In this document: positions 1-32,000 of the stretch, in pieces
Layout of the letters: each line of letters opens with the position of its first letter
How positions within the stretch are numbered: the first letter of the stretch is position 1
NCBI GenBank assembly: GCA_964551375.1
Contig: CAZKBG010000001.1
Location: 837,329 to 869,328, forward strand
DNA length: 32,000 nt
From: an uncultured archaeon
GTDB lineage: Archaea; Iainarchaeota; Iainarchaeia; Iainarchaeales; JAAZKV01
Direction of reading: 5' to 3'
Program-made: the position numbers and the translations under genes
The notes under the pieces: generated by a model
What the model saw: the letters and a program-made list of their open reading frames with translations, nothing else
The model's database searches: none
Told to the model about the DNA's origin: nothing

Positions 1-2080
1 CATATGCTGAAGTAATAGTTCCAGCAGGAAGAACTGTGCAGGCAGGACCAAGAACCAAAGTTAAAGTAAAAGCAGTCCAAGCAGATTTTAAGTGAGTGAA
101 ATTATCTTCAGCCCTTACTCTGAAAGTTTTTGCTCCCGCAGTAGTCCAAGTATAAGTTCCCGTTCCAATAGTTGCGCTTGGAATATAATTAAGCGGAACA
201 TTCTCATCGGAAATTCCGTCATTGTTCCAATCAACCTGATACTTGATTAAATCCCCTTCAGGATCAACCGAATTAAAATCAAAAGACTGCATACTATTTA
301 CGCTTGCAGTTCCAGGAGTAGTTCTAACAACAGTAGGCGCGCTGGGAGCAAGATTTGGGTTTAAATTAATTGCGCGGGCAGTGCAAGCTTTTGTTTGAGA
401 AGAACTTGCAATAGTAGCTCCAACGCTTAAACTTTGAACAGCTGAAACAGTATACGCGCACTGCGCAGTGCACAAACCTGAATAAGGAAGAGTGTTTTGA
501 TTAACGCAAGTTAAAGGAGCAGTTGTAGCATTACCGCACGAAACCGAATCAACACCCGCAAGAGATGGATCCGCCTGAAAATCATTAAAATCAACAGTTA
601 TTGTTGAATTCCCGCTAACTCTTCTTGGATTTGGGTTAATTTGAATAACTCTGCAGGTTGGAACAGGAATTGTTCTAACAGTTGCAGTATCTGATGCAGT
701 TTCGCCAAGCGAATCAGTCACAGTAACTGAAAGAGTGGTGTCAGTGTAAATATTTGAACAACTTATAGTTGGAGTTGCTGTGTTTTGATTTGTTAAAGTA
801 CAATTTCCAGCATTATTTGTAATAGCCCAATTCCAAGAAGTAATTGTTCCTCCGCCAGCTCTAGTTGCAGTCAAAGTAGTTGGAGTTCCAATAGTGTGAG
901 TATAAGGTCCCCCCGCATCAACAGAAAGATTGGCAACAATGTTAATCGGACAATTAGCCCAAAGCGCAGAGTATTGTCCTGACTGGGATTGGGACATTAC
1001 TTTAATAGTTTTTGCTCCGACAGTAGTCCAGCTGTGCTGAGCATTAACAGTTGTTCCGCTCGCAACATAACCAGAAGCAGGAAACCATTCTTCAACAGTA
1101 TTTCCGCCATTCCAATTTACCCCATATCTTAAATTTTCATTATCAGTCCCAGTAAAACTAAATGCATAATTATTATTTGCAAGTCCTATTGAAGTGCAGC
1201 TTAAAGTTGGAGTATTGGGATATGGATTTGGCGCAGTAGGATTACAGCAAATTTCACCAGTAGTATAATCACAAATACCAAAAAGGTTTGGAGTTCCAGG
1301 ATAGCATAAATAATCTCCTAGCCCTCCAACCCCATTTACCCAATAAGGATTAATGAAAGGAGTTACAGGAGTGATTTGAGTAGGGAAACCCATTGTGCAA
1401 GTTCCTCCATAAGTAAAGCAAGTCAACTGCTGACCGCAGCAAGATTTTCCTGGAGCGCAAGTTCCGCTTCCAGTGGCATATTGAGGCAATCCCATATTGC
1501 AGGGCATCATATTGCAAGTCTGGCTCATATTTTGAGTGCATGTGTATGTTGCGCCGCAGCATGACTGTCCTATCCCGCATGTTCCGCTGCCATCAGCTCT
1601 GTTTATATTGCTGCAAGGCCCTCCATAAACACAATCCTGCATTACATTCTGCTCGCAAGTGTATTGCGGACCGCAGCAACTCTGCATTGTAGGACAAGTC
1701 CCATAAGCATCAGGGCGGTTATTTGAAGAACATAATCCTGTTGTGCAAACATTTGAACCGGTGCAGGTGTAAGGAGCGCCACAGCAGGATTGTCCCATTG
1801 CGCATGTTCCGCTGTAATTATCTGGACGGTTATTCATAGAGCAGCTTCCGCTCATGCACGTTCCGCCATAATTAGAGCAGGTATAACTTGGCTGTTCGCA
1901 ACAGCGATAAGATTCATTTGGCCAACTGTCTCCGGGCCCTGCGCAGTTTCCCCAATAACTCCAACCATAAGGACAGGAGTACATGCACTGGTCTCCGCCA
2001 ACACAATAAGCCATGGCGGAGGGAATAAAAGTTATGCAAAATATTGCAAGAATAAACGCCCAACCAAAAAATTTTTGCAT
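1..2080 (-). CDS. Secreted cysteine-rich-repeat + PKD-like domain surface protein (5' part only; ORF continues past window start)
   Basis: Absent from the ORF track because it is open to the window edge. Manual reverse-complement translation from ATG (2080-2078) gives MQKFFGWAFILAIFCITFIPSAMA (signal peptide). Tandem six-Cys modules follow (YTC..C..C..NNRPD..GTC..QSCCG, nt ~1391-2008). Then come a PKD-like module (DAGGPYTHTIG...SVTVTDSLGETASDTATV) and two copies of a YxVxWNxxG...WTTxGAKTxxV module. No in-frame stop to nt 1. Listed ORFs 1350-1580(-), 1376-1564(+) and 1790-2083(+) are off-frame or antisense shadows. Confidence 0.75.
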   Translation of the reverse strand, partial: MQKFFGWAFILAIFCITFIPSAMAYCVGGDQCMYSCPYGWSYWGNCAGPGDSWPNESYRCCEQPSYTCSNYGGTCMSGSCSMNNRPDNYSGTCAMGQSCCGAPYTCTGSNVCTTGLCSSNNRPDAYGTCPTMQSCCGPQYTCEQNVMQDCVYGGPCSNINRADGSGTCGIGQSCCGATYTCTQNMSQTCNMMPCNMGLPQYATGSGTCAPGKSCCGQQLTCFTYGGTCTMGFPTQITPVTPFINPYWVNGVGGLGDYLCYPGTPNLFGICDYTTGEICCNPTAPNPYPNTPTLSCTSIGLANNNYAFSFTGTDNENLRYGVNWNGGNTVEEWFPASGYVASGTTVNAQHSWTTVGAKTIKVMSQSQSGQYSALWANCPINIVANLSVDAGGPYTHTIGTPTTLTATRAGGGTITSWNWAITNNAGNCTLTNQNTATPTISCSNIYTDTTLSVTVTDSLGETASDTATVRTIPVPTCRVIQINPNPRRVSGNSTITVDFNDFQADPSLAGVDSVSCGNATTAPLTCVNQNTLPYSGLCTAQCAYTVSAVQSLSVGATIASSSQTKACTARAINLNPNLAPSAPTVVRTTPGTASVNSMQSFDFNSVDPEGDLIKYQVDWNNDGISDENVPLNYIPSATIGTGTYTWTTAGAKTFRVRAEDNFTHLKSAWTAFTLTLVLGPACTVLPAGTITSAY

Positions 2081-2187
2081 TAAAAGCCCACTATATTATG
2101 AATACTTTTGTTCTATAAAAACCTCTTTGTCTTGTGAAAGTTGAGAGAGGGATATAATTAAAACCAAGTAAAACATAATAATTTGCT

Positions 2188-2766
2188 ATGAAAAAAGTTC
2201 TCCTAATAACTGGATTGTTGATTATTGGATTAGTTTTATTTGGATGCACACAACCGGGCAATCCAAATGAAACAAAAACTCCAAACGTGATAAAATATGC
2301 AGAAAATTCCGCTTATTGCGGGGATGAAAGCCTTGCATTAATGCTTCCTATTGATGATGATATTTTAAAAACAACTGATTTTAATTACGGGACAAATTTT
2401 ACATGCGAAAAATTAAGCGAATACTTCGCTGGCAAAGTTCCTTACCTCACAGGATTTGTTTACAAAGCATATTTATACGACAGCAAGGGAATTTACTTTG
2501 TTTACATTCTTTCTGATGAAACTTCAGAGCTTGCCGACTGGCACATGCTCAAAATTTATTCTGATTTTAATGCGCTGAATAGAAATGCGGATATAAAATT
2601 CATGAACAACAACAAAGTATTTGTTGCAACAAACAAAGACGGGTTTGACTGGGCGGGATGGAAATCAGGGAACAAAATAATAATGATTGAGGGACATGGT
2701 GTAAAAGAACTTTACCCAAGACTTGCTGAATCAATCCTTGAAAAACTTCCTTCAGACACACAATAA
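2188..2766 (+). CDS. Putative secreted/lipid-anchored protein, function unknown
   Basis: 192-aa ORF. N-terminus MKKVLLITGLLIIGLVLFGCTQP is a signal peptide ending in a lipobox-like LFGC. No catalytic motif recognised. Confidence 0.6.
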   Translation: MKKVLLITGLLIIGLVLFGCTQPGNPNETKTPNVIKYAENSAYCGDESLALMLPIDDDILKTTDFNYGTNFTCEKLSEYFAGKVPYLTGFVYKAYLYDSKGIYFVYILSDETSELADWHMLKIYSDFNALNRNADIKFMNNNKVFVATNKDGFDWAGWKSGNKIIMIEGHGVKELYPRLAESILEKLPSDTQ

Positions 2767-2788
2767 CGAACTTTGTGTTTTACTAAAA

Positions 2789-3307
2789 TCAGCACTTTTT
2801 GTCAAAGTATTCTTTAATAGGAGTTATTTGAGCTTCAATTCCATTAACTATCTCAACTTGATTTGGCCTTAGATTATTTAACTCGCTTTCAGTTAAAGTT
2901 GAAATTAATGAAGAAGCTTTTGCTTGATAATTGTTAGCAAGATTAATCATATCCCTAGTTGATTTAACTTCTCTATTTGAACAGCGGATATTTTGATAAT
3001 CAATTGTTCTTGATTCGTTAATCGCCTTGTTTAAGTAATAAAATGCCTCTGCGGCGTATAATTCAGCTTCAATAAATTTCTTTGTGCTGCTTGGAGCGCT
3101 GCCAGCAACTACTGCCAAATCAGTAATATAATCATTCATAGTTCCAAGAACGGGAGAAAAATTTTCGTTTACCCCATACGAAGTTTGAAGCTTTGAAAAC
3201 TGTTCAAGAGATTTCTTTTCAGCATTAGGGTCAAGAGCAGTGCAGCCGAATAAAAGAAGCGCAAACGCTAATAGCAATACTATTGCAACTTGAATTGATT
3301 TATTCAT
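2789..3307 (-). CDS. Putative secreted/lipid-anchored protein, function unknown
   Basis: 172-aa ORF. N-terminus MNKSIQVAIVLLLAFALLLFGCTALDP is a signal peptide with the same LFGCT lipobox-like end. The remainder looks helical, with a C-terminal Cys. Confidence 0.6.
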   Translation of the reverse strand: MNKSIQVAIVLLLAFALLLFGCTALDPNAEKKSLEQFSKLQTSYGVNENFSPVLGTMNDYITDLAVVAGSAPSSTKKFIEAELYAAEAFYYLNKAINESRTIDYQNIRCSNREVKSTRDMINLANNYQAKASSLISTLTESELNNLRPNQVEIVNGIEAQITPIKEYFDKKC

Positions 3308-3369
3308 CTTAATCTAGAAAAGTAATAGCGACTTTGTTATTAAATCCTTTTCTTTTAGCAAAAAAACAG

Positions 3370-4236
3370 CTATTTTTCAAGGATTTTTGATTTTAACGCC
3401 TGTTTTACTACTTCCTCATCCCCTGGATTAGTTACTCCAAACCACTGCTCCTTGGTTTTGAATAATTTAAGCTTAATTTTGCCGCTCTTTGCCAAATTTC
3501 CAAGCTCAACAGGAAGATAACACTCGCTCCTCCTATCCCCTTTATGATTTGATTTGAATTCTTTTAGTATTTTTTCCAAAAGCAAAATACACTCTTTAGT
3601 TAAGCCAAAAATATTCATATTAGCTAAATCATTTTTGGTTAACCCGACTTTACTTAATGAATTTTTTTCAATCCCAATCATTTCCTCAATCGCAATTACA
3701 TTGCCTTTTTTATCAGTTCTAAAAATTCCGCGATTAATGCTCCCAGTCTCCGGCAAAACGGACATTAAATCATACCCAATTGCGACACAATCATTTGATT
3801 TTGCGCTTAATGCTTCAAAAATAGTCCTAAAAGAACTCTCGCCGTACAAATCATCTCCATTGCAAATCACAAAAGGGCCTTGAATTAATGGAAGAGCGCT
3901 AACTATAGCATCAGTTGTTCCCCACGGCCTGTCCCTCTCTTCAGGATTGTATGATTGAAGGGCATACCTAATCGGAACCCCTTCAAAAGAACCTCCAAAC
4001 TTTTCCCTAAACGGTTTTTCGGTCAAGTTTCCAACAATAAAAATAATTTCATTAAAACCAGCCTTAATTGCCTGCTTCATTGACACTTCAATTAAGGTTT
4101 CATCATTAGGTCCAACAATAGAAAACTGCTTAATTTTGCCTCCAAATCTTGAAGAAATCCCCGCGCACATAAAAACAACAGGAATTACTTTTGAATTAGA
4201 ATTGCTCTTTTTAGAGTCAGTTTTATGCATAAACAT
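3370..4236 (-). CDS. Sugar-phosphate nucleotidyltransferase (NTP-transferase fold)
   Basis: 288-aa ORF. N-terminal nucleotide-binding loop VVFMCAGISSRFGG (variant of GxGxR), PWGTTDAI, ICNGDDLY and C-terminal WFGVTNPGDEE are typical of glucose-1-P nucleotidyltransferase-like enzymes. Sugar and nucleotide specificity are not determinable. Start could be ATG 4230. Confidence 0.7.
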   Translation of the reverse strand: MFMHKTDSKKSNSNSKVIPVVFMCAGISSRFGGKIKQFSIVGPNDETLIEVSMKQAIKAGFNEIIFIVGNLTEKPFREKFGGSFEGVPIRYALQSYNPEERDRPWGTTDAIVSALPLIQGPFVICNGDDLYGESSFRTIFEALSAKSNDCVAIGYDLMSVLPETGSINRGIFRTDKKGNVIAIEEMIGIEKNSLSKVGLTKNDLANMNIFGLTKECILLLEKILKEFKSNHKGDRRSECYLPVELGNLAKSGKIKLKLFKTKEQWFGVTNPGDEEVVKQALKSKILEK

Positions 4237-4310
4237 ATTACGGAATAAGGGTTTATGAATTAAACTAGTGCAAAAGTAAAGGCAAGATTTACCATAGCAC
4301 GCACTCTTAA

Positions 4311-4547
4311 TTAATCGCTAATTGAAGCAGCAGGACTCTTTACCGCAACAAAGTGATACGCTTCCTGAAGAGCTAAAATTGCTTTAGGAAGATCATCATT
4401 TCTAAGAGAACTTGTTTTCTTCCACTCTTCGCCATTTTTATAATTTCTTTCAATGGTTGTAGTGTAGAACTTATTCCCATCTTTTGAAGAATTTTCCCAA
4501 ACCGCTACTTCAATAGCGCCTACTTTTACCGATTTTACTGGTTTCAT
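4311..4547 (-). CDS. Small conserved-looking protein, possibly PC4/YdbC-like ssDNA-binding fold
   Basis: 78-aa ORF with strong SD (GGAGGTG 5 nt upstream of ATG 4547). The pattern of beta strands followed by one helix (IEVAVWENS..GNKFYTTTIERNYKNGEEWKKTSSLRNDDLPKAILALQEAY) resembles PC4/YdbC-type proteins from memory. The fold call is weak. Confidence 0.5.
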   Translation of the reverse strand: MKPVKSVKVGAIEVAVWENSSKDGNKFYTTTIERNYKNGEEWKKTSSLRNDDLPKAILALQEAYHFVAVKSPAASISD

Positions 4548-4982
4548 TAAAACACCTCCATATTATTACATTTTTTCCTATTGTGTGTTGAGAGGAAACA
4601 TGATGCTGCAAAAATAACTCAGCTCTCATGTTTCAAAGGAGACAATAACCGCCTAAATACGCAGGGTGATGCTTATTTTTGGCAATATTTGTCCATTACA
4701 TTTTTACATAAAAGAAATTTGGCTGTCTAATTGCTTCCCCTTCAACAAATCTTACTAATTTTGATCCAAACATACTAATTCCCCTCCACTTGGGCGAGAT
4801 ACTCGCTCAAATTTTCAAACTATACTACTCTTCATTTCTGCGATATATATTCTATTTGAAGCTATTTTGCCGGTGGTTGGGTAAAATTAGACTTGCAGGA
4901 AAGTTATTTTGCGTAGAATTAAGTTAAGGGAAGTTTTGTTAGATTAGAAGTAAGTTTAGATATAGTTTTGTTTGTGGGAAAG

Positions 4983-5639
4983 TTATTCCTTCGCCCATTT
5001 CTGCATTTCTTTTAAAGCTTCTTCGTTTTTATTTAGAGTGTCAATCTTTTCTTCAAGATCCTTCATCTGCCTTGAAGCAGCATCCATTCTAAAATCCTGC
5101 AATTCATCAGCGAACTTAGCAACTTTCTTATTCTTTTTATAAACAATAGAAGTATTCACAGTCTCCGCAAGCTGCTTTCTGTACTCAATGTCATTAACAA
5201 ACATCTTCACCATCGGCTTCCACTTCTTATCAGCCACAAGATGGGCAGGAAGCTTAACGCTCGCAGCATCTTTTCTATAATCCTCATCAGAAAGAGTCTT
5301 TGCCAGGTGCTTCCAATAAATAGGGTCGCCGAATTTCTTTACCTGATTCACTTGATGATACATTGAAGCGGAAGAATGCTGCTTCTTCCACTCGCTAAGC
5401 TTCTCATTATAATTTTTTCTTTTTTCTTTAATTTCCTTAACTTTAATATCAAGAACTCTCGTATCAGGATAAATTAATTTAGGCCACTCTTTGTCAGTTG
5501 CAATCGGCTTAACAACGCCGTTAATGCTAAAGTACCTCATAAGAGCAGTTCTTCTCGGACCGTCTCTTGGACACTTAGGGAACGCTTTGTCAAAATCTTT
5601 AATAGAGGCTATTACTCCGTGCATGTTAAAACACAACAC
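4983..5639 (-). CDS. Hypothetical protein with C-terminal coiled coil
   Basis: 218-aa ORF with no recognised motif. Lys/Glu-rich helical C-terminus. Start may be the internal ATG (MHGVIAS, nt 5624). Confidence 0.5.
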   Translation of the reverse strand: MLCFNMHGVIASIKDFDKAFPKCPRDGPRRTALMRYFSINGVVKPIATDKEWPKLIYPDTRVLDIKVKEIKEKRKNYNEKLSEWKKQHSSASMYHQVNQVKKFGDPIYWKHLAKTLSDEDYRKDAASVKLPAHLVADKKWKPMVKMFVNDIEYRKQLAETVNTSIVYKKNKKVAKFADELQDFRMDAASRQMKDLEEKIDTLNKNEEALKEMQKWAKE

Positions 5640-5700
5640 TTTGAAGCTTAAAAAGGTTTTGGGGGCACTTTGGAAAAAAAACTCTAATTATGCCTAAAAT

Positions 5701-7122
5701 TTAGCAGGTTTTATTTTCCCAAGTCAAATGAGGAAGGCTTCCTGAACAAACACTCCAAGTTTTGCTTGCGCCAAATCCGCCAAAAGAAGACATTGGAGCA
5801 TTTGCCATATCAGTAAAATAACTTCCTAAAGCATGCGAAGTGCAGTCAGGCTCGCTAGTTGTTTTTGACACATAGCAGCCGCTTGCCCCAGTCTCAAGCC
5901 AGTGAAGATTTTCAGTTCCAAGATTAAAATTAAGCGATTCAAAAACTCCACCCCTGTATTGAGTGCTTCCAGCAAGACTGCTTGTAGTAAAAACATGCCT
6001 TATTTCAGAATCAAAAAACTCTGCAACTACTCCCGCTCTATAAATTCCGCCAAGAACATCCCCGCTTGAATAAGCTCTTAGCAAATGAGCATCTCCCCCG
6101 CTCATTCTCGCAAACAAACCCCCTGAAACGGAAGTGACAACATAAACATCAGCATCGGAATAAGAATCCGTTACAGTAGTTCCCCCTTCAAGAATACCTC
6201 CAATTCCTCCAGCATAAGAATTACTTCTTACATTTCCTTTGGAATAAACTTCTGAAATGTTAGAGTATCTTGAAAAGCCAAAAAGCGCTCCTGTGTTTGA
6301 CAAGCCGATTACATTAACATCCTCAAATCCTAATTTTGAAACATTTCCATACAAATAACCAAACAATCCAACGGTGTTTGAAGAAGGGCGGTTAATTTTT
6401 AGTCCGCTGATTTTATGTCCATTTCCAGCAAGAGAACCGTGGAAAGAATCCGTCCAATCATCGCTAATTCCAACTGGAATAAAACCTTCTCCCGAGTTCC
6501 AAGAACTTGTTGCAGTGCAATCAATATCCCCGCCAAGAGCATAATTGCCATCAAGATGAGCGCTCATATTCTGAAGCTCAGAGCAAGTATTAATCATCCA
6601 AGGATTAGCCAAAGTTCCATCTCCTAATCCAACAACAGGACCCGGATTTGTTGGAGTGGAATCAACAACGCACTGGGTAGTGATTTGAATTGAAGCGGAT
6701 TTAGTCAAACCGAACGCAGTAACATACTCAATTGTAAAAATACACTTCTTTGTAGTCTCTCCCGCAGAGCACGGACAGGAAGTATTCAAATCAGTTAAAG
6801 AAAAAACTCTTGAATCAGTGCTTGGAATATCATTATCAAAAGAATTGGTATTTGTTCCGCTTGAAATTCTTGTAATTGTAATAGTATCCCCGGTATTATT
6901 TTGAAGACTTACTAACGCATCTCCCTGAGTATCAACAACAGAATCTTCAATAACTATCCCGCCGGTATTAGGAGTCAAACCATCAATATTGCCCATTACT
7001 TGATTAGCAGAATCGCCAAAAATGCCTGTTAAAAGCCCGACAACAACAAGCGCAAGCACAATAACAACAGCGATAATTACTAAATATTCTATAGTGCCCT
7101 GACCGCTTTTTGACTTAAACAA
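5701..7122 (-). CDS. Type IV pilin-like (class III signal peptide) protein with GLUG-motif adhesin domain
   Basis: 473-aa ORF. N-terminus MFKSKSGQGTIEYLVIIAVVIVLALVVVGLL is an archaeal prepilin-type signal (predicted cleavage G|Q). The C-terminal two thirds carries repeated GLUG-type motifs (VGLFGYLYG, GALFGFS, GGIGGILEG, GGLFARM, GGVFESL). These follow the usual lead-in GDGTLANPWMI...FHGSLAGNGHKISGL. Confidence 0.75.
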   Translation of the reverse strand: MFKSKSGQGTIEYLVIIAVVIVLALVVVGLLTGIFGDSANQVMGNIDGLTPNTGGIVIEDSVVDTQGDALVSLQNNTGDTITITRISSGTNTNSFDNDIPSTDSRVFSLTDLNTSCPCSAGETTKKCIFTIEYVTAFGLTKSASIQITTQCVVDSTPTNPGPVVGLGDGTLANPWMINTCSELQNMSAHLDGNYALGGDIDCTATSSWNSGEGFIPVGISDDWTDSFHGSLAGNGHKISGLKINRPSSNTVGLFGYLYGNVSKLGFEDVNVIGLSNTGALFGFSRYSNISEVYSKGNVRSNSYAGGIGGILEGGTTVTDSYSDADVYVVTSVSGGLFARMSGGDAHLLRAYSSGDVLGGIYRAGVVAEFFDSEIRHVFTTSSLAGSTQYRGGVFESLNFNLGTENLHWLETGASGCYVSKTTSEPDCTSHALGSYFTDMANAPMSSFGGFGASKTWSVCSGSLPHLTWENKTC

Positions 7123-7200
7123 TAGAAACGCCTGCCTTTACTATTATATTACTCAATGAAACTTTATAACCTTTTTGCACTCTAAATACAATGTGATACT

Positions 7201-7530
7201 ATGTTTCCAGGCGGAGTAAATCCAAAACAAATGGGCCAAATGATGAAAAAATTTGGAATCAAAAATGAAGAAATAGACGCAAAACAAGTAGTGATTCTTC
7301 TAAACAGCGGAAAAAAACTTGTAATAGACAACCCTCAAGTGCAGAGTATAGAAATGCAGGGAAATAAAACTTTTACAGTAGCAGGAAATGCCAGAGAAGA
7401 AAGCGGAGTGCCAGAAGAAGATATACAAATGGTGATGGAAAGCGCAGGCGTTTCAAAAGAAAAAGCAAAAGAAGCTTTAGTTGAATCAAACGGCGATATA
7501 GCTGCCGCAATAATTGCGCTAAAAGAGTGA
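7201..7530 (+). CDS. nac: Nascent polypeptide-associated complex protein (archaeal NAC alpha)
   Basis: 109-aa ORF. NAC domain (KKFGIKNEEIDAKQVVILLNSGKKLVIDNPQVQSIEMQGNKTFTV) plus C-terminal UBA-like segment (EEDIQMVMESAGVSKEKAKEALVESNGDIAAAIIALKE). Confidence 0.9.
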   Translation: MFPGGVNPKQMGQMMKKFGIKNEEIDAKQVVILLNSGKKLVIDNPQVQSIEMQGNKTFTVAGNAREESGVPEEDIQMVMESAGVSKEKAKEALVESNGDIAAAIIALKE

Positions 7531-7550
7531 AGATAGTGAAAAATTAAAAG

Positions 7551-7582
7551 AAGCCCTTAATTTTCTAATTTTTTTAGGGCTT
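7551..7582 (+). terminator. Putative hairpin between convergent genes (AAGCCCT / AGGGCTT, 18-nt loop) followed by T-rich tract
   Basis: 7-bp inverted repeat at 7551-7557 / 7576-7582, 21 nt after the NAC stop, followed by oligo-T runs. Archaeal termination mainly needs oligo-T, so the hairpin role is uncertain. Confidence 0.35.
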
Positions 7583-7588
7583 TCTATA

Positions 7589-7648
7589 TTTTTTTACTTT
7601 AAGTTTTTTTTAAATTTTTAGTTATTTTTTTTACTTTAAGTTTTTTTT
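7589..7648. repeat. 23-bp direct repeat TTTTTTTACTTTAAGTTTTTTTT (two copies)
   Basis: Copies at 7589-7611 and 7626-7648 in the intergenic space between convergent genes. Each contains T7-T8 runs on the + strand. Confidence 0.6.
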
Positions 7649-7662
7649 GTTATTTTGTTTTG

Positions 7663-8448
7663 TTAGTTATTTTTATCAACTGGAATGTTTAAGTCGATGA
7701 CTGCATTAGTGTCCAAACTTGAATTTGAGTCTGTAATTGAGTTAGTATCTATTTGAGCAGTTAGCATATCCTGATACTCTTTTAACAAAGTCAGGTTTTG
7801 AACTTCAACAAGCTCCATTGAAGAAATAACATCCCCTTTGAGAGAAATTGTTCCCCCGATTTTTAATTCATCCCCGCTTTTAGTGCTCAAATCAGCAAGA
7901 GCTGAAAGAGTAGTCAAAGGGAAAGTGAAATTTTTATCAATATTAAGATCAGTGTTTCTCAAAATTGTGTAAGCAGGAGCTTTGATTGTAATATACTTAA
8001 TTGAAGCAAATTCATTTCGCTTACTTTGATTAAAGAAATTCAAATCATAAATCTTTTCAACAGAAACCGCAATATCAGCGTTTGATTTGAATGCGATATC
8101 CGCATAATAAACCCATTCATTAGCATCAACAGTTCCTTTTCTAAACTGAGAATTAATCTTTGAAACACCTTCAGTTTTCAAAACAGCAGCATCAATTGCT
8201 GCTTTGTCTAAAGAACTTGTAATTGCCGCAACTCTTCCTGATTTAACTTCCTTTAACGCAACAGTGTCAAACGAAGCTGAATAAGAAAATGCAGTAGCAT
8301 CTAAAACAGGAACATTAGGATTTTGAGTAGTTGTGTTGTCTTTATTGTCTCCAGCGTACAAAAAGCCCGCGGCAATCATGCTTAACGCCATGAAAGCAAC
8401 AATAAAGATTCCTACAAATTTTAGAATAGTTTCCTGCTTCATAATCAC
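7663..8448 (-). CDS. N-terminally membrane-anchored hypothetical protein
   Basis: 261-aa ORF with a single N-terminal TM (ILKFVGIFIVAFMALSMIAAGFLYAG) and an extracytoplasmic remainder without a recognised motif. Track start 8448 is GTG. ATG at 8442 has AGGAG 8 nt upstream and is the likelier start. Confidence 0.55.
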   Translation of the reverse strand: MIMKQETILKFVGIFIVAFMALSMIAAGFLYAGDNKDNTTTQNPNVPVLDATAFSYSASFDTVALKEVKSGRVAAITSSLDKAAIDAAVLKTEGVSKINSQFRKGTVDANEWVYYADIAFKSNADIAVSVEKIYDLNFFNQSKRNEFASIKYITIKAPAYTILRNTDLNIDKNFTFPLTTLSALADLSTKSGDELKIGGTISLKGDVISSMELVEVQNLTLLKEYQDMLTAQIDTNSITDSNSSLDTNAVIDLNIPVDKNN

Positions 8449-8526
8449 AAACTCCTATTGTTTATGATTAATACGCGGTTAAATACTTTTAAAAACCTTA
8501 AACAGCAGGCTAATTGTGAAGGTGGC

Positions 8527-9561
8527 ATGATGGCAGAGAAGAAAAAAAGAATGATAAGCGTAACTTTTACAGGAAAAGAACTCCTAAGCAACGGAGTATT
8601 TGACACTAACGATGAAAAAGTGGCAAAACAATACAACGTTCACGAACAGGGAAAAACATACAAACCGCTTACAATCTTAACAGGCGAAAACGAATTACTG
8701 CCGCTTGTAGAAAAAGAACTTGAAACAATGACTGAAGGCGAAGAAAGAATAGTAAAAATGATAGCAAAAGACGCATTCGGAGAAAGAAGAAACGAACTAC
8801 TAAGAGTAGTGCCACTGCAAAACTTCCACGAACAAAAAATCAATCCCTTCCCGGGGCTTGTTGTAAGAATCGGAAACGCAATGGGAAGAGTGCAAAGCGT
8901 AGGAAGCGGAAGAGTAAGAATAGATTTTAACCATCCACTAGCTGGAAGAGATGTTGAATACAGCATAAGACTTGAAAAAGAATTCAAGGACAAGAAAGAA
9001 ATTGCTGAACAAATGTACGAAAAGTATTATTCAAGAATTCCAGGAACAAAAAAAGAATTCAACGAAGACACACTAACTATTACACTTGAAGGAAACGCAT
9101 TCAAGAACTTAACAAAAGTAAACGAAGCAATCACAGACATTGCAAAACAATTCAACTTAAAATTGGATTTTAAAGAAAGTGAAGCATTGCCTGAATTAGT
9201 TCATGAACACACCCATACGGGTGCAGGCGACCACCAAGGACATTCGCACAGCCACGAAGGACATGTTCACGGACCTGAATGCAACCATGACCACGACAAT
9301 CACGAACACGCACATTCTCACAGCCATTCGGCTGCAGGCGAAGAAGAGGAAGAGCACGTTCATGGGCCTAATTGCAATCACACCCATGCGGGTGCAGGCA
9401 ACCATTCGGAAGAGGAAGAAGCTGAAGAAGAACAGGAGAAGCCAGTAAATATTCACAAACTTGCTGATACACTTAGCAAAAATAAGAAGTCAAATGTTCA
9501 ATTTGATACAACAAAAGACACAGCTTCAACAATACAAAGACCAAAGAAGAAAAACTACTAA
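8527..9561 (+). CDS. slyD: SlyD-type FKBP peptidyl-prolyl isomerase with His/Cys/acidic metal-binding tail
   Basis: SlyD/archaeal FKBP motifs: VFDTNDEKVAKQ, PLTILTGENELLPLVEKELETMTEGEE, DAFGERRNELL and the hallmark RIDFNHPLAGRDVEY. A His-rich tail follows (nt 9202-9441). Track start 8458 is TTG, 10 nt from the divergent gene. ATG-ATG at 8527/8530 preceded by AGGTGG is more plausible. Confidence 0.8.
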   Translation: MMAEKKKRMISVTFTGKELLSNGVFDTNDEKVAKQYNVHEQGKTYKPLTILTGENELLPLVEKELETMTEGEERIVKMIAKDAFGERRNELLRVVPLQNFHEQKINPFPGLVVRIGNAMGRVQSVGSGRVRIDFNHPLAGRDVEYSIRLEKEFKDKKEIAEQMYEKYYSRIPGTKKEFNEDTLTITLEGNAFKNLTKVNEAITDIAKQFNLKLDFKESEALPELVHEHTHTGAGDHQGHSHSHEGHVHGPECNHDHDNHEHAHSHSHSAAGEEEEEHVHGPNCNHTHAGAGNHSEEEEAEEEQEKPVNIHKLADTLSKNKKSNVQFDTTKDTASTIQRPKKKNY

Positions 9562-9603
9562 TTAGAAAAAGTTGGGGCAATTTTGCCCTAATTTAATTTT
9601 TTT

Positions 9604-9849
9604 TTATTCAGGCATCTTTTTGCCGCGAAGCTTTCTTGATTTCCAAACTAACTCATAAGCTTTTGACTTTTTAGCGTTTGCGGAGTTAAGATACTTTAAA
9701 CCAGTTGGCGACATCATTCTTGACGGACCTTCTCCAAGCTGCATCATATATGCATTTGCCTGCGCATTTTCCTTTCTTGCAGAACGAAGAAGCCTTTTTG
9801 CTCTAAGAAGAGCAACTTTAGCTCTTGTGCGCTTAAACATGAAATACAA
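9604..9849 (-). CDS. Small highly basic hypothetical protein
   Basis: 81-aa ORF (TTG start at 9849; first ATG at 9840 gives MFKRTRAKVALLRAKRLL...). Lys/Arg-rich, no recognised family. Confidence 0.4.
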   Translation of the reverse strand: MYFMFKRTRAKVALLRAKRLLRSARKENAQANAYMMQLGEGPSRMMSPTGLKYLNSANAKKSKAYELVWKSRKLRGKKMPE

Positions 9850-9946
9850 TCAGCCGAGCTGGTTAATTAGAGTATCTGTTTAGACTGATAAGAGAGGGCT
9901 AAAAGCAAATTCAAAAGCATTAAAAGACAAAAAGAGCACTAATTTT

Positions 9947-10696
9947 ATGCTGAGCAAAATGAAATATACTAAACTATTTTTAGTAATACTTGCAGTATTT
10001 TTAGTTTCAACACTTGCTTTTTCTGCTATTCCCCAGCCAACAAAAGAATTCTTTGTAAATGATTACGCGGATGTACTAAGCCCTTCCCAAGAAAGCGAAT
10101 TACTTAGTTTATTCCAAGGCTCTGAAAAAGACACTACTACAGAAATTGTATTTGTTTCAATAAACGATTTAGAAGGAATGACGCCAATAGAATACGCAAC
10201 TAAACTCGGGCAGGAATGGAAAGTAGGAAAAGCGGACAAAGATAATGGAATGGTATTACTTTACGCAGCCGGCGTAAGAAAATTTGGTGCAGCAACAGGG
10301 TATGGAATGGAAGGAATCTTTCCTGACTCAAAAATAGGGCGAATGCTTGACGTTTATTATGTTCCACAAAGAGATTCTGGAAATGTTTCTCAAGGAATAA
10401 TGGATTTTTCAGTCGCTATTGTAAATGAAGCAAAAAATAACAAAGAAGAGCTTATTTCAGGACAATGGCACAAATACGCTACTTGGACTGGACTTGAACC
10501 AGAACTTGAAATTATTGTAATAATAATAGGAATATTTGCTTTAGTAATTATAATTAACATCGCACTCGGCGGAAAACTTGGCGGAAGCGGAGGAGGATTC
10601 TCTGGCGGATGGAGCTCTGGCGGAGGCAGTTTTGGCGGTGGAGGAGGATTCTCTGGTGGCGGAGGCTCATTTGGAGGCGGAGGAGGGTTTAGGTAA
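9947..10696 (+). CDS. TPM-domain (TLP18.3/Psb32/MOLO-1 family) membrane protein with Gly-rich tail
   Basis: Signal/TM, then VNDYADVLSPSQESEL, TTEIVFVSINDLEG, EWKVGKADKDNGMVLLYA, TGYGMEGIFPDS. A C-terminal TM and a GGGSFGGGGGFSGGGG tail follow, as in YgcG-like TPM proteins. Confidence 0.8.
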   Translation: MLSKMKYTKLFLVILAVFLVSTLAFSAIPQPTKEFFVNDYADVLSPSQESELLSLFQGSEKDTTTEIVFVSINDLEGMTPIEYATKLGQEWKVGKADKDNGMVLLYAAGVRKFGAATGYGMEGIFPDSKIGRMLDVYYVPQRDSGNVSQGIMDFSVAIVNEAKNNKEELISGQWHKYATWTGLEPELEIIVIIIGIFALVIIINIALGGKLGGSGGGFSGGWSSGGGSFGGGGGFSGGGGSFGGGGGFR

Positions 10697-10810
10697 CGCT
10701 CTTCGATAGGTTTAAATCAAAATTGAAATAAAAAGTTAATGAAAATTTATTAAATTAATGAAGTTTTATTTAGTTTACTAGAGTTTAAGTTAGAAATTAC
10801 TTTTATTGGA

Positions 10811-11410
10811 GTGGTAAAGATGAACATGAAATACTTAGGACTGGGAATTGTCGGAATAATAGTCTTAATCGCAATCATCTTGGGAGTAATATACATGGTA
10901 TCATACAACACCATGGTAGGACTTGATCAGGATGTTAACGCAAAATGGAGCGAAGTAGAAAATCAGTACCAAAGACAGGCTGATTTAATACCAAACTTTG
11001 TTGATACTGTAAAAAGTCAGGTAAGCGTTGAAACAAAATTTGTTAAAGACGTAATTGCGGCAAGAACTGCTTGGCAGGGAGCTGGAACTTCACAACTAGC
11101 AAAAGACACTGCAGGACAGCAAATGAACAGCGGAATAAACGCATTTGTTAATGCAGTTGCTGAAAGTTATCCTAACTTAGCTGCAAGCGAAGCTTATACA
11201 GCTTTACGAGATGAACTTGCTGGAACTCAAAACAGAATCACAACATCAAGAGGAAGATACATTGAGTCAATCCAAAGCTATAACACTACAATTAGAAGCA
11301 TACCATACAATTTCTTTAGTGGAATGTTTGGATTTAGTGTAAAAGAATATTATACTGCAAATCCATCCTCAATGGAAACACCTGACTTAAACGGAATGTT
11401 ACCGCAATAA
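10811..11410 (+). CDS. lemA: LemA family protein
   Basis: N-terminal TM, then YNTMVGLDQDVNAKWSEVENQYQRQADLIPNFVDTVK, AESYPNLAASEAY, RGRYIESIQSYNTTIRSIPYNFFSGMFGF (LemA signature pattern). Track start is GTG 10811. ATG 10820 has GGAG 8 nt upstream. Confidence 0.85.
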   Translation: MVKMNMKYLGLGIVGIIVLIAIILGVIYMVSYNTMVGLDQDVNAKWSEVENQYQRQADLIPNFVDTVKSQVSVETKFVKDVIAARTAWQGAGTSQLAKDTAGQQMNSGINAFVNAVAESYPNLAASEAYTALRDELAGTQNRITTSRGRYIESIQSYNTTIRSIPYNFFSGMFGFSVKEYYTANPSSMETPDLNGMLPQ

Positions 11411-11490
11411 GTAGGACAAGAATTTTATTAAGCGAGAATTACAAAAAGGTAATTCTCCTTAACTATTTTTTAAGTTTTTTTGGATTTTAG

Positions 11491-11850
11491 TTAAAGCTTT
11501 CCATGCGTTCTTCTGGGAATACTTCTTCCAAAAGGCTTTGTAAAAGAAGAGCCGCCAGGATGGTGATTAATATCATACCTAGAAACCCTTGGCTTTTTTG
11601 GAAGCACTACTCCCCTTTGCATGGATTTAATTTTAATCTGACTATTTGGAAACCTTGCTGAAATAATTCCCCTAATTAACTTAGAAACAACCTCTCCGGA
11701 AACATTTGGCTTAATTTTCCTTGCTAATGCAATCATTTGCGCAGGATCAATCCTAACAGTTCCTGATTTAGCCGCTGAAACTACTAAAGGCGTAATTTGC
11801 TTTAAAATTGCCCTGCTTTGTTCATCAGTAATTCTATTCTCATGAGCCAT
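11491..11850 (-). CDS. Hypothetical protein
   Basis: 119-aa ORF, basic C-terminus, no recognised motif. Confidence 0.45.
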   Translation of the reverse strand: MAHENRITDEQSRAILKQITPLVVSAAKSGTVRIDPAQMIALARKIKPNVSGEVVSKLIRGIISARFPNSQIKIKSMQRGVVLPKKPRVSRYDINHHPGGSSFTKPFGRSIPRRTHGKL

Positions 11851-11907
11851 ACTATACTTTGGTTGTGGTGGTATTTAACCCTTTTTCACCAAGATTTATA
11901 AACACGC

Positions 11908-12759
11908 ATGAATTATAATTCATGTATGGTTGAAATATCAGGATTCATAATAACATTTAGAGAAACGCTAGAGGTAATACTAATCCTAGGCGCAATAGTA
12001 GCATACTTAGCAGCTACAAAACAACAAAAAAACTTAAAACAAGTATATTCAGGAGCCCTAGCTGGAATGGCACTAAGCGTAATATTTGCATTTGGATTCA
12101 TTGCACTAATTGGAAAATTTGAAGGAGTGGCAGAAGAACTCTTTGAAGGAACTTTGTTATTAGTTGGAGCACTAATTGTTACATTACTAGTAATTTGGCT
12201 AACAAAAACCGCTCACGGTGTAAAAGGAATAAAAGAAAACGTTCTTGACAAACTCAACGTAATGGAAGCAGGAAGCGTATTCTTGATTTCAATGATTGTA
12301 GTACTACGCGAAGGCGTAGAAGCAGTACTATTCCTAGGCGCACTAAGCATAGAAGACTCCGCACTCGCAATAGGCGCAATAATTGGAATAATAATAGGAA
12401 TAGCAATAGGATACTTAATTTACAAAAACCTAATCAAAATTGACTTAATCAAAATGATGGCAGGAATTAGCGTACTATTAGTGCTCTTTGGAGCAGGAAT
12501 GGTTGGACAAGGACTCCATGAACTCCAAGAAGCAAAAGTACTTCCCTTCATGGAAGACAAAATCTATGACATTGGTGGAACACAAAACCCAGACGGAAGC
12601 TACTCACTCCTACACGAAAAAGGATTTATCGGCGGAGTACTAAAAGGAGTATTAGGATATGACTCAAATCCCTCACAACTACAAGTGCTTGGATATATTT
12701 TGTATTTAGTGGTGATGGGGGCGTTATTAATTCCCTTGAAAAAAAAAGGCAGTGTTTAA
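11908..12759 (+). CDS. FTR1/EfeU-family high-affinity iron permease
   Basis: Two REXXE motifs within hydrophobic segments (FRETLEVIL and LREGVEAVL) and multiple TM segments. Its stop codon overlaps the stop of the convergent gene 12756-14105. Confidence 0.8.
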   Translation: MNYNSCMVEISGFIITFRETLEVILILGAIVAYLAATKQQKNLKQVYSGALAGMALSVIFAFGFIALIGKFEGVAEELFEGTLLLVGALIVTLLVIWLTKTAHGVKGIKENVLDKLNVMEAGSVFLISMIVVLREGVEAVLFLGALSIEDSALAIGAIIGIIIGIAIGYLIYKNLIKIDLIKMMAGISVLLVLFGAGMVGQGLHELQEAKVLPFMEDKIYDIGGTQNPDGSYSLLHEKGFIGGVLKGVLGYDSNPSQLQVLGYILYLVVMGALLIPLKKKGSV

Positions 12760-14105
12760 GCTAAATGTAAGCGTCCTTTGTTTTCATACACTTTTCCTAA
12801 GTTTAAAAGCTCATTAAGGGCTTGATCAAAAAGCTTTTTTGAAAAATCTAATTTTAATTTTTCCCATAGTTCTTCTTGTGTTTTTGAGGACAAAGATAAT
12901 TCAATATGTATTCGTTCGTGTATTCCTTCTGCCTTTTTGTAATTTAAATCGGGTTTAAATTCTTGCTCAAGTTCAATTGACTTTTGTAACAAAGATTCAC
13001 TTACTTCGGGGATTAGCAACACATTGAGTAAACCGGTGCGCATAATTTTTTCCCCCTGTTTGATTGTGCTTGTTGTTAAGTTAGGCTCCCTGTTTATTTT
13101 TGCAATTGATGTAGCAATTGCTTCAATTTTATTGTTGGCAATTATATCACTTAATGGTGAATAGCTTACGCTTGTTTCTTTGTTTATTATCTTTGCAAGA
13201 CGTTGTGTTGCAGCATTTATTTCTTCTCGTACTTCATTGGTAAAAGTTGGATTAGGTAATTTATTTGCATAAAATATTGAATATCTAATATCTTCTACGT
13301 CTTTTTGGTCGTATTTTGGAGAGCATAATCCTTCTTCATCAACATTATTTATCAGTTCTGCTTTTTTAGTTGTGAGCTTATTTACTATGCGGTTTGTGTC
13401 ATTTTGGGGGGCTCCAAGCAGATAGTCTATTTCTTTGTAGTTTGGTAGATTTCTTTTAATTAATTGTTCTTGATCTGGGGCAAGAAATGCTGCTTCACTA
13501 TATCTATTTTGAAAAAAGTAATGATCAGAATTATTGGGGTCAATTTTGTTGTATGCTTTCATTAAGTCCAAATATTCTATTTTTTGATAGTGATTTGGGA
13601 TATTTGCAAATAATCCTATGCCCCCAGTTGGACTGAAATTATTTCCTATTAATGATAGCAAGAAAGAGTTAGTTGATTCAGCGTTTATGGACGCGCTGAA
13701 ATAGTTTTGATAATCATTTAAGTTGTTTATTGGGGGTGTGTCAAGCTCTTTTATCCAGTCGAATTCACTTTCTTGTATGGTGTATACTTCAAAAAACTTG
13801 TTTTCTAATTTTGGAAATTTTAATGTTTTGCGATTATATATGTTGTATCTTTTTCCAGTTATTTTTACATTCTTCCCAATTAGATTTTTGTACGATTTAT
13901 TTTCTGGAAAATCAAGATTTATTTTTTGGGGATTTTCAAATTCCATTGTTAAAATGGGTCTGCGAGTCTGTGTTTCAATGCTTAATATTCCTTCAAGTTC
14001 TATTATGCTGTCTGGTTTTGCTGAATTAAATCGTTCTTGTAGCCGTTTTGTTCTTGCTTTGTACTGTGGTAAAGAATAATGTTGTAGTCCTGTGTAAATC
14101 CCCAT
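12756..14105 (-). CDS. MCM-like protein lacking Walker A/B (putative inactivated helicase homologue) with C-terminal winged helix
   Basis: 449-aa ORF with an SD-like AGGAAGTG upstream. By memory alignment, segments DVEDIRYSIFYANKLPNPTFTNEV and IEAIATSIAKINREPNLTTSTIKQGEKIMR match the MCM lid region. The terminal LNELLNLGKVYENKGRLHLA looks wH-like. GLFANIPNHYQK sits where MCM has GDPGTAKS. Not verified by search. Confidence 0.55.
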   Translation of the reverse strand: MGIYTGLQHYSLPQYKARTKRLQERFNSAKPDSIIELEGILSIETQTRRPILTMEFENPQKINLDFPENKSYKNLIGKNVKITGKRYNIYNRKTLKFPKLENKFFEVYTIQESEFDWIKELDTPPINNLNDYQNYFSASINAESTNSFLLSLIGNNFSPTGGIGLFANIPNHYQKIEYLDLMKAYNKIDPNNSDHYFFQNRYSEAAFLAPDQEQLIKRNLPNYKEIDYLLGAPQNDTNRIVNKLTTKKAELINNVDEEGLCSPKYDQKDVEDIRYSIFYANKLPNPTFTNEVREEINAATQRLAKIINKETSVSYSPLSDIIANNKIEAIATSIAKINREPNLTTSTIKQGEKIMRTGLLNVLLIPEVSESLLQKSIELEQEFKPDLNYKKAEGIHERIHIELSLSSKTQEELWEKLKLDFSKKLFDQALNELLNLGKVYENKGRLHLA

Positions 14106-14378
14106 TTTAACACTTCCTTGATTTATTCAGTCTGATTGCTTATTTTCTGAATAAGGCAAATTAGAGAAAGTGTTGGGTTGCCAGAACCACGGATTGGTTG
14201 TAGCATTTCTCTAGTTAATTCTAAGGGCTTTGAAAGATTAATACTTTTTGAGTTTGAAAAGTAAACGCTTGGGGGTTGTGGGCAAAATAAAATCCAAACC
14301 CCTGTTTTTTTGGTTTATTGGCAAAGAACCAAAGCAAGATTTATATCTATCCAAACGCATTAATCTATTGTGTAATAA

Positions 14379-15038
14379 ATGCCCTACAAACTCTCACCCT
14401 CAGCAATTAACTTATTTTTAGAATGTCCTCGCTGCTTTTGGCTAGATAAACACGACAAGTGGAAACGCCCTGCAGGAATATTCCCTTCTTTGCCTTCCGG
14501 AATGGATAGAATACTAAAAGAACACTTTGACAAGTTCAGAGACGCGGGCAAACTTCCTCCAGAAATTTGCGAAAACTCTCACTGCAAACACCTAAAAATC
14601 TTTGGCGAAACAAAAGAAGAAAAAGAACTAATCACTGTATGGAGAAACAACTTCAAAGGAATAAGATACACAGACTCAGAAGGAAATGTTCTATTTGGAG
14701 CAGTAGATAATATTTTGAAAGATAAAGAAACACTTATTGTTCTTGACTACAAAACCCGCGGATTCCCTGTAAAAGAAGACACTCACACACACTACCAAAA
14801 CCAAATGGACACATACAACTTCCTGCTCCGCAAAAACGGATATGAAACAGAAGACTACACTTTTCTATTATTTTACATTCCTTCAAAAGTGCTAGAAACT
14901 GGGGAAGTGGTATTTGACACAACATTAGTAAAGATTAAAACAAACCCAAAAAGCGCAGAAAAAGTGTTCAAAAATGCTTTGAAGTGCCTTGAAGGTAACG
15001 AGCCGGAAGAGAAGTGCGAGTGGTGTGGGAAAGCCTAA
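14379..15038 (+). CDS. Cas4/RecB-like PD-(D/E)XK nuclease with Cys cluster (stand-alone)
   Basis: 219-aa ORF. N-terminal CPRCFW, GAVDNIL, LIVLDYKTRG (D-x-K core), QMDTYNFLL (QxxxY), C-terminal CLEGNEPEEKCEWCG. This is the Cas4/AddB-type Fe-S nuclease layout. Confidence 0.75.
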   Translation: MPYKLSPSAINLFLECPRCFWLDKHDKWKRPAGIFPSLPSGMDRILKEHFDKFRDAGKLPPEICENSHCKHLKIFGETKEEKELITVWRNNFKGIRYTDSEGNVLFGAVDNILKDKETLIVLDYKTRGFPVKEDTHTHYQNQMDTYNFLLRKNGYETEDYTFLLFYIPSKVLETGEVVFDTTLVKIKTNPKSAEKVFKNALKCLEGNEPEEKCEWCGKA

Positions 15039-15051
15039 TTTTTTGTTAGCT

Positions 15052-15537
15052 TTATCGTTTGATAGCATTTTCGATTTTTTCGGCTTTTTTTCTAAATACG
15101 GTGGCTTCTTTTCTTAATTCTCTTGTTAATTCGTAATCTTTCGGTATTGTTCCCCTAACTTTATTTCCTTTTGGTTTTGAAATATGCAGAATTAATGTTT
15201 CAAGATCTTTTAAATACCTAACTTTTTTGAATCTGAAAACACTAAAATTGTTCCATTTTCCAGCATGGTGATCTCTCTTAAAATGCCCCCATAATCTCCA
15301 AAAACTTGATTTGGCAAGTCCAACATAATACAGTTTATCATCACGATATAATGCATATATTCCAGCCCAACCCCGCATCATTTTTCTAAGTCGTTTTCTA
15401 AATGCAGCATCTTCAATAGTTCCTGCTGGAATTCTTTCTAATGAGCCTTTTATTAAAAGTCCTCTATTACCTTTTCTTTTTGGCATAGTGTATTTGTCTA
15501 ACTTAGGTTTTTTCAATCCATCGGTTTTAATGTACAA
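15052..15537 (-). CDS. GIY-YIG domain nuclease-like protein
   Basis: 161-aa ORF. WAGIYALYRDDKLYYVGLAKSSFWRLWGH gives GIY...YVG plus a conserved Arg, followed by LETLILHISKP (conserved Glu). Basic N-terminus. Track start is TTG 15537; first ATG is at 15486. Confidence 0.65.
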   Translation of the reverse strand: MYIKTDGLKKPKLDKYTMPKRKGNRGLLIKGSLERIPAGTIEDAAFRKRLRKMMRGWAGIYALYRDDKLYYVGLAKSSFWRLWGHFKRDHHAGKWNNFSVFRFKKVRYLKDLETLILHISKPKGNKVRGTIPKDYELTRELRKEATVFRKKAEKIENAIKR

Positions 15538-15627
15538 TTGGATGTGGAGTTTATCAAGTTTGATTTAATGAGACAATCTTGGAAAAGTCTCTTACAATTA
15601 ATAAAAAGTTTTTAGATATTCTAAATG

Positions 15628-17514
15628 TTATTTATATTTTGAAAAAATGTTATTGTCTTTGGATAAAAGTCTGGTTGTTTCTGTCCTTACTTCAGCTTTT
15701 AGTTTAAATAGCTTTTTCATGTCCTTACTTATATTTGCAATAGTTTCTTTACTCGGGAGCAAAACAAGTATTTTGCCCAAATCCTCTTCAAGTACTGATG
15801 GGATAGCGGCTCCAATTCTGTATTTTAGCATTTGATTCAAAAATAAATCGGATTTCAAATAGTATAGTAAAAAATAAGGGTCTATTTTAGTTGATTTTAA
15901 AACTCTAAACCCATTTGTGCAAATTGCCCCTGAAAATTCGTTAGTTACAATTGCCGTTGCATGATTTTGTGTGCCGGTTGATACTCCTGCAACTTCAGTT
16001 ATTATTTCATCAGGTTCGAGTTCATATGAGGCACGACTTGGTGCGTCAGCAACTTTGATATTAGTTGCAGAACTTATTTCAGACCCTTCGGAATTTATGT
16101 CAGTAATTTCAACGTAGCGTATTGTGGCCTCGTTGTCTTTAAGTTTTGTTGACTTTTTGGATTTTATTTCAACAAGTTCATTAAGCGGAACAGCTTTTTT
16201 TGATTTTAAATATGAAATTATTTCTTCAAAACGAGGCATGTAAAACTCTGCATCAAGGCGATCTTCAAGTTCACTAAAGTTTTTCAAATAGTACTTATCG
16301 GTGAATTTAAATGAGTCTCCATTTTCAAATTTCTTAAAATGGTTTGTGATTATAGTCATATCTTCATCTAATATTTGAGTCCCGTCTTTGTCAGTTTTGT
16401 ATTTTGGGGTGGCATTTTTATCCCCATAATATCCGACATTTTTAATGATTCCAAAAAAAACTTTGTAGTCTTTACTTTCTTTTTTAGAGTTACTTTTCTG
16501 CAAAAATAAAATTGATGTTTTTATTCCAGTCCCGTGTGGGATAAATGTTTCAGAAGGCATTGAAATAATTCCAAGCACTTTTGTTTTTTTGCGAATGAAA
16601 TCTCTGACAAATTTAGCTGTTTTATTCTCGAGAATTCCATCTGGCAAAACGATTGCAAGTCGCCCACCATCTTTTAGCAAGTTAATGCATCTTTCAATAA
16701 ATAATATTTCTGGGGGTTGTGCTTTATTAAGTGATGAATCATTTTTTGATTGGGCTAATTCAAAGTTCTTTAAATATGTGGGATCTTCAATTTTACCTTG
16801 AATTCCAAACGGTGGATTTGTTAAAACTAAATCATATTCATTTGGGGCTTTGTTTGATGTGAAAAGGGCATTAATATTTTCCAAGCTGTCTCCCAAAATA
16901 ATTTTTGAATTACCATCGCCCTCGAGTACCATTCTAATTTTTGCTAATTTTATTATTGAAGGGCTTATTTCAATTCCGGTGATATTATTTGCTAGCTTAC
17001 TGAATTCTTTGCCTTCTATTTTTTTCATATATCTTAAACTTTGTATTAAAAATCCGCCCGTGCCACAAGCAGGGTCAATTAATTTGAATGAACTTTTTGG
17101 ATTTATGCAATTAACAACTAAATCTATTATTGGGTCAGGGGTTAGAAACTGGCCACGGTCCCCTCGTTGTGTTGAAAAAATAAATTTTTGAAAAGCAATT
17201 CCTTTAACATCATCATCAATTGAACTTAAATTTATGTTGGCAAGTTCTTTCAAAGCATAGGCTAATGTTTTTTCTTTTAGCTTGATTTTATCATTTGACT
17301 CAAATAAAGTTGGATAATCGGAAAGTATGGTTTCAAAAACTTTGTTGGCAGTTGATTCGTTTATTTGTTTGGAGTTTTTATCAGAATAAATTTTAACAAA
17401 GAGAATTTTTGTAAATTCATTTAACGCTTCTTGAGGGGAAAGTCCATCATTGGCATAAATGTGGTTGTGAATTTTGCCAAAAAGTTTAAACAATGTGTTT
17501 GCATCAAAAGACAT
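15628..17514 (-). CDS. N6-adenine DNA methyltransferase (gamma class, HsdM-like) fused to a single HsdS-type target-recognition domain
   Basis: 628-aa ORF. Motif I LIDPACGTGGFL, motif IV VLTNPPFG. The C-terminal ~200 aa resembles one type I specificity TRD (PLNELVEIKSKK...IRYVEITDINSEG...). Confidence 0.9.
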   Translation of the reverse strand: MSFDANTLFKLFGKIHNHIYANDGLSPQEALNEFTKILFVKIYSDKNSKQINESTANKVFETILSDYPTLFESNDKIKLKEKTLAYALKELANINLSSIDDDVKGIAFQKFIFSTQRGDRGQFLTPDPIIDLVVNCINPKSSFKLIDPACGTGGFLIQSLRYMKKIEGKEFSKLANNITGIEISPSIIKLAKIRMVLEGDGNSKIILGDSLENINALFTSNKAPNEYDLVLTNPPFGIQGKIEDPTYLKNFELAQSKNDSSLNKAQPPEILFIERCINLLKDGGRLAIVLPDGILENKTAKFVRDFIRKKTKVLGIISMPSETFIPHGTGIKTSILFLQKSNSKKESKDYKVFFGIIKNVGYYGDKNATPKYKTDKDGTQILDEDMTIITNHFKKFENGDSFKFTDKYYLKNFSELEDRLDAEFYMPRFEEIISYLKSKKAVPLNELVEIKSKKSTKLKDNEATIRYVEITDINSEGSEISSATNIKVADAPSRASYELEPDEIITEVAGVSTGTQNHATAIVTNEFSGAICTNGFRVLKSTKIDPYFLLYYLKSDLFLNQMLKYRIGAAIPSVLEEDLGKILVLLPSKETIANISKDMKKLFKLKAEVRTETTRLLSKDNNIFSKYK

Positions 17515-17538
17515 AGTTCACATATGTGTAAAACTAAT

Positions 17539-18489
17539 TTATAAACCTTCTTCAAGTGTTTTGCCATTATCGTCGCCACGGTGATCGATCTGCATATCTT
17601 TTTCATTAATTGCATCTTTTTTGTTAACTTTTATCTTGGAAATATCTGTTACCCAAGGCGTAACGGGGGTTATTTTATCAAATGGGCTGAATAAAATGGC
17701 AACAATGTAGTTTTGTTGCAAATGATTTTTATCGGCCGAAGATGGTGCAAGTAATTTTGGATTAGCGAACAAAAAATCGTGTTTTCCGGTTCTTATAAAT
17801 AAATCAAGGCCCAATACATTAAATTCATCAATTCGTGGAGTAGCTTGTGTTCTTGCGCTTTTTTCAGACCCTCCTGAAACTAAGTGGGTTTCAATAACTC
17901 TTATTTTTGACATTACGTATGCTAAACGCTCTTCTATTAATTTGTCAAGTTCCTCAATTGGCAAAGATTTTAGTTTAGAAATTATCTTTGACTTGTTGGT
18001 AGTTCGCCCATTAGCATTGTATTTTTTAATGTCGTTGAATGTGTATAGCTCTTCGGAATATTTTGATAGAAAAAGAGGGAGTTCTTTTTTTATAAATTCT
18101 TCGATTTGCTTTTCACTTTTGAATGGAGTGATGTGGATATGTTTTGTTAAAAAGCCAATTAAATTATTGTAATTATAAAGTCGGTGCCATTTTTCTGAAT
18201 TTGACTTTACTCCTTTAGACTCAAGAACAAACCATGGCTTGTCTCCTTTGATTCTAATATAAAAGTCTCCGTGATGATTTGGGTGCTTGTCCCCTTCCCA
18301 TTTTTCTTTGATTCGTAGTAATTCAAATCCTTTTTGCATTAGCTGTCTTTTTAGTAAAATCTCTGAAATTGCGCCCGCTAAATATCCTTGAGCGTTTGGA
18401 CTCATTAGAATAGCTTGTTCAAATGTTGAAATATCTACTGCAAAAAGCCTTTTTACAAGAAGTTCAATTCGGTTTTCCTGTGTGCACAT
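17539..18489 (-). CDS. Putative restriction endonuclease (PD-(D/E)XK candidate) partner of the methyltransferase
   Basis: 316-aa ORF, co-directional and ending 24 nt upstream of the MTase start. Candidate catalytic core HHGDFYIRIKGDKPWFVLESKGVKS (D ... E-S-K). No other domain recognised. Confidence 0.6.
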   Translation of the reverse strand: MCTQENRIELLVKRLFAVDISTFEQAILMSPNAQGYLAGAISEILLKRQLMQKGFELLRIKEKWEGDKHPNHHGDFYIRIKGDKPWFVLESKGVKSNSEKWHRLYNYNNLIGFLTKHIHITPFKSEKQIEEFIKKELPLFLSKYSEELYTFNDIKKYNANGRTTNKSKIISKLKSLPIEELDKLIEERLAYVMSKIRVIETHLVSGGSEKSARTQATPRIDEFNVLGLDLFIRTGKHDFLFANPKLLAPSSADKNHLQQNYIVAILFSPFDKITPVTPWVTDISKIKVNKKDAINEKDMQIDHRGDDNGKTLEEGL

Positions 18490-18570
18490 AATATCTCAAA
18501 TAATAAAAGTCATTATTAATCTATAGCCGGTTGACTTTGACAGTAATCTACTGGCCCTCCCCCTCAACCT

Positions 18571-18580
18571 TTTTATATTA
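18571..18580 (+). promoter_or_regulatory. Candidate archaeal TATA box (TTTTATATTA) upstream of RuBisCO
   Basis: AT-rich TATA-like element 15-27 nt upstream of the candidate start codons (TTG 18595 / GTG 18607). The spacing implies a very short or absent leader. Confidence 0.4.
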
Positions 18581-18594
18581 GAAAGTCCTTTTGC

Positions 18595-19926
18595 TTGGAG
18601 TTTAAGGTGGTCTATTTGGCAGGATACGAGGATTTTGTGGATTTGGGTTATAAGCCTAATAATAAGGATGTTATTGCGAGTTTTAAGGTGAAGGTGCCTG
18701 AGTGGGAAACTCCTGAAAGGGCATTTGGAGCAGTTGCTTCTGAGAGTTCTGTAGGAACTTGGACTGATTTAGATATTTGGGCAAAATACCCTCATGTGAA
18801 GAAAGTTGCGGGGAAGGTTTACTCAATTGAACACTCGCCAAACGGATACTGGATAAAAATAGCTTACCCTGAAGACCATTTTGAGCAGGCAAATCCAAGC
18901 CAAATACTAGCATCAATTGCTGGAAACGTTTTTGGAATGAAAGCAGTGGACGGACTAAGACTACAAGACATTGAATTTACAAAAACCATGATGAAAGAAT
19001 ACAGAGGACCGCAATTTGGAATAAAAGGAGTAAGAAAAATCTTTGGAGTAGACAAAAGACCACTAATGCTATCAGTTGCTAAGCCAAAAGTTGGAATGAC
19101 TACCGCAGAACACGCGGATATTGGATACCAAATATGGACTGGCGGTTTAGATCTATTAAAAGATGATGAAAACTTAACTAACCAGAAATTTAATCCATTC
19201 AAAAAAAGAGTAACTGCTTCGCTAAAACTAAGAAACAAAGCAGAGAAAGAAACAGGAGAAAGAAAATCATACTTAATTAACGTAACCGCTCCAACAGTGC
19301 AAGAAATGATTGAAAGAGCAAGGTATGTAAAAAAAGAAGGCGGAGAATACGTAATGATTGACATCATTGCGTCAGGATGGACTGCATTAAACAGTTTAAG
19401 AGAAGAATGCGAAGATTTAGGACTTGCAATACACGCGCATAGAGCAATGCACGGCGCAATGACAAGAAACCAAGACCACGGATTCTCAATGAACTGCGTA
19501 TCAAAATTCTCAAGATTAATCGGAGTAGACCAATTACACATTGGAACTGTGTTTGGAAAACTTGTCAGCCCTAAAGAAGAAGTTTTAGAGTGCCAAAAGA
19601 ACTTAACTTTGCCAAAAGTAAAGGCTGATATGACGCACCACTACTTAAACCAAGATTGGGCAAAAATGGAGCAAGTATTCCCAGTATCAAGCGGAGGACT
19701 ACACCCTGGAATTGTGGATAAAATAATGGGACTATTAGGAACTAATATTATGCTGCAGCTTGGCGGAGGAGTGCACGGACACCCGCAAGGAAGCCACGCA
19801 GGAGCTGTTGCAATGAGAGCAGCTGTTGAAGCGGTTCTTGACAAAATTAGCGCTGAAGAAAAAGCAAAAACATGCCCAGAGCTAAAAGTAGCATTAAAAC
19901 AATGGGGACACTCAATGCCAAAATAA
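18595..19926 (+). CDS. rbcL: Ribulose-1,5-bisphosphate carboxylase/oxygenase large subunit, form III (archaeal type)
   Basis: Full-length resemblance to Thermococcus-type RbcL: AVASESSVGTWT, ILASIAGNVFGMK, GGLDLLKDDENL, LAIHAHRAMHGA, VSSGGLHPG, LQLGGGVHGHPQG. Track start is TTG 18595. In-frame GTG 18607 preceded by GGAG is an alternative start. Confidence 0.95.
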   Translation: MEFKVVYLAGYEDFVDLGYKPNNKDVIASFKVKVPEWETPERAFGAVASESSVGTWTDLDIWAKYPHVKKVAGKVYSIEHSPNGYWIKIAYPEDHFEQANPSQILASIAGNVFGMKAVDGLRLQDIEFTKTMMKEYRGPQFGIKGVRKIFGVDKRPLMLSVAKPKVGMTTAEHADIGYQIWTGGLDLLKDDENLTNQKFNPFKKRVTASLKLRNKAEKETGERKSYLINVTAPTVQEMIERARYVKKEGGEYVMIDIIASGWTALNSLREECEDLGLAIHAHRAMHGAMTRNQDHGFSMNCVSKFSRLIGVDQLHIGTVFGKLVSPKEEVLECQKNLTLPKVKADMTHHYLNQDWAKMEQVFPVSSGGLHPGIVDKIMGLLGTNIMLQLGGGVHGHPQGSHAGAVAMRAAVEAVLDKISAEEKAKTCPELKVALKQWGHSMPK

Positions 19927-19952
19927 AGGCATAAGAGAATCTAAAATTAATT

Positions 19953-19986
19953 TGCCTGCAAAAGAAGCAGGCAGACAACTTTTTTT
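19953..19986 (+). terminator. Putative terminator: hairpin TGCCTGC/GCAGGCA followed by T7
   Basis: 7-bp stem (19953-19959 / 19967-19973) 27 nt after the RuBisCO stop, then a T run at 19980-19986 and two further oligo-T tracts before the next gene. Confidence 0.45.
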
Positions 19987-20072
19987 ATATGCGAAAAAGT
20001 TTTTTACAAGCAAAAAAACTTTTTTTCTTTAAAACACAGCTTTTTTTAAACAAAAACAACACTAATTAACTT

Positions 20073-20660
20073 ATGAGAGTATCACAAAGAGCAAGAGAAC
20101 TCAAAAGAGCAGCTGCGTTTAAGCCAAAGCGAAAACTAAAAGTAAAACTGATTTCGCCTGAGAATAAAGAAGCTTTGGGATTTGCAATATTTCCAAAAAC
20201 CGGGCCAAAAGTAAAATTAGGATTTATTACAAGAGGGCATAGAGAATCATATATTAAAAGAGCAGGCGTATTTTCACAAGCTTTAAGGCAATTTGAAGCT
20301 TTGGAAAGAAAAACAATCTCAGAAGTTGGATTTGTAGAATACCGAAAAGCAATAATTGGGATGATTAGAGAAGACCACAAGCACACAGGGCCTATTGGAG
20401 TAATCCCAAATATTAAGTTTTTACTTGAACTAAAAAAACCGCACTTCATTGATTATGCTAAAATATACGAATCAGTGATTGTTCTCTTAAAAAAAGGTTA
20501 TTCTCTTACTCCTCCAAGCCTTGCTTACTTAAGAGAAAAAAATCCTAAATTAAGGGCTTCAAGAAGCGAAGTAATAAAGTATTTGGAAACAAACAGAAGA
20601 AGGTTAGAAAGAGTAAAATACGAAAATAGAGCGCTATTAGTGCTCACAAAACCATTGTGA
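20073..20660 (+). CDS. Hypothetical basic protein
   Basis: 195-aa ORF, Lys/Arg-rich, no recognised motif. Confidence 0.5.
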   Translation: MRVSQRARELKRAAAFKPKRKLKVKLISPENKEALGFAIFPKTGPKVKLGFITRGHRESYIKRAGVFSQALRQFEALERKTISEVGFVEYRKAIIGMIREDHKHTGPIGVIPNIKFLLELKKPHFIDYAKIYESVIVLLKKGYSLTPPSLAYLREKNPKLRASRSEVIKYLETNRRRLERVKYENRALLVLTKPL

Positions 20661-20836
20661 ACGAAAAGTTTTAGAAAAAACCGATTTTGGCTAAATTTAG
20701 ACGTAAAAGAGGGTTTGTATAAGGCGCAAAACGAGAGGGGAAAGTTCACTAAGCTTAAGGAAAAGGTTTATTAACAAAGTAAGTATTATCTGTTATTAGG
20801 TAATTTTGCCGTAGAAGTAGTTTGAGGGTGATTTAA

Positions 20837-21199
20837 TTGAGTCTAAGCACATTGACTTTTGGAAGCATGAACAGCATTAATGCCAGTTCGCACACAAAAG
20901 GGAAAGTAAAAGTAATAAAAGCCGAAAAATTTGTCGGAATGGATGCAGTTTGCGTCATAGCAAGGCTAGTTGACGGCGCAGTTGCAAAAAAAATGAGAGT
21001 ATTAGGAAGAAACGCTACACAAATAATCAGCGTTGAATCAAAAGTAGGAGACGGATACTGCACAAAGCCAGGAGCACAAGTTGTTCTAATGATTGAAGGA
21101 ATAACAAAAGAAGAATATCCTGAAGGCGCAGAAATAAGCTTTGAAAGAGGAGCAGGCGAAGACTTGTCAAAACCAAAGGGAAGACTAATTATTGCTTAA
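20837..21199 (+). CDS. Small hypothetical protein, possibly translation-factor domain-II-like beta barrel
   Basis: 120-aa ORF. TTG start has GAGGGTG 6 nt upstream. GKVKVIKAEKFVGMDAVCVIARLVDGAVAKKMRVLG resembles an EF-Tu domain 2-type barrel. The fold call is weak. Confidence 0.45.
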   Translation: MSLSTLTFGSMNSINASSHTKGKVKVIKAEKFVGMDAVCVIARLVDGAVAKKMRVLGRNATQIISVESKVGDGYCTKPGAQVVLMIEGITKEEYPEGAEISFERGAGEDLSKPKGRLIIA

Positions 21200-21332
21200 A
21201 AAAAGATAAAAGTGCAAATTGTTCAAAACAGAGCATTTTGCGCTTTTACCCTCAAACAACTATTTTTAATGAATTCAAACTAATTTCACTAAACCAAAAA
21301 GCTTAATTAAACGCAAAAACTAATATTTCCTG

Positions 21333-21899
21333 ATGAAAAAACAAAACAAATATGCTTATAGCAGTGATTACAAAGACAAAAACAAAAACGCTTGGGTAAC
21401 TGAATACAAACACGAAAACAATTGGCTATACTTATTAGCATTCGGACTCTTAATAGTGCCAATGGTTTTAGGAAACCAATTAATTATTGGAACAATAGTA
21501 AACGCGCTCTTAATCGGGGCTGCAATCAAATTCAAAACCAAAAAAGTGCTAATCTTATCATTAATTCCAAGCATTGCGGCATTTTCAGCAGGAATATTAT
21601 TTGGAAACTTAACTCATACTGTAATTTTAATGATGCCATTTATTTGGGCAGGAAATATTTTACTAATGATGATTGTTAGAAAGCTAAATGTAGAAATTGG
21701 AAAGAATTACTTTTACACAATCCTCGCAGGAGCCACTGGGAAAACAATTTTACTATTCTCAATCGCATTTACGCTATTTGCATTTTCATTAGTTCCGGTA
21801 ATAGTGCTTACTGCATTTGGAATACTTCAATTCGCAACCGCAATAAGCGGCGGAATACTATACTTTGGCGCGGATAAGGCAGTAAAGAAGTTTGCTTAA
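21333..21899 (+). CDS. Integral membrane protein (about five TM segments), function unknown
   Basis: 188-aa ORF. Polar N-terminus followed by consecutive hydrophobic segments. Possibly a small-molecule transporter component, but no diagnostic motif. Confidence 0.6.
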   Translation: MKKQNKYAYSSDYKDKNKNAWVTEYKHENNWLYLLAFGLLIVPMVLGNQLIIGTIVNALLIGAAIKFKTKKVLILSLIPSIAAFSAGILFGNLTHTVILMMPFIWAGNILLMMIVRKLNVEIGKNYFYTILAGATGKTILLFSIAFTLFAFSLVPVIVLTAFGILQFATAISGGILYFGADKAVKKFA

Positions 21900-21963
21900 G
21901 TTATTTGATTTTTTTAGGTTTAAGTTTAAGCAAGTATTTCTGGTTAAGTTTTTGTTTAGGCAT

Positions 21964-22629
21964 TTACTTTTTATTAAAAGTATTTTTTTGCTTATCAAGC
22001 TGCGCTTTCTCATATTTCTCAACTTTCTTTTTAATTAACATAAGCGCCTTATCGCCTGGCTTTATGTGAGAATTCTTCAAAGCATCTCCAAGCGTAGAGT
22101 GAGCACCTCCGTAATTATGGCCCGGCCAGAGTTTGAGAGAGTGATTTAGAGTAAATAAATAATCAAGCGTGTCTTTTAGAGTGTCATCATCCCCGCCGTA
22201 AGCAGTTGTTCCAACGCCTTTAACAAAAATTGTATCGCCTGAAAAGATATTTTCTCCAATTACAAAGCAAACACTTTCATTAGTGTGCCCTGGAGTGTGA
22301 AGGACTTTAATTTTAAGCTGGGCGATGTCAATTTCTTCAGTTTTTCCGACTTCACCTGATTCTGGGGAGTAAGTAGGAATTCCTTTTGAAACAAAATGAT
22401 GCATTAATTCAGTATGATCTGGGTGAGCGTGAGTAAATATTTGCATTTTAACTGTTAAATCATAAGACTTAAGGGCGTGTTCGATTGCAGACAAGTCTCC
22501 AGTCGGGTCAATTAACACAGCTTCTTTTGAAGAAGGGGCTTTTGTGACAATATAAGAAAAGTTATTGTCAAAACCGCCAACATTGACTTGAATTACTCTG
22601 ACCATAGCAGTTATCCTTGTGTAAAGCAT
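21964..22629 (-). CDS. Metallo-beta-lactamase-fold hydrolase (glyoxalase II-like)
   Basis: HxHxDH motif (FTHAHPDHT), TPGHT, GDTIF, and a late His (WPGHNYG). The likely start is the internal ATG at 22605 (MVRVIQVNVGG). Confidence 0.8.
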   Translation of the reverse strand: MLYTRITAMVRVIQVNVGGFDNNFSYIVTKAPSSKEAVLIDPTGDLSAIEHALKSYDLTVKMQIFTHAHPDHTELMHHFVSKGIPTYSPESGEVGKTEEIDIAQLKIKVLHTPGHTNESVCFVIGENIFSGDTIFVKGVGTTAYGGDDDTLKDTLDYLFTLNHSLKLWPGHNYGGAHSTLGDALKNSHIKPGDKALMLIKKKVEKYEKAQLDKQKNTFNKK

Positions 22630-22781
22630 TTTTATTTTATAGTGGTTGGCCTGATTTGCATAATTTTGAGTTTAAACCAAATAGGCGTTTAATTCAAATT
22701 TAAGCCCACAAGCAACAAATAAAAACCTTCACAACACCATTTTCTTAATGAGCGGGGGCAAAGCCCTTATTTTCGAAAGAT

Positions 22782-22854
22782 GCCTCTTTCGTCCAGCGGT
22801 CTAGGATTCACCCCTGTCACGGGTGCGACCCGGGTTCAAATCCCGGAGGAGGCG
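22782..22854 (+). tRNA. tRNA-Asp: tRNA-Asp (anticodon GUC)
   Basis: Hand-folded cloverleaf. Acceptor GCCTCTT/AGGAGGC (one G-U), D stem GTCC/GGAT, anticodon stem CACCC/GGGTG with loop CTGTCAC. T arm CCGGG-TTCAAAT-CCCGG, discriminator G. 73 nt, no encoded CCA, no intron. Confidence 0.9.
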
Positions 22855-23797
22855 CTTCAACACATTTTATTGGACAAAAGCTTTGTTTTGGCAACCATTG
22901 TTTTTTTCCTTTAAAGTATATTTCTTTCCATCTTTTTAGTTGAGCTTTTTCAGAGTAGTTGTAAATGACTCCAATAGCGTCTGTTAATTTTTTTTGTTTT
23001 CTAATTATGGAAAAACAAATTTTCTTGTGAAATATTAAGGTGTCTTCAAATTTTAAAGTTTCGACTGAAAATAAGTTTTTTGTTCTTGTTAAAATTCTTC
23101 CATTAATTTTAGAATCTGATTGCCCTATTTTATGGGCAAGACGAAGAGCAGATTTTATTGTGAAAAATCTAATTAGCAAGTTTTGGGTATATTCTAATAA
23201 TTCAAAATTAGTGCTTGCTGCGATGGCAAGCCGGACTCCAAACCTATTGCTTGCTTTAATTATTGGGCAGCCTTCCGAATCAGCCAGTCCTTGAATAAAA
23301 TCGGCTGGAAATACTTCGATTAGCGGCTTTATTAAATCAAAATTAATTTTCGCCGCTCTTACAAATTCATATAGTTCTTTACTTCGGATGTTTGTGTGAA
23401 ACATATTTGGTTTGTGAAAGTGCACTGGATAGTCTGTAGTTTTGTTAAGTATTGTTGTAACGCAATGTGAAAACTTTTCCACAAATTCTTTATCAATTGC
23501 GCCTAGTTGAATGCAATAATCATAGTTGCTTTTGTGAATGCTTATGTTTCCATCTCCAAACATAACGCCCAAAAAGTAGGACATTTCTTGGCTTGGCGCT
23601 ATTTTGAAAGTATTTTTTTGAATTTTTGATAACGGATTGTTTTTCCAATAAGATAAGGTTCCAGTTGAAATAGAAATTCCTTTTTCAAGCAACGTGCGTT
23701 TTATTCTTTTAAATCCAAGTCCTTCTTTAATTAGTTGTTTTATTTGGGATTTAAGCGCTTCTTGTTCACTTCCAGCCAAGTCAGAAAACCGAGTCAT
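22817..23797 (-). CDS. Free-standing double-motif LAGLIDADG homing-endonuclease-like protein with N-terminal HTH
   Basis: 326-aa ORF. Motifs SYFLGVMFGDGNISI and ADFIQGLADSEGCPI lie about 90 aa apart, and both acidic residues are present. N-terminal KEGLGFKRIKRTLLEKGISISTGTLSYW looks HTH-like. The last 38 nt (22817-22854) are antisense to tRNA-Asp. Confidence 0.75.
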   Translation of the reverse strand: MTRFSDLAGSEQEALKSQIKQLIKEGLGFKRIKRTLLEKGISISTGTLSYWKNNPLSKIQKNTFKIAPSQEMSYFLGVMFGDGNISIHKSNYDYCIQLGAIDKEFVEKFSHCVTTILNKTTDYPVHFHKPNMFHTNIRSKELYEFVRAAKINFDLIKPLIEVFPADFIQGLADSEGCPIIKASNRFGVRLAIAASTNFELLEYTQNLLIRFFTIKSALRLAHKIGQSDSKINGRILTRTKNLFSVETLKFEDTLIFHKKICFSIIRKQKKLTDAIGVIYNYSEKAQLKRWKEIYFKGKKQWLPKQSFCPIKCVEAPPPGFEPGSHP

Positions 23798-23896
23798 GCA
23801 AGTATGGCTTGGTTTTTAGTTTAATTCATTTCTCAACTATTTTGCCGATTATGCTGACTCACACAATTTAAATATTACAATCACCCATTAGCTGTT

Positions 23897-24535
23897 ATGC
23901 AAAAATTAAATTTCTTAGTTCTGATGATAATTGCAATACTCTTAATTCCTACAATAACTCTCGCATTCTGCGGGGACGGAATAATTGAAGATGAAGAAAA
24001 GTGCGATGGCACAAATTTTAACGAAATGACGTGCGAAAATCTTGATAAGGGATATATCGGCGGAGAACTATCATGCACGCTTGACTGTAATTATAATTTG
24101 AGAAAATGCCTTCCGGGAGCTACTGATGAAGAAACTGATCCATCAAAACCAGGCTCTCCGACAACAGGTCCAACATGCGGGGACGGAATTGTTGAAGGAA
24201 AAGAAAAATGCGATTCAATTAATTTAAACCAAAACACCTGCGATAGTTTAGGGTACAACGGCGGAACACTTGCATGCACAGACGGGTGCGTATTTGATTT
24301 GAGCTTATGCGGACAGTTAATTAATCCAAACCCAACCACTCCTGATTTAGTGCAAAAAGACAATGAAGGAAATATAGTTAGAACAATAGGCGAACTTGCA
24401 ATGGAATACCTCCCGCTTGCAGTTGTAGCTGTATTGATTATTTTTGCAATTTATCTGGTGTTGATTACAAGAACCACTGCTGAACAGGAAAAGAAAGAAA
24501 TTTTAGAAGAACTTGAAAGCAAAAGATACAAGTGA
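23897..24535 (+). CDS. Membrane-anchored surface protein with two CGDG-type cysteine-rich repeats
   Basis: Signal peptide. Two ~47-aa repeats: CGDGIIEDEEKCDGTNFNEMTCENLDKGYIGGELSCTLDCNYNLRKC and CGDGIVEGKEKCDSINLNQNTCDSLGYNGGTLACTDGCVFDLSLC (resembles Myxococcus-type/DUF4215 Cys-rich repeat). Pro/Thr linkers and a C-terminal TM (LPLAVVAVLIIFAIYLVLI). Confidence 0.7.
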   Translation: MQKLNFLVLMIIAILLIPTITLAFCGDGIIEDEEKCDGTNFNEMTCENLDKGYIGGELSCTLDCNYNLRKCLPGATDEETDPSKPGSPTTGPTCGDGIVEGKEKCDSINLNQNTCDSLGYNGGTLACTDGCVFDLSLCGQLINPNPTTPDLVQKDNEGNIVRTIGELAMEYLPLAVVAVLIIFAIYLVLITRTTAEQEKKEILEELESKRYK

Positions 24536-24539
24536 GCTC

Positions 24540-25187
24540 TTATAAATTTTCAACAGTATCGCAGAACTGCGAAATTGTGTCAAGCGCGTCCTTATTAGTA
24601 GATTCAGCCGCAAGGAAAACGCCCTGAAGCTTCTGTTCCTTAATCTTCTGCGAAAGAGTATGCAAAAACTTTTCAATAATAACATCTTTATTATAAATTA
24701 AAAGAGTGGTAATTGAATCAACTATCACAAAACCATTTTTTTTGCCGATTCTATCCAGCGCTTTTCCAACTTCAAGGCTTAACTCAATCATATCGCTCGG
24801 TCCGTCAAGATAACTAATCTTATCGCTCTCAATCTCCTTGCCGTTAATCATCTGGGTAACCGCGTCAACAAAATAAATATCATCAGTGGAAATATTCTGA
24901 AGCTTTAATTCCTCATTAATTTCATTAGCGCTCTTATTAACAGTAAGATAAACGCCCGGAAGCCCTCTGTCAACAAAGTACTTCATTATTCTCAAATATT
25001 TTAATTCATGCTGGCTTCTTGGAAGAACAAGAATAACGCTGAACGTCTGCTGGAGATTTCCAAAAATTTCCTTAACCTTTAAATCAATATTTCTGCTTGG
25101 GCTCAATAAATCAAGAACAGCTCTCTCATCAAGCTCTTTTTTTTCTTCAACTGAATTTGGTTTAATGTCATCAGCCACAAAAATCAC
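24540..25187 (-). CDS. RecA/KaiC-like domain protein lacking a P-loop (putative inactive partner)
   Basis: 215-aa ORF. Its GTG start overlaps the upstream stop (GTGA at 25184-25187). GVYLTVNKSANEI occupies the P-loop position and GFVIVDSITTLLIY is a Walker B-like strand. No GxxxxGK[ST]. Confidence 0.55.
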   Translation of the reverse strand: MIFVADDIKPNSVEEKKELDERAVLDLLSPSRNIDLKVKEIFGNLQQTFSVILVLPRSQHELKYLRIMKYFVDRGLPGVYLTVNKSANEINEELKLQNISTDDIYFVDAVTQMINGKEIESDKISYLDGPSDMIELSLEVGKALDRIGKKNGFVIVDSITTLLIYNKDVIIEKFLHTLSQKIKEQKLQGVFLAAESTNKDALDTISQFCDTVENL

Positions 25188-25870
25188 TCATACATTTCCT
25201 GCTTGTCAAGAATTTCAACGCCCTGCTTTGAAATAACAATAGGGTGGGTTTTTTCGCTGATTTTTGTTCCCCTCATTTTAATCACAGCCGCGCTTCGGAC
25301 AAACCTTTCCTTAACTTTCTTGTGGAATAAAACAATCGCTCCGTCAGCAACATACTCTTCAAGCCCGAACAAATCCCCATCTCGGCTGTTTGCTTCATTT
25401 GTAATAATCGCAGTACACCCGCTTTCCTTAAGCATTTTTCCAAGCTCAAGAATTTTCTTTCTTGCTTCAAGCTCCTTAGAAAAGTACAATCTAAAAATAA
25501 CTCCCGGGTCAATTACAATTCTCTTGGCCTTAACTCTCGCAATAGTATCCTCAATAACATCCTTTAACTGGTCAAAATCATACAAATCAATTGTAACAAT
25601 ATCAACCTTCTTTTGCTTTATTAATTCTTCAAAATCCCAGCCAAAAAGAGAGCCTAATTTTAGAATATCCTCTTTAGATTCTTCAAGAGAAACAAAAACG
25701 CCGTTCTCGCCAAATGTCTTTGCGCCGTGATATATAAATTCCATGCAAAAAATAGTTTTTCCAGAGCCCGGATCCCCGCTTACAACTACAAGATTGTTTT
25801 TGGGTACCCCTCCTCCAATAATATTATCCAGCCCCGGAACCCCGCTCTTAATTCTTTCAAGATCAGTCAT
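25184..25870 (-). CDS. Single-domain KaiC-like (ArlH/FlaH-like, RecA-superfamily) ATPase
   Basis: 228-aa ORF. GVPGLDNIIGGGVPKNNLVVVSGDPGSGKTIFCMEFIYHGA (Walker A) and KRIVIDPG (Walker B-like). Size and layout match single-domain KaiC homologues. Confidence 0.85.
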   Translation of the reverse strand: MTDLERIKSGVPGLDNIIGGGVPKNNLVVVSGDPGSGKTIFCMEFIYHGAKTFGENGVFVSLEESKEDILKLGSLFGWDFEELIKQKKVDIVTIDLYDFDQLKDVIEDTIARVKAKRIVIDPGVIFRLYFSKELEARKKILELGKMLKESGCTAIITNEANSRDGDLFGLEEYVADGAIVLFHKKVKERFVRSAAVIKMRGTKISEKTHPIVISKQGVEILDKQEMYE

Positions 25871-25966
25871 TTTATCAGCAATAATTAGAATAGGATTTAT
25901 AAGTTTATAAATGAATAAGCCACTAACTTTTTCCTTTAAAAATGCGGAAAAGCGCGCGAGGAAATC

Positions 25967-25974
25967 TTTATAAA
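25967..25974 (+). promoter_or_regulatory. Candidate TATA box (TTTATAAA) for pilin gene; AGGAGG SD at 26027-26032
   Basis: TATA-like octamer in the 169-bp divergent region between the KaiC-like operon and the pilin gene. A second candidate, TTCTATAT, lies at ~25986-25993. Strong SD 7 nt before ATG 26040. Confidence 0.35.
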
Positions 25975-26039
25975 GAGGTTAAACTTTCTATATTGCAACT
26001 AAGCGTAAAGAGCGCTTAAAAGGGAAAGGAGGTTTATTT

Positions 26040-26477
26040 ATGTTTGATAGAAAAGGACAATCAGCTTTGGAATATCTAATGACTTACGGATGGGCACTAA
26101 TCGTTATTGCTATCGTTATCGGAGTATTAATCTTCGTAACAAGCGGAGCAACAGGCGGTGTAACTTGCCAGTCACAGTCAACAGGAATCCAAGTAACTGA
26201 ATGGGCTGTTAAAGCAGGTTCAGACGGTGTTGGTTTAACACTTAGAAATGCAACTGGAGGAACTATAACTCCAACAGGAGCAGCAGGTGCTGGTGTATTC
26301 ACTGACACTAACAACACAGCATTTTCACTAGTTGTGAGAAACAATACATTCACAGTTCAGGGAATAGACGGACCAATAGCAGGACAGACTTTCTCAACAG
26401 GATACGTTGATGTAAATTACATAACTCAGGGAAATCTAACTGCAACAGCAAGAATTGTTTGCTCAGGAACAGTATAA
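26040..26477 (+). CDS. Archaeal type IV pilin-like protein (class III signal peptide)
   Basis: MFDRKGQSALEYLMTYGWALIVIAIVIGVLIFV has the QxSxExxxL-type prepilin signal (predicted cleavage G|Q). Two Cys (VTCQSQ ... RIVCSG). Followed by a small hairpin and T runs. Confidence 0.8.
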   Translation: MFDRKGQSALEYLMTYGWALIVIAIVIGVLIFVTSGATGGVTCQSQSTGIQVTEWAVKAGSDGVGLTLRNATGGTITPTGAAGAGVFTDTNNTAFSLVVRNNTFTVQGIDGPIAGQTFSTGYVDVNYITQGNLTATARIVCSGTV

Positions 26478-26630
26478 AGTTTTTAACCTCTTAAGCCCAA
26501 AGACTGCCAAAAGCAGTTTTTGGAGCTTCTATTTTTTTAACAGATTTTTATTTTAATGTTGGGCTGCCAGCGTTTTTTTTAAAGCCCTAACTATTAAATA
26601 CTTCAAATAAGTTCATTTGTAAGTGAGATA

Positions 26631-27074
26631 ATGTTTGAAAATAGTGCACAGTCGGCGCTGGAATATTTAACTGCATACGGGTGGGCGCTGATAGTTGTTG
26701 CGCTTATTATTGGAGTATTGATTTTTGTAACAAGCGGGACTACAAGCGGAGTATCCTGCCAAAGCCAGGGTCCTTTTTTTATTGTAAAAGAATGGGTAAT
26801 TAATCCGGGAGCTGGGGGAGTTGGAGTTACTCTCTCAAATGTTACTGGCGGAAATATTAGCTCAATAAGCTCTTACGGCAAAGGAGACTTTGACGGAAAC
26901 GGAATAGTTTCTAATTCATCAGTTTTAAAAAACGGGGAAGTTGTAATACAGGGAATTGATGCGCCTTTAGCAGGGGAAACATTTACAAACGGAAGAATTG
27001 ATATTAATTATGTTACTGAAGGAGGGTTAAATTCCTCAACATACTTAATATGCACAGGATTTCTTCCAGATTAA
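26631..27074 (+). CDS. Archaeal type IV pilin-like protein, paralogue of 26040-26477
   Basis: MFENSAQSALEYLTAYGWALIVVALIIGVLIFV. Shares a C-terminal block with the neighbour (VIQGIDAPLAGETFTNGRIDINYVTEGGL...LICTG vs TVQGIDGPIAGQTFSTGYVDVNYITQGNL...IVCSG). Confidence 0.8.
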   Translation: MFENSAQSALEYLTAYGWALIVVALIIGVLIFVTSGTTSGVSCQSQGPFFIVKEWVINPGAGGVGVTLSNVTGGNISSISSYGKGDFDGNGIVSNSSVLKNGEVVIQGIDAPLAGETFTNGRIDINYVTEGGLNSSTYLICTGFLPD

Positions 27075-27148
27075 TTTCTAAAGTAATCTTCTAAAGAAAA
27101 CCCTCCTTTAAGCAACTCTTTAATACTACTTAATTCATTAATCTCAAA

Positions 27149-27979
27149 ATGAAAAAGGTTGAATTTATTCAAACTCATTCAATAGCCACTGAAAGAAGCT
27201 TGTTTGGCGAAAAGCTTCCCGGTTTTGATTTATACACAGAGCATAAAGGCGCGTTTATTTTCAAACTAAAAGTCCTTTACAGGCACGAACCAAACGGGCC
27301 CTCGGGATGCGTTATAAAGACTTTTTTAATAGGGATAAAAAACGGAAAAATCGAGTGGAGCGGGGAAAAGAAAGACGCTGAATTTGAAAAAAAGATAGAA
27401 AAGCACGCTGAACTAATTACTAAACCAGAGCTTTTGATGGTCAAAGTAATTGATGAAGAAATGGAAGTGCTCTTAGAGGAACAGGAAAAAATAGAAAATG
27501 AAATTGAAAGAATTGAAGCGCTTGTGCTAAAGGGAAAAACAAAGCACACCATGCAGAAAATATTTGTCTCAAAGAAGAATTTAATGAGAATAAGAAATGT
27601 GACAAAAAATTATTTAAGCATATTAGGGATGCTGACAAGAAAAAATGATTACGCTGATTCAGATGCCACAACCCTTTATGAAGAAATACTTCACTTTGAT
27701 GAGATTACTGAAAACCAAAAAGAAGAATTGGCAAGCTTAATTGACGCGCACTTAAACACAGTATCAAATAAAATGAATCAGGTAATGAAAGTTCTCACAA
27801 TAATAACGACTCTTGCTGTCCCATTCACTGCAATTTCAGGAATATTCGGAATGAACATACTTCTCCCAATGCAGGACCATAATTTGGCATTCATATTAGT
27901 AATTTTATTCATGGTTGGATTTGCTGGACTGTTACTAGCTTTATTTTACAAAATGGGCTGGATAGGCGAAAAAGAATAG
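27149..27979 (+). CDS. corA: CorA-family divalent cation transporter (short N-terminal domain)
   Basis: MNQVMKVLTIITTLAVPFTAISGIFGMN (GMN motif) plus a second TM, LAFILVILFMVGFAGLLLALF. Long acidic coiled-coil stalk. 276 aa in total. Confidence 0.8.
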   Translation: MKKVEFIQTHSIATERSLFGEKLPGFDLYTEHKGAFIFKLKVLYRHEPNGPSGCVIKTFLIGIKNGKIEWSGEKKDAEFEKKIEKHAELITKPELLMVKVIDEEMEVLLEEQEKIENEIERIEALVLKGKTKHTMQKIFVSKKNLMRIRNVTKNYLSILGMLTRKNDYADSDATTLYEEILHFDEITENQKEELASLIDAHLNTVSNKMNQVMKVLTIITTLAVPFTAISGIFGMNILLPMQDHNLAFILVILFMVGFAGLLLALFYKMGWIGEKE

Positions 27980-28074
27980 CCAATATCTTCTTCTATAAAA
28001 GTCGGAATTATTTAAGTTGTGTGTTAAAAGTGCGTTGGCTCCTGCGTTGAGTTAGTAATTTTTTTTATTAAAGT

Positions 28075-29088
28075 TTATGCGCCAGCAAGCCCGCCAAAGG
28101 ATATTTGAACTACCACTCTTGTCACAAAGAACAACACAAGCGAGATTATCAAAATCGGCGGGAAGTACTTCATTCCGGCTTTTTCCGTGCCTGAATTAAT
28201 CACTCCAAGGACAAGCGAGGCGAATAAGCTTGTGACAAGCAAATCCACCATGGAGAAAAGCACAATAAAACTTTCTGTAATGTTTGAAGTCGGAATTCCA
28301 ATCAATCCAAGAGCTGGATTTTTTGTTGAATACCCCTGCATTACTTCAGGGTCAAGCCCAATATTTGCAGTCTGCTCGGTCATTACTCCGACAATGAAAC
28401 TGCTGATTCCAAAAAGAGCCGGAGCTCCGCAAGCTGCGGAGAAGAATATTAACATTACATACATCGCAGTGTTTGAATTAACTTCTGATTTTAGCGCGTT
28501 CTCTTCTCTTAAATCACTGCTCAATTGAACAAGAAGCTGGGAAATCTGCCCGCCGTTTTTAATTCCTTCAGAAATAAGCCACATGGTTCTTTCGAGAATT
28601 TTGCTTTTAATGTTTAAAGAAATCTCAAGAAGCGCCCGCTCAAGCCTCTCTCCAACCATTATTTTTTTACTTGCTTTTTTTAATGCAAGACTAAGCGCCC
28701 CAAATTCAGGCCTTGCAGAAACAAACAAACTTCTTTCAGTAGTAAGCCCTGATTTAATATTTGAAGAAACTAATTGAAGCGCGTCAGGAAGGATTTTTTC
28801 AACCTGTGATCCGCGGGAATCAGCCATATTGCTGATCCAAAAAATAGCTCCTGCAAAAATAACAGCAAAAGTAGTAACAAAAGCAACAATTGAGTTTGCC
28901 TGCCCGAGTTTGATTAAATAAAATGACATCATGAACGCAACTATCGCAAGAAGAATTCCTATAAGGAAAATAAACCCAGTGAATTTATCCGCGTCATAAT
29001 CAAGCCCTGCGTACTGGATTTCTTTTCCAATCCACTCCCGCGCATTGCGAGGCAAAAGTCCTGCAGCTCTCTCAAACATTTTAACCAC
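28075..29088 (-). CDS. Type II secretion system F-domain membrane protein (TadC / FlaJ-half-like)
   Basis: 337-aa ORF. A cytoplasmic T2SSF-type helical domain (LPDALQLVSSNIKSGLTTERSLF...LISEGIKNGGQISQLLVQLSSDL) is flanked by TM segments. Overlaps the upstream gene by 8 nt. Confidence 0.8.
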   Translation of the reverse strand: MVKMFERAAGLLPRNAREWIGKEIQYAGLDYDADKFTGFIFLIGILLAIVAFMMSFYLIKLGQANSIVAFVTTFAVIFAGAIFWISNMADSRGSQVEKILPDALQLVSSNIKSGLTTERSLFVSARPEFGALSLALKKASKKIMVGERLERALLEISLNIKSKILERTMWLISEGIKNGGQISQLLVQLSSDLREENALKSEVNSNTAMYVMLIFFSAACGAPALFGISSFIVGVMTEQTANIGLDPEVMQGYSTKNPALGLIGIPTSNITESFIVLFSMVDLLVTSLFASLVLGVINSGTEKAGMKYFPPILIISLVLFFVTRVVVQISFGGLAGA

Positions 29089-29998
29089 TCATTAGGTTTG
29101 GTCTTTTAGACTTCATAATACCTACAAACATGAATTCCACTATAATTAATCCGCCAAGCATTCCCCAAAACATCATTTCGGTTATCTGCATTTTAGGAAA
29201 TGAGCCAATAACTATCAAAAATGTAACTCCCAAAGCTGGAATAATTACTCCAATCATCAGGTAGACTAGTGAAAGCATTTTGAGACTGTTGCCGTATTTT
29301 TGAATCTCAATCTGCTGTTCTCTTGTAATAGAAGCAACGCTTTCGGTTAAAACATCATTAACATCCGCGCCTGCCTTCATTCCATTAACAATCTGCCAAA
29401 GAACTTTTCTTAAGTAAGGGCTCGGATTCTTTACCGCAAGCTCCTGAAGAGCAATTTCTTCGCTAACTCCAGTGCTGATGCTGTCAACCGCTTCTTTAAG
29501 CTCTGCGCTTAACTGCCCGTATCTTTTAGTTGAAGAAATCATGTATAATGAATCAAAAAGACTTACTCTGCTCCTGATTTGAACAAGCATGGTTCTTAAT
29601 GCAAAAACAATATTTTTTTCAATATCCCTGATTCTTTTCTTTGTTTTAATATTAGGATACGCGTACATTTGAAAGAATACCAAAAGCCCGACTACAAATC
29701 CAATAAAAATTCCAAGAAGAATGTAATGAGGGATAAGAATTGAGCCTATTTTTGTGGAAGAAGTCACAAATTTTCCCAAAAGAAAAACCATTACCCCGCT
29801 TAGAATAATAAAATAAAAGAAAAAACTAAACGCCATCACAGCGCCGTACTCTTCAACAGAAATTTTAATCCCCGCTGTGTATAAATCTTTTTCCAAATTA
29901 GGAAACATTTTTGAAACTCTATAGCCAAGCCCCTCAAAAGGCTCTGCTATTTTTCTCATCGCTTGCAGCGGCATCGGAGCAAAAGGAATCATTTCCAT
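29081..29998 (-). CDS. Type II secretion system F-domain membrane protein (TadB / FlaJ-half-like)
   Basis: 305-aa ORF. T2SSF-type domain (ALRTMLVQIRSRVSLFDSLYMIS...WQIVNGMKAGADVNDVLTESVASI) and TM segments. Starts 1 nt after the ATPase stop. Confidence 0.8.
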   Translation of the reverse strand: MEMIPFAPMPLQAMRKIAEPFEGLGYRVSKMFPNLEKDLYTAGIKISVEEYGAVMAFSFFFYFIILSGVMVFLLGKFVTSSTKIGSILIPHYILLGIFIGFVVGLLVFFQMYAYPNIKTKKRIRDIEKNIVFALRTMLVQIRSRVSLFDSLYMISSTKRYGQLSAELKEAVDSISTGVSEEIALQELAVKNPSPYLRKVLWQIVNGMKAGADVNDVLTESVASITREQQIEIQKYGNSLKMLSLVYLMIGVIIPALGVTFLIVIGSFPKMQITEMMFWGMLGGLIIVEFMFVGIMKSKRPNLMSG

Positions 29999-29999
29999 C

Positions 30000-31568
30000 C
30001 TATTCCTCCATCAGCTTATTTTTTTCCACTGCTCTTGTAACCACGTCTCTGTCCTTATAGTATTGCGCGATTACTTTTCCAACAGAATTAAGGTCATTAA
30101 TATTTTTATCAACCATCCATTCAAGGATTTTCTGCTTCTCTTGCAGTTCGTCAAGCACTTCATTTTTGCTTAATCCAGTGTGAAGGGATAATTCATCAAA
30201 TAATCTTGTGCTCTCGTTGTGTCTTGCAATTTTATCGTCCCCGCTTCTCCACCTGTAAAGCACATTTGCTCTAACACTTTCTTCTCCAGTTCCGTGCTTT
30301 TCTAAAATAAATTCTCCGACCTGAAGAACTCTTCTAACGCCAAGTCTTCTGTTTCTAAACATTACAACATTTAAGTGAACAGTGTCAAGCATGCTCTGGG
30401 GAATATTGATTGGAGGATTTGTTAATCTCCTGATTGTTTCATCAGCAGTATTTGCGTGAAGAGTGGAATAAACACTGTGCCCAGTGTGCATTGCTTCAAA
30501 CATTACTTCCGCTTCTTTTCTTCTTCTAATTTCCCCAACAATTATACGGTCAGGTCTCATTCTTAATGAATTCACAAGAAGATCAAGCATTGAAATTTTT
30601 CCCTTCCCTTCAGGATTAGCTTCCCTTGTAGTCATTGGCACATAGTGCATGAATTCAGGAGGGCGAAGTTCCCTTGTGTCTTCAATACTTAAAACACGAT
30701 GATTCGGCTGAATAAACGGCAGGCACACACCAAGAATGGTTGTTTTTCCTGAAGCTGTTCCTCCGGAGAAGATAATATTTAATTCATATTCCATTGCTTC
30801 CCACAAAAGCGCCATTACTTCAGAAGAAACTGTATTGCTTCGAATTAAGTCAGTCACAGTCCAAGGGTCTCTTCTAAATCTTCTAATAGTAAGAGTGTTA
30901 CCGTCATTTGAAATAGGGAAAAGAGTTGCATTAACACGATCTCCAGTAGTCAAGTGCGCATCAAGAAGAGGCTCAAGAGTTGTAATCTGCTTTCCAACTC
31001 TTCTTGCAATAATACTGCCGTAATTATGAATATCATCTTCTGAGCCAAGGTAAATATTAGTCTTTAACCAGCCGTACTTTTTATGATAAACCCAAACAGG
31101 GTCCTTGCTTTTATTTACGACAATTTCTTCTAAATTCGCATCGGCAAGAATCATTTCCATTTTTCCCAAACCAAGCATTTCCTGCAAAAGAAAACCTATA
31201 AGCGAATTTTTTGTTTCCTTAGTCGCAGTAGGAAGCTCAACTGAAATAATAGAATCAGCTCTTTTTCTGAACCTGTCCTTTAAAGCGTCAACAAAATGCT
31301 GGTCGATTAAAGAATCCGCCTTGATTGAAGCCTCTGAAATTATTGAATTCTTTATTTCCCTCATCAAAGCATGAGTTCCTTCCCCAAAATCAGGAAGGCT
31401 CAAAAAGTACTCATTTACATAAGCTTTTTTTCTTTCAACAATCCTTACATCAGCGCTTACTTCATCAGCAGTTACTTTATAGAGCTCAACTAAGTTAAAC
31501 TCATCAAGCATCTTGTCCGATGACCACTTTCCCCTTACTTCAACCATTGTTTCACCAATATTATCCAA
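30000..31568 (-). CDS. FlaI/PilB-type type IV pilus (type II/IV secretion) assembly ATPase
   Basis: 522-aa ORF. Walker A FSGGTASGKTT, LSIEDTRELR, Walker B region RIIVGEIR, His box EAMHTGHSVYSTLHA. N-terminal domain typical of archaeal FlaI-like ATPases. Confidence 0.9.
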   Translation of the reverse strand: MDNIGETMVEVRGKWSSDKMLDEFNLVELYKVTADEVSADVRIVERKKAYVNEYFLSLPDFGEGTHALMREIKNSIISEASIKADSLIDQHFVDALKDRFRKRADSIISVELPTATKETKNSLIGFLLQEMLGLGKMEMILADANLEEIVVNKSKDPVWVYHKKYGWLKTNIYLGSEDDIHNYGSIIARRVGKQITTLEPLLDAHLTTGDRVNATLFPISNDGNTLTIRRFRRDPWTVTDLIRSNTVSSEVMALLWEAMEYELNIIFSGGTASGKTTILGVCLPFIQPNHRVLSIEDTRELRPPEFMHYVPMTTREANPEGKGKISMLDLLVNSLRMRPDRIIVGEIRRRKEAEVMFEAMHTGHSVYSTLHANTADETIRRLTNPPINIPQSMLDTVHLNVVMFRNRRLGVRRVLQVGEFILEKHGTGEESVRANVLYRWRSGDDKIARHNESTRLFDELSLHTGLSKNEVLDELQEKQKILEWMVDKNINDLNSVGKVIAQYYKDRDVVTRAVEKNKLMEE

Positions 31569-31575
31569 AATTAAA

Positions 31576-31983
31576 TTACTTTGCCATATCTTCGTTTAAA
31601 TCCTCATCGCTTAACTGTTCGCCCCTTCTAATCATTTCCCTTCTTTTTTTTGCTTTCTCAAACTCAGCGCTTATTAACTTAGGAGAGCCGAAAAGAGGGT
31701 ACTCAATTCTAACCGAGCCAGCTTTTTCAAGAGTCAAATAACATTCCCTCAACTTTGAGCCGTCCATTTTCAAATCCTTTCTCAACTTGCCTGCATTAAT
31801 AATTCCCGCTTCATTAATTGCCCGAAGAACCTTGTCAAAATCCGTTATAACGCATGGATTTTTCAAGTCAGTTTCGCAAAGAGTATTTTTTTTGCGCTTA
31901 TCCGGAGCGGTAATCATTACAGGCTTTGAAATATCCTCGATATTTTCATCATCTTTTTCTTTTTTAGTCATTTTAATCAGCAA
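31576..31983 (-). CDS. Small acidic/basic protein with probable winged-helix domain, first gene of pilus operon
   Basis: 135-aa ORF ending 7 nt upstream of the ATPase. ITDFDKVLRAINEAGIINAGKLRKDLKMDGSKLRECYLTLEKAGSVRIEYP looks wHTH-like. The likely start is the internal ATG (MTKKEKDD, 31971). Confidence 0.5.
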   Translation of the reverse strand: MLIKMTKKEKDDENIEDISKPVMITAPDKRKKNTLCETDLKNPCVITDFDKVLRAINEAGIINAGKLRKDLKMDGSKLRECYLTLEKAGSVRIEYPLFGSPKLISAEFEKAKKRREMIRRGEQLSDEDLNEDMAK

Positions 31984-32000
31984 ATAAAGATGCTTTCTTT

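Follow-up and report, generated by a model that had tools for sequence, protein, structure and literature searches.

The start of the window (the whole stretch of 32,000 nucleotides analyzed here) raises the question of what an array of six-cysteine modules is doing at the head of a large exported protein in a small-genome, DPANN-type archaeon. An attached life on other cells is presumed for such archaea, and to our knowledge almost nothing is known about their contact molecules, for which this surface protein is a concrete, testable candidate. Its head is built from a compact six-cysteine domain (with presumed disulfides) that has no name in the databases, and it carries an uncatalogued sorting signal near the likely processing enzyme. 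On balance, we consider it fairly probable that the gene encodes a large archaeal cell-surface protein whose head of six three-disulfide domains is the binding tip of an adhesin.

An open frame on the minus strand, from an ATG at position 2080 to the window edge, had been proposed in the initial annotation. The frame is open as described over 693 codons (window 2..2080), and the full gene recovered from the contig gave a product of 1150 aa. The gene (G000:C1:835956-839408, or L002:13957-17409:-) lies on the minus strand and extends 1373 nt past window position 1, reaching G000:C1:835956. From N to C terminus, the protein consists of a signal peptide, six six-Cys modules, PKD-type Ig domains, and a C-terminal VPDNG motif with a membrane helix and KRRN. 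Its features in the window are:

1..2080, minus strand: 5' 693 codons of the 1150-codon surface-protein gene (ORF and translation)
2113..2120, minus strand: TATA-box-like TTTTATAG, ca. 36 nt upstream of the ATG (read from the sequence)
2009..2080, minus strand: signal peptide, residues 1-24, predicted cleavage between AMA and YC (read from the translation)
1895..2008, minus strand: cap module m0, residues 25-62, six Cys, opening the mature N terminus
1775..1885, minus strand: canonical six-Cys module m1, residues 66-102 (Cys positions, profile)
1667..1771, minus strand: canonical six-Cys module m2, residues 104-138 (Cys positions, profile)
1550..1663, minus strand: canonical six-Cys module m3, residues 140-177 (Cys positions, AlphaFold2 model)
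1430..1546, minus strand: canonical six-Cys module m4, residues 179-217 (Cys positions, profile)
1238..1426, minus strand: long-loop six-Cys module m5, residues 219-281, its Cys2 and Cys3 set apart by a 30-residue insertion
1196..1237, minus strand: Pro-rich linker, residues 282-295 (read from the translation; NPxYPxTPT in orthologs)
935..1195, minus strand: first Trp-rich PKD-like domain (LRYGVNWNGG...), residues 296-382, paralog of residues 575-674
677..889, minus strand: K319L-like PKD domain, residues 398-468 (Pfam PF22352)
359..670, minus strand: Cys-containing spacer, residues 471-574, kept in orthologs
59..358, minus strand: second Trp-rich PKD-like domain (IKYQVDWNNDG...), residues 575-674 (PDB 4xed_A, E 7.3e-5)

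The four canonical modules have cysteine spacings of x6, x4, x12, x5, CC (m1), x5, x4, x11, x5, CC (m2), x7, x5, x11, x5, CC (m3), and x7, x4, x13, x5, CC (m4), in exact agreement with the pattern C-x5-7-C-x4-5-C-x11-13-C-x5-CC claimed beforehand. The additional modules described with them exist, not as partial copies but as two complete six-Cys modules with a different spacing, located at residues 26-61 (x5, x3, x9, x13, CC; the cap, m0) and 221-279 (x6, x30, x10, x7, CC; m5), the latter also kept in the orthologs P0004 and P0007. The repeat reported at the DNA level holds with 28/33 identical nucleotides after its second interval is shifted by one base (1557-1589 vs 1782-1814, a register of 225 nt). 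Linkers between modules are 1-3 residues long, and the modules have pI values of 4.1-7.8, none containing more than one K or R. All six Cys were invariant among the 22 modules aligned; residues 152-183 of P0006 form a natural four-Cys variant from which Cys3 and Cys6 have been lost jointly.

Ahead of the array, the first 24 residues form a predicted signal peptide of the Sec type, as the initial annotation had read them, and the junction of A and YC is common to the orthologs P0004 and P0007 and to P0006 and P0009. Behind it, the PKD-like module already recognized there corresponds to PF22352 at residues 398-468, a family that passes the gathering score (38.8 bits, cut-off 27) with three stretches in the full protein and scores 44.6 and 31.1 bits in the orthologs. 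Both Trp-rich modules are present too. The second matches PDB chain 4xed_A, and its loop accommodates an additional LamG domain in the ortholog from the same genus. The spacer at residues 471-574 gave no family match and is presumably Ig-like. Outside the window, PF22352 matches two further PKD domains, after which the protein ends with a C-terminal domain that contains Cys and with VPDNG, 17 hydrophobic residues, and KRRN.

This C terminus is not unique in the genome: IPDNN, VPDSNP, or VPDNG precedes a TM helix and a terminal KRRN-type stretch in three large ORFs. The tail shared by the three, [VI]PD-x-N/G plus TM plus basic residues, has the tripartite build of the C-terminal sorting signals of archaeosortase substrates (PMC6098224). 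The orthologs, P0005, P0006, and P0009 have tails with IPDNEP, VPEIPP, or VPEVPS, and the NCBIfam sorting-signal models gave no match at E ≤ 1 to P0002, P0004, P0005, or P0006. An archaeosortase (PF09721, 34.3 bits, cut-off 25.7) is encoded by a 182-aa ORF at L002:10093-10641:-, which is located 3.3 kb downstream, likewise on the minus strand, and adjoins carS; it may well process the surface protein. The gene neighbors include a kinase-like gene, ribosomal proteins, lipid genes, and small lipobox proteins. The genome, of 1.09 Mb and 93% completeness, contains an archaeal SSU rRNA, and the label DPANN-type is based in part on these features. Since the anchor is C-terminal, the Cys array is placed at the membrane-distal end of the protein.

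A 37-position profile of the four canonical modules was searched against 1.84 billion (1.84e9) proteins, which gave three carriers, the ortholog P0004 (E 1e-15) and P0005 and P0006 (both E 1e-4). In total, ca. 27 confident modules were found in 7 proteins. The module is present in 6 of the 215 genomes of the phylum, and the carriers all belong to one archaeal order, so that the suggested restriction to small-genome archaea held as far as tested. No paralog of the canonical module exists in the own genome, where scanning by regex turned up a single additional C-C-C-C-CC stretch, in a 1015-aa protein with the same tail. A word-indexed homolog search with the module region of P0005 returned P0005 alone. 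Neither Pfam nor NCBIfam has a model of the module. The modules go beyond chance, because the four-module profile finds them in independent proteins of other genomes and because the array has a dN/dS of ca. 0.13 against the same-genus ortholog (L004), which indicates purifying selection. Judged by its sequence, the module is thus a true but rare family.

Conservation is uneven along the protein. The best-conserved Cys module between orthologs is m0, with a non-Cys identity of 56-59%, and a cap similar to it opens P0006 and P0009. For m1-m4, non-Cys identity to P0004 is 37%, vs 51-65% for the PKD domains. This combination of an invariant Cys frame with fast-changing loops makes a rigid, protease-resistant binding tip the most likely role of the array. 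In the relatives, the module occurs in one protein with Calx-beta (P0005), LamG, Big_7, or PKD domains. The gene is missing from 19 of the 20 other genomes of the genus and therefore does not serve a core function.

For the cysteines themselves, formation and pairing of disulfides are plausible, and the genome encodes a DsbA-like extracytoplasmic oxidoreductase (lipobox type, CPFC motif, PF13462 E 1e-32); a search of the genome for VKOR found none. No curated family reached its threshold for the Cys module, which the initial annotation had left unassigned, but a weak and consistent lead to the beta-defensins had gone unnoticed. PF00711 (Defensin_beta) matched m1 at E 0.028 (14.9 bits, below the gathering cut-off of 21) and only 2 of the 22 modules at E ≤ 10, and the best PF13841 match (E 1.7) did not reach the gathering score either. 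The four-module profile found nothing meaningful in the PDB; with the 22-module profile, the top hit was avian beta-defensin 3 (AvBD3; PDB 7lzl) at E 0.0024 and 21.7 bits, followed by gallinacin-2 (E 0.8). All six Cys of AvBD3 were aligned with module Cys, and the score compares with the 21.6 bits of AvBD3's own match to a genuine beta-defensin, spheniscin-2. The real AvBD3 segment scored 19.5 bits vs 4.3 ± 3.8 in 3,000 Cys-fixed shuffles, three of which reached it, the segment being a best hit chosen post hoc. With hhalign, the match to three avian defensins had a probability of 55% (P 1.2e-4).

Structure prediction gave a further weak signal in this direction. The AlphaFold2 model of m3 (pLDDT 79.3) was predicted to be beta-rich, and its sole Foldseek matches were to human beta-defensin 1 (PDB 2nlq) at TM 0.42-0.44; a model of residues 24-297 built without an alignment was unusable (pLDDT 36.8). 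The consensus spacing of beta-defensins is C-x(4-8)-C-x(3-5)-C-x(9-13)-C-x(4-7)-CC, a framework that m1-m4 fit. That P0006 has lost Cys3 together with Cys6 supports a C3-C6 bond, and other topologies having C3-C6 fit it equally. EGF-like, CC-domain, and Fe-S readings were rejected, as the matches behind them (E 0.08-1.8) came from single modules. A knottin reading was rejected too, none of the sequence and fold searches having returned a knottin; the word "knotted" in the initial annotation is not supported, the only fold signal being beta-defensin-like. The vertebrate beta-defensins (PF00711, PF13841) belong to the trans-defensin superfamily, and we know of this fold class only from animals. 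It is a tentative and somewhat unlikely proposal that the module represents a true trans-defensin (beta-defensin) fold in Archaea, with C1-C5, C2-C4, and C3-C6 bonds, arisen by shared ancestry or independent invention and used as a tethered tandem recognition domain on symbiont-type archaea.

Several other explanations of the array have to be set against an adhesin tip. One of them makes Met230 the real start, with the 5' part untranslated and the Cys array a chance open frame. The public gene call does begin at Met230, the sole record of the protein in a 5.8-billion-protein collection is this 921-aa version, and a word-indexed homolog search with the Cys region returned only this truncated record. 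Starting there, however, the protein would lose its signal peptide, the frame stays open and conserved across the entire array in both P0004 and P0007, which are orthologs, and the low dN/dS and the occurrence of the module in independent proteins likewise speak for translation. ATG 2080 is also favored because of the TATA-like TTTTATAG ca. 36 nt upstream, a candidate archaeal promoter that would yield a near-leaderless transcript. We regard a start at Met230 as barely conceivable; because the public call leaves out the entire array, such modules are easily overlooked in annotation. Six invariant Cys per ca. 36 residues, CC pair included, could alternatively bind metal (Zn, Fe-S, or Cu) or do redox chemistry instead of forming structural disulfides, all the more as the habitat is probably oxygen-poor and may be anoxic, and 1 of the 22 modules had a very weak LRV_FeS match (E 1). 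The array is nonetheless exported behind a Sec-type signal peptide in an organism with a DsbA-like oxidoreductase, lacks His or Asp ligand patterns, loses Cys3 and Cys6 as a pair in the natural variant, as expected of a disulfide, and has a confident beta-rich model resembling a disulfide-stabilised fold, all of which renders metal or redox chemistry highly improbable.

Granted structural disulfides, the modules could be true antimicrobial or membrane-attacking units of the defensin type, displayed on the surface protein or cleaved from it to harm the envelope of a host or competitor. Beta-defensins are indeed the only leads from both sequence and fold, but they are cationic, whereas the modules are acidic or neutral with no more than one basic residue; neither protease sites nor spacers separate the modules, and no lytic enzyme is found among the neighboring genes. 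Being acidic or neutral and tethered, the modules fit an adhesin binding tip and not antimicrobial peptides, a role that we hold very unlikely. The array could also serve as a passive stalk or spacer, or belong to an S-layer-like coat, giving length and stability with no specific ligand, comparable to the EGF repeats of some eukaryotic proteins. Tight tandem packing over short linkers, the invariant Cys frame, and a PKD stalk typical of structural surface proteins would suit this role, and loop divergence could reflect relaxed constraint alone. Yet the array sits at the distal tip and not between the anchor and a recognizable head, its N-terminal cap module is kept across otherwise different proteins, and a patchy distribution, with the gene present in 1 of 20 other genus members, speaks more for an accessory interaction protein than for a coat. 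We therefore consider a purely structural array unlikely and retain the adhesin binding tip.

Under the adhesin reading, the protein would be exported by its N-terminal signal peptide and retained at the membrane by the C-terminal tripartite signal (VPDNG, hydrophobic helix, KRRN), with the small archaeosortase from the downstream gene probably processing this signal and attaching the protein to lipid. The PKD-type Ig stalk would present six small three-disulfide domains in a row, which may adopt or mimic the beta-defensin (C-C-C-C-CC) scaffold and would be oxidised by the DsbA-like enzyme outside the cytoplasm. The finished array would be a rigid, protease-resistant tip that binds the surface of a partner cell or a polymer. 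The initial annotation had spoken of a disulfide-knotted, adhesin-like extracellular binding array; its extracellular, adhesin-like character is borne out by the signal peptide, the anchor, the PKD/Ig domains, the Calx-beta, LamG, and Big_7 domains of relatives, and the DsbA-like enzyme, the knot is not, and binding by the array, like its disulfides, is something that we infer.

Compared with known systems, the anchor resembles that of the substrates of ArtA (PGF-CTERM) and of ArtB to ArtE, which have their own motifs, in that a large secreted surface protein ends, at its very C terminus, in a conserved short motif, then a hydrophobic helix, and then basic residues, and an exosortase/archaeosortase-family gene lies nearby in the same genome. 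It differs in its motif, [VI]PD-x-N/G and not PGF, and the archaeosortase, with its 182 aa, is unusually small. The body is that of modular PKD/Ig surface proteins and adhesins (PF22352, PF00801), with three PF22352 and two divergent PKD-like domains, and its relatives add Big_7, Calx-beta, and LamG. Instead of a lectin, an enzyme, or a beta-helix, the head here is a chain of uncatalogued six-Cys modules.

Like beta-defensins, these modules have ca. 36 residues and six Cys in the order C-C-C-C-CC at closely similar spacing, with a Gly ahead of Cys4 and a CCG end inside the last predicted beta-strand, and their C3-C6 bond would be in keeping with the paired loss of Cys3 and Cys6 in the archaeal variant. 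Should the head truly have this fold, the class would no longer be one of animals only, the original use of the scaffold may have been binding and not killing, and a prokaryotic system would be at hand for studying its role before antimicrobial use. The modules are not small secreted cationic peptides, given their pI and their place inside an anchored protein. Animal beta-defensins are free peptides of 4-5 kDa and cationic, while the archaeal modules are tandem, tethered in an anchored protein of 1150 aa, and acidic or neutral, with a Cys3-Cys4 loop of 11-13 residues vs ca. 9 and a Cys4-Cys5 loop of 5 vs 6.

In the source genome (G000; 1.09 Mb in 10 contigs, 93% complete, with an archaeal SSU rRNA at 1321 bits), the window occupies G000:C1:837329-869328. 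On its minus strand, the frame that starts with the ATG at 2080 runs on to base 2, and translation of these 693 codons gave no stop, as the initial annotation had it. The check run recovered the full gene by adding upstream DNA (G000:C1:835956-839408; L002:13957-17409, minus strand), which encodes a product of 1150 aa (P0002). Its sole record in a collection of 5.8 billion proteins is a 921-aa form (P0003) that begins at Met230. The public record thus lacks residues 1-229 (window 1391-2080), which comprise the signal peptide and five and a half modules, and with them most of the Cys array. A TATA-like element (TTTTATAG) lies 36 nt upstream of ATG 2080 and, together with the conservation of the modules, supports the long form. 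Beside the gene are two small secreted proteins with LFGC lipobox-like signal ends (window 2188-2766, plus strand, and 2789-3307, minus strand), neither of which matched Pfam; they are syntenic with 191-aa and 172-aa ORFs at the locus of the same-genus ortholog (L004).

Architecture of P0002, from the N to the C terminus
Signal peptide
Six six-Cys modules (the first, residues 26-61; the sixth, residues 221-279)
Pro-rich linker
Trp-rich PKD-like domain
K319L-like PKD domain (PF22352)
Cys-containing spacer
Second Trp-rich PKD-like domain, matching PDB chain 4xed_A (E 7.3e-5)
Spacer
Two further PF22352 domains
Cys-containing C-terminal domain
VPDNG, 17 hydrophobic residues and KRRN

The Cys positions of the four canonical modules (m1 to m4) and their spacing are exactly those first described. 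The additional units reported as partial modules do exist, but they are two complete six-Cys modules with other loop lengths: a cap module immediately after the predicted signal-peptide cleavage site (between AMA and YC) and a long-loop module closing the array. The repeat noticed in the DNA (28 of 33 nt identical) is also real, with its second interval one base off, since the offset of 225 nt pairs 1557-1589 with 1782-1814. As a whole, the observation is confirmed, while its reading as a disulfide-knotted binding array for adhesion or host recognition is partly supported.

The architecture is new: a PKD protein with an archaeosortase-type anchor carries six tandem modules at its N terminus. 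Because the anchor is C-terminal, this array forms the membrane-distal end. Tails of the same kind close two further large ORFs in the genome (IPDNN...KRRN and VPDSNP...RNKKGKK). Downstream on the same strand are genes for a RIO/ABC1-like kinase, ribosomal proteins S15 and S3Ae, DUF92, CDP-archaeol synthase and a 182-aa protein of the exosortase/archaeosortase family (PF09721, 34.3 bits; cut-off 25.7). Sortase-like systems recognize a motif combined with a hydrophobic helix and a charged end, and the motif is specific to each archaeosortase subfamily (PMC6098224). The P0002 tail matched none of the signal models catalogued in NCBIfam.

The six-Cys module is a real, rare family. Searching 1.84 billion representative proteins with a profile built from the four canonical modules (E <= 0.001) retrieved three proteins: P0004, an ortholog of 1162 aa with the same architecture and 53% identity (gene at L005:3992, a JGI metagenome contig); P0005 (540 aa; NCBI title "Calx-beta domain protein [uncultured archaeon]"), in which three modules are combined with two Calx-beta domains and a VPEIPP plus TM tail; and P0006 (1063 aa), with roughly twelve modules that fall into several subtypes. 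Local HMM iteration counted about 27 modules with confidence in seven proteins, and detected further ones in proteins bearing LamG, Big_7 and PKD domains. Carriers were found in only 6 of 215 species genomes of the phylum, all within one order, where they belong to two families; of the 20 other genomes of the genus only one has the module, with the ortholog on CAZJAE010000022.1. The genes of P0006 and of P0009, another module-rich relative (L020:6001-9192 and L021:6001-11049), interrupt the conserved archaeal string S12-S7-EF2 ... EF1alpha-S10 directly after EF-2, and at L020 the EF-2 gene contains an intein with a LAGLIDADG domain. In another family of the order, a 706-aa lipobox-type protein (L008:400-2520; G100:C26) has one canonical module together with a divergent six-Cys unit mid-protein, a C-C-C-CC-C type unit near the C terminus, and is otherwise unannotated.

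Only the six Cys are invariant in a 22-module alignment. Compared with the same-genus ortholog, the array has a dN/dS of ~0.13 at a dS close to saturation, which marks the region as coding and under constraint. Relative to P0004 and outside the Cys, m1 to m4 are the fastest-changing globular part of P0002 (37% identity, against 51 to 65% for the PKD domains), and the cap module is better kept (56 to 59%). The same-genus ortholog carries a LamG/Laminin_G_3 domain (L004:7900-8520; PF13385, E 1e-10 on the distal half) inside the loop of the second Trp-rich PKD-like domain. One in-frame stop falls in the middle of this insertion (L004:8338-8340), with the same frame open beyond it; an error of assembly, a pseudogene or recoding may account for this.

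Extracytoplasmic disulfide formation is plausible in this archaeon despite the absence of a detectable VKOR in G000, since the genome encodes other Cys-rich secreted proteins and a lipobox-type DsbA-like thioredoxin-fold protein (G000:C1:240506-240967, minus strand; LLGC signal end, CPFC motif, PF13462 E 1e-32), a candidate extracytoplasmic disulfide oxidase. Large secreted proteins with 5 to 8% Cys on the same contig are C1_+_2_292875 (752 aa), C1_+_1_12507 (1829 aa), C1_+_1_87203 (1222 aa) and C1_-_1_182176 (1015 aa), the last with a PD-x-N tail and one C-C-C-C-CC stretch near residue 103. One Cys-rich protein of the genome has Kazal-like repeats (...PVCG.NGVTYGNKC...) and in another the repeats are long (about 200 aa) and rich in Cys.

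As to function, the modules are acidic to neutral (pI 4.1 to 7.8), with at most one basic residue each, and are joined by linkers of one to three residues that offer no spacer or obvious cleavage site, which argues against cationic antimicrobial peptides that are released. What fits best is a putative binding head of an accessory adhesin, given the distal position of the array, its fixed scaffold with variable loops, the lectin-like and Ig-like domains that accompany the module in relatives, the LamG insertion in the same-genus ortholog and the patchy distribution. The main rival to this reading is a purely structural stalk.

Pfam and NCBIfam hold no family for the module. Scanned singly against Pfam, two of the 22 modules matched Defensin_beta (PF00711) and two Defensin_beta_2, the best PF00711 match (E 0.028, 14.9 bits) falling below the cut-off of 21; the rest were stray one-offs (EGF, AWS, Fe-S). 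Membership in the beta-defensin family, for which the curated threshold is missed, is not established, and we found no paper in the literature linking defensins to DPANN surface proteins. All the signals, weak as they are, agree in direction. The 22-module profile had as top PDB match avian beta-defensin 3 (AvBD3; 7lzl, E 0.0024, 21.7 bits), in an alignment that pairs all six Cys, followed by Gallinacin-2 (E 0.8). With the Cys fixed, shuffles of the AvBD3 segment, a best hit picked post-search, scored 4.3 +/- 3.8 bits against 19.5 for the real one, and 3 of 3000 reached it; residues other than Cys thus account for part of the match. Aligning the archaeal modules with three avian defensins in hhalign gave a probability of 55% (P 1.2e-4), and AlphaFold2 with a 12-module alignment predicted a small beta-rich fold (pLDDT 79.3) whose last strand contains the CC pair. 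A natural variant in P0006 (residues 152-183) lacks both Cys3 and Cys6, a joint loss expected from a C3-C6 disulfide. We conclude that the framework of the module is beta-defensin-like, and its fold probably is as well. As a yardstick, AvBD3 used as the query scored 21.6 bits with the genuine beta-defensin spheniscin-2 and reached human beta-defensin 3 only at E 0.8.

Follow-up and report, generated by a model that had tools for sequence, protein, structure and literature searches.

Five genes between an iron permease and RuBisCO in an uncultured Iainarchaeota archaeon: a probable mosaic of separate units in a hypervariable slot

Five consecutive genes lie between an FTR1 iron permease gene and the form III RuBisCO gene (rbcL) of an uncultured archaeon of the Iainarchaeota, and the question raised by this locus is whether they form one system or are separate units that have come to adjoin one another. 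The initial annotation of the window (the whole stretch of 32,000 nucleotides that was analysed) placed five open reading frames at 12756-18489; all five were found at the coordinates given, and the identities of the permease and of RuBisCO were also confirmed (Table 1). Taken together, the data described below indicate that the five genes are probably a mosaic of separate units with at least four histories, occupying the right portion of a slot that lies upstream of rbcL and is hypervariable, and not one system. The units would be a restriction-modification (R-M) cassette, a GIY-YIG-like gene, a RecB/Cas4-like nuclease without a CRISPR link, and a 449-aa MCM paralogue, and the permease gene and the 119-aa gene h119 would be further cargo of the same slot.

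Table 1. Features of the locus and their positions in the window.
Feature	Position	Strand	Basis or remark
LemA gene	10811..11410	+	PF04011 (on Logan contig); tblastn synteny in L004, L006, L007, L009 and L015
h119, basic 119-aa protein	11491..11850	-	No Pfam or PADLOC match
FTR1 iron permease	11908..12759	+	PF03239, 8.7e-42
MCM-like protein, 449 aa, predicted ATPase-dead, shortened	12756..14105	-	Family profile and predicted fold
Divergent intergenic region, 273 bp	14106..14378		Between MCM-like and Cas4-like genes
RecB/Cas4-like PD-(D/E)XK nuclease, 219 aa	14379..15038	+	PDDEXK_1 (PF12705), 7e-12, 46 bits against a cut-off of 22
GIY-YIG-like small protein, 144 aa	15052..15486	-	Motifs; DNA homology boundaries
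Methyltransferase, 628 aa, gamma-class N6-adenine, fused to one S-type target recognition domain	15628..17514	-	N6_Mtase, 2.1e-40
Putative restriction endonuclease, 316 aa, PD-(D/E)XK-type	17539..18489	-	Paired with methyltransferase; invariant residues
R-M cassette upstream leader	18490..18551	-	Two TAGATTA(A/C)T copies; right end of the putatively acquired cassette
Form III RuBisCO (rbcL), conserved right flank	18613..19926	+	TIGR03326, 584 bits (cut-off, 497)

The surroundings of rbcL were compared with those in ten relatives, which are related to this genome at the genus to family level only (RbcL is 78-93% and other proteins are 45-60% identical), so that an insertion here is inseparable from a loss elsewhere. 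RbcL itself is 78-95% identical in Iainarchaeota MAGs, whose proteins begin MAGYEDF, and the start of rbcL in the window is probably the TTG at 18613. Judged by gene order, the conserved backbone on the left side of the slot ends with LemA; this gene adjoins rbcL in L004 (130 bp) and L006 (560 bp), and FKBP26 is the conserved gene nearest to rbcL in L005 and L013, the LemA or FKBP26 gaps being 130-560 bp across these four genomes. Other cargo, encoding surface or membrane proteins of 352-1516 aa, lies beside rbcL in L007, L009, L010 and L015, and in the closest relative (L003) a match to window positions 9774-9881 is joined to rbcL. The synteny search found neither the five block genes nor an FTR1 homologue near rbcL in any of the ten relatives, and h119 was absent from this position in all relatives compared. 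The block had been described as wedged between two fixed housekeeping genes, a view that does not hold, because the junction in relatives is LemA or FKBP26 beside rbcL and the permease is itself variable. The synteny comparison that had been proposed as a check gave a divided answer: the block is indeed missing from all ten relatives, but the permease gene and rbcL are not adjacent in any of them. By these comparisons, the variable segment extends from approximately 11.4 kb (or 9.9 kb when measured against the closest relative) to 18.55 kb, with the permease gene and h119 inside it, and the slot upstream of rbcL of this Iainarchaeota-like DPANN archaeon appears hypervariable. The rbcL neighbourhood appears to be a gene-exchange hotspot in Iainarchaeota, which matters for reading metabolism from DPANN MAGs.

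The base composition of the block differs from that of its surroundings, and the difference is real but small. The GC content of 12756-18489 is 0.330, compared to 0.372 in the rest of the window; this is the lowest-GC 5.7-kb stretch of the window (0.8th percentile of 5.7-kb windows), and GC per gene differs between block genes and other genes (Mann-Whitney p = 0.011). Low GC is common to the block genes with the exception of the Cas4-like gene, which has a normal, host-like value of 0.389. The four spot counts on 60-nt lines from which a lower-GC island had been proposed were reproduced exactly (21, 19, 30 and 34), and the lower GC itself was upheld; however, GC3 of the block genes does not separate from that of other window genes (p = 0.18), and the codon-usage distances of all five genes fall inside the range of the other window genes. 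The overlap of stop codons noted at the left edge is also correct (taa of the permease at 12757-12759 and that of the 449-aa gene at 12756-12758, tta on the forward strand) and forms a 4-nt 'ttaa' between these convergent genes, but there is no compositional step that would make this edge abrupt. Logan assemblies of two runs break at 14248-14262, in the intergenic spacer that separates the MCM-like gene from the Cas4-like gene.

One unit of the block is the pair of genes nearest to rbcL. The assignment of the larger gene as an N6-adenine methyltransferase with a fused target recognition domain was substantiated by matches to Eco57I (1.3e-14) and to the PADLOC model MTase_II (3e-69), by the SAM-binding/catalytic motifs DPACGTGGF and NPPF in the translation, and by a MAD5 S-subunit match that places the recognition domain at residues 405-606. 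The 316-aa protein has no Pfam, NCBIfam, PADLOC or PDB sequence match, and its description as a PD-(D/E)XK endonuclease lacks database backing for that reason; nonetheless, E43, D75 and E90-x-K92 (here E90-S-K92) are invariant in 31 homologues, which is consistent with a catalytic site of this type. The family comprises at least 749 homologues at 90% clustering, none of which carries a Pfam domain. The 316-aa gene is directly followed, on the same strand, by the same kind of methyltransferase in L040-L045 and L059, so that four further loci (L040/41, L042/43, L044/45 and L059) hold the pair in this order, and they have no other neighbours in common. The host of L042/43 is probably a member of the Bacteroidota, as indicated by Por_Secre_tail neighbours, and L044/45 belongs to the Chloroflexota; the GC content of the L044 cassette is below that of its host (0.43 vs 0.525). 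L059 is 80% identical in nucleotide sequence to the window from 18551 down to 16115, and the homology ends at 18551. The recurrence of the ordered pair in four unrelated neighbourhoods bears out the proposal that the block holds a horizontally spread R-M pair, and the 316-aa protein and the methyltransferase/specificity fusion appear to be a self-contained, putative type II R-M cassette at about 15628-18551. The methyltransferase would dimerise and methylate a symmetric or bipartite site, by which host DNA would be protected, and the endonuclease would cut unmodified incoming DNA. The 316-aa family would constitute a large and wholly unannotated group of putative restriction endonucleases, paired with a fused methyltransferase in the loci examined, and would be useful for R-M annotation.

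The adjacent GIY-YIG-like gene is a single ORF with different neighbours in each locus where it occurs. Four other loci are homologous at the DNA level to exactly 15052-15487, an interval that coincides with this ORF; this sets the start at ATG 15486 instead of TTG 15537 and shortens the previously annotated protein from 161 to 144 aa. The name given to it stands at the level of motifs: G42-I-Y44, Y54-V-G56, R64, H68, E96 and N108 are invariant in five homologues, and GIY(x9)YVG is followed by Arg, His, Glu and Asn at the spacings that are canonical for I-TevI. Profile searches are less supportive, as Pfam GIY-YIG (PF01541) does not match the window protein and reaches an E-value of 0.11 at best, in two of the five homologues; the window protein matches the phrog_1111 endonuclease at 0.011, and hhalign of its N-terminal half against I-TevI gave an E-value of 0.03 with 45% identity over 29 columns. 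A role as a restriction enzyme was considered and rejected, because homologues occur without an adjacent DNA methyltransferase.

The Cas4-like protein matches PDDEXK_1 above its cut-off and also phrog_31195 (2.3e-41), and carries the motifs GAVD, DYK and Q..Y. The designation 'Cas4-like' is appropriate in this broad sense, but the protein was rejected as a true Cas4, since it scores 25.8 bits against the equivalog cut-off of 65 (TIGR00372), no CRISPR array is present in the window and no cas genes occur among its annotated ORFs. Its homologues in L052 and L056 are 57-64% identical, and the last cysteine is missing in that of L052. In L056 the homologue has R-M genes as neighbours and is convergent with one that is type IIG-like, a layout also seen in the window; in L052 a type I R-M system is no more than 7 kb away from it, with a Schlafen/AlbA_2 ATPase also near and a GIY-YIG-like gene 5 kb away. 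Given these contexts, a loose functional link of the Cas4-like gene to R-M or GIY-YIG-like genes is conceivable.

Within the block, the only unusual item is the family of the 449-aa protein, which is predicted to be an MCM paralogue without ATPase motifs. It is very rare, with six relatives among 1.84 billion representatives. Pfam MCM (PF00493) does not match the protein, but the MCM-like assignment is supported by profile and fold: with the family profile, matches were obtained to the MCM lid (4r7z, E 0.004; 4r7y, 0.017; 8x7t, 0.066) as well as to the RPA32 winged helix, and in a Foldseek search of the PDB with an AF2 model the top 50 matches were all MCM subunits (E 7e-8 to 8e-5), with low TM-scores of 0.2-0.38. 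The model, built from a seven-sequence alignment, has a pLDDT of 64, is of low confidence in the middle third, and leaves residues 155-265 unmodelled. The predicted domains are an OB-type N-terminal domain, a degenerate core, AAA-lid-like helices and a C-terminal winged helix. Neither Walker A (GxxGxGKS/T) nor Walker B (DExD) is conserved in the seven family members, in which two isolated matches occur at non-aligning positions; by contrast, the canonical MCM of L060 has GDPGVAKS, DEFDKM and SRFDL. Zinc-binding subdomain B is absent from the N-terminal domain, which is about 135 aa long and has no Cys cluster. The protein has lost Walker A/B and the zinc finger, and of the MCM fold it is predicted to retain the OB, lid and winged-helix parts. 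In L050 and L060, which are related to each other and so represent approximately one lineage, the homologue is encoded directly behind a canonical, intein-bearing MCM gene, an arrangement that suggests a partnership with the replicative MCM; elsewhere a homologue is separated from a tRNA by 175 nt (L048), shares its contig with an integrase and ArdC-N (L049), or adjoins AbiEii or VapBC (toxin-antitoxin) genes. The gene is more plausibly related to replication than to defence, and its product may act without catalysis as a partner that binds DNA, the replicative MCM, or both.

Integrated elements of archaea typically carry additional MCM copies and Cas4-like nucleases, and this, together with the lowest GC of the window and the 449-aa homologues found near a tRNA and with an integrase, would agree with the five genes being what is left of a single plasmid or provirus that integrated and then decayed, with the MCM-like and Cas4-like genes as its replication module and the R-M pair and a homing-type endonuclease as its cargo. 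MCM paralogues outside the core group have been noted (PMC3972481). We nevertheless consider such an origin quite unlikely: no integrase is found among the window ORFs, no tRNA lies at the block edges (the sole tRNA of the window is at 22782), and no convincing direct repeats flank the block. Furthermore, the 449-aa protein has no match in GenBank phages or plasmids, the Cas4-like protein none in GenBank phages, and the GIY-YIG-like and 316-aa proteins no relatives in IMG/VR. The distributions of the units are unrelated, the GC of the Cas4-like gene is host-like, and units that are present or absent independently are already partly seen for the R-M cassette (L059). Of the two possibilities raised initially, a defence island or a decayed element, the absence of the block from all relatives and the R-M pair speak for acquisition, but the missing integrase, tRNA target and repeats do not favour an integrated element. 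A somewhat better, though still improbable, alternative restricts recent foreign insertion to the R-M cassette and regards the MCM-like, Cas4-like and GIY-YIG-like genes as native to Iainarchaeota, being lineage-specific genes of DNA metabolism whose location differs between genomes. Homologues of 57-81% identity on other metagenome contigs, the unremarkable codon usage, the normal GC of the Cas4-like gene and the link of the MCM-like family to a cellular MCM in L050 and L060 are in its favour; however, none of the three genes is near rbcL in the ten relatives, the MCM-like family is too rare for a core gene and also adjoins integrase, ArdC-N and toxin-antitoxin genes, and the GIY-YIG-like neighbours change from locus to locus.

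The same three genes had been proposed to form an undescribed defence module working with or beside the R-M pair, and their adjacency, the low GC in common within the window and the L056 and L052 contexts of the Cas4-like gene could be read in this way. Profiles of four families were compared to six-frame translations of 61 collected sequences, which offer few contexts per family. None of the six other MCM-like loci contained a Cas4-like, GIY-YIG-like or 316-aa homologue, and none of the four other R-M cassette loci contained any of the three genes; the only co-occurrence among the extra genes was that of the Cas4-like and GIY-YIG-like genes, once, in L052. In addition, PADLOC matches in the window were limited to methyltransferase and Cas4 models, and the link of the MCM-like family is with the replicative MCM. 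The lack of recurrence largely refutes a three-gene module, and we regard it as highly improbable. As a defence island, the mosaic favoured here is ordinary, being a variable slot with a mobile type II R-M cassette and unrelated genes.

Among known systems, the cassette most resembles AhdI-type R-M, in which a type II endonuclease is combined with a type I-like M2S2 methyltransferase (PMC2878638, PMC2275141). Both are two-component, have no ATP-dependent HsdR, and place a separate endonuclease gene beside an HsdM-family N6-adenine methyltransferase that reads DNA via an S-type domain. In the window, however, one fused polypeptide of 628 aa comprises both the M part and a single half-S domain, there is no controller (C) protein gene, the order is R then M on one strand, and the endonuclease is from a family without annotation. 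In NCBIfam, the methyltransferase matches MAD2 and MAD5 of MADS best, but membership was rejected (286 bits vs a cut-off of 720 and 56 vs 400, with no other MAD genes), and the matches appear to reflect general HsdM/HsdS relatedness. The Cas4-like protein shares with Cas4/RecB-family nucleases a full-length PDDEXK_1 match, the GxVD, DYK and Q..Y motifs and four cysteines, and differs from Cas4 in that these are arranged as CxxC...CxxC and not as C...CxxCx5C. Small GIY-YIG enzymes such as Hpy188I exist; unlike known GIY-YIG nucleases, the window protein has no significant profile match and no recognisable DNA-binding domain.

Archaea also encode MCM paralogues that are catalytically inactive or truncated, among them Methanopyrus kandleri MCM2 (PDB 3F8T) and N-terminal-only haloarchaeal MCMs of 312-315 aa (PMC3972481, PMC4619765). 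Similar to these, the 449-aa protein has a predicted MCM-derived fold, is not expected to be a helicase, and is additional to a canonical MCM; in contrast to them, its family lacks Walker A/B entirely as well as the zinc finger, has a much shortened N-terminal domain and core with lid and winged helix kept, is very rare, and resembles MCM at the limit of detection. Eukaryotic MCMBP, a chaperone of MCM2-7 assembly, likewise has an MCM-like domain without Walker A (PMC9018068); this likeness is by description only, MCMBP belongs to eukaryotes, and an analogy of function is wholly inferential. It is conceivable, though doubtful, that the 449-aa protein founds a DPANN 'mini-MCM' family of non-catalytic partners, chaperones or regulators of the replicative MCM, encoded sometimes next to mcm and sometimes in variable or mobile regions. 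Through such a family, an accessory factor of the replicative helicase might come to light in archaea whose replication machinery is minimal; if so, mobile elements could even use a relocated mini-MCM to tap or block host replication, and the mini-MCM would correspond in function to eukaryotic MCMBP.

The ORF listing gives exactly the five genes that the initial annotation had placed between an FTR1 permease and form III RuBisCO. A recount of GC on the four single 60-nt lines was exact (21, 19, 30 and 34), and the overlapping stop codons of the permease and 449-aa genes are convergent and have the tetranucleotide ttaa at 12756-12759 in common. The description of the block as a lower-GC island holds in direction, with GC of 0.330 across 12756-18489 compared to 0.372 elsewhere in the window, but the gap amounts to only four points. 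The block is the window's lowest-GC stretch of 5.7 kb, at the 0.8th percentile among sliding windows, and per-gene GC differs between the block and the other genes (Mann-Whitney p = 0.011). GC3 did not separate the block genes (p = 0.18), nor did codon usage; equally AT-rich short stretches exist elsewhere in the window, and the Cas4-like gene is ordinary in composition (GC of 0.389). The left edge, which had been called abrupt, shows no abruptness in base composition.

Coordinates of the five block genes and of the genes on either side
Feature	Position (window)	Strand	Source
FTR1 permease, left of the five genes	11908-12759		Pfam/NCBIfam
449-aa gene	12756-14105	-	ORF listing
219-aa gene	14379-15038	+	ORF listing
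161-aa ORF as listed	15052-15537	-	ORF listing
628-aa gene	15628-17514	-	ORF listing
316-aa gene	17539-18489	-	ORF listing
Form III RuBisCO, right of the five genes			Pfam/NCBIfam

The contig that holds the window is 946 kb long. Identity of the window RuBisCO to its counterparts in Iainarchaeota-type DPANN MAGs (Candidatus Iainarchaeum, Forterrea and 'archaeon' MAGs) is 78-95%, and the remaining window genes encode FKBP26, TPM, LemA, a KaiC-like protein, type IV pilus/archaellum assembly proteins and CorA. Synteny was assessed with tblastn, using every window protein as a query on the loci surrounding rbcL in relatives. The backbone kept in relatives consists, in order, of g7663, FKBP26 (8458-9561), often TPM and LemA, rbcL, h120, h188 and a metallo-beta-lactamase-fold gene. 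None of the relatives examined by tblastn carries FTR1, the 119-aa gene or any of the five block genes near rbcL; the block is absent there, as had been anticipated, and the permease, previously taken as one of two housekeeping flanks, is variable content and not a fixed flank. The conserved gene closest to rbcL is LemA in the relatives' loci L004 and L006 (gaps of 130 and 560 bp) and FKBP26 in L005 and L013 (gaps of ~180 and ~500 bp), and L007, L009, L010 and L015 have very different cargo beside rbcL, namely a 352-aa membrane protein, 276- and 705-aa proteins, and surface proteins of 1516 and 1345 aa. The small-ORF region at window 9774-9881 has a match (L003:68-175) 158 bp from rbcL in L003, the closest relative (RbcL 93% identical). 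These data indicate that the slot upstream of rbcL is a general hypervariable spot. The variable segment extends from ~11.4 kb (9.9 kb relative to L003) to ~18.55 kb; L003 lacks TPM and LemA there as well, so 8.7 kb is a possible length for the segment.

The edges of the variable segment are marked by neither an integrase nor a tRNA, and no direct repeats flanking it were convincing as att sites. An Rfam scan of the window returned tRNA-Asp only, no CRISPR array was found in the window, and a sigma-70 promoter/terminator scan was uninformative, the host being archaeal. The rbcL ORF mechanically begins at TTG 18595; all homologues begin MAGYEDF, corresponding to TTG 18613, and a TTTATATT box is located ~35 nt upstream of this start. 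On the opposite side of rbcL, between it and the conserved 120-aa gene (window 19977-20660), there is a second, small variable spot: a 195-aa gene, present among relatives only in L012 and L016, is immediately preceded by AT-rich direct and inverted repeats (19977-20056), and in L013 this spot is occupied by 8 kb of inserted sequence encoding giant Gly-rich surface proteins. Further along, a 326-aa LAGLIDADG_3 protein (22817-23797, minus strand) abuts and nominally overlaps tRNA-Asp (22782-22855), and adjacent 145-aa and 147-aa genes without a Pfam domain (26040-27074) match one single gene of L015 and look like a tandem duplication.

The initial annotation read the block as a horizontally acquired defence island or a decayed integrated element, in which three genes might form an undescribed module beside the restriction-modification (R-M) pair. 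The co-occurrence test failed, as the three genes do not recur together, and none of the loci with 449-aa homologues contains a Cas4-like, GIY-YIG-like or 316-aa homologue. PADLOC recognised the methyltransferase and the Cas4-like protein through its models, but nothing else in the block, and searches of PDB sequences with the 449-, 161- and 316-aa proteins gave nothing significant. Altogether, the region is best described as the mosaic filling of a hypervariable slot. As an island the finding is ordinary; what is worth following up is the unannotated family of putative endonucleases to which the 316-aa protein belongs and, most of all, the mini-MCM family represented by the 449-aa protein.

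The 219-aa protein belongs to PDDEXK_1 over its full length (7e-12), carries the motifs GAVD, DYK and Q..Y, and matches phrog_31195 at 2e-41, but its score is under the cas4 cut-off. Its cysteines are arranged as CxxC...CxxC, the last Cys being missing in one homologue. There are no cas genes or CRISPR array near the gene, and no relative of the protein was found in GenBank phages. Homologues 57-64% identical were present on two contigs, L052 and L056. In L056, the homologue is convergent with a 278-aa gene and a 775-aa HSDR_N_2/N6_Mtase enzyme, with an IS200-type gene nearby, and the L052 homologue has a GIY-YIG-like homologue 5 kb away and type I hsdR/hsdS 7 kb away; PADLOC on the neighbours in both contigs gave Schlafen/AlbA-type matches only. 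The gene is loosely associated with R-M neighbourhoods (three of three contexts), R-M genes being common anyway.

The adjacent '161-aa' gene is really 144 aa, as the stretch that four other loci share with it at the DNA level begins precisely at ATG 15486 and ends at the stop codon, and the cluster representative is likewise 144 aa. GIY, YVG, R64, H68, E96 and N108 are invariant in five homologues (68-81% identical), in agreement with the GIY-YIG label, but profile matches are weak (Pfam E 0.11, in two of the five homologues; phrog_1111 E 0.011; hhalign against I-TevI E 0.03). A viral contig scan for this family returned nothing, and the gene has different neighbours at each locus. The possibility of a second restriction enzyme was rejected because the neighbours of the homologues include no DNA methyltransferase. 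Both the 219-aa and GIY-YIG-like proteins are putative nucleases of uncertain role. Adjoining one GIY-YIG-like homologue is a 496-aa fusion (L051:2267-3757) of a CheR-type methyltransferase (2e-30) and a tubulin/FtsZ GTPase (2e-13), which is an unusual domain combination.

The single sequence of the 449-aa protein had no match in Pfam, NCBIfam or PDB, and in a word-indexed search of 5.8 billion proteins it found itself only, as did the alignment query. HMMER, run in full over 1.84 billion representatives, recovered six relatives, 30-39% identical and 456-465 aa in length, one of them truncated. The resulting seven-sequence alignment proved too divergent to be used in a locus scan. Its profile matches the AAA-lid region of MCM from archaea and eukaryotes (4r7z, E 0.004; 4r7y, E 0.017; 8x7t residues 507-681, E 0.066) and also the C-terminal winged helix of RPA32. 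AF2 gave a useless model from the single sequence (pLDDT 33.6) and a pLDDT of 64 with the alignment; confidence is good for an OB-type barrel at the N-terminus (11-135) and for a helical and winged-helix region at the C-terminus (270-449), the middle being poor. All 50 top Foldseek matches in the PDB were MCM subunits (E 7e-8 to 8e-5), with low TM-scores of 0.2-0.38. The earlier MCM-like call is therefore upheld by profile and fold matches. Conserved Walker A and Walker B motifs are absent from every member of the family, and the 449-aa protein has no zinc finger; judged from its sequence, it cannot be a helicase. It is argued that the 449-aa gene is functional and no pseudogene, because conservation is full-length with 30 invariant positions.

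Genomic context was examined on the contigs with 449-aa homologues. In L060 (3962-8909), the homologue is encoded 346 bp downstream of a canonical MCM on the same strand; this MCM is a 1231-aa, intein-bearing protein with GDPGVAKS, DEFDKM and SRFDL intact, itself near a methionyl-tRNA synthetase gene (Pfam matches), and hhalign placed residues 273-447 of the 449-aa protein colinear with its lid and winged helix, without statistical weight. In L050 (3-1788), the homologue begins 4 nt past the stop of a same-strand gene with an MCM_lid and MCM_WH_arc C-terminus. The MCM C-termini of the two contigs are very similar by eye and the homologues just 34% identical, which argues that the arrangement survived strong divergence; the two genomes are related, and the adjacency counts as roughly one lineage. 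A non-catalytic DNA- or MCM-binding partner is the reading we prefer, with modest confidence. Catalytically inactive or truncated archaeal MCM paralogues are known, including M. kandleri MCM2 and haloarchaeal N-terminal-only proteins (PMC3972481, PMC4619765), and eukaryotic MCMBP is MCM-like, is without Walker A and acts as a chaperone of MCM2-7 (PMC9018068). The alternative is a role in the replication of mobile elements. An integrase and an ArdC-N/M78 protein share the contig of the L049 homologue, VapBC and Fic lie downstream of the L050 homologue, and in L048 a truncated tRNA(UGU) (35.8 bits, L048:1-51) lies 175 nt upstream of the homologue and an AbiEii toxin gene downstream. GenBank phages and PLSDB plasmids yielded no relative of the protein. 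The role of this dead MCM paralogue more probably lies in replication than in defence.

An iron-related role for the gene was considered, given FTR1 in the window and ferredoxin, Fur and rubrerythrin around the L046 homologue, and was judged coincidental (two of seven contexts). Contigs with 449-aa homologues often stop 70-400 bp upstream of the homologue, and those of L047 and L048 start inside tRNA genes; L047:1-21 begins GTTCGACTCCGG..., resembling a tRNA 3' half, with no detection by Rfam. Between the MCM-like and Cas4-like genes, the Logan assemblies of SRR12133403 and SRR12133404 both break at window 14248-14262, where their contigs share a 15-nt overlap and agree with the window at every position; a branch in the assembly graph or variation among strains may account for the break.

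The 628-aa gene encodes a gamma-class, HsdM-like N6-adenine methyltransferase (N6_Mtase 2.1e-40; motifs DPACGTGGF and NPPF) with a single S-type recognition domain at residues 405-606. A MADS identity was rejected, the MAD2 and MAD5 matches being far under cut-offs. The 316-aa protein has no match in Pfam, NCBIfam, PADLOC or PDB sequences; however, its family comprises at least 749 clusters, with members ~50% identical across named bacterial sources (Chloroflexota, Bacteroidia, Nitrospirota and Caldilineaceae) and nothing in a viral contig scan. In an alignment of 31 homologues, E43, D75 and E90-S-K92 are invariant, a PD-(D/E)XK-type pattern. At every other locus examined (L040/41, L042/43, L044/45 and L059), a 316-aa homologue is followed directly on the same strand by a 667-690-aa N6_Mtase and Methylase_S fusion, 38-52% identical to the window methyltransferase, and nothing beyond the R-M pair is common to these loci. 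L059 is 80% identical at the nucleotide level to the window from 18551 down to 16115, and its homology ends 62 bp upstream of the 316-aa gene, which sets the right end of the cassette at ~18551, shortly before the rbcL promoter begins. The copy in a Chloroflexota host is far AT-richer than its surroundings (0.43 vs 0.525). The 62-bp leader upstream of the putative endonuclease gene (18490-18551) is conserved in L059:29-100 and holds two copies of TAGATTA(A/C)T separated by ~27 nt, a possible promoter or operator. Taken together, the sequence evidence identifies the 316-aa and 628-aa genes as a predicted mobile two-gene type II R-M cassette and as the one putative bona fide defence unit of the region. 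The methyltransferase would dimerise, the target site would be symmetric, and unmethylated DNA would be cleaved. The closest described architecture is that of AhdI, in which a type II endonuclease is paired with an M2S2 methyltransferase resembling those of type I systems (PMC2878638, PMC2275141), from which the window cassette differs in having M fused to a half-S.

Follow-up and report, generated by a model that had tools for sequence, protein, structure and literature searches.

A rare archaeal protein family with an MCM-like lid and winged helix but no MCM-type ATPase motifs

Introduction

In archaea, the gene for MCM is usually regarded as part of the core replication machinery, almost invariant and mostly present in one copy. 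MCM paralogues are also found on archaeal mobile elements and, to our knowledge, these are full-length and have their ATPase motifs intact. The clamp-loader proteins delta and delta-prime are inactive AAA+ paralogues that serve as structural subunits. Eukaryotic MCMBP is MCM-like and has no Walker A, binds MCM subunits and is not a helicase (PMC9018068); according to the legend of Figure 3 in that paper, its depiction there includes Walker B and Arg-finger elements. For the MCMs of mobile elements, heterocomplexes with the cellular MCM have been proposed (PMC3984812, as relayed there from its reference 58). In the literature searched, we found no description of a motor-less archaeal MCM derivative, the nearest analogue being MCMBP.

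The protein described here, P0001, is encoded in a 32,000-nucleotide stretch of archaeal DNA, which we analysed as a whole and refer to as the window. It belongs to a previously unannotated protein family that is very rare, yet conserved, in tiny DPANN archaea. Like archaeal MCM, for example the proteins of P. furiosus (4r7y/4r7z) and T. kodakarensis (MCM3, 8x7t), this family has the domain order of an OB-type N-terminus (predicted in the family), a centre, a lid and a winged helix; lid and winged helix are significantly homologous, all top structure matches are to MCM, and in two lineages an archaeal MCM gene directly adjoins the family gene. In contrast to MCM, however, the family proteins are ~230-250 residues shorter and lack subdomain A, the zinc finger, Walker A and B, the Arg finger and a conserved sensor-2 Arg, and their middle domain defies alignment to the AAA+ core. 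The family also diverges fast, is found rarely and has a foreign composition, whereas MCM is a core gene present universally in single copy.

MCMBP provides the best functional analogy to an MCM paralogue without a motor. MCMBP, however, is depicted with a Walker B and an Arg finger, neither of which is present in the P0001 family, and it is a conserved cellular factor restricted to eukaryotes, whereas the P0001 family behaves as a mobile accessory gene; moreover, none of the seven family members matches the MCMBP models in Pfam-A (E<=1). With the extra MCM paralogues that integrated elements and viruses of archaea carry (Methanococcales, Thermococcales) the family shares an apparent derivation from MCM and an apparent travelling with the mobilome, but it is truncated and motif-less, and it occurs as a lone gene outside any recognisable provirus or plasmid. 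The clamp loader offers a parallel in that AAA+ assemblies recruit dead homologues for scaffolding or regulation, yet delta and delta-prime retain a recognisable AAA+ alpha/beta fold, whereas the core region of P0001 is unrecognisable by sequence.

Results

A conserved family of seven clusters

The ORF of 449 aa that the initial annotation had picked out on the minus strand is real, as its relatives exclude a chance ORF, and all six peptide strings quoted from it can be located in the translation (at residues 39, 80, 148, 164, 269 and 327). When 1.84 billion cluster representatives were scanned exhaustively with HMMER, six relatives emerged (E 4e-81 to 6e-26); one is interrupted by the end of its contig, and the other five are complete, with lengths of 456-465 aa. 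Including P0001, the family thus consists of seven clusters; members of the same 90% cluster are essentially identical to one another, and between clusters pairwise identity is 32-45%, with a star-like pattern of divergence. The family alignment contains 30 invariant columns, 17 of which are in the middle domain. Both family members with a named source organism belong to genomes of Diapherotrites/Iainarchaeota (DPANN), and the copies have so far been labelled 'hypothetical protein' or carried no name. Searches with the single P0001 sequence gave no significant match in Pfam, NCBIfam, PADLOC or the PDB (phmmer) and no relative among genome contigs. In a word-indexed homologue search, P0001 retrieved itself alone and the family profile retrieved P0001 and P0006 alone; a search of metagenome contigs recovered one already known locus and nothing else.

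Table 1. Features of the P0001 gene and its upstream region (positions in the window)
Feature	Position	Strand	Basis or remark
Non-catalytic, apparently MCM-derived protein P0001, 449 aa + stop	12756..14105	minus	complete ORF, ATG start
N-terminal helix followed by predicted five-stranded OB-topology beta-barrel, residues 13-112	13770..14069	minus	AF2 model from A1
Family-specific conserved middle domain, residues 142-265	13311..13682	minus	invariant columns; occupies position of AAA+ alpha/beta core
Helical bundle homologous to MCM AAA-lid, residues 267-382	12960..13307	minus	hhalign, PDB profile matches
MCM/RPA32-type C-terminal winged helix, residues 391-449	12759..12935	minus	model H-H-H-strand-strand, pLDDT 86-92
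Upstream spacer between P0001 and divergent Cas4-like gene, 273 nt	14106..14378		assembly junction inside, 14248-14262

The C-terminal half is homologous to MCM

By profile comparison, the C-terminal half of P0001 is homologous to MCM. The derivation from MCM proposed in the initial annotation thus stands for the C-terminal ~40% of the protein, i.e. residues ~262-449 comprising the MCM lid and winged helix, whereas the N-terminus and the middle are without a significant match. The family alignment, A1, aligns to an MCM C-terminal profile over 174 columns (hhalign; Prob 92%, E 5.5e-7) and to 21 full-length MCMs at E 2.7e-5. The best PDB sequences for the family HMM are archaeal MCMs, with P. 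furiosus MCM in first place (E 0.004; 4r7z/4r7y at E 0.004-0.017 in the PDB sequence profile search), and MCM lids in the PDB are matched by the family profile at E 0.004-0.07. The alignment with T. kodakarensis MCM3 (8x7t_D) is collinear, with family positions 280-454 corresponding to 507-681 and reaching the C-terminus of MCM3, and a PHROGs helicase profile of 683 positions is matched at its positions 508-678.

HMMER and hhalign recovered the lid alignment proposed in the initial annotation, in which DVEDIRYSIFYANKLPNP.. corresponds to LRKYIAYARK..P and IEAIATSIAKIN.. to LEALIRLSEA.. of MCM. The terminal ~60 residues, likewise suspected beforehand of being a winged helix, are of the MCM/RPA32 type according to profile matches and model: the family alignment extends over the winged helix of RPA32 (9f29_C, E 0.008), and RPA_C, MCM5_C and WHD_MCM8 are among the weak Pfam matches of family members. 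AAA-lid domain and C-terminal winged helix are the features of MCM membership that are present in the family; the Pfam MCM lid model PF17855 matches no single family sequence.

The structure model points in the same direction. An AF2 model built from A1 is of moderate quality (pLDDT 64, pTM 0.52) with an uninformative middle; an AlphaFold model from the single sequence alone could not be used (pLDDT 34). In the Foldseek search suggested in the initial annotation, the 50 best PDB matches of the alignment-based model were MCM subunits without exception (E 7e-8 to 8e-5), with alignments of 425-651 columns covering nearly the whole query. TM-scores of the model to MCM are low (0.22-0.38).

The motifs of the MCM motor are lost

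The family has lost the catalytic motifs of MCM. As had been noticed for P0001, GxxxxGK[ST], GK[ST] and hhhhD[DE] are all absent from it (pattern scan). Unfortunately, GxxxxGK[ST] is unsuited to MCM, the true P-loop of which is the deviant GDPGxxKS, and in its strict form it misses 16 of the 25 canonical archaeal MCMs extracted here. With MCM-specific patterns, Walker A (G[DE]P[GSA]xxK[ST]) is found in 20 of 21 canonical MCMs, Walker B (hhD[DE]xD[KR]) and the Arg-finger SRFD in all 21, and each of the three in none of the seven family members, i.e. no intact P-loop of the MCM type had been overlooked. In the profile alignment, the sensor-2 Arg is not conserved: the column of this Arg (TARQLE) reads N/R/D/R/K/T in the family, with N325 in P0001, and is followed by an invariant Lys. 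The stretch of the MCM profile from Walker B to the Arg finger has no partner in the family (hhalign); this unaligned stretch includes sensor 1, the pattern for which was uninformative, matching just four of the 21 canonical MCMs. Since Walker A, Walker B, Arg finger and sensor 2 are missing, MCM-style ATP hydrolysis is impossible. The term 'non-catalytic' holds for the MCM-type ATPase alone, however, because the middle domain is dense in invariant polar residues, which could belong to an active site not yet recognised.

A conserved middle domain and a predicted N-terminal barrel

Conservation within the family is highest in the middle domain, where G154, G162, G164, P170, Y185, D189, R201, S203, A205, I216, R218, E225, D227, Y228, E250, G259 and L260 are invariant, and this domain is poorly modelled (pLDDT 30-48, AF2 from A1). 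Its alignment to the MCM core is not significant (sub-region hhalign, E 0.3), and the collinearity of the two can be taken as suggestive at best. The same applies to the P-loop position to which the initial annotation had assigned FLLSLIG.. and GLFANIPNHYQK: this placement does lie on the best collinear path, but the path is statistically insignificant (hhalign E 0.3), and solely in this non-significant alignment does the invariant E225-x-D227 fall on the DExD of MCM. The middle-domain profile found nothing genuine among PDB sequences; matches to a GMC oxidase (E 0.011) and to ECF sigma factors (E~1) were rejected as spurious. Neither did nuclease, recombinase or transposase families match it in Pfam, NCBIfam, PADLOC, PHROGs or PDB sequences, and the motifs of DDE, serine-recombinase, Toprim, PD-(D/E)XK and HUH enzymes, compared by eye with the invariant residues, misfit in spacing and residues.

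For the N-terminal third, which the initial annotation had suggested could be an OB fold, the model indeed predicts an OB-type barrel, whereas the sequence match to the MCM N-terminal domain is insignificant (sub-region hhalign, E 0.06). In the model, one helix alone (residues 13-28) precedes a barrel of the order b1-b2-b3-helix-b4-b5 (strands 34-43, 50-53, 62-65, 79-87 and 104-112; helix 71-75), with a pLDDT of mostly 65-84, dropping to ~45 at residues 91-100. SSB-type OB proteins are among the BFVD structure matches, and MCM3 217-260 forms a weak collinear HMMER piece with the N-terminal region of the family; Pfam MCM_OB matches none of the family members. Helical subdomain A and the zinc finger of MCM (subdomain B) are absent from P0001 (pattern scan, model), which contains no CxxC and just one Cys along its entire length (pattern scan).

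Genomic contexts of the family

The relatives of P0001 sit in different places. On contig L003, P0006 begins 4 nt beyond the stop codon of a canonical MCM gene (MCM_lid E 7.7e-8), and on L093, P0007 follows an intein-containing MCM at a distance of 344 nt on the same strand. Adjacency to mcm is therefore seen in two of seven lineages, and canonical MCM is the sole recurring protein-coding neighbour; because the two hosts are related, their MCM C-termini being 78% identical, this adjacency may go back to a single historical event. Two homologues are located just 3' of tRNA genes: a tRNA-Thr is found 188 nt upstream of the homologue in L088/L090/L091, and the homologue-bearing contig L005 opens with a tRNA 3' end. 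Other neighbours differ in every lineage, with no conserved neighbourhood; they include an integrase and an ArdC-like gene (L007), toxin-antitoxin or Abi genes flanking some homologues and, near the homologue in L005, a PD-(D/E)XK gene unlike that of the window. Wherever seen, there is one copy per contig.

In composition, the family stands apart from its hosts, with a GC3 of 0.29-0.38 versus 0.48-0.74 in adjacent host genes (L003, L093, L088, L004). The genes to either side of the homologue have host-like values (GC3 0.48-0.70) in L003 and L088, i.e. in GC-rich hosts the homologue forms a single-gene low-GC island (GC3 ~0.3 against 0.6-0.7). Overall, the family behaves as an imported, horizontally moving accessory single gene that has repeatedly been placed 3' of conserved genes (mcm, tRNAs). 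The viral contigs searched yielded no relatives, and phage and plasmid records gave no match (tblastn), so no carrier element can be named.

In the window, the P0001 gene is divergent from a Cas4-like PD-(D/E)XK gene, with an MTase-S fusion adjacent, and at its 3' end there is a 4-nt overlap with FTR1. Upstream, Logan contigs from two runs (L001, L002) stop at 14262, and contigs of the R-M block (L094, L095) begin at 14248; this reproducible assembly junction, 143-157 nt upstream of the gene, separates it from the R-M block. As the gene is low in GC like the R-M block and has this junction in between, 'island edge' was a fair description. The upstream spacer contains no Rfam match, no tRNA fragment and no structured RNA (fold z -0.9), att-like direct repeats were found neither flanking the spacer nor in the surroundings of the R-M block, and there was no sign of terminal repeats or target duplications. 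The R-M genes of the window are found beside homologues in none of the six other genomic contexts examined, and no PADLOC model matches P0001. Because no homologue shares these genes, P0001 is not tied to them.

Discussion

On balance, we lean towards the view that P0001, a protein of Diapherotrites/Iainarchaeota, is a non-catalytic derivative of MCM that is horizontally mobile and exerts its effect by binding to DNA or to the host MCM. Such a protein would be built of four parts, i.e. an OB-type N-terminal barrel, a family-specific middle replacing the AAA+ core in its position, an MCM lid bundle and an MCM winged helix, and its mode of action would be binding rather than unwinding. The MCM surfaces it retains (OB, lid and winged helix) may touch DNA, the host MCM or both, and by analogy to MCMBP and mobile-element MCMs these contacts could modulate the loading or activity of the helicase; the position of two family genes beside canonical mcm (L003, L093) hints indirectly at contact with MCM. 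Since the gene behaves as an imported accessory, modulation of replication is likelier than DNA unwinding. A conserved pseudo-helicase that resides beside mcm in some DPANN and moves as a lone foreign gene suggests that MCM mimics modulate or attack replication in reduced symbiotic archaea. If P0001 binds the host MCM, it would offer a simple prokaryotic model for the regulation of replicative helicases by non-catalytic paralogues; should its middle domain prove catalytic, the protein would stand for a new family of enzymes built on a borrowed scaffold.

An outside chance may be given to the more speculative idea of an MCM scaffold rebuilt around an enzymatic middle (for DNA cleavage or strand transfer, for example), which would be a self-propagating single-gene element homing beside mcm and tRNAs, or else of a weapon in replication conflicts, i.e. 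a poison or hijacker subunit of the host MCM ring. More narrowly, the gene could be selfish and mobile by itself, with the middle being a new nuclease- or recombinase-like catalytic module and OB and winged helix targeting DNA, which would enable insertion beside conserved genes. The low-GC3 single-gene islands between genes of host composition in L003 and L088, the sites adjoining highly conserved sequences (mcm 3' ends, tRNA genes), the concentration of invariants in the middle (including D189, R201, S203, R218, E225, D227, Y228 and E250), the star-like divergence and the reproducible junction upstream of the gene in the window would all fit. The middle, however, resembles no nuclease, recombinase or transposase in the five collections searched, terminal repeats and target duplications were not seen, each contig has just one copy, and the overlap with FTR1 leaves no room for the end of an element. 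We therefore consider self-mobility unlikely.

Just as unlikely, in our view, is an ordinary DNA-binding protein of OB plus winged-helix type, either a transcription factor or the initiator protein that binds the origin of a small element, in which the likeness of lid and winged helix to MCM is convergent or generic for AAA+ lids and winged helices. Its winged helix also matches RPA32 and regulators of the TrmB, SarA and PaaX types, TM-scores to MCM are low, and Pfam MCM models are never significant on single sequences. Yet the signal is specific for MCM, with no Orc1/Cdc6, RuvB or other AAA+ protein among the profile matches, the lid keeps the MCM signature Y..YA..x..P and the order of helices to the C-terminus, and MCM subunits take all 50 of the best structural matches.

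The role suggested in the initial annotation, a DNA sensor or regulator cooperating with the neighbouring nucleases and methyltransferase, draws on the arrangement in the window, where the gene is divergent from the Cas4-like gene and adjoins the MTase-S fusion, and the different PD-(D/E)XK gene in L005 and the toxin-antitoxin or Abi genes beside other homologues could be seen in the same light. This role did not survive the comparison of contexts and is very improbable: the R-M genes of the window recur beside no homologue, neighbours vary by lineage with canonical MCM alone recurring among protein-coding genes, and PADLOC gave no match.

Least credible of all is that the gene is the decaying remnant of an MCM gene from a mobile element (a pseudogene or a functionless protein), a reading which the shortening, the loss of all catalytic motifs and the location in a low-GC variable region might suggest but which family conservation effectively refutes, since neutral decay would long since have destroyed the frame, whereas six lineages keep intact ORFs of 449-465 aa at mere 32-45% identity, with conserved domain boundaries and with the strongest conservation, 17 of the 30 invariant columns, in the supposedly dead region that replaces the ATPase core.

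A replication origin was also considered as the cause of the contig breaks upstream of the family genes and was dropped, these breaks being explained by tRNA genes (L005, L006), the conserved mcm (L003) and the local junction in the window.

MCM ancestry of the C-terminal domains

The C-terminal 40% of the P0001 family, i.e. of the 449-residue protein of the window and its six relatives, derives from MCM, the archaeal replicative helicase, as four independent lines of evidence show. With the family HMM run against all PDB sequences, P. furiosus MCM came first (4r7z, E 0.004; 4r7y, E 0.017), and family residues 280–454 were collinear with 507–681 of T. kodakarensis MCM3 (8x7t_D), a weak further piece placing the last barrel strands of the family on MCM 217–260; the C-terminal winged helix of RPA32 was also among these matches (E 0.008). 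Profile–profile comparison recovered family residues 262–449 both against 30 MCM C-terminal fragments (Prob 92%, E 5.5e-7, 174 columns) and against 21 full-length archaeal MCMs from reference genomes (E 2.7e-5), and positions 508–678 of a viral ‘DNA helicase’ PHROG (683 positions) matched family 271–446 (E ~0.003–0.004). An AlphaFold model from the seven-sequence alignment (pLDDT 64, pTM 0.52) is confident across 267–449 and most of 11–135, and its best 50 Foldseek matches in the PDB were all MCM subunits (eukaryotic Mcm2-7 and archaeal 8x7t; E 7e-8 to 8e-5; 425–651 alignment columns). The lid alignment that the initial annotation had given is essentially what these tools recover, and the peptide strings it quoted are all present in P0001 (residues 39, 80, 148, 164, 269 and 327). 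Its description of the protein as an MCM derivative holds for the lid and winged helix; for the N-terminus and middle no significant sequence match was obtained.

Loss of the ATPase motifs

P0001 had been noted to lack GxxxxGK[ST], which a motif scan of the protein bears out; pattern scans also gave no match to GK[ST], hhhhD[DE] or CxxC, and there is only one cysteine. The strict Walker A pattern is the wrong test here, however, because the MCM P-loop reads GDPGxxKS, and 16 of 25 canonical archaeal MCMs extracted for comparison fail it as well. Patterns specific for MCM uphold the loss: the P-loop is found in 20 of 21 canonical MCMs and the Walker B pattern and SRFD arginine finger in all 21, versus none of the seven family members in each case. 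Of the catalytic positions, only the sensor-2 arginine can be aligned confidently between family and MCM; it reads N/R/D/R/K/T across the family and is not conserved. Motif patterns and sensor-2 position together make the prediction that the family is ATPase-dead in the MCM sense a well-supported one; absence of any activity whatever is not proven.

The position of the ATPase core is occupied by a middle region (~142–265) that is about 90 residues shorter, is modelled at pLDDT 30–48, is not alignable with that core (E 0.3) and, searched alone, matched no PDB sequence. It holds 17 of the 30 invariant columns of the family alignment (G154, G162, G164, P170, Y185, D189, R201, S203, A205, I216, R218, E225, D227, Y228, E250, G259 and L260). 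The best path through the MCM core is collinear yet non-significant at that same E value; along it AFLLSLIG falls on AIALQLFGG, the P-loop placement proposed in the initial annotation, and E225-x-D227 on the Walker B DExD. This placement may serve as a lead, not as a result.

For the N-terminal third, an OB fold had been suggested. The model runs helix 13–28, strands 34–43, 50–53 and 62–65, helix 71–75, strands 79–87 and 104–112, which is the classic OB order, and its viral-structure matches include SSB-type OB proteins. Zinc finger and subdomain A are absent, and because sequence comparison with the MCM N-terminal domain gave no significant match (E 0.06), we keep the OB assignment at the level of the model.

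With the lid and winged helix present, and Walker A, Walker B, arginine finger, sensor 2 and zinc finger missing, the most fitting name for the family is MCM-derived pseudo-helicase; lacking these defining catalytic features and the zinc finger, it should not be classed among the MCM helicases. Nor does its sequence place it in the MCMBP family, since none of the Pfam-A models for MCMBP matches.

A rare, intact and mobile gene

Single-sequence searches with P0001 found no match in Pfam, NCBIfam, PADLOC or PDB sequences, and in a word-indexed search of 5.8 billion proteins the sole hit was P0001 itself. The six relatives emerged when 1.84 billion cluster representatives were scanned exhaustively with HMMER; five of them are full-length (456–465 aa) and one is cut off close to its contig end. 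Pairwise identities are 32–45% in a star-like pattern, and the two members with an organism name belong to Candidatus Diapherotrites/Iainarchaeum MAGs (DPANN archaea). The family is real, conserved and very rare; its database copies are all named ‘hypothetical’ or left without a name, and the searchable literature gave no description of an archaeal family of this sort. The P0004 cluster includes a variant (P0010, on a JGI contig of 1487 bp) that has MGRTKKVGSTGRFGARYGKTTRKK, which resembles the beginning of a small ribosomal protein, in place of the first ~100 residues (the OB domain); either a rearrangement took place beside the gene, or this short contig is chimeric.

The family gene has spread by horizontal transfer as a single accessory gene, which at times is encoded immediately after the host mcm. 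On contig L003, a canonical MCM gene (product ...RLSEASARVRLS...DPETGKIDIDI...GDIYKPRHGF; MCM_lid E 7.7e-8) comes first and P0006 starts 4 nt past its stop codon, and on L093 an intein-containing canonical MCM gene is followed, after 344 nt and on the same strand, by P0007. Between these two hosts the MCM C-termini are 78% identical, the family proteins just 37%. Both contigs are of Diapherotrites type; the L093 MCM has 1231 aa, and its intein, with a LAGLIDADG domain, sits inside the ATPase core. The P0008/P0004 homologue is preceded, at a distance of 188 nt, by a tRNA-Thr(TGT) gene (in the three assemblies L088, L090 and L091, and at the start of L006), and L005 opens with what looks like the T-arm and acceptor 3' end of a tRNA, 296 nt before P0003; genes for tRNAs are classic targets of integration. 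Placement next to mcm or a tRNA explains why short contigs often end just upstream of the family gene.

GC3 of the family genes is 0.29–0.38 versus 0.48–0.74 (mostly 0.57–0.74) for adjoining host genes on L003, L093, L088 and L004, and on L003 and L088 the genes flanking both sides are host-like. In the window, the P0001 gene (0.25) blends in with its neighbours (0.21–0.38). The gene is compositionally foreign in every GC-rich host, blending only in low-GC hosts like the window genome. IMG/VR viral contigs, phage records and plasmid records contained no relatives. The sole homologue context resembling a classical integrated element is L007, where an ArdC-N/M78-peptidase-like gene on one side and a tyrosine integrase on the other enclose the P0005 homologue, and a 120-aa ORF of very low GC follows immediately downstream.

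Possible function

A P0001-type protein would act through binding: its OB and winged-helix parts would touch DNA, and its MCM-like surfaces would touch host MCM, modulating helicase loading or activity. That it is a non-catalytic MCM derivative is highly probable, that it acts on or with host MCM or replication a tentative proposal, and the composite of both is slightly more likely than not. The family is tiny and its function is one that we infer; nonetheless, so clean a derivative of a core replication protein, and one with peculiar mobile behaviour, is unexpected.

The single-gene islands and invariant polar residues would also suit a self-mobile gene whose middle domain is a novel catalytic module, but neither element ends nor a known catalytic fold were found, which makes this unlikely. 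Equally improbable is a generic OB/winged-helix DNA-binding protein resembling MCM non-specifically, as the hit lists are exclusively MCM. Regulation of the adjoining restriction–modification (R-M) genes, akin to the service to neighbouring nucleases first envisaged, is very unlikely: neither these genes nor RuBisCO recur beside any homologue, whose neighbours include VapBC/Fic, ferredoxin/Fur/rubrerythrin, an AbiEii pair, a different PD-(D/E)XK gene, and ArdC-like plus integrase genes. A relic, also once suggested, is the least credible and refuted by conservation, a decaying pseudogene being excluded because reading frames stay intact at such divergence.

Neighbourhood in the window

Features of the window and of homologue loci
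Sequence	Feature	Coordinates	Strand	Remarks
Window	FKBP/SlyD-like peptidyl-prolyl isomerase	8458–9561	plus	FKBP26 IF domain; long His/Glu-rich C-terminal tail, HxHxH repeats
Window	P0001 gene	12756–14105	minus	ATG-initiated ORF, 449 aa
Window	Spacer	14106–14378		273 nt
Window	R-M block (putative)	14379–18489		compact, low-GC
Window	Cas4-like PD-(D/E)XK nuclease	14379–15038		terminal Cys clusters
Window	161-aa ORF	15052–15537	minus	between Cas4-like gene and MTase fusion
Window	N6-adenine MTase fused to S/TRD (specificity) domain	15628–17514		MAD2/MAD5-like matches below curated cut-offs
Window	316-aa ORF	17539–18489		faint SduA/DUF4263 match only
Window	RuBisCO large subunit	18595–19926	plus	directly right of R-M block
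Window	tRNA-Asp (GTC)	22782–22855	plus	sole tRNA of the window
Window	326-aa ORF	22817–23797	minus	LAGLIDADG_3 domain
L003	mcm-adjacent family locus	1–1788		
L093	mcm-adjacent family locus	5962–10909		
L088	tRNA-Thr(TGT)	9742–9813		
L005	tRNA 3' part	1–21		
L007	P0005 locus	822–5100		

The P0001 gene is convergent with an FTR1 permease gene (4-nt overlap) and divergent from the R-M block. Two independent Logan assemblies from different sequencing runs stop exactly at 14262; the R-M block is on contigs that begin at 14248, overlap those with the MCM-like gene by 15 nt and continue unbroken into RuBisCO. These shared ends therefore mark a reproducible junction between P0001 gene and R-M block, pointing to an alternative path within the population; the spacer holds no att-like repeats, tRNA fragment or significant RNA structure. 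Within the block, the 316-aa ORF may be the endonuclease. The 161-aa ORF has no Pfam, NCBIfam or PADLOC match; by eye, its GIYALYRDDKLYYVG resembles a GIY-x10-YIG nuclease motif with a conserved Arg after it.

The RuBisCO is probably form III, which is known from DPANN archaea; the exact protein is absent from the assembly index, where its neighbours are present. Together with KaiC-like ATPases, a type IV pilus/archaellum-type ATPase and a source contig of 946 kb, a form III-type RuBisCO fits a small archaeal genome. The FKBP/SlyD-like gene, whose product has a possibly metal-binding tail, shares one stretch of the window with the FTR1 iron permease gene, and the tRNA-Asp overlaps the 3' end of the opposite-strand 326-aa ORF by 39 nt.

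Follow-up and report, generated by a model that had tools for sequence, protein, structure and literature searches.

The Iainarchaeota genome analysed here (Diapherotrites, DPANN; 1.09 Mb, 93% complete) carries a real and conserved gene cluster for a type IV pilus, in which a KaiC-like ATPase and a dead KaiC-like partner probably serve as a control switch. There is good support for a link of this KaiC pair with the pilus, and the locus is the standard pilus cluster of the Iainarchaeota. DPANN archaea are mostly uncultured and dependent on contact with other cells or surfaces, which makes their pili prime candidates for attachment organelles. Clusters of this kind, the association of KaiC with pili and the split platform were already known, and the current picture remains unchanged; added here are the P-loop-less nature of the second "kaiC", a quantified linkage and the occurrence in Iainarchaeota. 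The locus represents a clean, quantified case of a KaiC and dead-KaiC pair that has been passed on, and duplicated, along with a pilus machine, and of a winged-helix domain that lies next to the motor ATPase or is fused with it. To our knowledge, the archaellum (ArlH, CirA) is the only archaeal filament whose switching has been studied to date, and the KaiC pair and the winged-helix protein are concrete, testable partners for the switching of archaeal pili.

Gene content of the pilus locus

All nine genes of the original prediction, on the minus and plus strands of the window (the whole stretch of 32,000 nucleotides that was analysed), were recovered as open reading frames where it had placed them. 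The tight spacing of 1-8 nt was borne out when the coordinates were recomputed: 7 nt separate the ATPase gene from the gene upstream of it, 1 nt lies between the T2SSF and ATPase genes, and overlaps of 8 nt and 4 nt join the two T2SSF genes and the two KaiC-like genes, respectively. The components by which a type IV filament system is recognized are present, namely a secretion ATPase of the VirB11/GspE family, a polytopic T2SSF platform, class III pilins and, in the genome, a prepilin peptidase. The view that this DPANN genome encodes here a type IV pilus other than an archaellum is supported.

The pilus assembly ATPase is AfGspE/clade 2-like and comprises 522 aa (30000..31568, minus strand), with a T2SSE domain (PF00437, 5e-35) and a weak PilB3_C match (Pfam/NCBIfam). 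Always before the ATPase gene lies the gene of a small protein of 135 aa (31576..31983, minus strand) that has no Pfam match. Its AlphaFold2 model shows the element order H-S-H-H-S-S-H (residues 45-120, pLDDT about 95), and its Foldseek matches are all winged-helix (wHTH) proteins (MarR, ArsR, TFE-alpha, AspA), in support of the wHTH identity suggested earlier. In 27 related loci the wHTH domain is encoded upstream of the ATPase. Paralogous ATPases have it fused to their own N-terminal end, among them one of 626 aa (AR10; E about 1e-8) and one of 802 aa in the genome analysed here (E 0.003). This fusion in paralogues implies that the wHTH protein is a partner of the motor.

The platform is encoded by two genes with one T2SSF domain each. 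The 305-aa protein (29081..29998, minus strand; PF00482, 1.4e-13) aligns to positions 38-249 of 555 of the ArlJ model and 55-227 of 484 of the UpsF model, and the 337-aa protein (28075..29088, minus strand; PF00482, 1.4e-11) to UpsF positions 264-481 of 484. By these alignments the two genes correspond to the N- and C-terminal halves of archaeal ArlJ/UpsF. The platform is split in all five of the five pilus loci of the genome.

On the plus strand, two predicted major pilins of 145 aa (26040..26477) and 147 aa (26631..27074) are encoded in tandem. As tandem class III signal-peptide pilins they were confirmed, with predicted cleavage sites: the translated N-termini read MFDRKG/QSALEYL and MFENSA/QSALEYL, each followed by a hydrophobic helix. 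The first pilin has Glu at +5 and two conserved Cys, and the two share 50% identity. Most relatives have one pilin gene and locus L044 also has two; orthologues of the first pilin adjoin KaiC in related loci, and a paralogue of it is found in locus D. The locus exceeds the window by about 4.6 kb at the 3' end, where five further pilin-like genes lie upstream, outside the window (C1:869381-873896). Profile searches found a vWA domain in one of them and a weak Class_IIIsignal match among them. The prepilin peptidase genes sit apart from the locus, with two PF01478 matches (PibD/EppA/FlaK family) at C1:639147 and C1:697063.

A short CorA Mg2+/Co2+ channel of 276 aa is also encoded in the locus (27149..27979, plus strand; PF01544, 2.4e-34, 119 bits). 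With its CorA domain and GMN motif it fits the CorA transporter family, which is defined in addition by two C-terminal TM helices; it scores below the TIGR00383 equivalog cut-off and has a short N-terminal domain. The original prediction had counted CorA as part of the locus, which is true of its physical position but not of the pilus system: CorA is missing from 80 of 80 related loci. The order pilin-CorA-T2SSF recurs only in the closest relative (G004), which points to a recent, species-level insertion. CorA is a passenger gene, unrelated to the pilus.

Relation to known filament machines

In a ranking of PDB scores, the ATPase matches AfGspE (2OAP; 235 bits, 1e-68) better than FlaI (188) and CpaF (162), and on this ranking it is tentatively placed in clade 2 (arCOG01817, AfGspE-like). 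AfGspE (AF0659) is the ATPase archetype of the euryarchaeal-type, PilA-based clade 2 type IV pili, of which PilB3/PilC3 of H. volcanii is an example, and 2OAP is labelled clade 2 in Fig. S4 of Makarova, Koonin and Albers (2016, PMC4858521). With these pili the locus shares two tadC-like genes, small PilA-like pilins, KaiC-family neighbours, vWA proteins, an ATPase nearest to AfGspE and the weak PilB3_C match. It differs in the fixed pair of KaiC and inactivated KaiC (iKaiC, DUF7504), the wHTH gene adjoining the ATPase gene and the five-gene minor-pilin set, all in one block, and in the triplication of this block in a genome of 1.09 Mb.

The system had been regarded as a mosaic of a bacterial, Tad-type split platform and a KaiC-like module otherwise typical of the archaellum, a view that the ATPase scores and the literature do not support. 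Archaeal clades 1, 2 and 4B commonly have two tadC genes, and KaiC ATPases have been reported beside clade 2 and 4B pili, an association that was predicted to be regulatory (Makarova 2016, PMC4858521). Two kaiC genes have likewise been described in Tad-like clusters of DPANN archaea (Xie 2022, PMC9563170), and the DPANN pilus islands are a related known system (Makarova et al., 2019, PMC6393860). The locus falls largely into an already described family, an outcome that the original prediction had named as a refutation of its reading. Like the Nanohaloarchaeota clusters of Xie 2022 (PMC9563170), it combines a TadA-like ATPase, separate TadB- and TadC-like genes and two kaiC-annotated genes with a prepilin peptidase encoded elsewhere; it differs in belonging to Iainarchaeota, in the second "kaiC" being a P-loop-less DUF7504 protein and in its quantified linkage.

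In outline the locus resembles the ArlH-ArlI-ArlJ part of the archaellum, with a single-domain RecA/KaiC-fold protein, a FlaI-family ATPase and a T2SSF platform. An archaellum is nevertheless ruled out. Neither an archaellin (PF01917) nor an ArlH above the NCBIfam cut-off is found anywhere in the 93%-complete genome, the ATPase reaches 293.5 bits on the FlaI (ArlI) model against a cut-off of 550 (NCBIfam), and the platform is split instead of forming a single two-domain ArlJ. The absence of ArlF/G/C/D/E noted earlier was upheld, as no locus gene matches these families or ArlX (Pfam/NCBIfam). The two single-domain platform genes after the ATPase gene recall the bacterial Tad/Flp system (CpaF/TadA, TadB, TadC), but archaeal ATPases resemble the ATPase of the locus more than CpaF does, and the platform halves fit the archaeal ArlJ/UpsF models in N-then-C order. 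Since, moreover, no secretin RcpA, TadZ/CpaE or Flp-type pilin was matched among the locus genes (Pfam/NCBIfam), a bacterial Tad pilus was rejected.

The KaiC pair and its linkage to the pilus

The single-domain KaiC-family ATPase of 228 aa (25184..25870, minus strand) matches PF06745 at 7e-62 (209 bits, cut-off 26.6) and fits the definition of that family, a RecA-like domain with Walker A motif, catalytic Glu pair, Walker B and Arg finger; its catalytic motifs are intact. GDPGSGKT, SLEE and KMRG are invariant across 14 orthologues. Among PDB entries it matches KaiC CI at 2e-60, with FlaH not among the matches within 1e-5, and it scores 49.6 bits on the ArlH model (NCBIfam cut-off 215). The label "ArlH-like" given to the module is therefore not supported; judged by motifs and scores, the protein is a classical single-domain KaiC with its catalytic glutamates retained and with a much greater similarity to clock KaiC CI than to ArlH. 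The two-domain KaiC of the cyanobacterial KaiABC clock, which has KaiB (and KaiA) as partners, was rejected in turn, given the single domain of 228 aa and scores below the KaiC equivalog cut-offs.

Its partner of 215 aa (24540..25187, minus strand) has a GTG start that overlaps the KaiC stop by 4 nt. It matches DUF7504 (37.4 bits, cut-off 27) and weakly KaiC; DUF7504 is matched by 52 of 55 iKaiC orthologues and DUF835 by 10 of 55. Its AF2 model (pLDDT 92.9) has PH0284 (2DR3), archaellum FlaH (4YDS) and KaiC as top Foldseek matches. The Walker A motif GxxxxGK[ST] occurs in none of the 55 orthologues, which confirms the predicted P-loop-less KaiC paralogue beside KaiC, and a conserved Arg/Lys finger was not seen. 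The protein has a KaiC/RecA fold without P-loop and is a member of the iKaiC group (DUF7504/DUF835).

A survey of related genomes showed that the block recurs. In the genome itself, wHTH, ATPase, two platform genes, pilin, KaiC and dead KaiC occur in three copies, with 30-52% identity between paralogues. Across the phylum, 110 of 215 genomes have a member of the KaiC orthologue family. In 40 of 44 assessable loci of other Iainarchaeota, pilus core (ATPase/platform) genes lie at most 10 kb from KaiC (median 1.5 kb); the remaining four, each with 8 kb or more of flanking sequence to either side of KaiC, lack pilus genes. The linkage has persisted in many families and under two or more different gene orders, and iKaiC directly follows KaiC in 56 of 71 loci. 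Loci C and D group together in the KaiC tree and in the ATPase tree (support 1.0 and 0.88), and each pilus type has a separate KaiC clade. Loci C and D were duplicated as blocks including the KaiC pair, and the proposed tie between pair and pilus has thereby been strengthened. In locus D, two receiver-domain genes lie between KaiC and iKaiC, which points to signal transduction.

No gene stands closer to KaiC, or more constantly beside it, than that of the major pilin, which is transcribed divergently. This arrangement (P<K>) survives in rearranged loci (iK< P< K> F2< F1< E<), and in some lineages housekeeping genes (CoaE, PPAT-like) lie between pilin and KaiC. The divergent region between KaiC and the first pilin (169 nt, 25871..26039) contains two A/T-rich TATA-like boxes (TTTATAAA/TTTAAAAA), conserved on either side in an alignment with three same-genus loci. 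They may act as promoters; no operator-like motif beyond them was conserved in this alignment.

Control and function of the pilus

On balance, and with modest confidence, we favour an adhesive, non-archaellum pilus of the clade 2 kind, with a KaiC/iKaiC switch that acts preferably post-translationally on the motor. The AfGspE-like ATPase and its small winged-helix partner would power assembly on a platform formed as a heterodimer of two half-size TadC/ArlJ-like proteins. The fibre would be built from one or two major pilins, and the five upstream pilin-like proteins may form a priming or tip complex, with the vWA domain of one of them as adhesin; this vWA pilin is what points to an adhesive function. 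Intact KaiC and the translationally coupled, P-loop-less iKaiC would constitute a locus-specific signalling switch, in which iKaiC as adaptor reads the nucleotide or phosphorylation state of a KaiC ring and sets whether the pilus is made or active. We posit that the output would be nucleotide-dependent binding to the ATPase/wHTH motor complex, similar to that of ArlH on ArlI, which needs nucleotide binding while ArlH shows no ATPase activity (PMC5019145). The 228-aa KaiC is no orthologue of ArlH and has, unlike ArlH, retained the catalytic Glu pair, so that it may work in another way. We infer the KaiC/iKaiC heteromer, and with it the direction and target of the regulation.

The divergent KaiC-pilin neighbourhood fits transcriptional control equally well and in this respect counts against the motor-binding reading. 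KaiC/iKaiC might switch the divergent major pilin gene or genes, and possibly the motor operon, perhaps via the winged-helix protein encoded in the locus. A precedent is CirA of Haloferax volcanii, a KaiC-like protein encoded divergently from arl genes, which lowers arl transcription and regulates the archaellum and cell shape (PMC10983859); it has no described iKaiC partner and is likened to the 228-aa KaiC by arrangement. This alternative is possible but rather doubtful, as the 228-aa KaiC has no DNA-binding domain, the intergenic alignment revealed no operator-like motif, and the wHTH fusions in paralogous ATPases favour a motor partner over a free DNA-binding regulator.

A bolder extension of motor binding, which we consider improbable, would give each Iainarchaeal pilus its own KaiC/iKaiC heteromer, docked on the ATPase/wHTH motor as a structural, ArlH-like component. 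The ArlH-ArlI arrangement would then predate the archaellum and be inherited from a clade 2-type pilus, and the heteromer could switch between extension and retraction in archaea, which lack PilT.

The genome contains 12 KaiC-family matches, with several KaiC or iKaiC genes away from pili. Together with the four orthologue loci without pilus genes, these paralogues count against the motor-binding switch, and with the intervening CoaE and PPAT-like genes they could suggest a general signalling or housekeeping module that is a mere neighbour of the pilus. Linkage in 40 of 44 loci despite rearrangements, the block duplication and the separate KaiC clade of each pilus paralogue make such a neighbour very unlikely.

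Least probable of all is a filament mainly for DNA or nutrient uptake, or a retractable pilus with retraction control supplied by the KaiC module: although pilus-mediated DNA import has been speculated for DPANN (PMC9563170), the genome is reduced and has a RuBisCO large subunit gene in the window, and a PilT-type ATPase is not expected in archaea (PMC4858521), the 93%-complete genome revealed no ComEC-like channel, the vWA pilin suggests adhesion and there is no sequence sign of retraction.

The RuBisCO large subunit gene, a further gene of the window, is of a type that in DPANN archaea is tied to nucleotide salvage.

Gene content and recurrence of the pilus locus

Every gene that the original prediction had named was recovered by ORF listing together with Pfam and NCBIfam scans. 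The minus-strand pilus genes encode a small winged-helix (wHTH) protein of 135 aa (31576-31983), a T2SSE ATPase of 522 aa (30000-31568) and two single-domain T2SSF platform proteins of 305 aa (29081-29998) and 337 aa (28075-29088), and are separated by 7 nt, 1 nt and finally an 8-nt overlap. Two pilins of 145 aa (26040-26477) and 147 aa (26631-27074) are encoded on the plus strand, both with N-terminal class III signal peptides of the KG|QSALEYL type, followed by a 276-aa CorA with a GMN motif (27149-27979, plus strand). A KaiC-family ATPase of 228 aa (25184-25870) and a P-loop-less KaiC-like protein of 215 aa (iKaiC; 24540-25187), the latter scoring above the Pfam threshold for DUF7504, follow on the minus strand; the iKaiC gene starts with GTG and overlaps the KaiC stop by 4 nt. 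A motif search of the 169-nt intergenic region between KaiC and the pilin gene returned TATA-like boxes only, and a scan for sigma-70 promoters and terminators, which is ill-suited to archaea, gave counts no higher than in shuffled sequence.

The pilus locus extends past the 3' end of the window, which covers C1:837329-869328 of the genome. Immediately upstream, the wHTH gene is preceded by five co-oriented genes (C1:869381-873896; L127:182-4697), the products of which have pilin-type N-termini and measure 322, 760, 170, 126 and 138 aa. The 760-aa protein, a probable tip adhesin, contains a vWA domain (8e-22). This five-gene set is also kept in relatives and in the two paralogous pilus loci of the same genome, D and E, and two prepilin peptidases are encoded elsewhere in the genome.

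Clear orthologues of the KaiC gene have a minimum identity of 54%, with paralogues reaching at most 43%. They were found in 16 of 40 relatives and in 110 of the 215 genomes of the phylum. Eighty orthologue loci with flanks of up to 10 kb were annotated by BLAST against the window proteins, and the KaiC ORF was called in 74 of these. Pilus ATPase and/or platform genes were present in 40 of the 74 (median distance, 1.5 kb), as opposed to four loci lacking them despite at least 8 kb on each side; the context of the remaining 30 was too short for linkage to be judged. The predicted association of the KaiC pair with pilus genes is therefore borne out. The linkage is retained in no fewer than two different arrangements, w E F1 F2 P< K> iK> and iK< P< K> F2< F1< E< w< (w, wHTH; E, ATPase; F1 and F2, platform genes; P, pilin; K, KaiC; iK, iKaiC), and in 56 of 71 loci iKaiC is the very next gene after KaiC. 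In one relative (G032), the orthologous pilus ATPase is 1244 aa long (L028:6477-10211, minus strand), more than twice the usual length, and may contain an intein or be a fusion protein.

Within the genome itself, three copies of the full block were found. Minor pilins, wHTH, ATPase, two platform genes, an opposite-strand pilin, KaiC and iKaiC have been duplicated together and are found in the window (locus C), at C1:456952-469046 (D) and at C1:419807-432705 (E), with 30-52% protein identity among the copies. For the C-type ATPase, the D-type paralogue (52% identity) was counted as overlapping with the identity range of the orthologues (54-79%). Altogether five loci combine an ATPase with two T2SSF genes, and the platform is split in all five. 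The C and D types are joined in both paralogue trees (support 1.0 for KaiC, 0.88 for the ATPase), and those KaiC genes that neighbour E-type pili group in their own clade (0.999). Congruence between the two trees is only partial, since three unlinked KaiC paralogues branch between C+D and E. An operon of locus D (C1:456952-459108; L128:953-3109) reads KaiC, REC, REC and iKaiC, followed by two large genes, and its receiver genes point to a two-component signalling input to the pilus-linked KaiC pair.

In 34 of 55 related loci (for example L026:18443-19813 and L029:18358-19674, both minus strand), KaiC-iKaiC is immediately followed by a convergent gene for a coiled-coil protein of about 440-450 aa without a Pfam match. 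Its homologue in the window genome lies about 117 kb away (C1:743889-745217). This protein is a candidate third partner of the KaiC module.

The pilus motor and the KaiC pair

The ATPase was classified by ranking its scores against PDB and NCBIfam entries. It scored highest against A. fulgidus AfGspE (2OAP, 235 bits), ahead of FlaI (188) and CpaF (162), and fell under the ArlI equivalog cut-off. AfGspE has been assigned to clade 2 of the archaeal type IV pili (arCOG01817; Makarova 2016, PMC4858521). The 135-aa protein has no Pfam match, and its AlphaFold2 model, built with 28 homologues, displays a confident winged helix at residues 45-120 with structural matches to wHTH proteins only. This domain is always encoded ahead of the ATPase and is fused to the N-terminus of paralogous ATPases, an arrangement that speaks for a physical partnership with the motor.

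The best PDB match of the 228-aa KaiC is the KaiC CI domain (2e-60), followed by PH0186, PH0284 and SSO2452. FlaH was not among the matches within 1e-5, and the description of this protein as ArlH-like is not supported. Its orthologues show no variation in Walker A, the Glu pair or KMRG. The iKaiC model (AlphaFold2 pLDDT 92.9) most closely matches the folds of PH0284, FlaH and KaiC. Walker A is present in none of 55 iKaiC orthologues and no conserved basic finger was detected; 52 of the 55 match DUF7504, and some match DUF835 or Elongator Iki1. The definition of iKaiC domains goes back to Galperin et al. (2018). KaiC ATPases have been reported next to pili of clades 2 and 4B (Makarova 2016, PMC4858521), and DPANN archaea are known to have Tad-like clusters that contain two kaiC genes (Xie et al., 2022, PMC9563170).

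We posit that the locus encodes an adhesive clade 2-type pilus, the assembly of which would be gated by its cognate KaiC/iKaiC switch. We lean slightly towards an output by direct action on the ATPase/wHTH motor; in the archaellum, ArlH binds ArlI in a nucleotide-dependent manner, and ATPase activity of ArlH was not detectable (PMC5019145). Alternatively, the divergent pilin gene might be controlled at the level of transcription, which we consider rather less likely; the KaiC-like protein CirA is known to lower arl gene transcription (PMC10983859). A hybrid of pilus and archaellum can be discarded, as neither an archaellin nor an ArlH above cut-off was found in the 93%-complete genome of 1.09 Mb, which also yielded no ComEC.

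A bacterial Tad acquisition was likewise rejected. In alignments to the ArlJ and UpsF models, the 305-aa protein falls on the N-terminal half of each; the 337-aa protein falls on the C-terminal half of UpsF. The pair therefore resembles an archaeal two-domain platform divided over two proteins. In clades 1, 2 and 4B, a pair of tadC-like genes is a frequent arrangement (Makarova 2016, PMC4858521). The earlier interpretation is partly supported: the KaiC-pilus linkage is real, but the mosaic character and the ArlH-like module found no support, nor did a role for CorA.

Insertions and neighbouring genes

CorA was found in none of the 80 related loci and is not a pilus component; a role for it as the Mg2+ sensor of the pilus system was rejected on the same grounds. 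The order pilin-pilin-CorA-T2SSF is common to the closest relative only (82% identity), and the next-best CorA (38% identity) is located elsewhere. CorA is a recent insertion. Several Iainarchaeota lineages carry a PPAT-like cytidylyltransferase and a dephospho-CoA kinase between pilin and KaiC (e.g., L027:11354-12593). The locus is tolerant of housekeeping insertions, CoA-synthesis genes elsewhere and CorA here.

Convergent with iKaiC, a 212-aa secreted protein (23897-24535, plus strand) has a C-terminal TM anchor and a pair of six-Cys repeats of the form CGDG...C, and in one relative from the same genus (L042) a homologue is located next to iKaiC. The protein is reminiscent of S-layer-like proteins, rich in Cys and anchored at the C-terminus, that have been reported from pilus loci (Makarova 2016, PMC4858521). 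Another protein of 326 aa (22817-23797, minus strand), in which a weak LAGLIDADG domain was found, is conserved beside the KaiC pair in same-genus relatives. The window further encodes a 628-aa N6-adenine DNA methylase of the Eco57I/MmeI-like type (15628-17514, minus strand) and, in this 1.09-Mb DPANN genome, a RuBisCO large subunit (18595-19926, plus strand; PF00016, 8e-88), presumably of form III and involved in nucleotide salvage.
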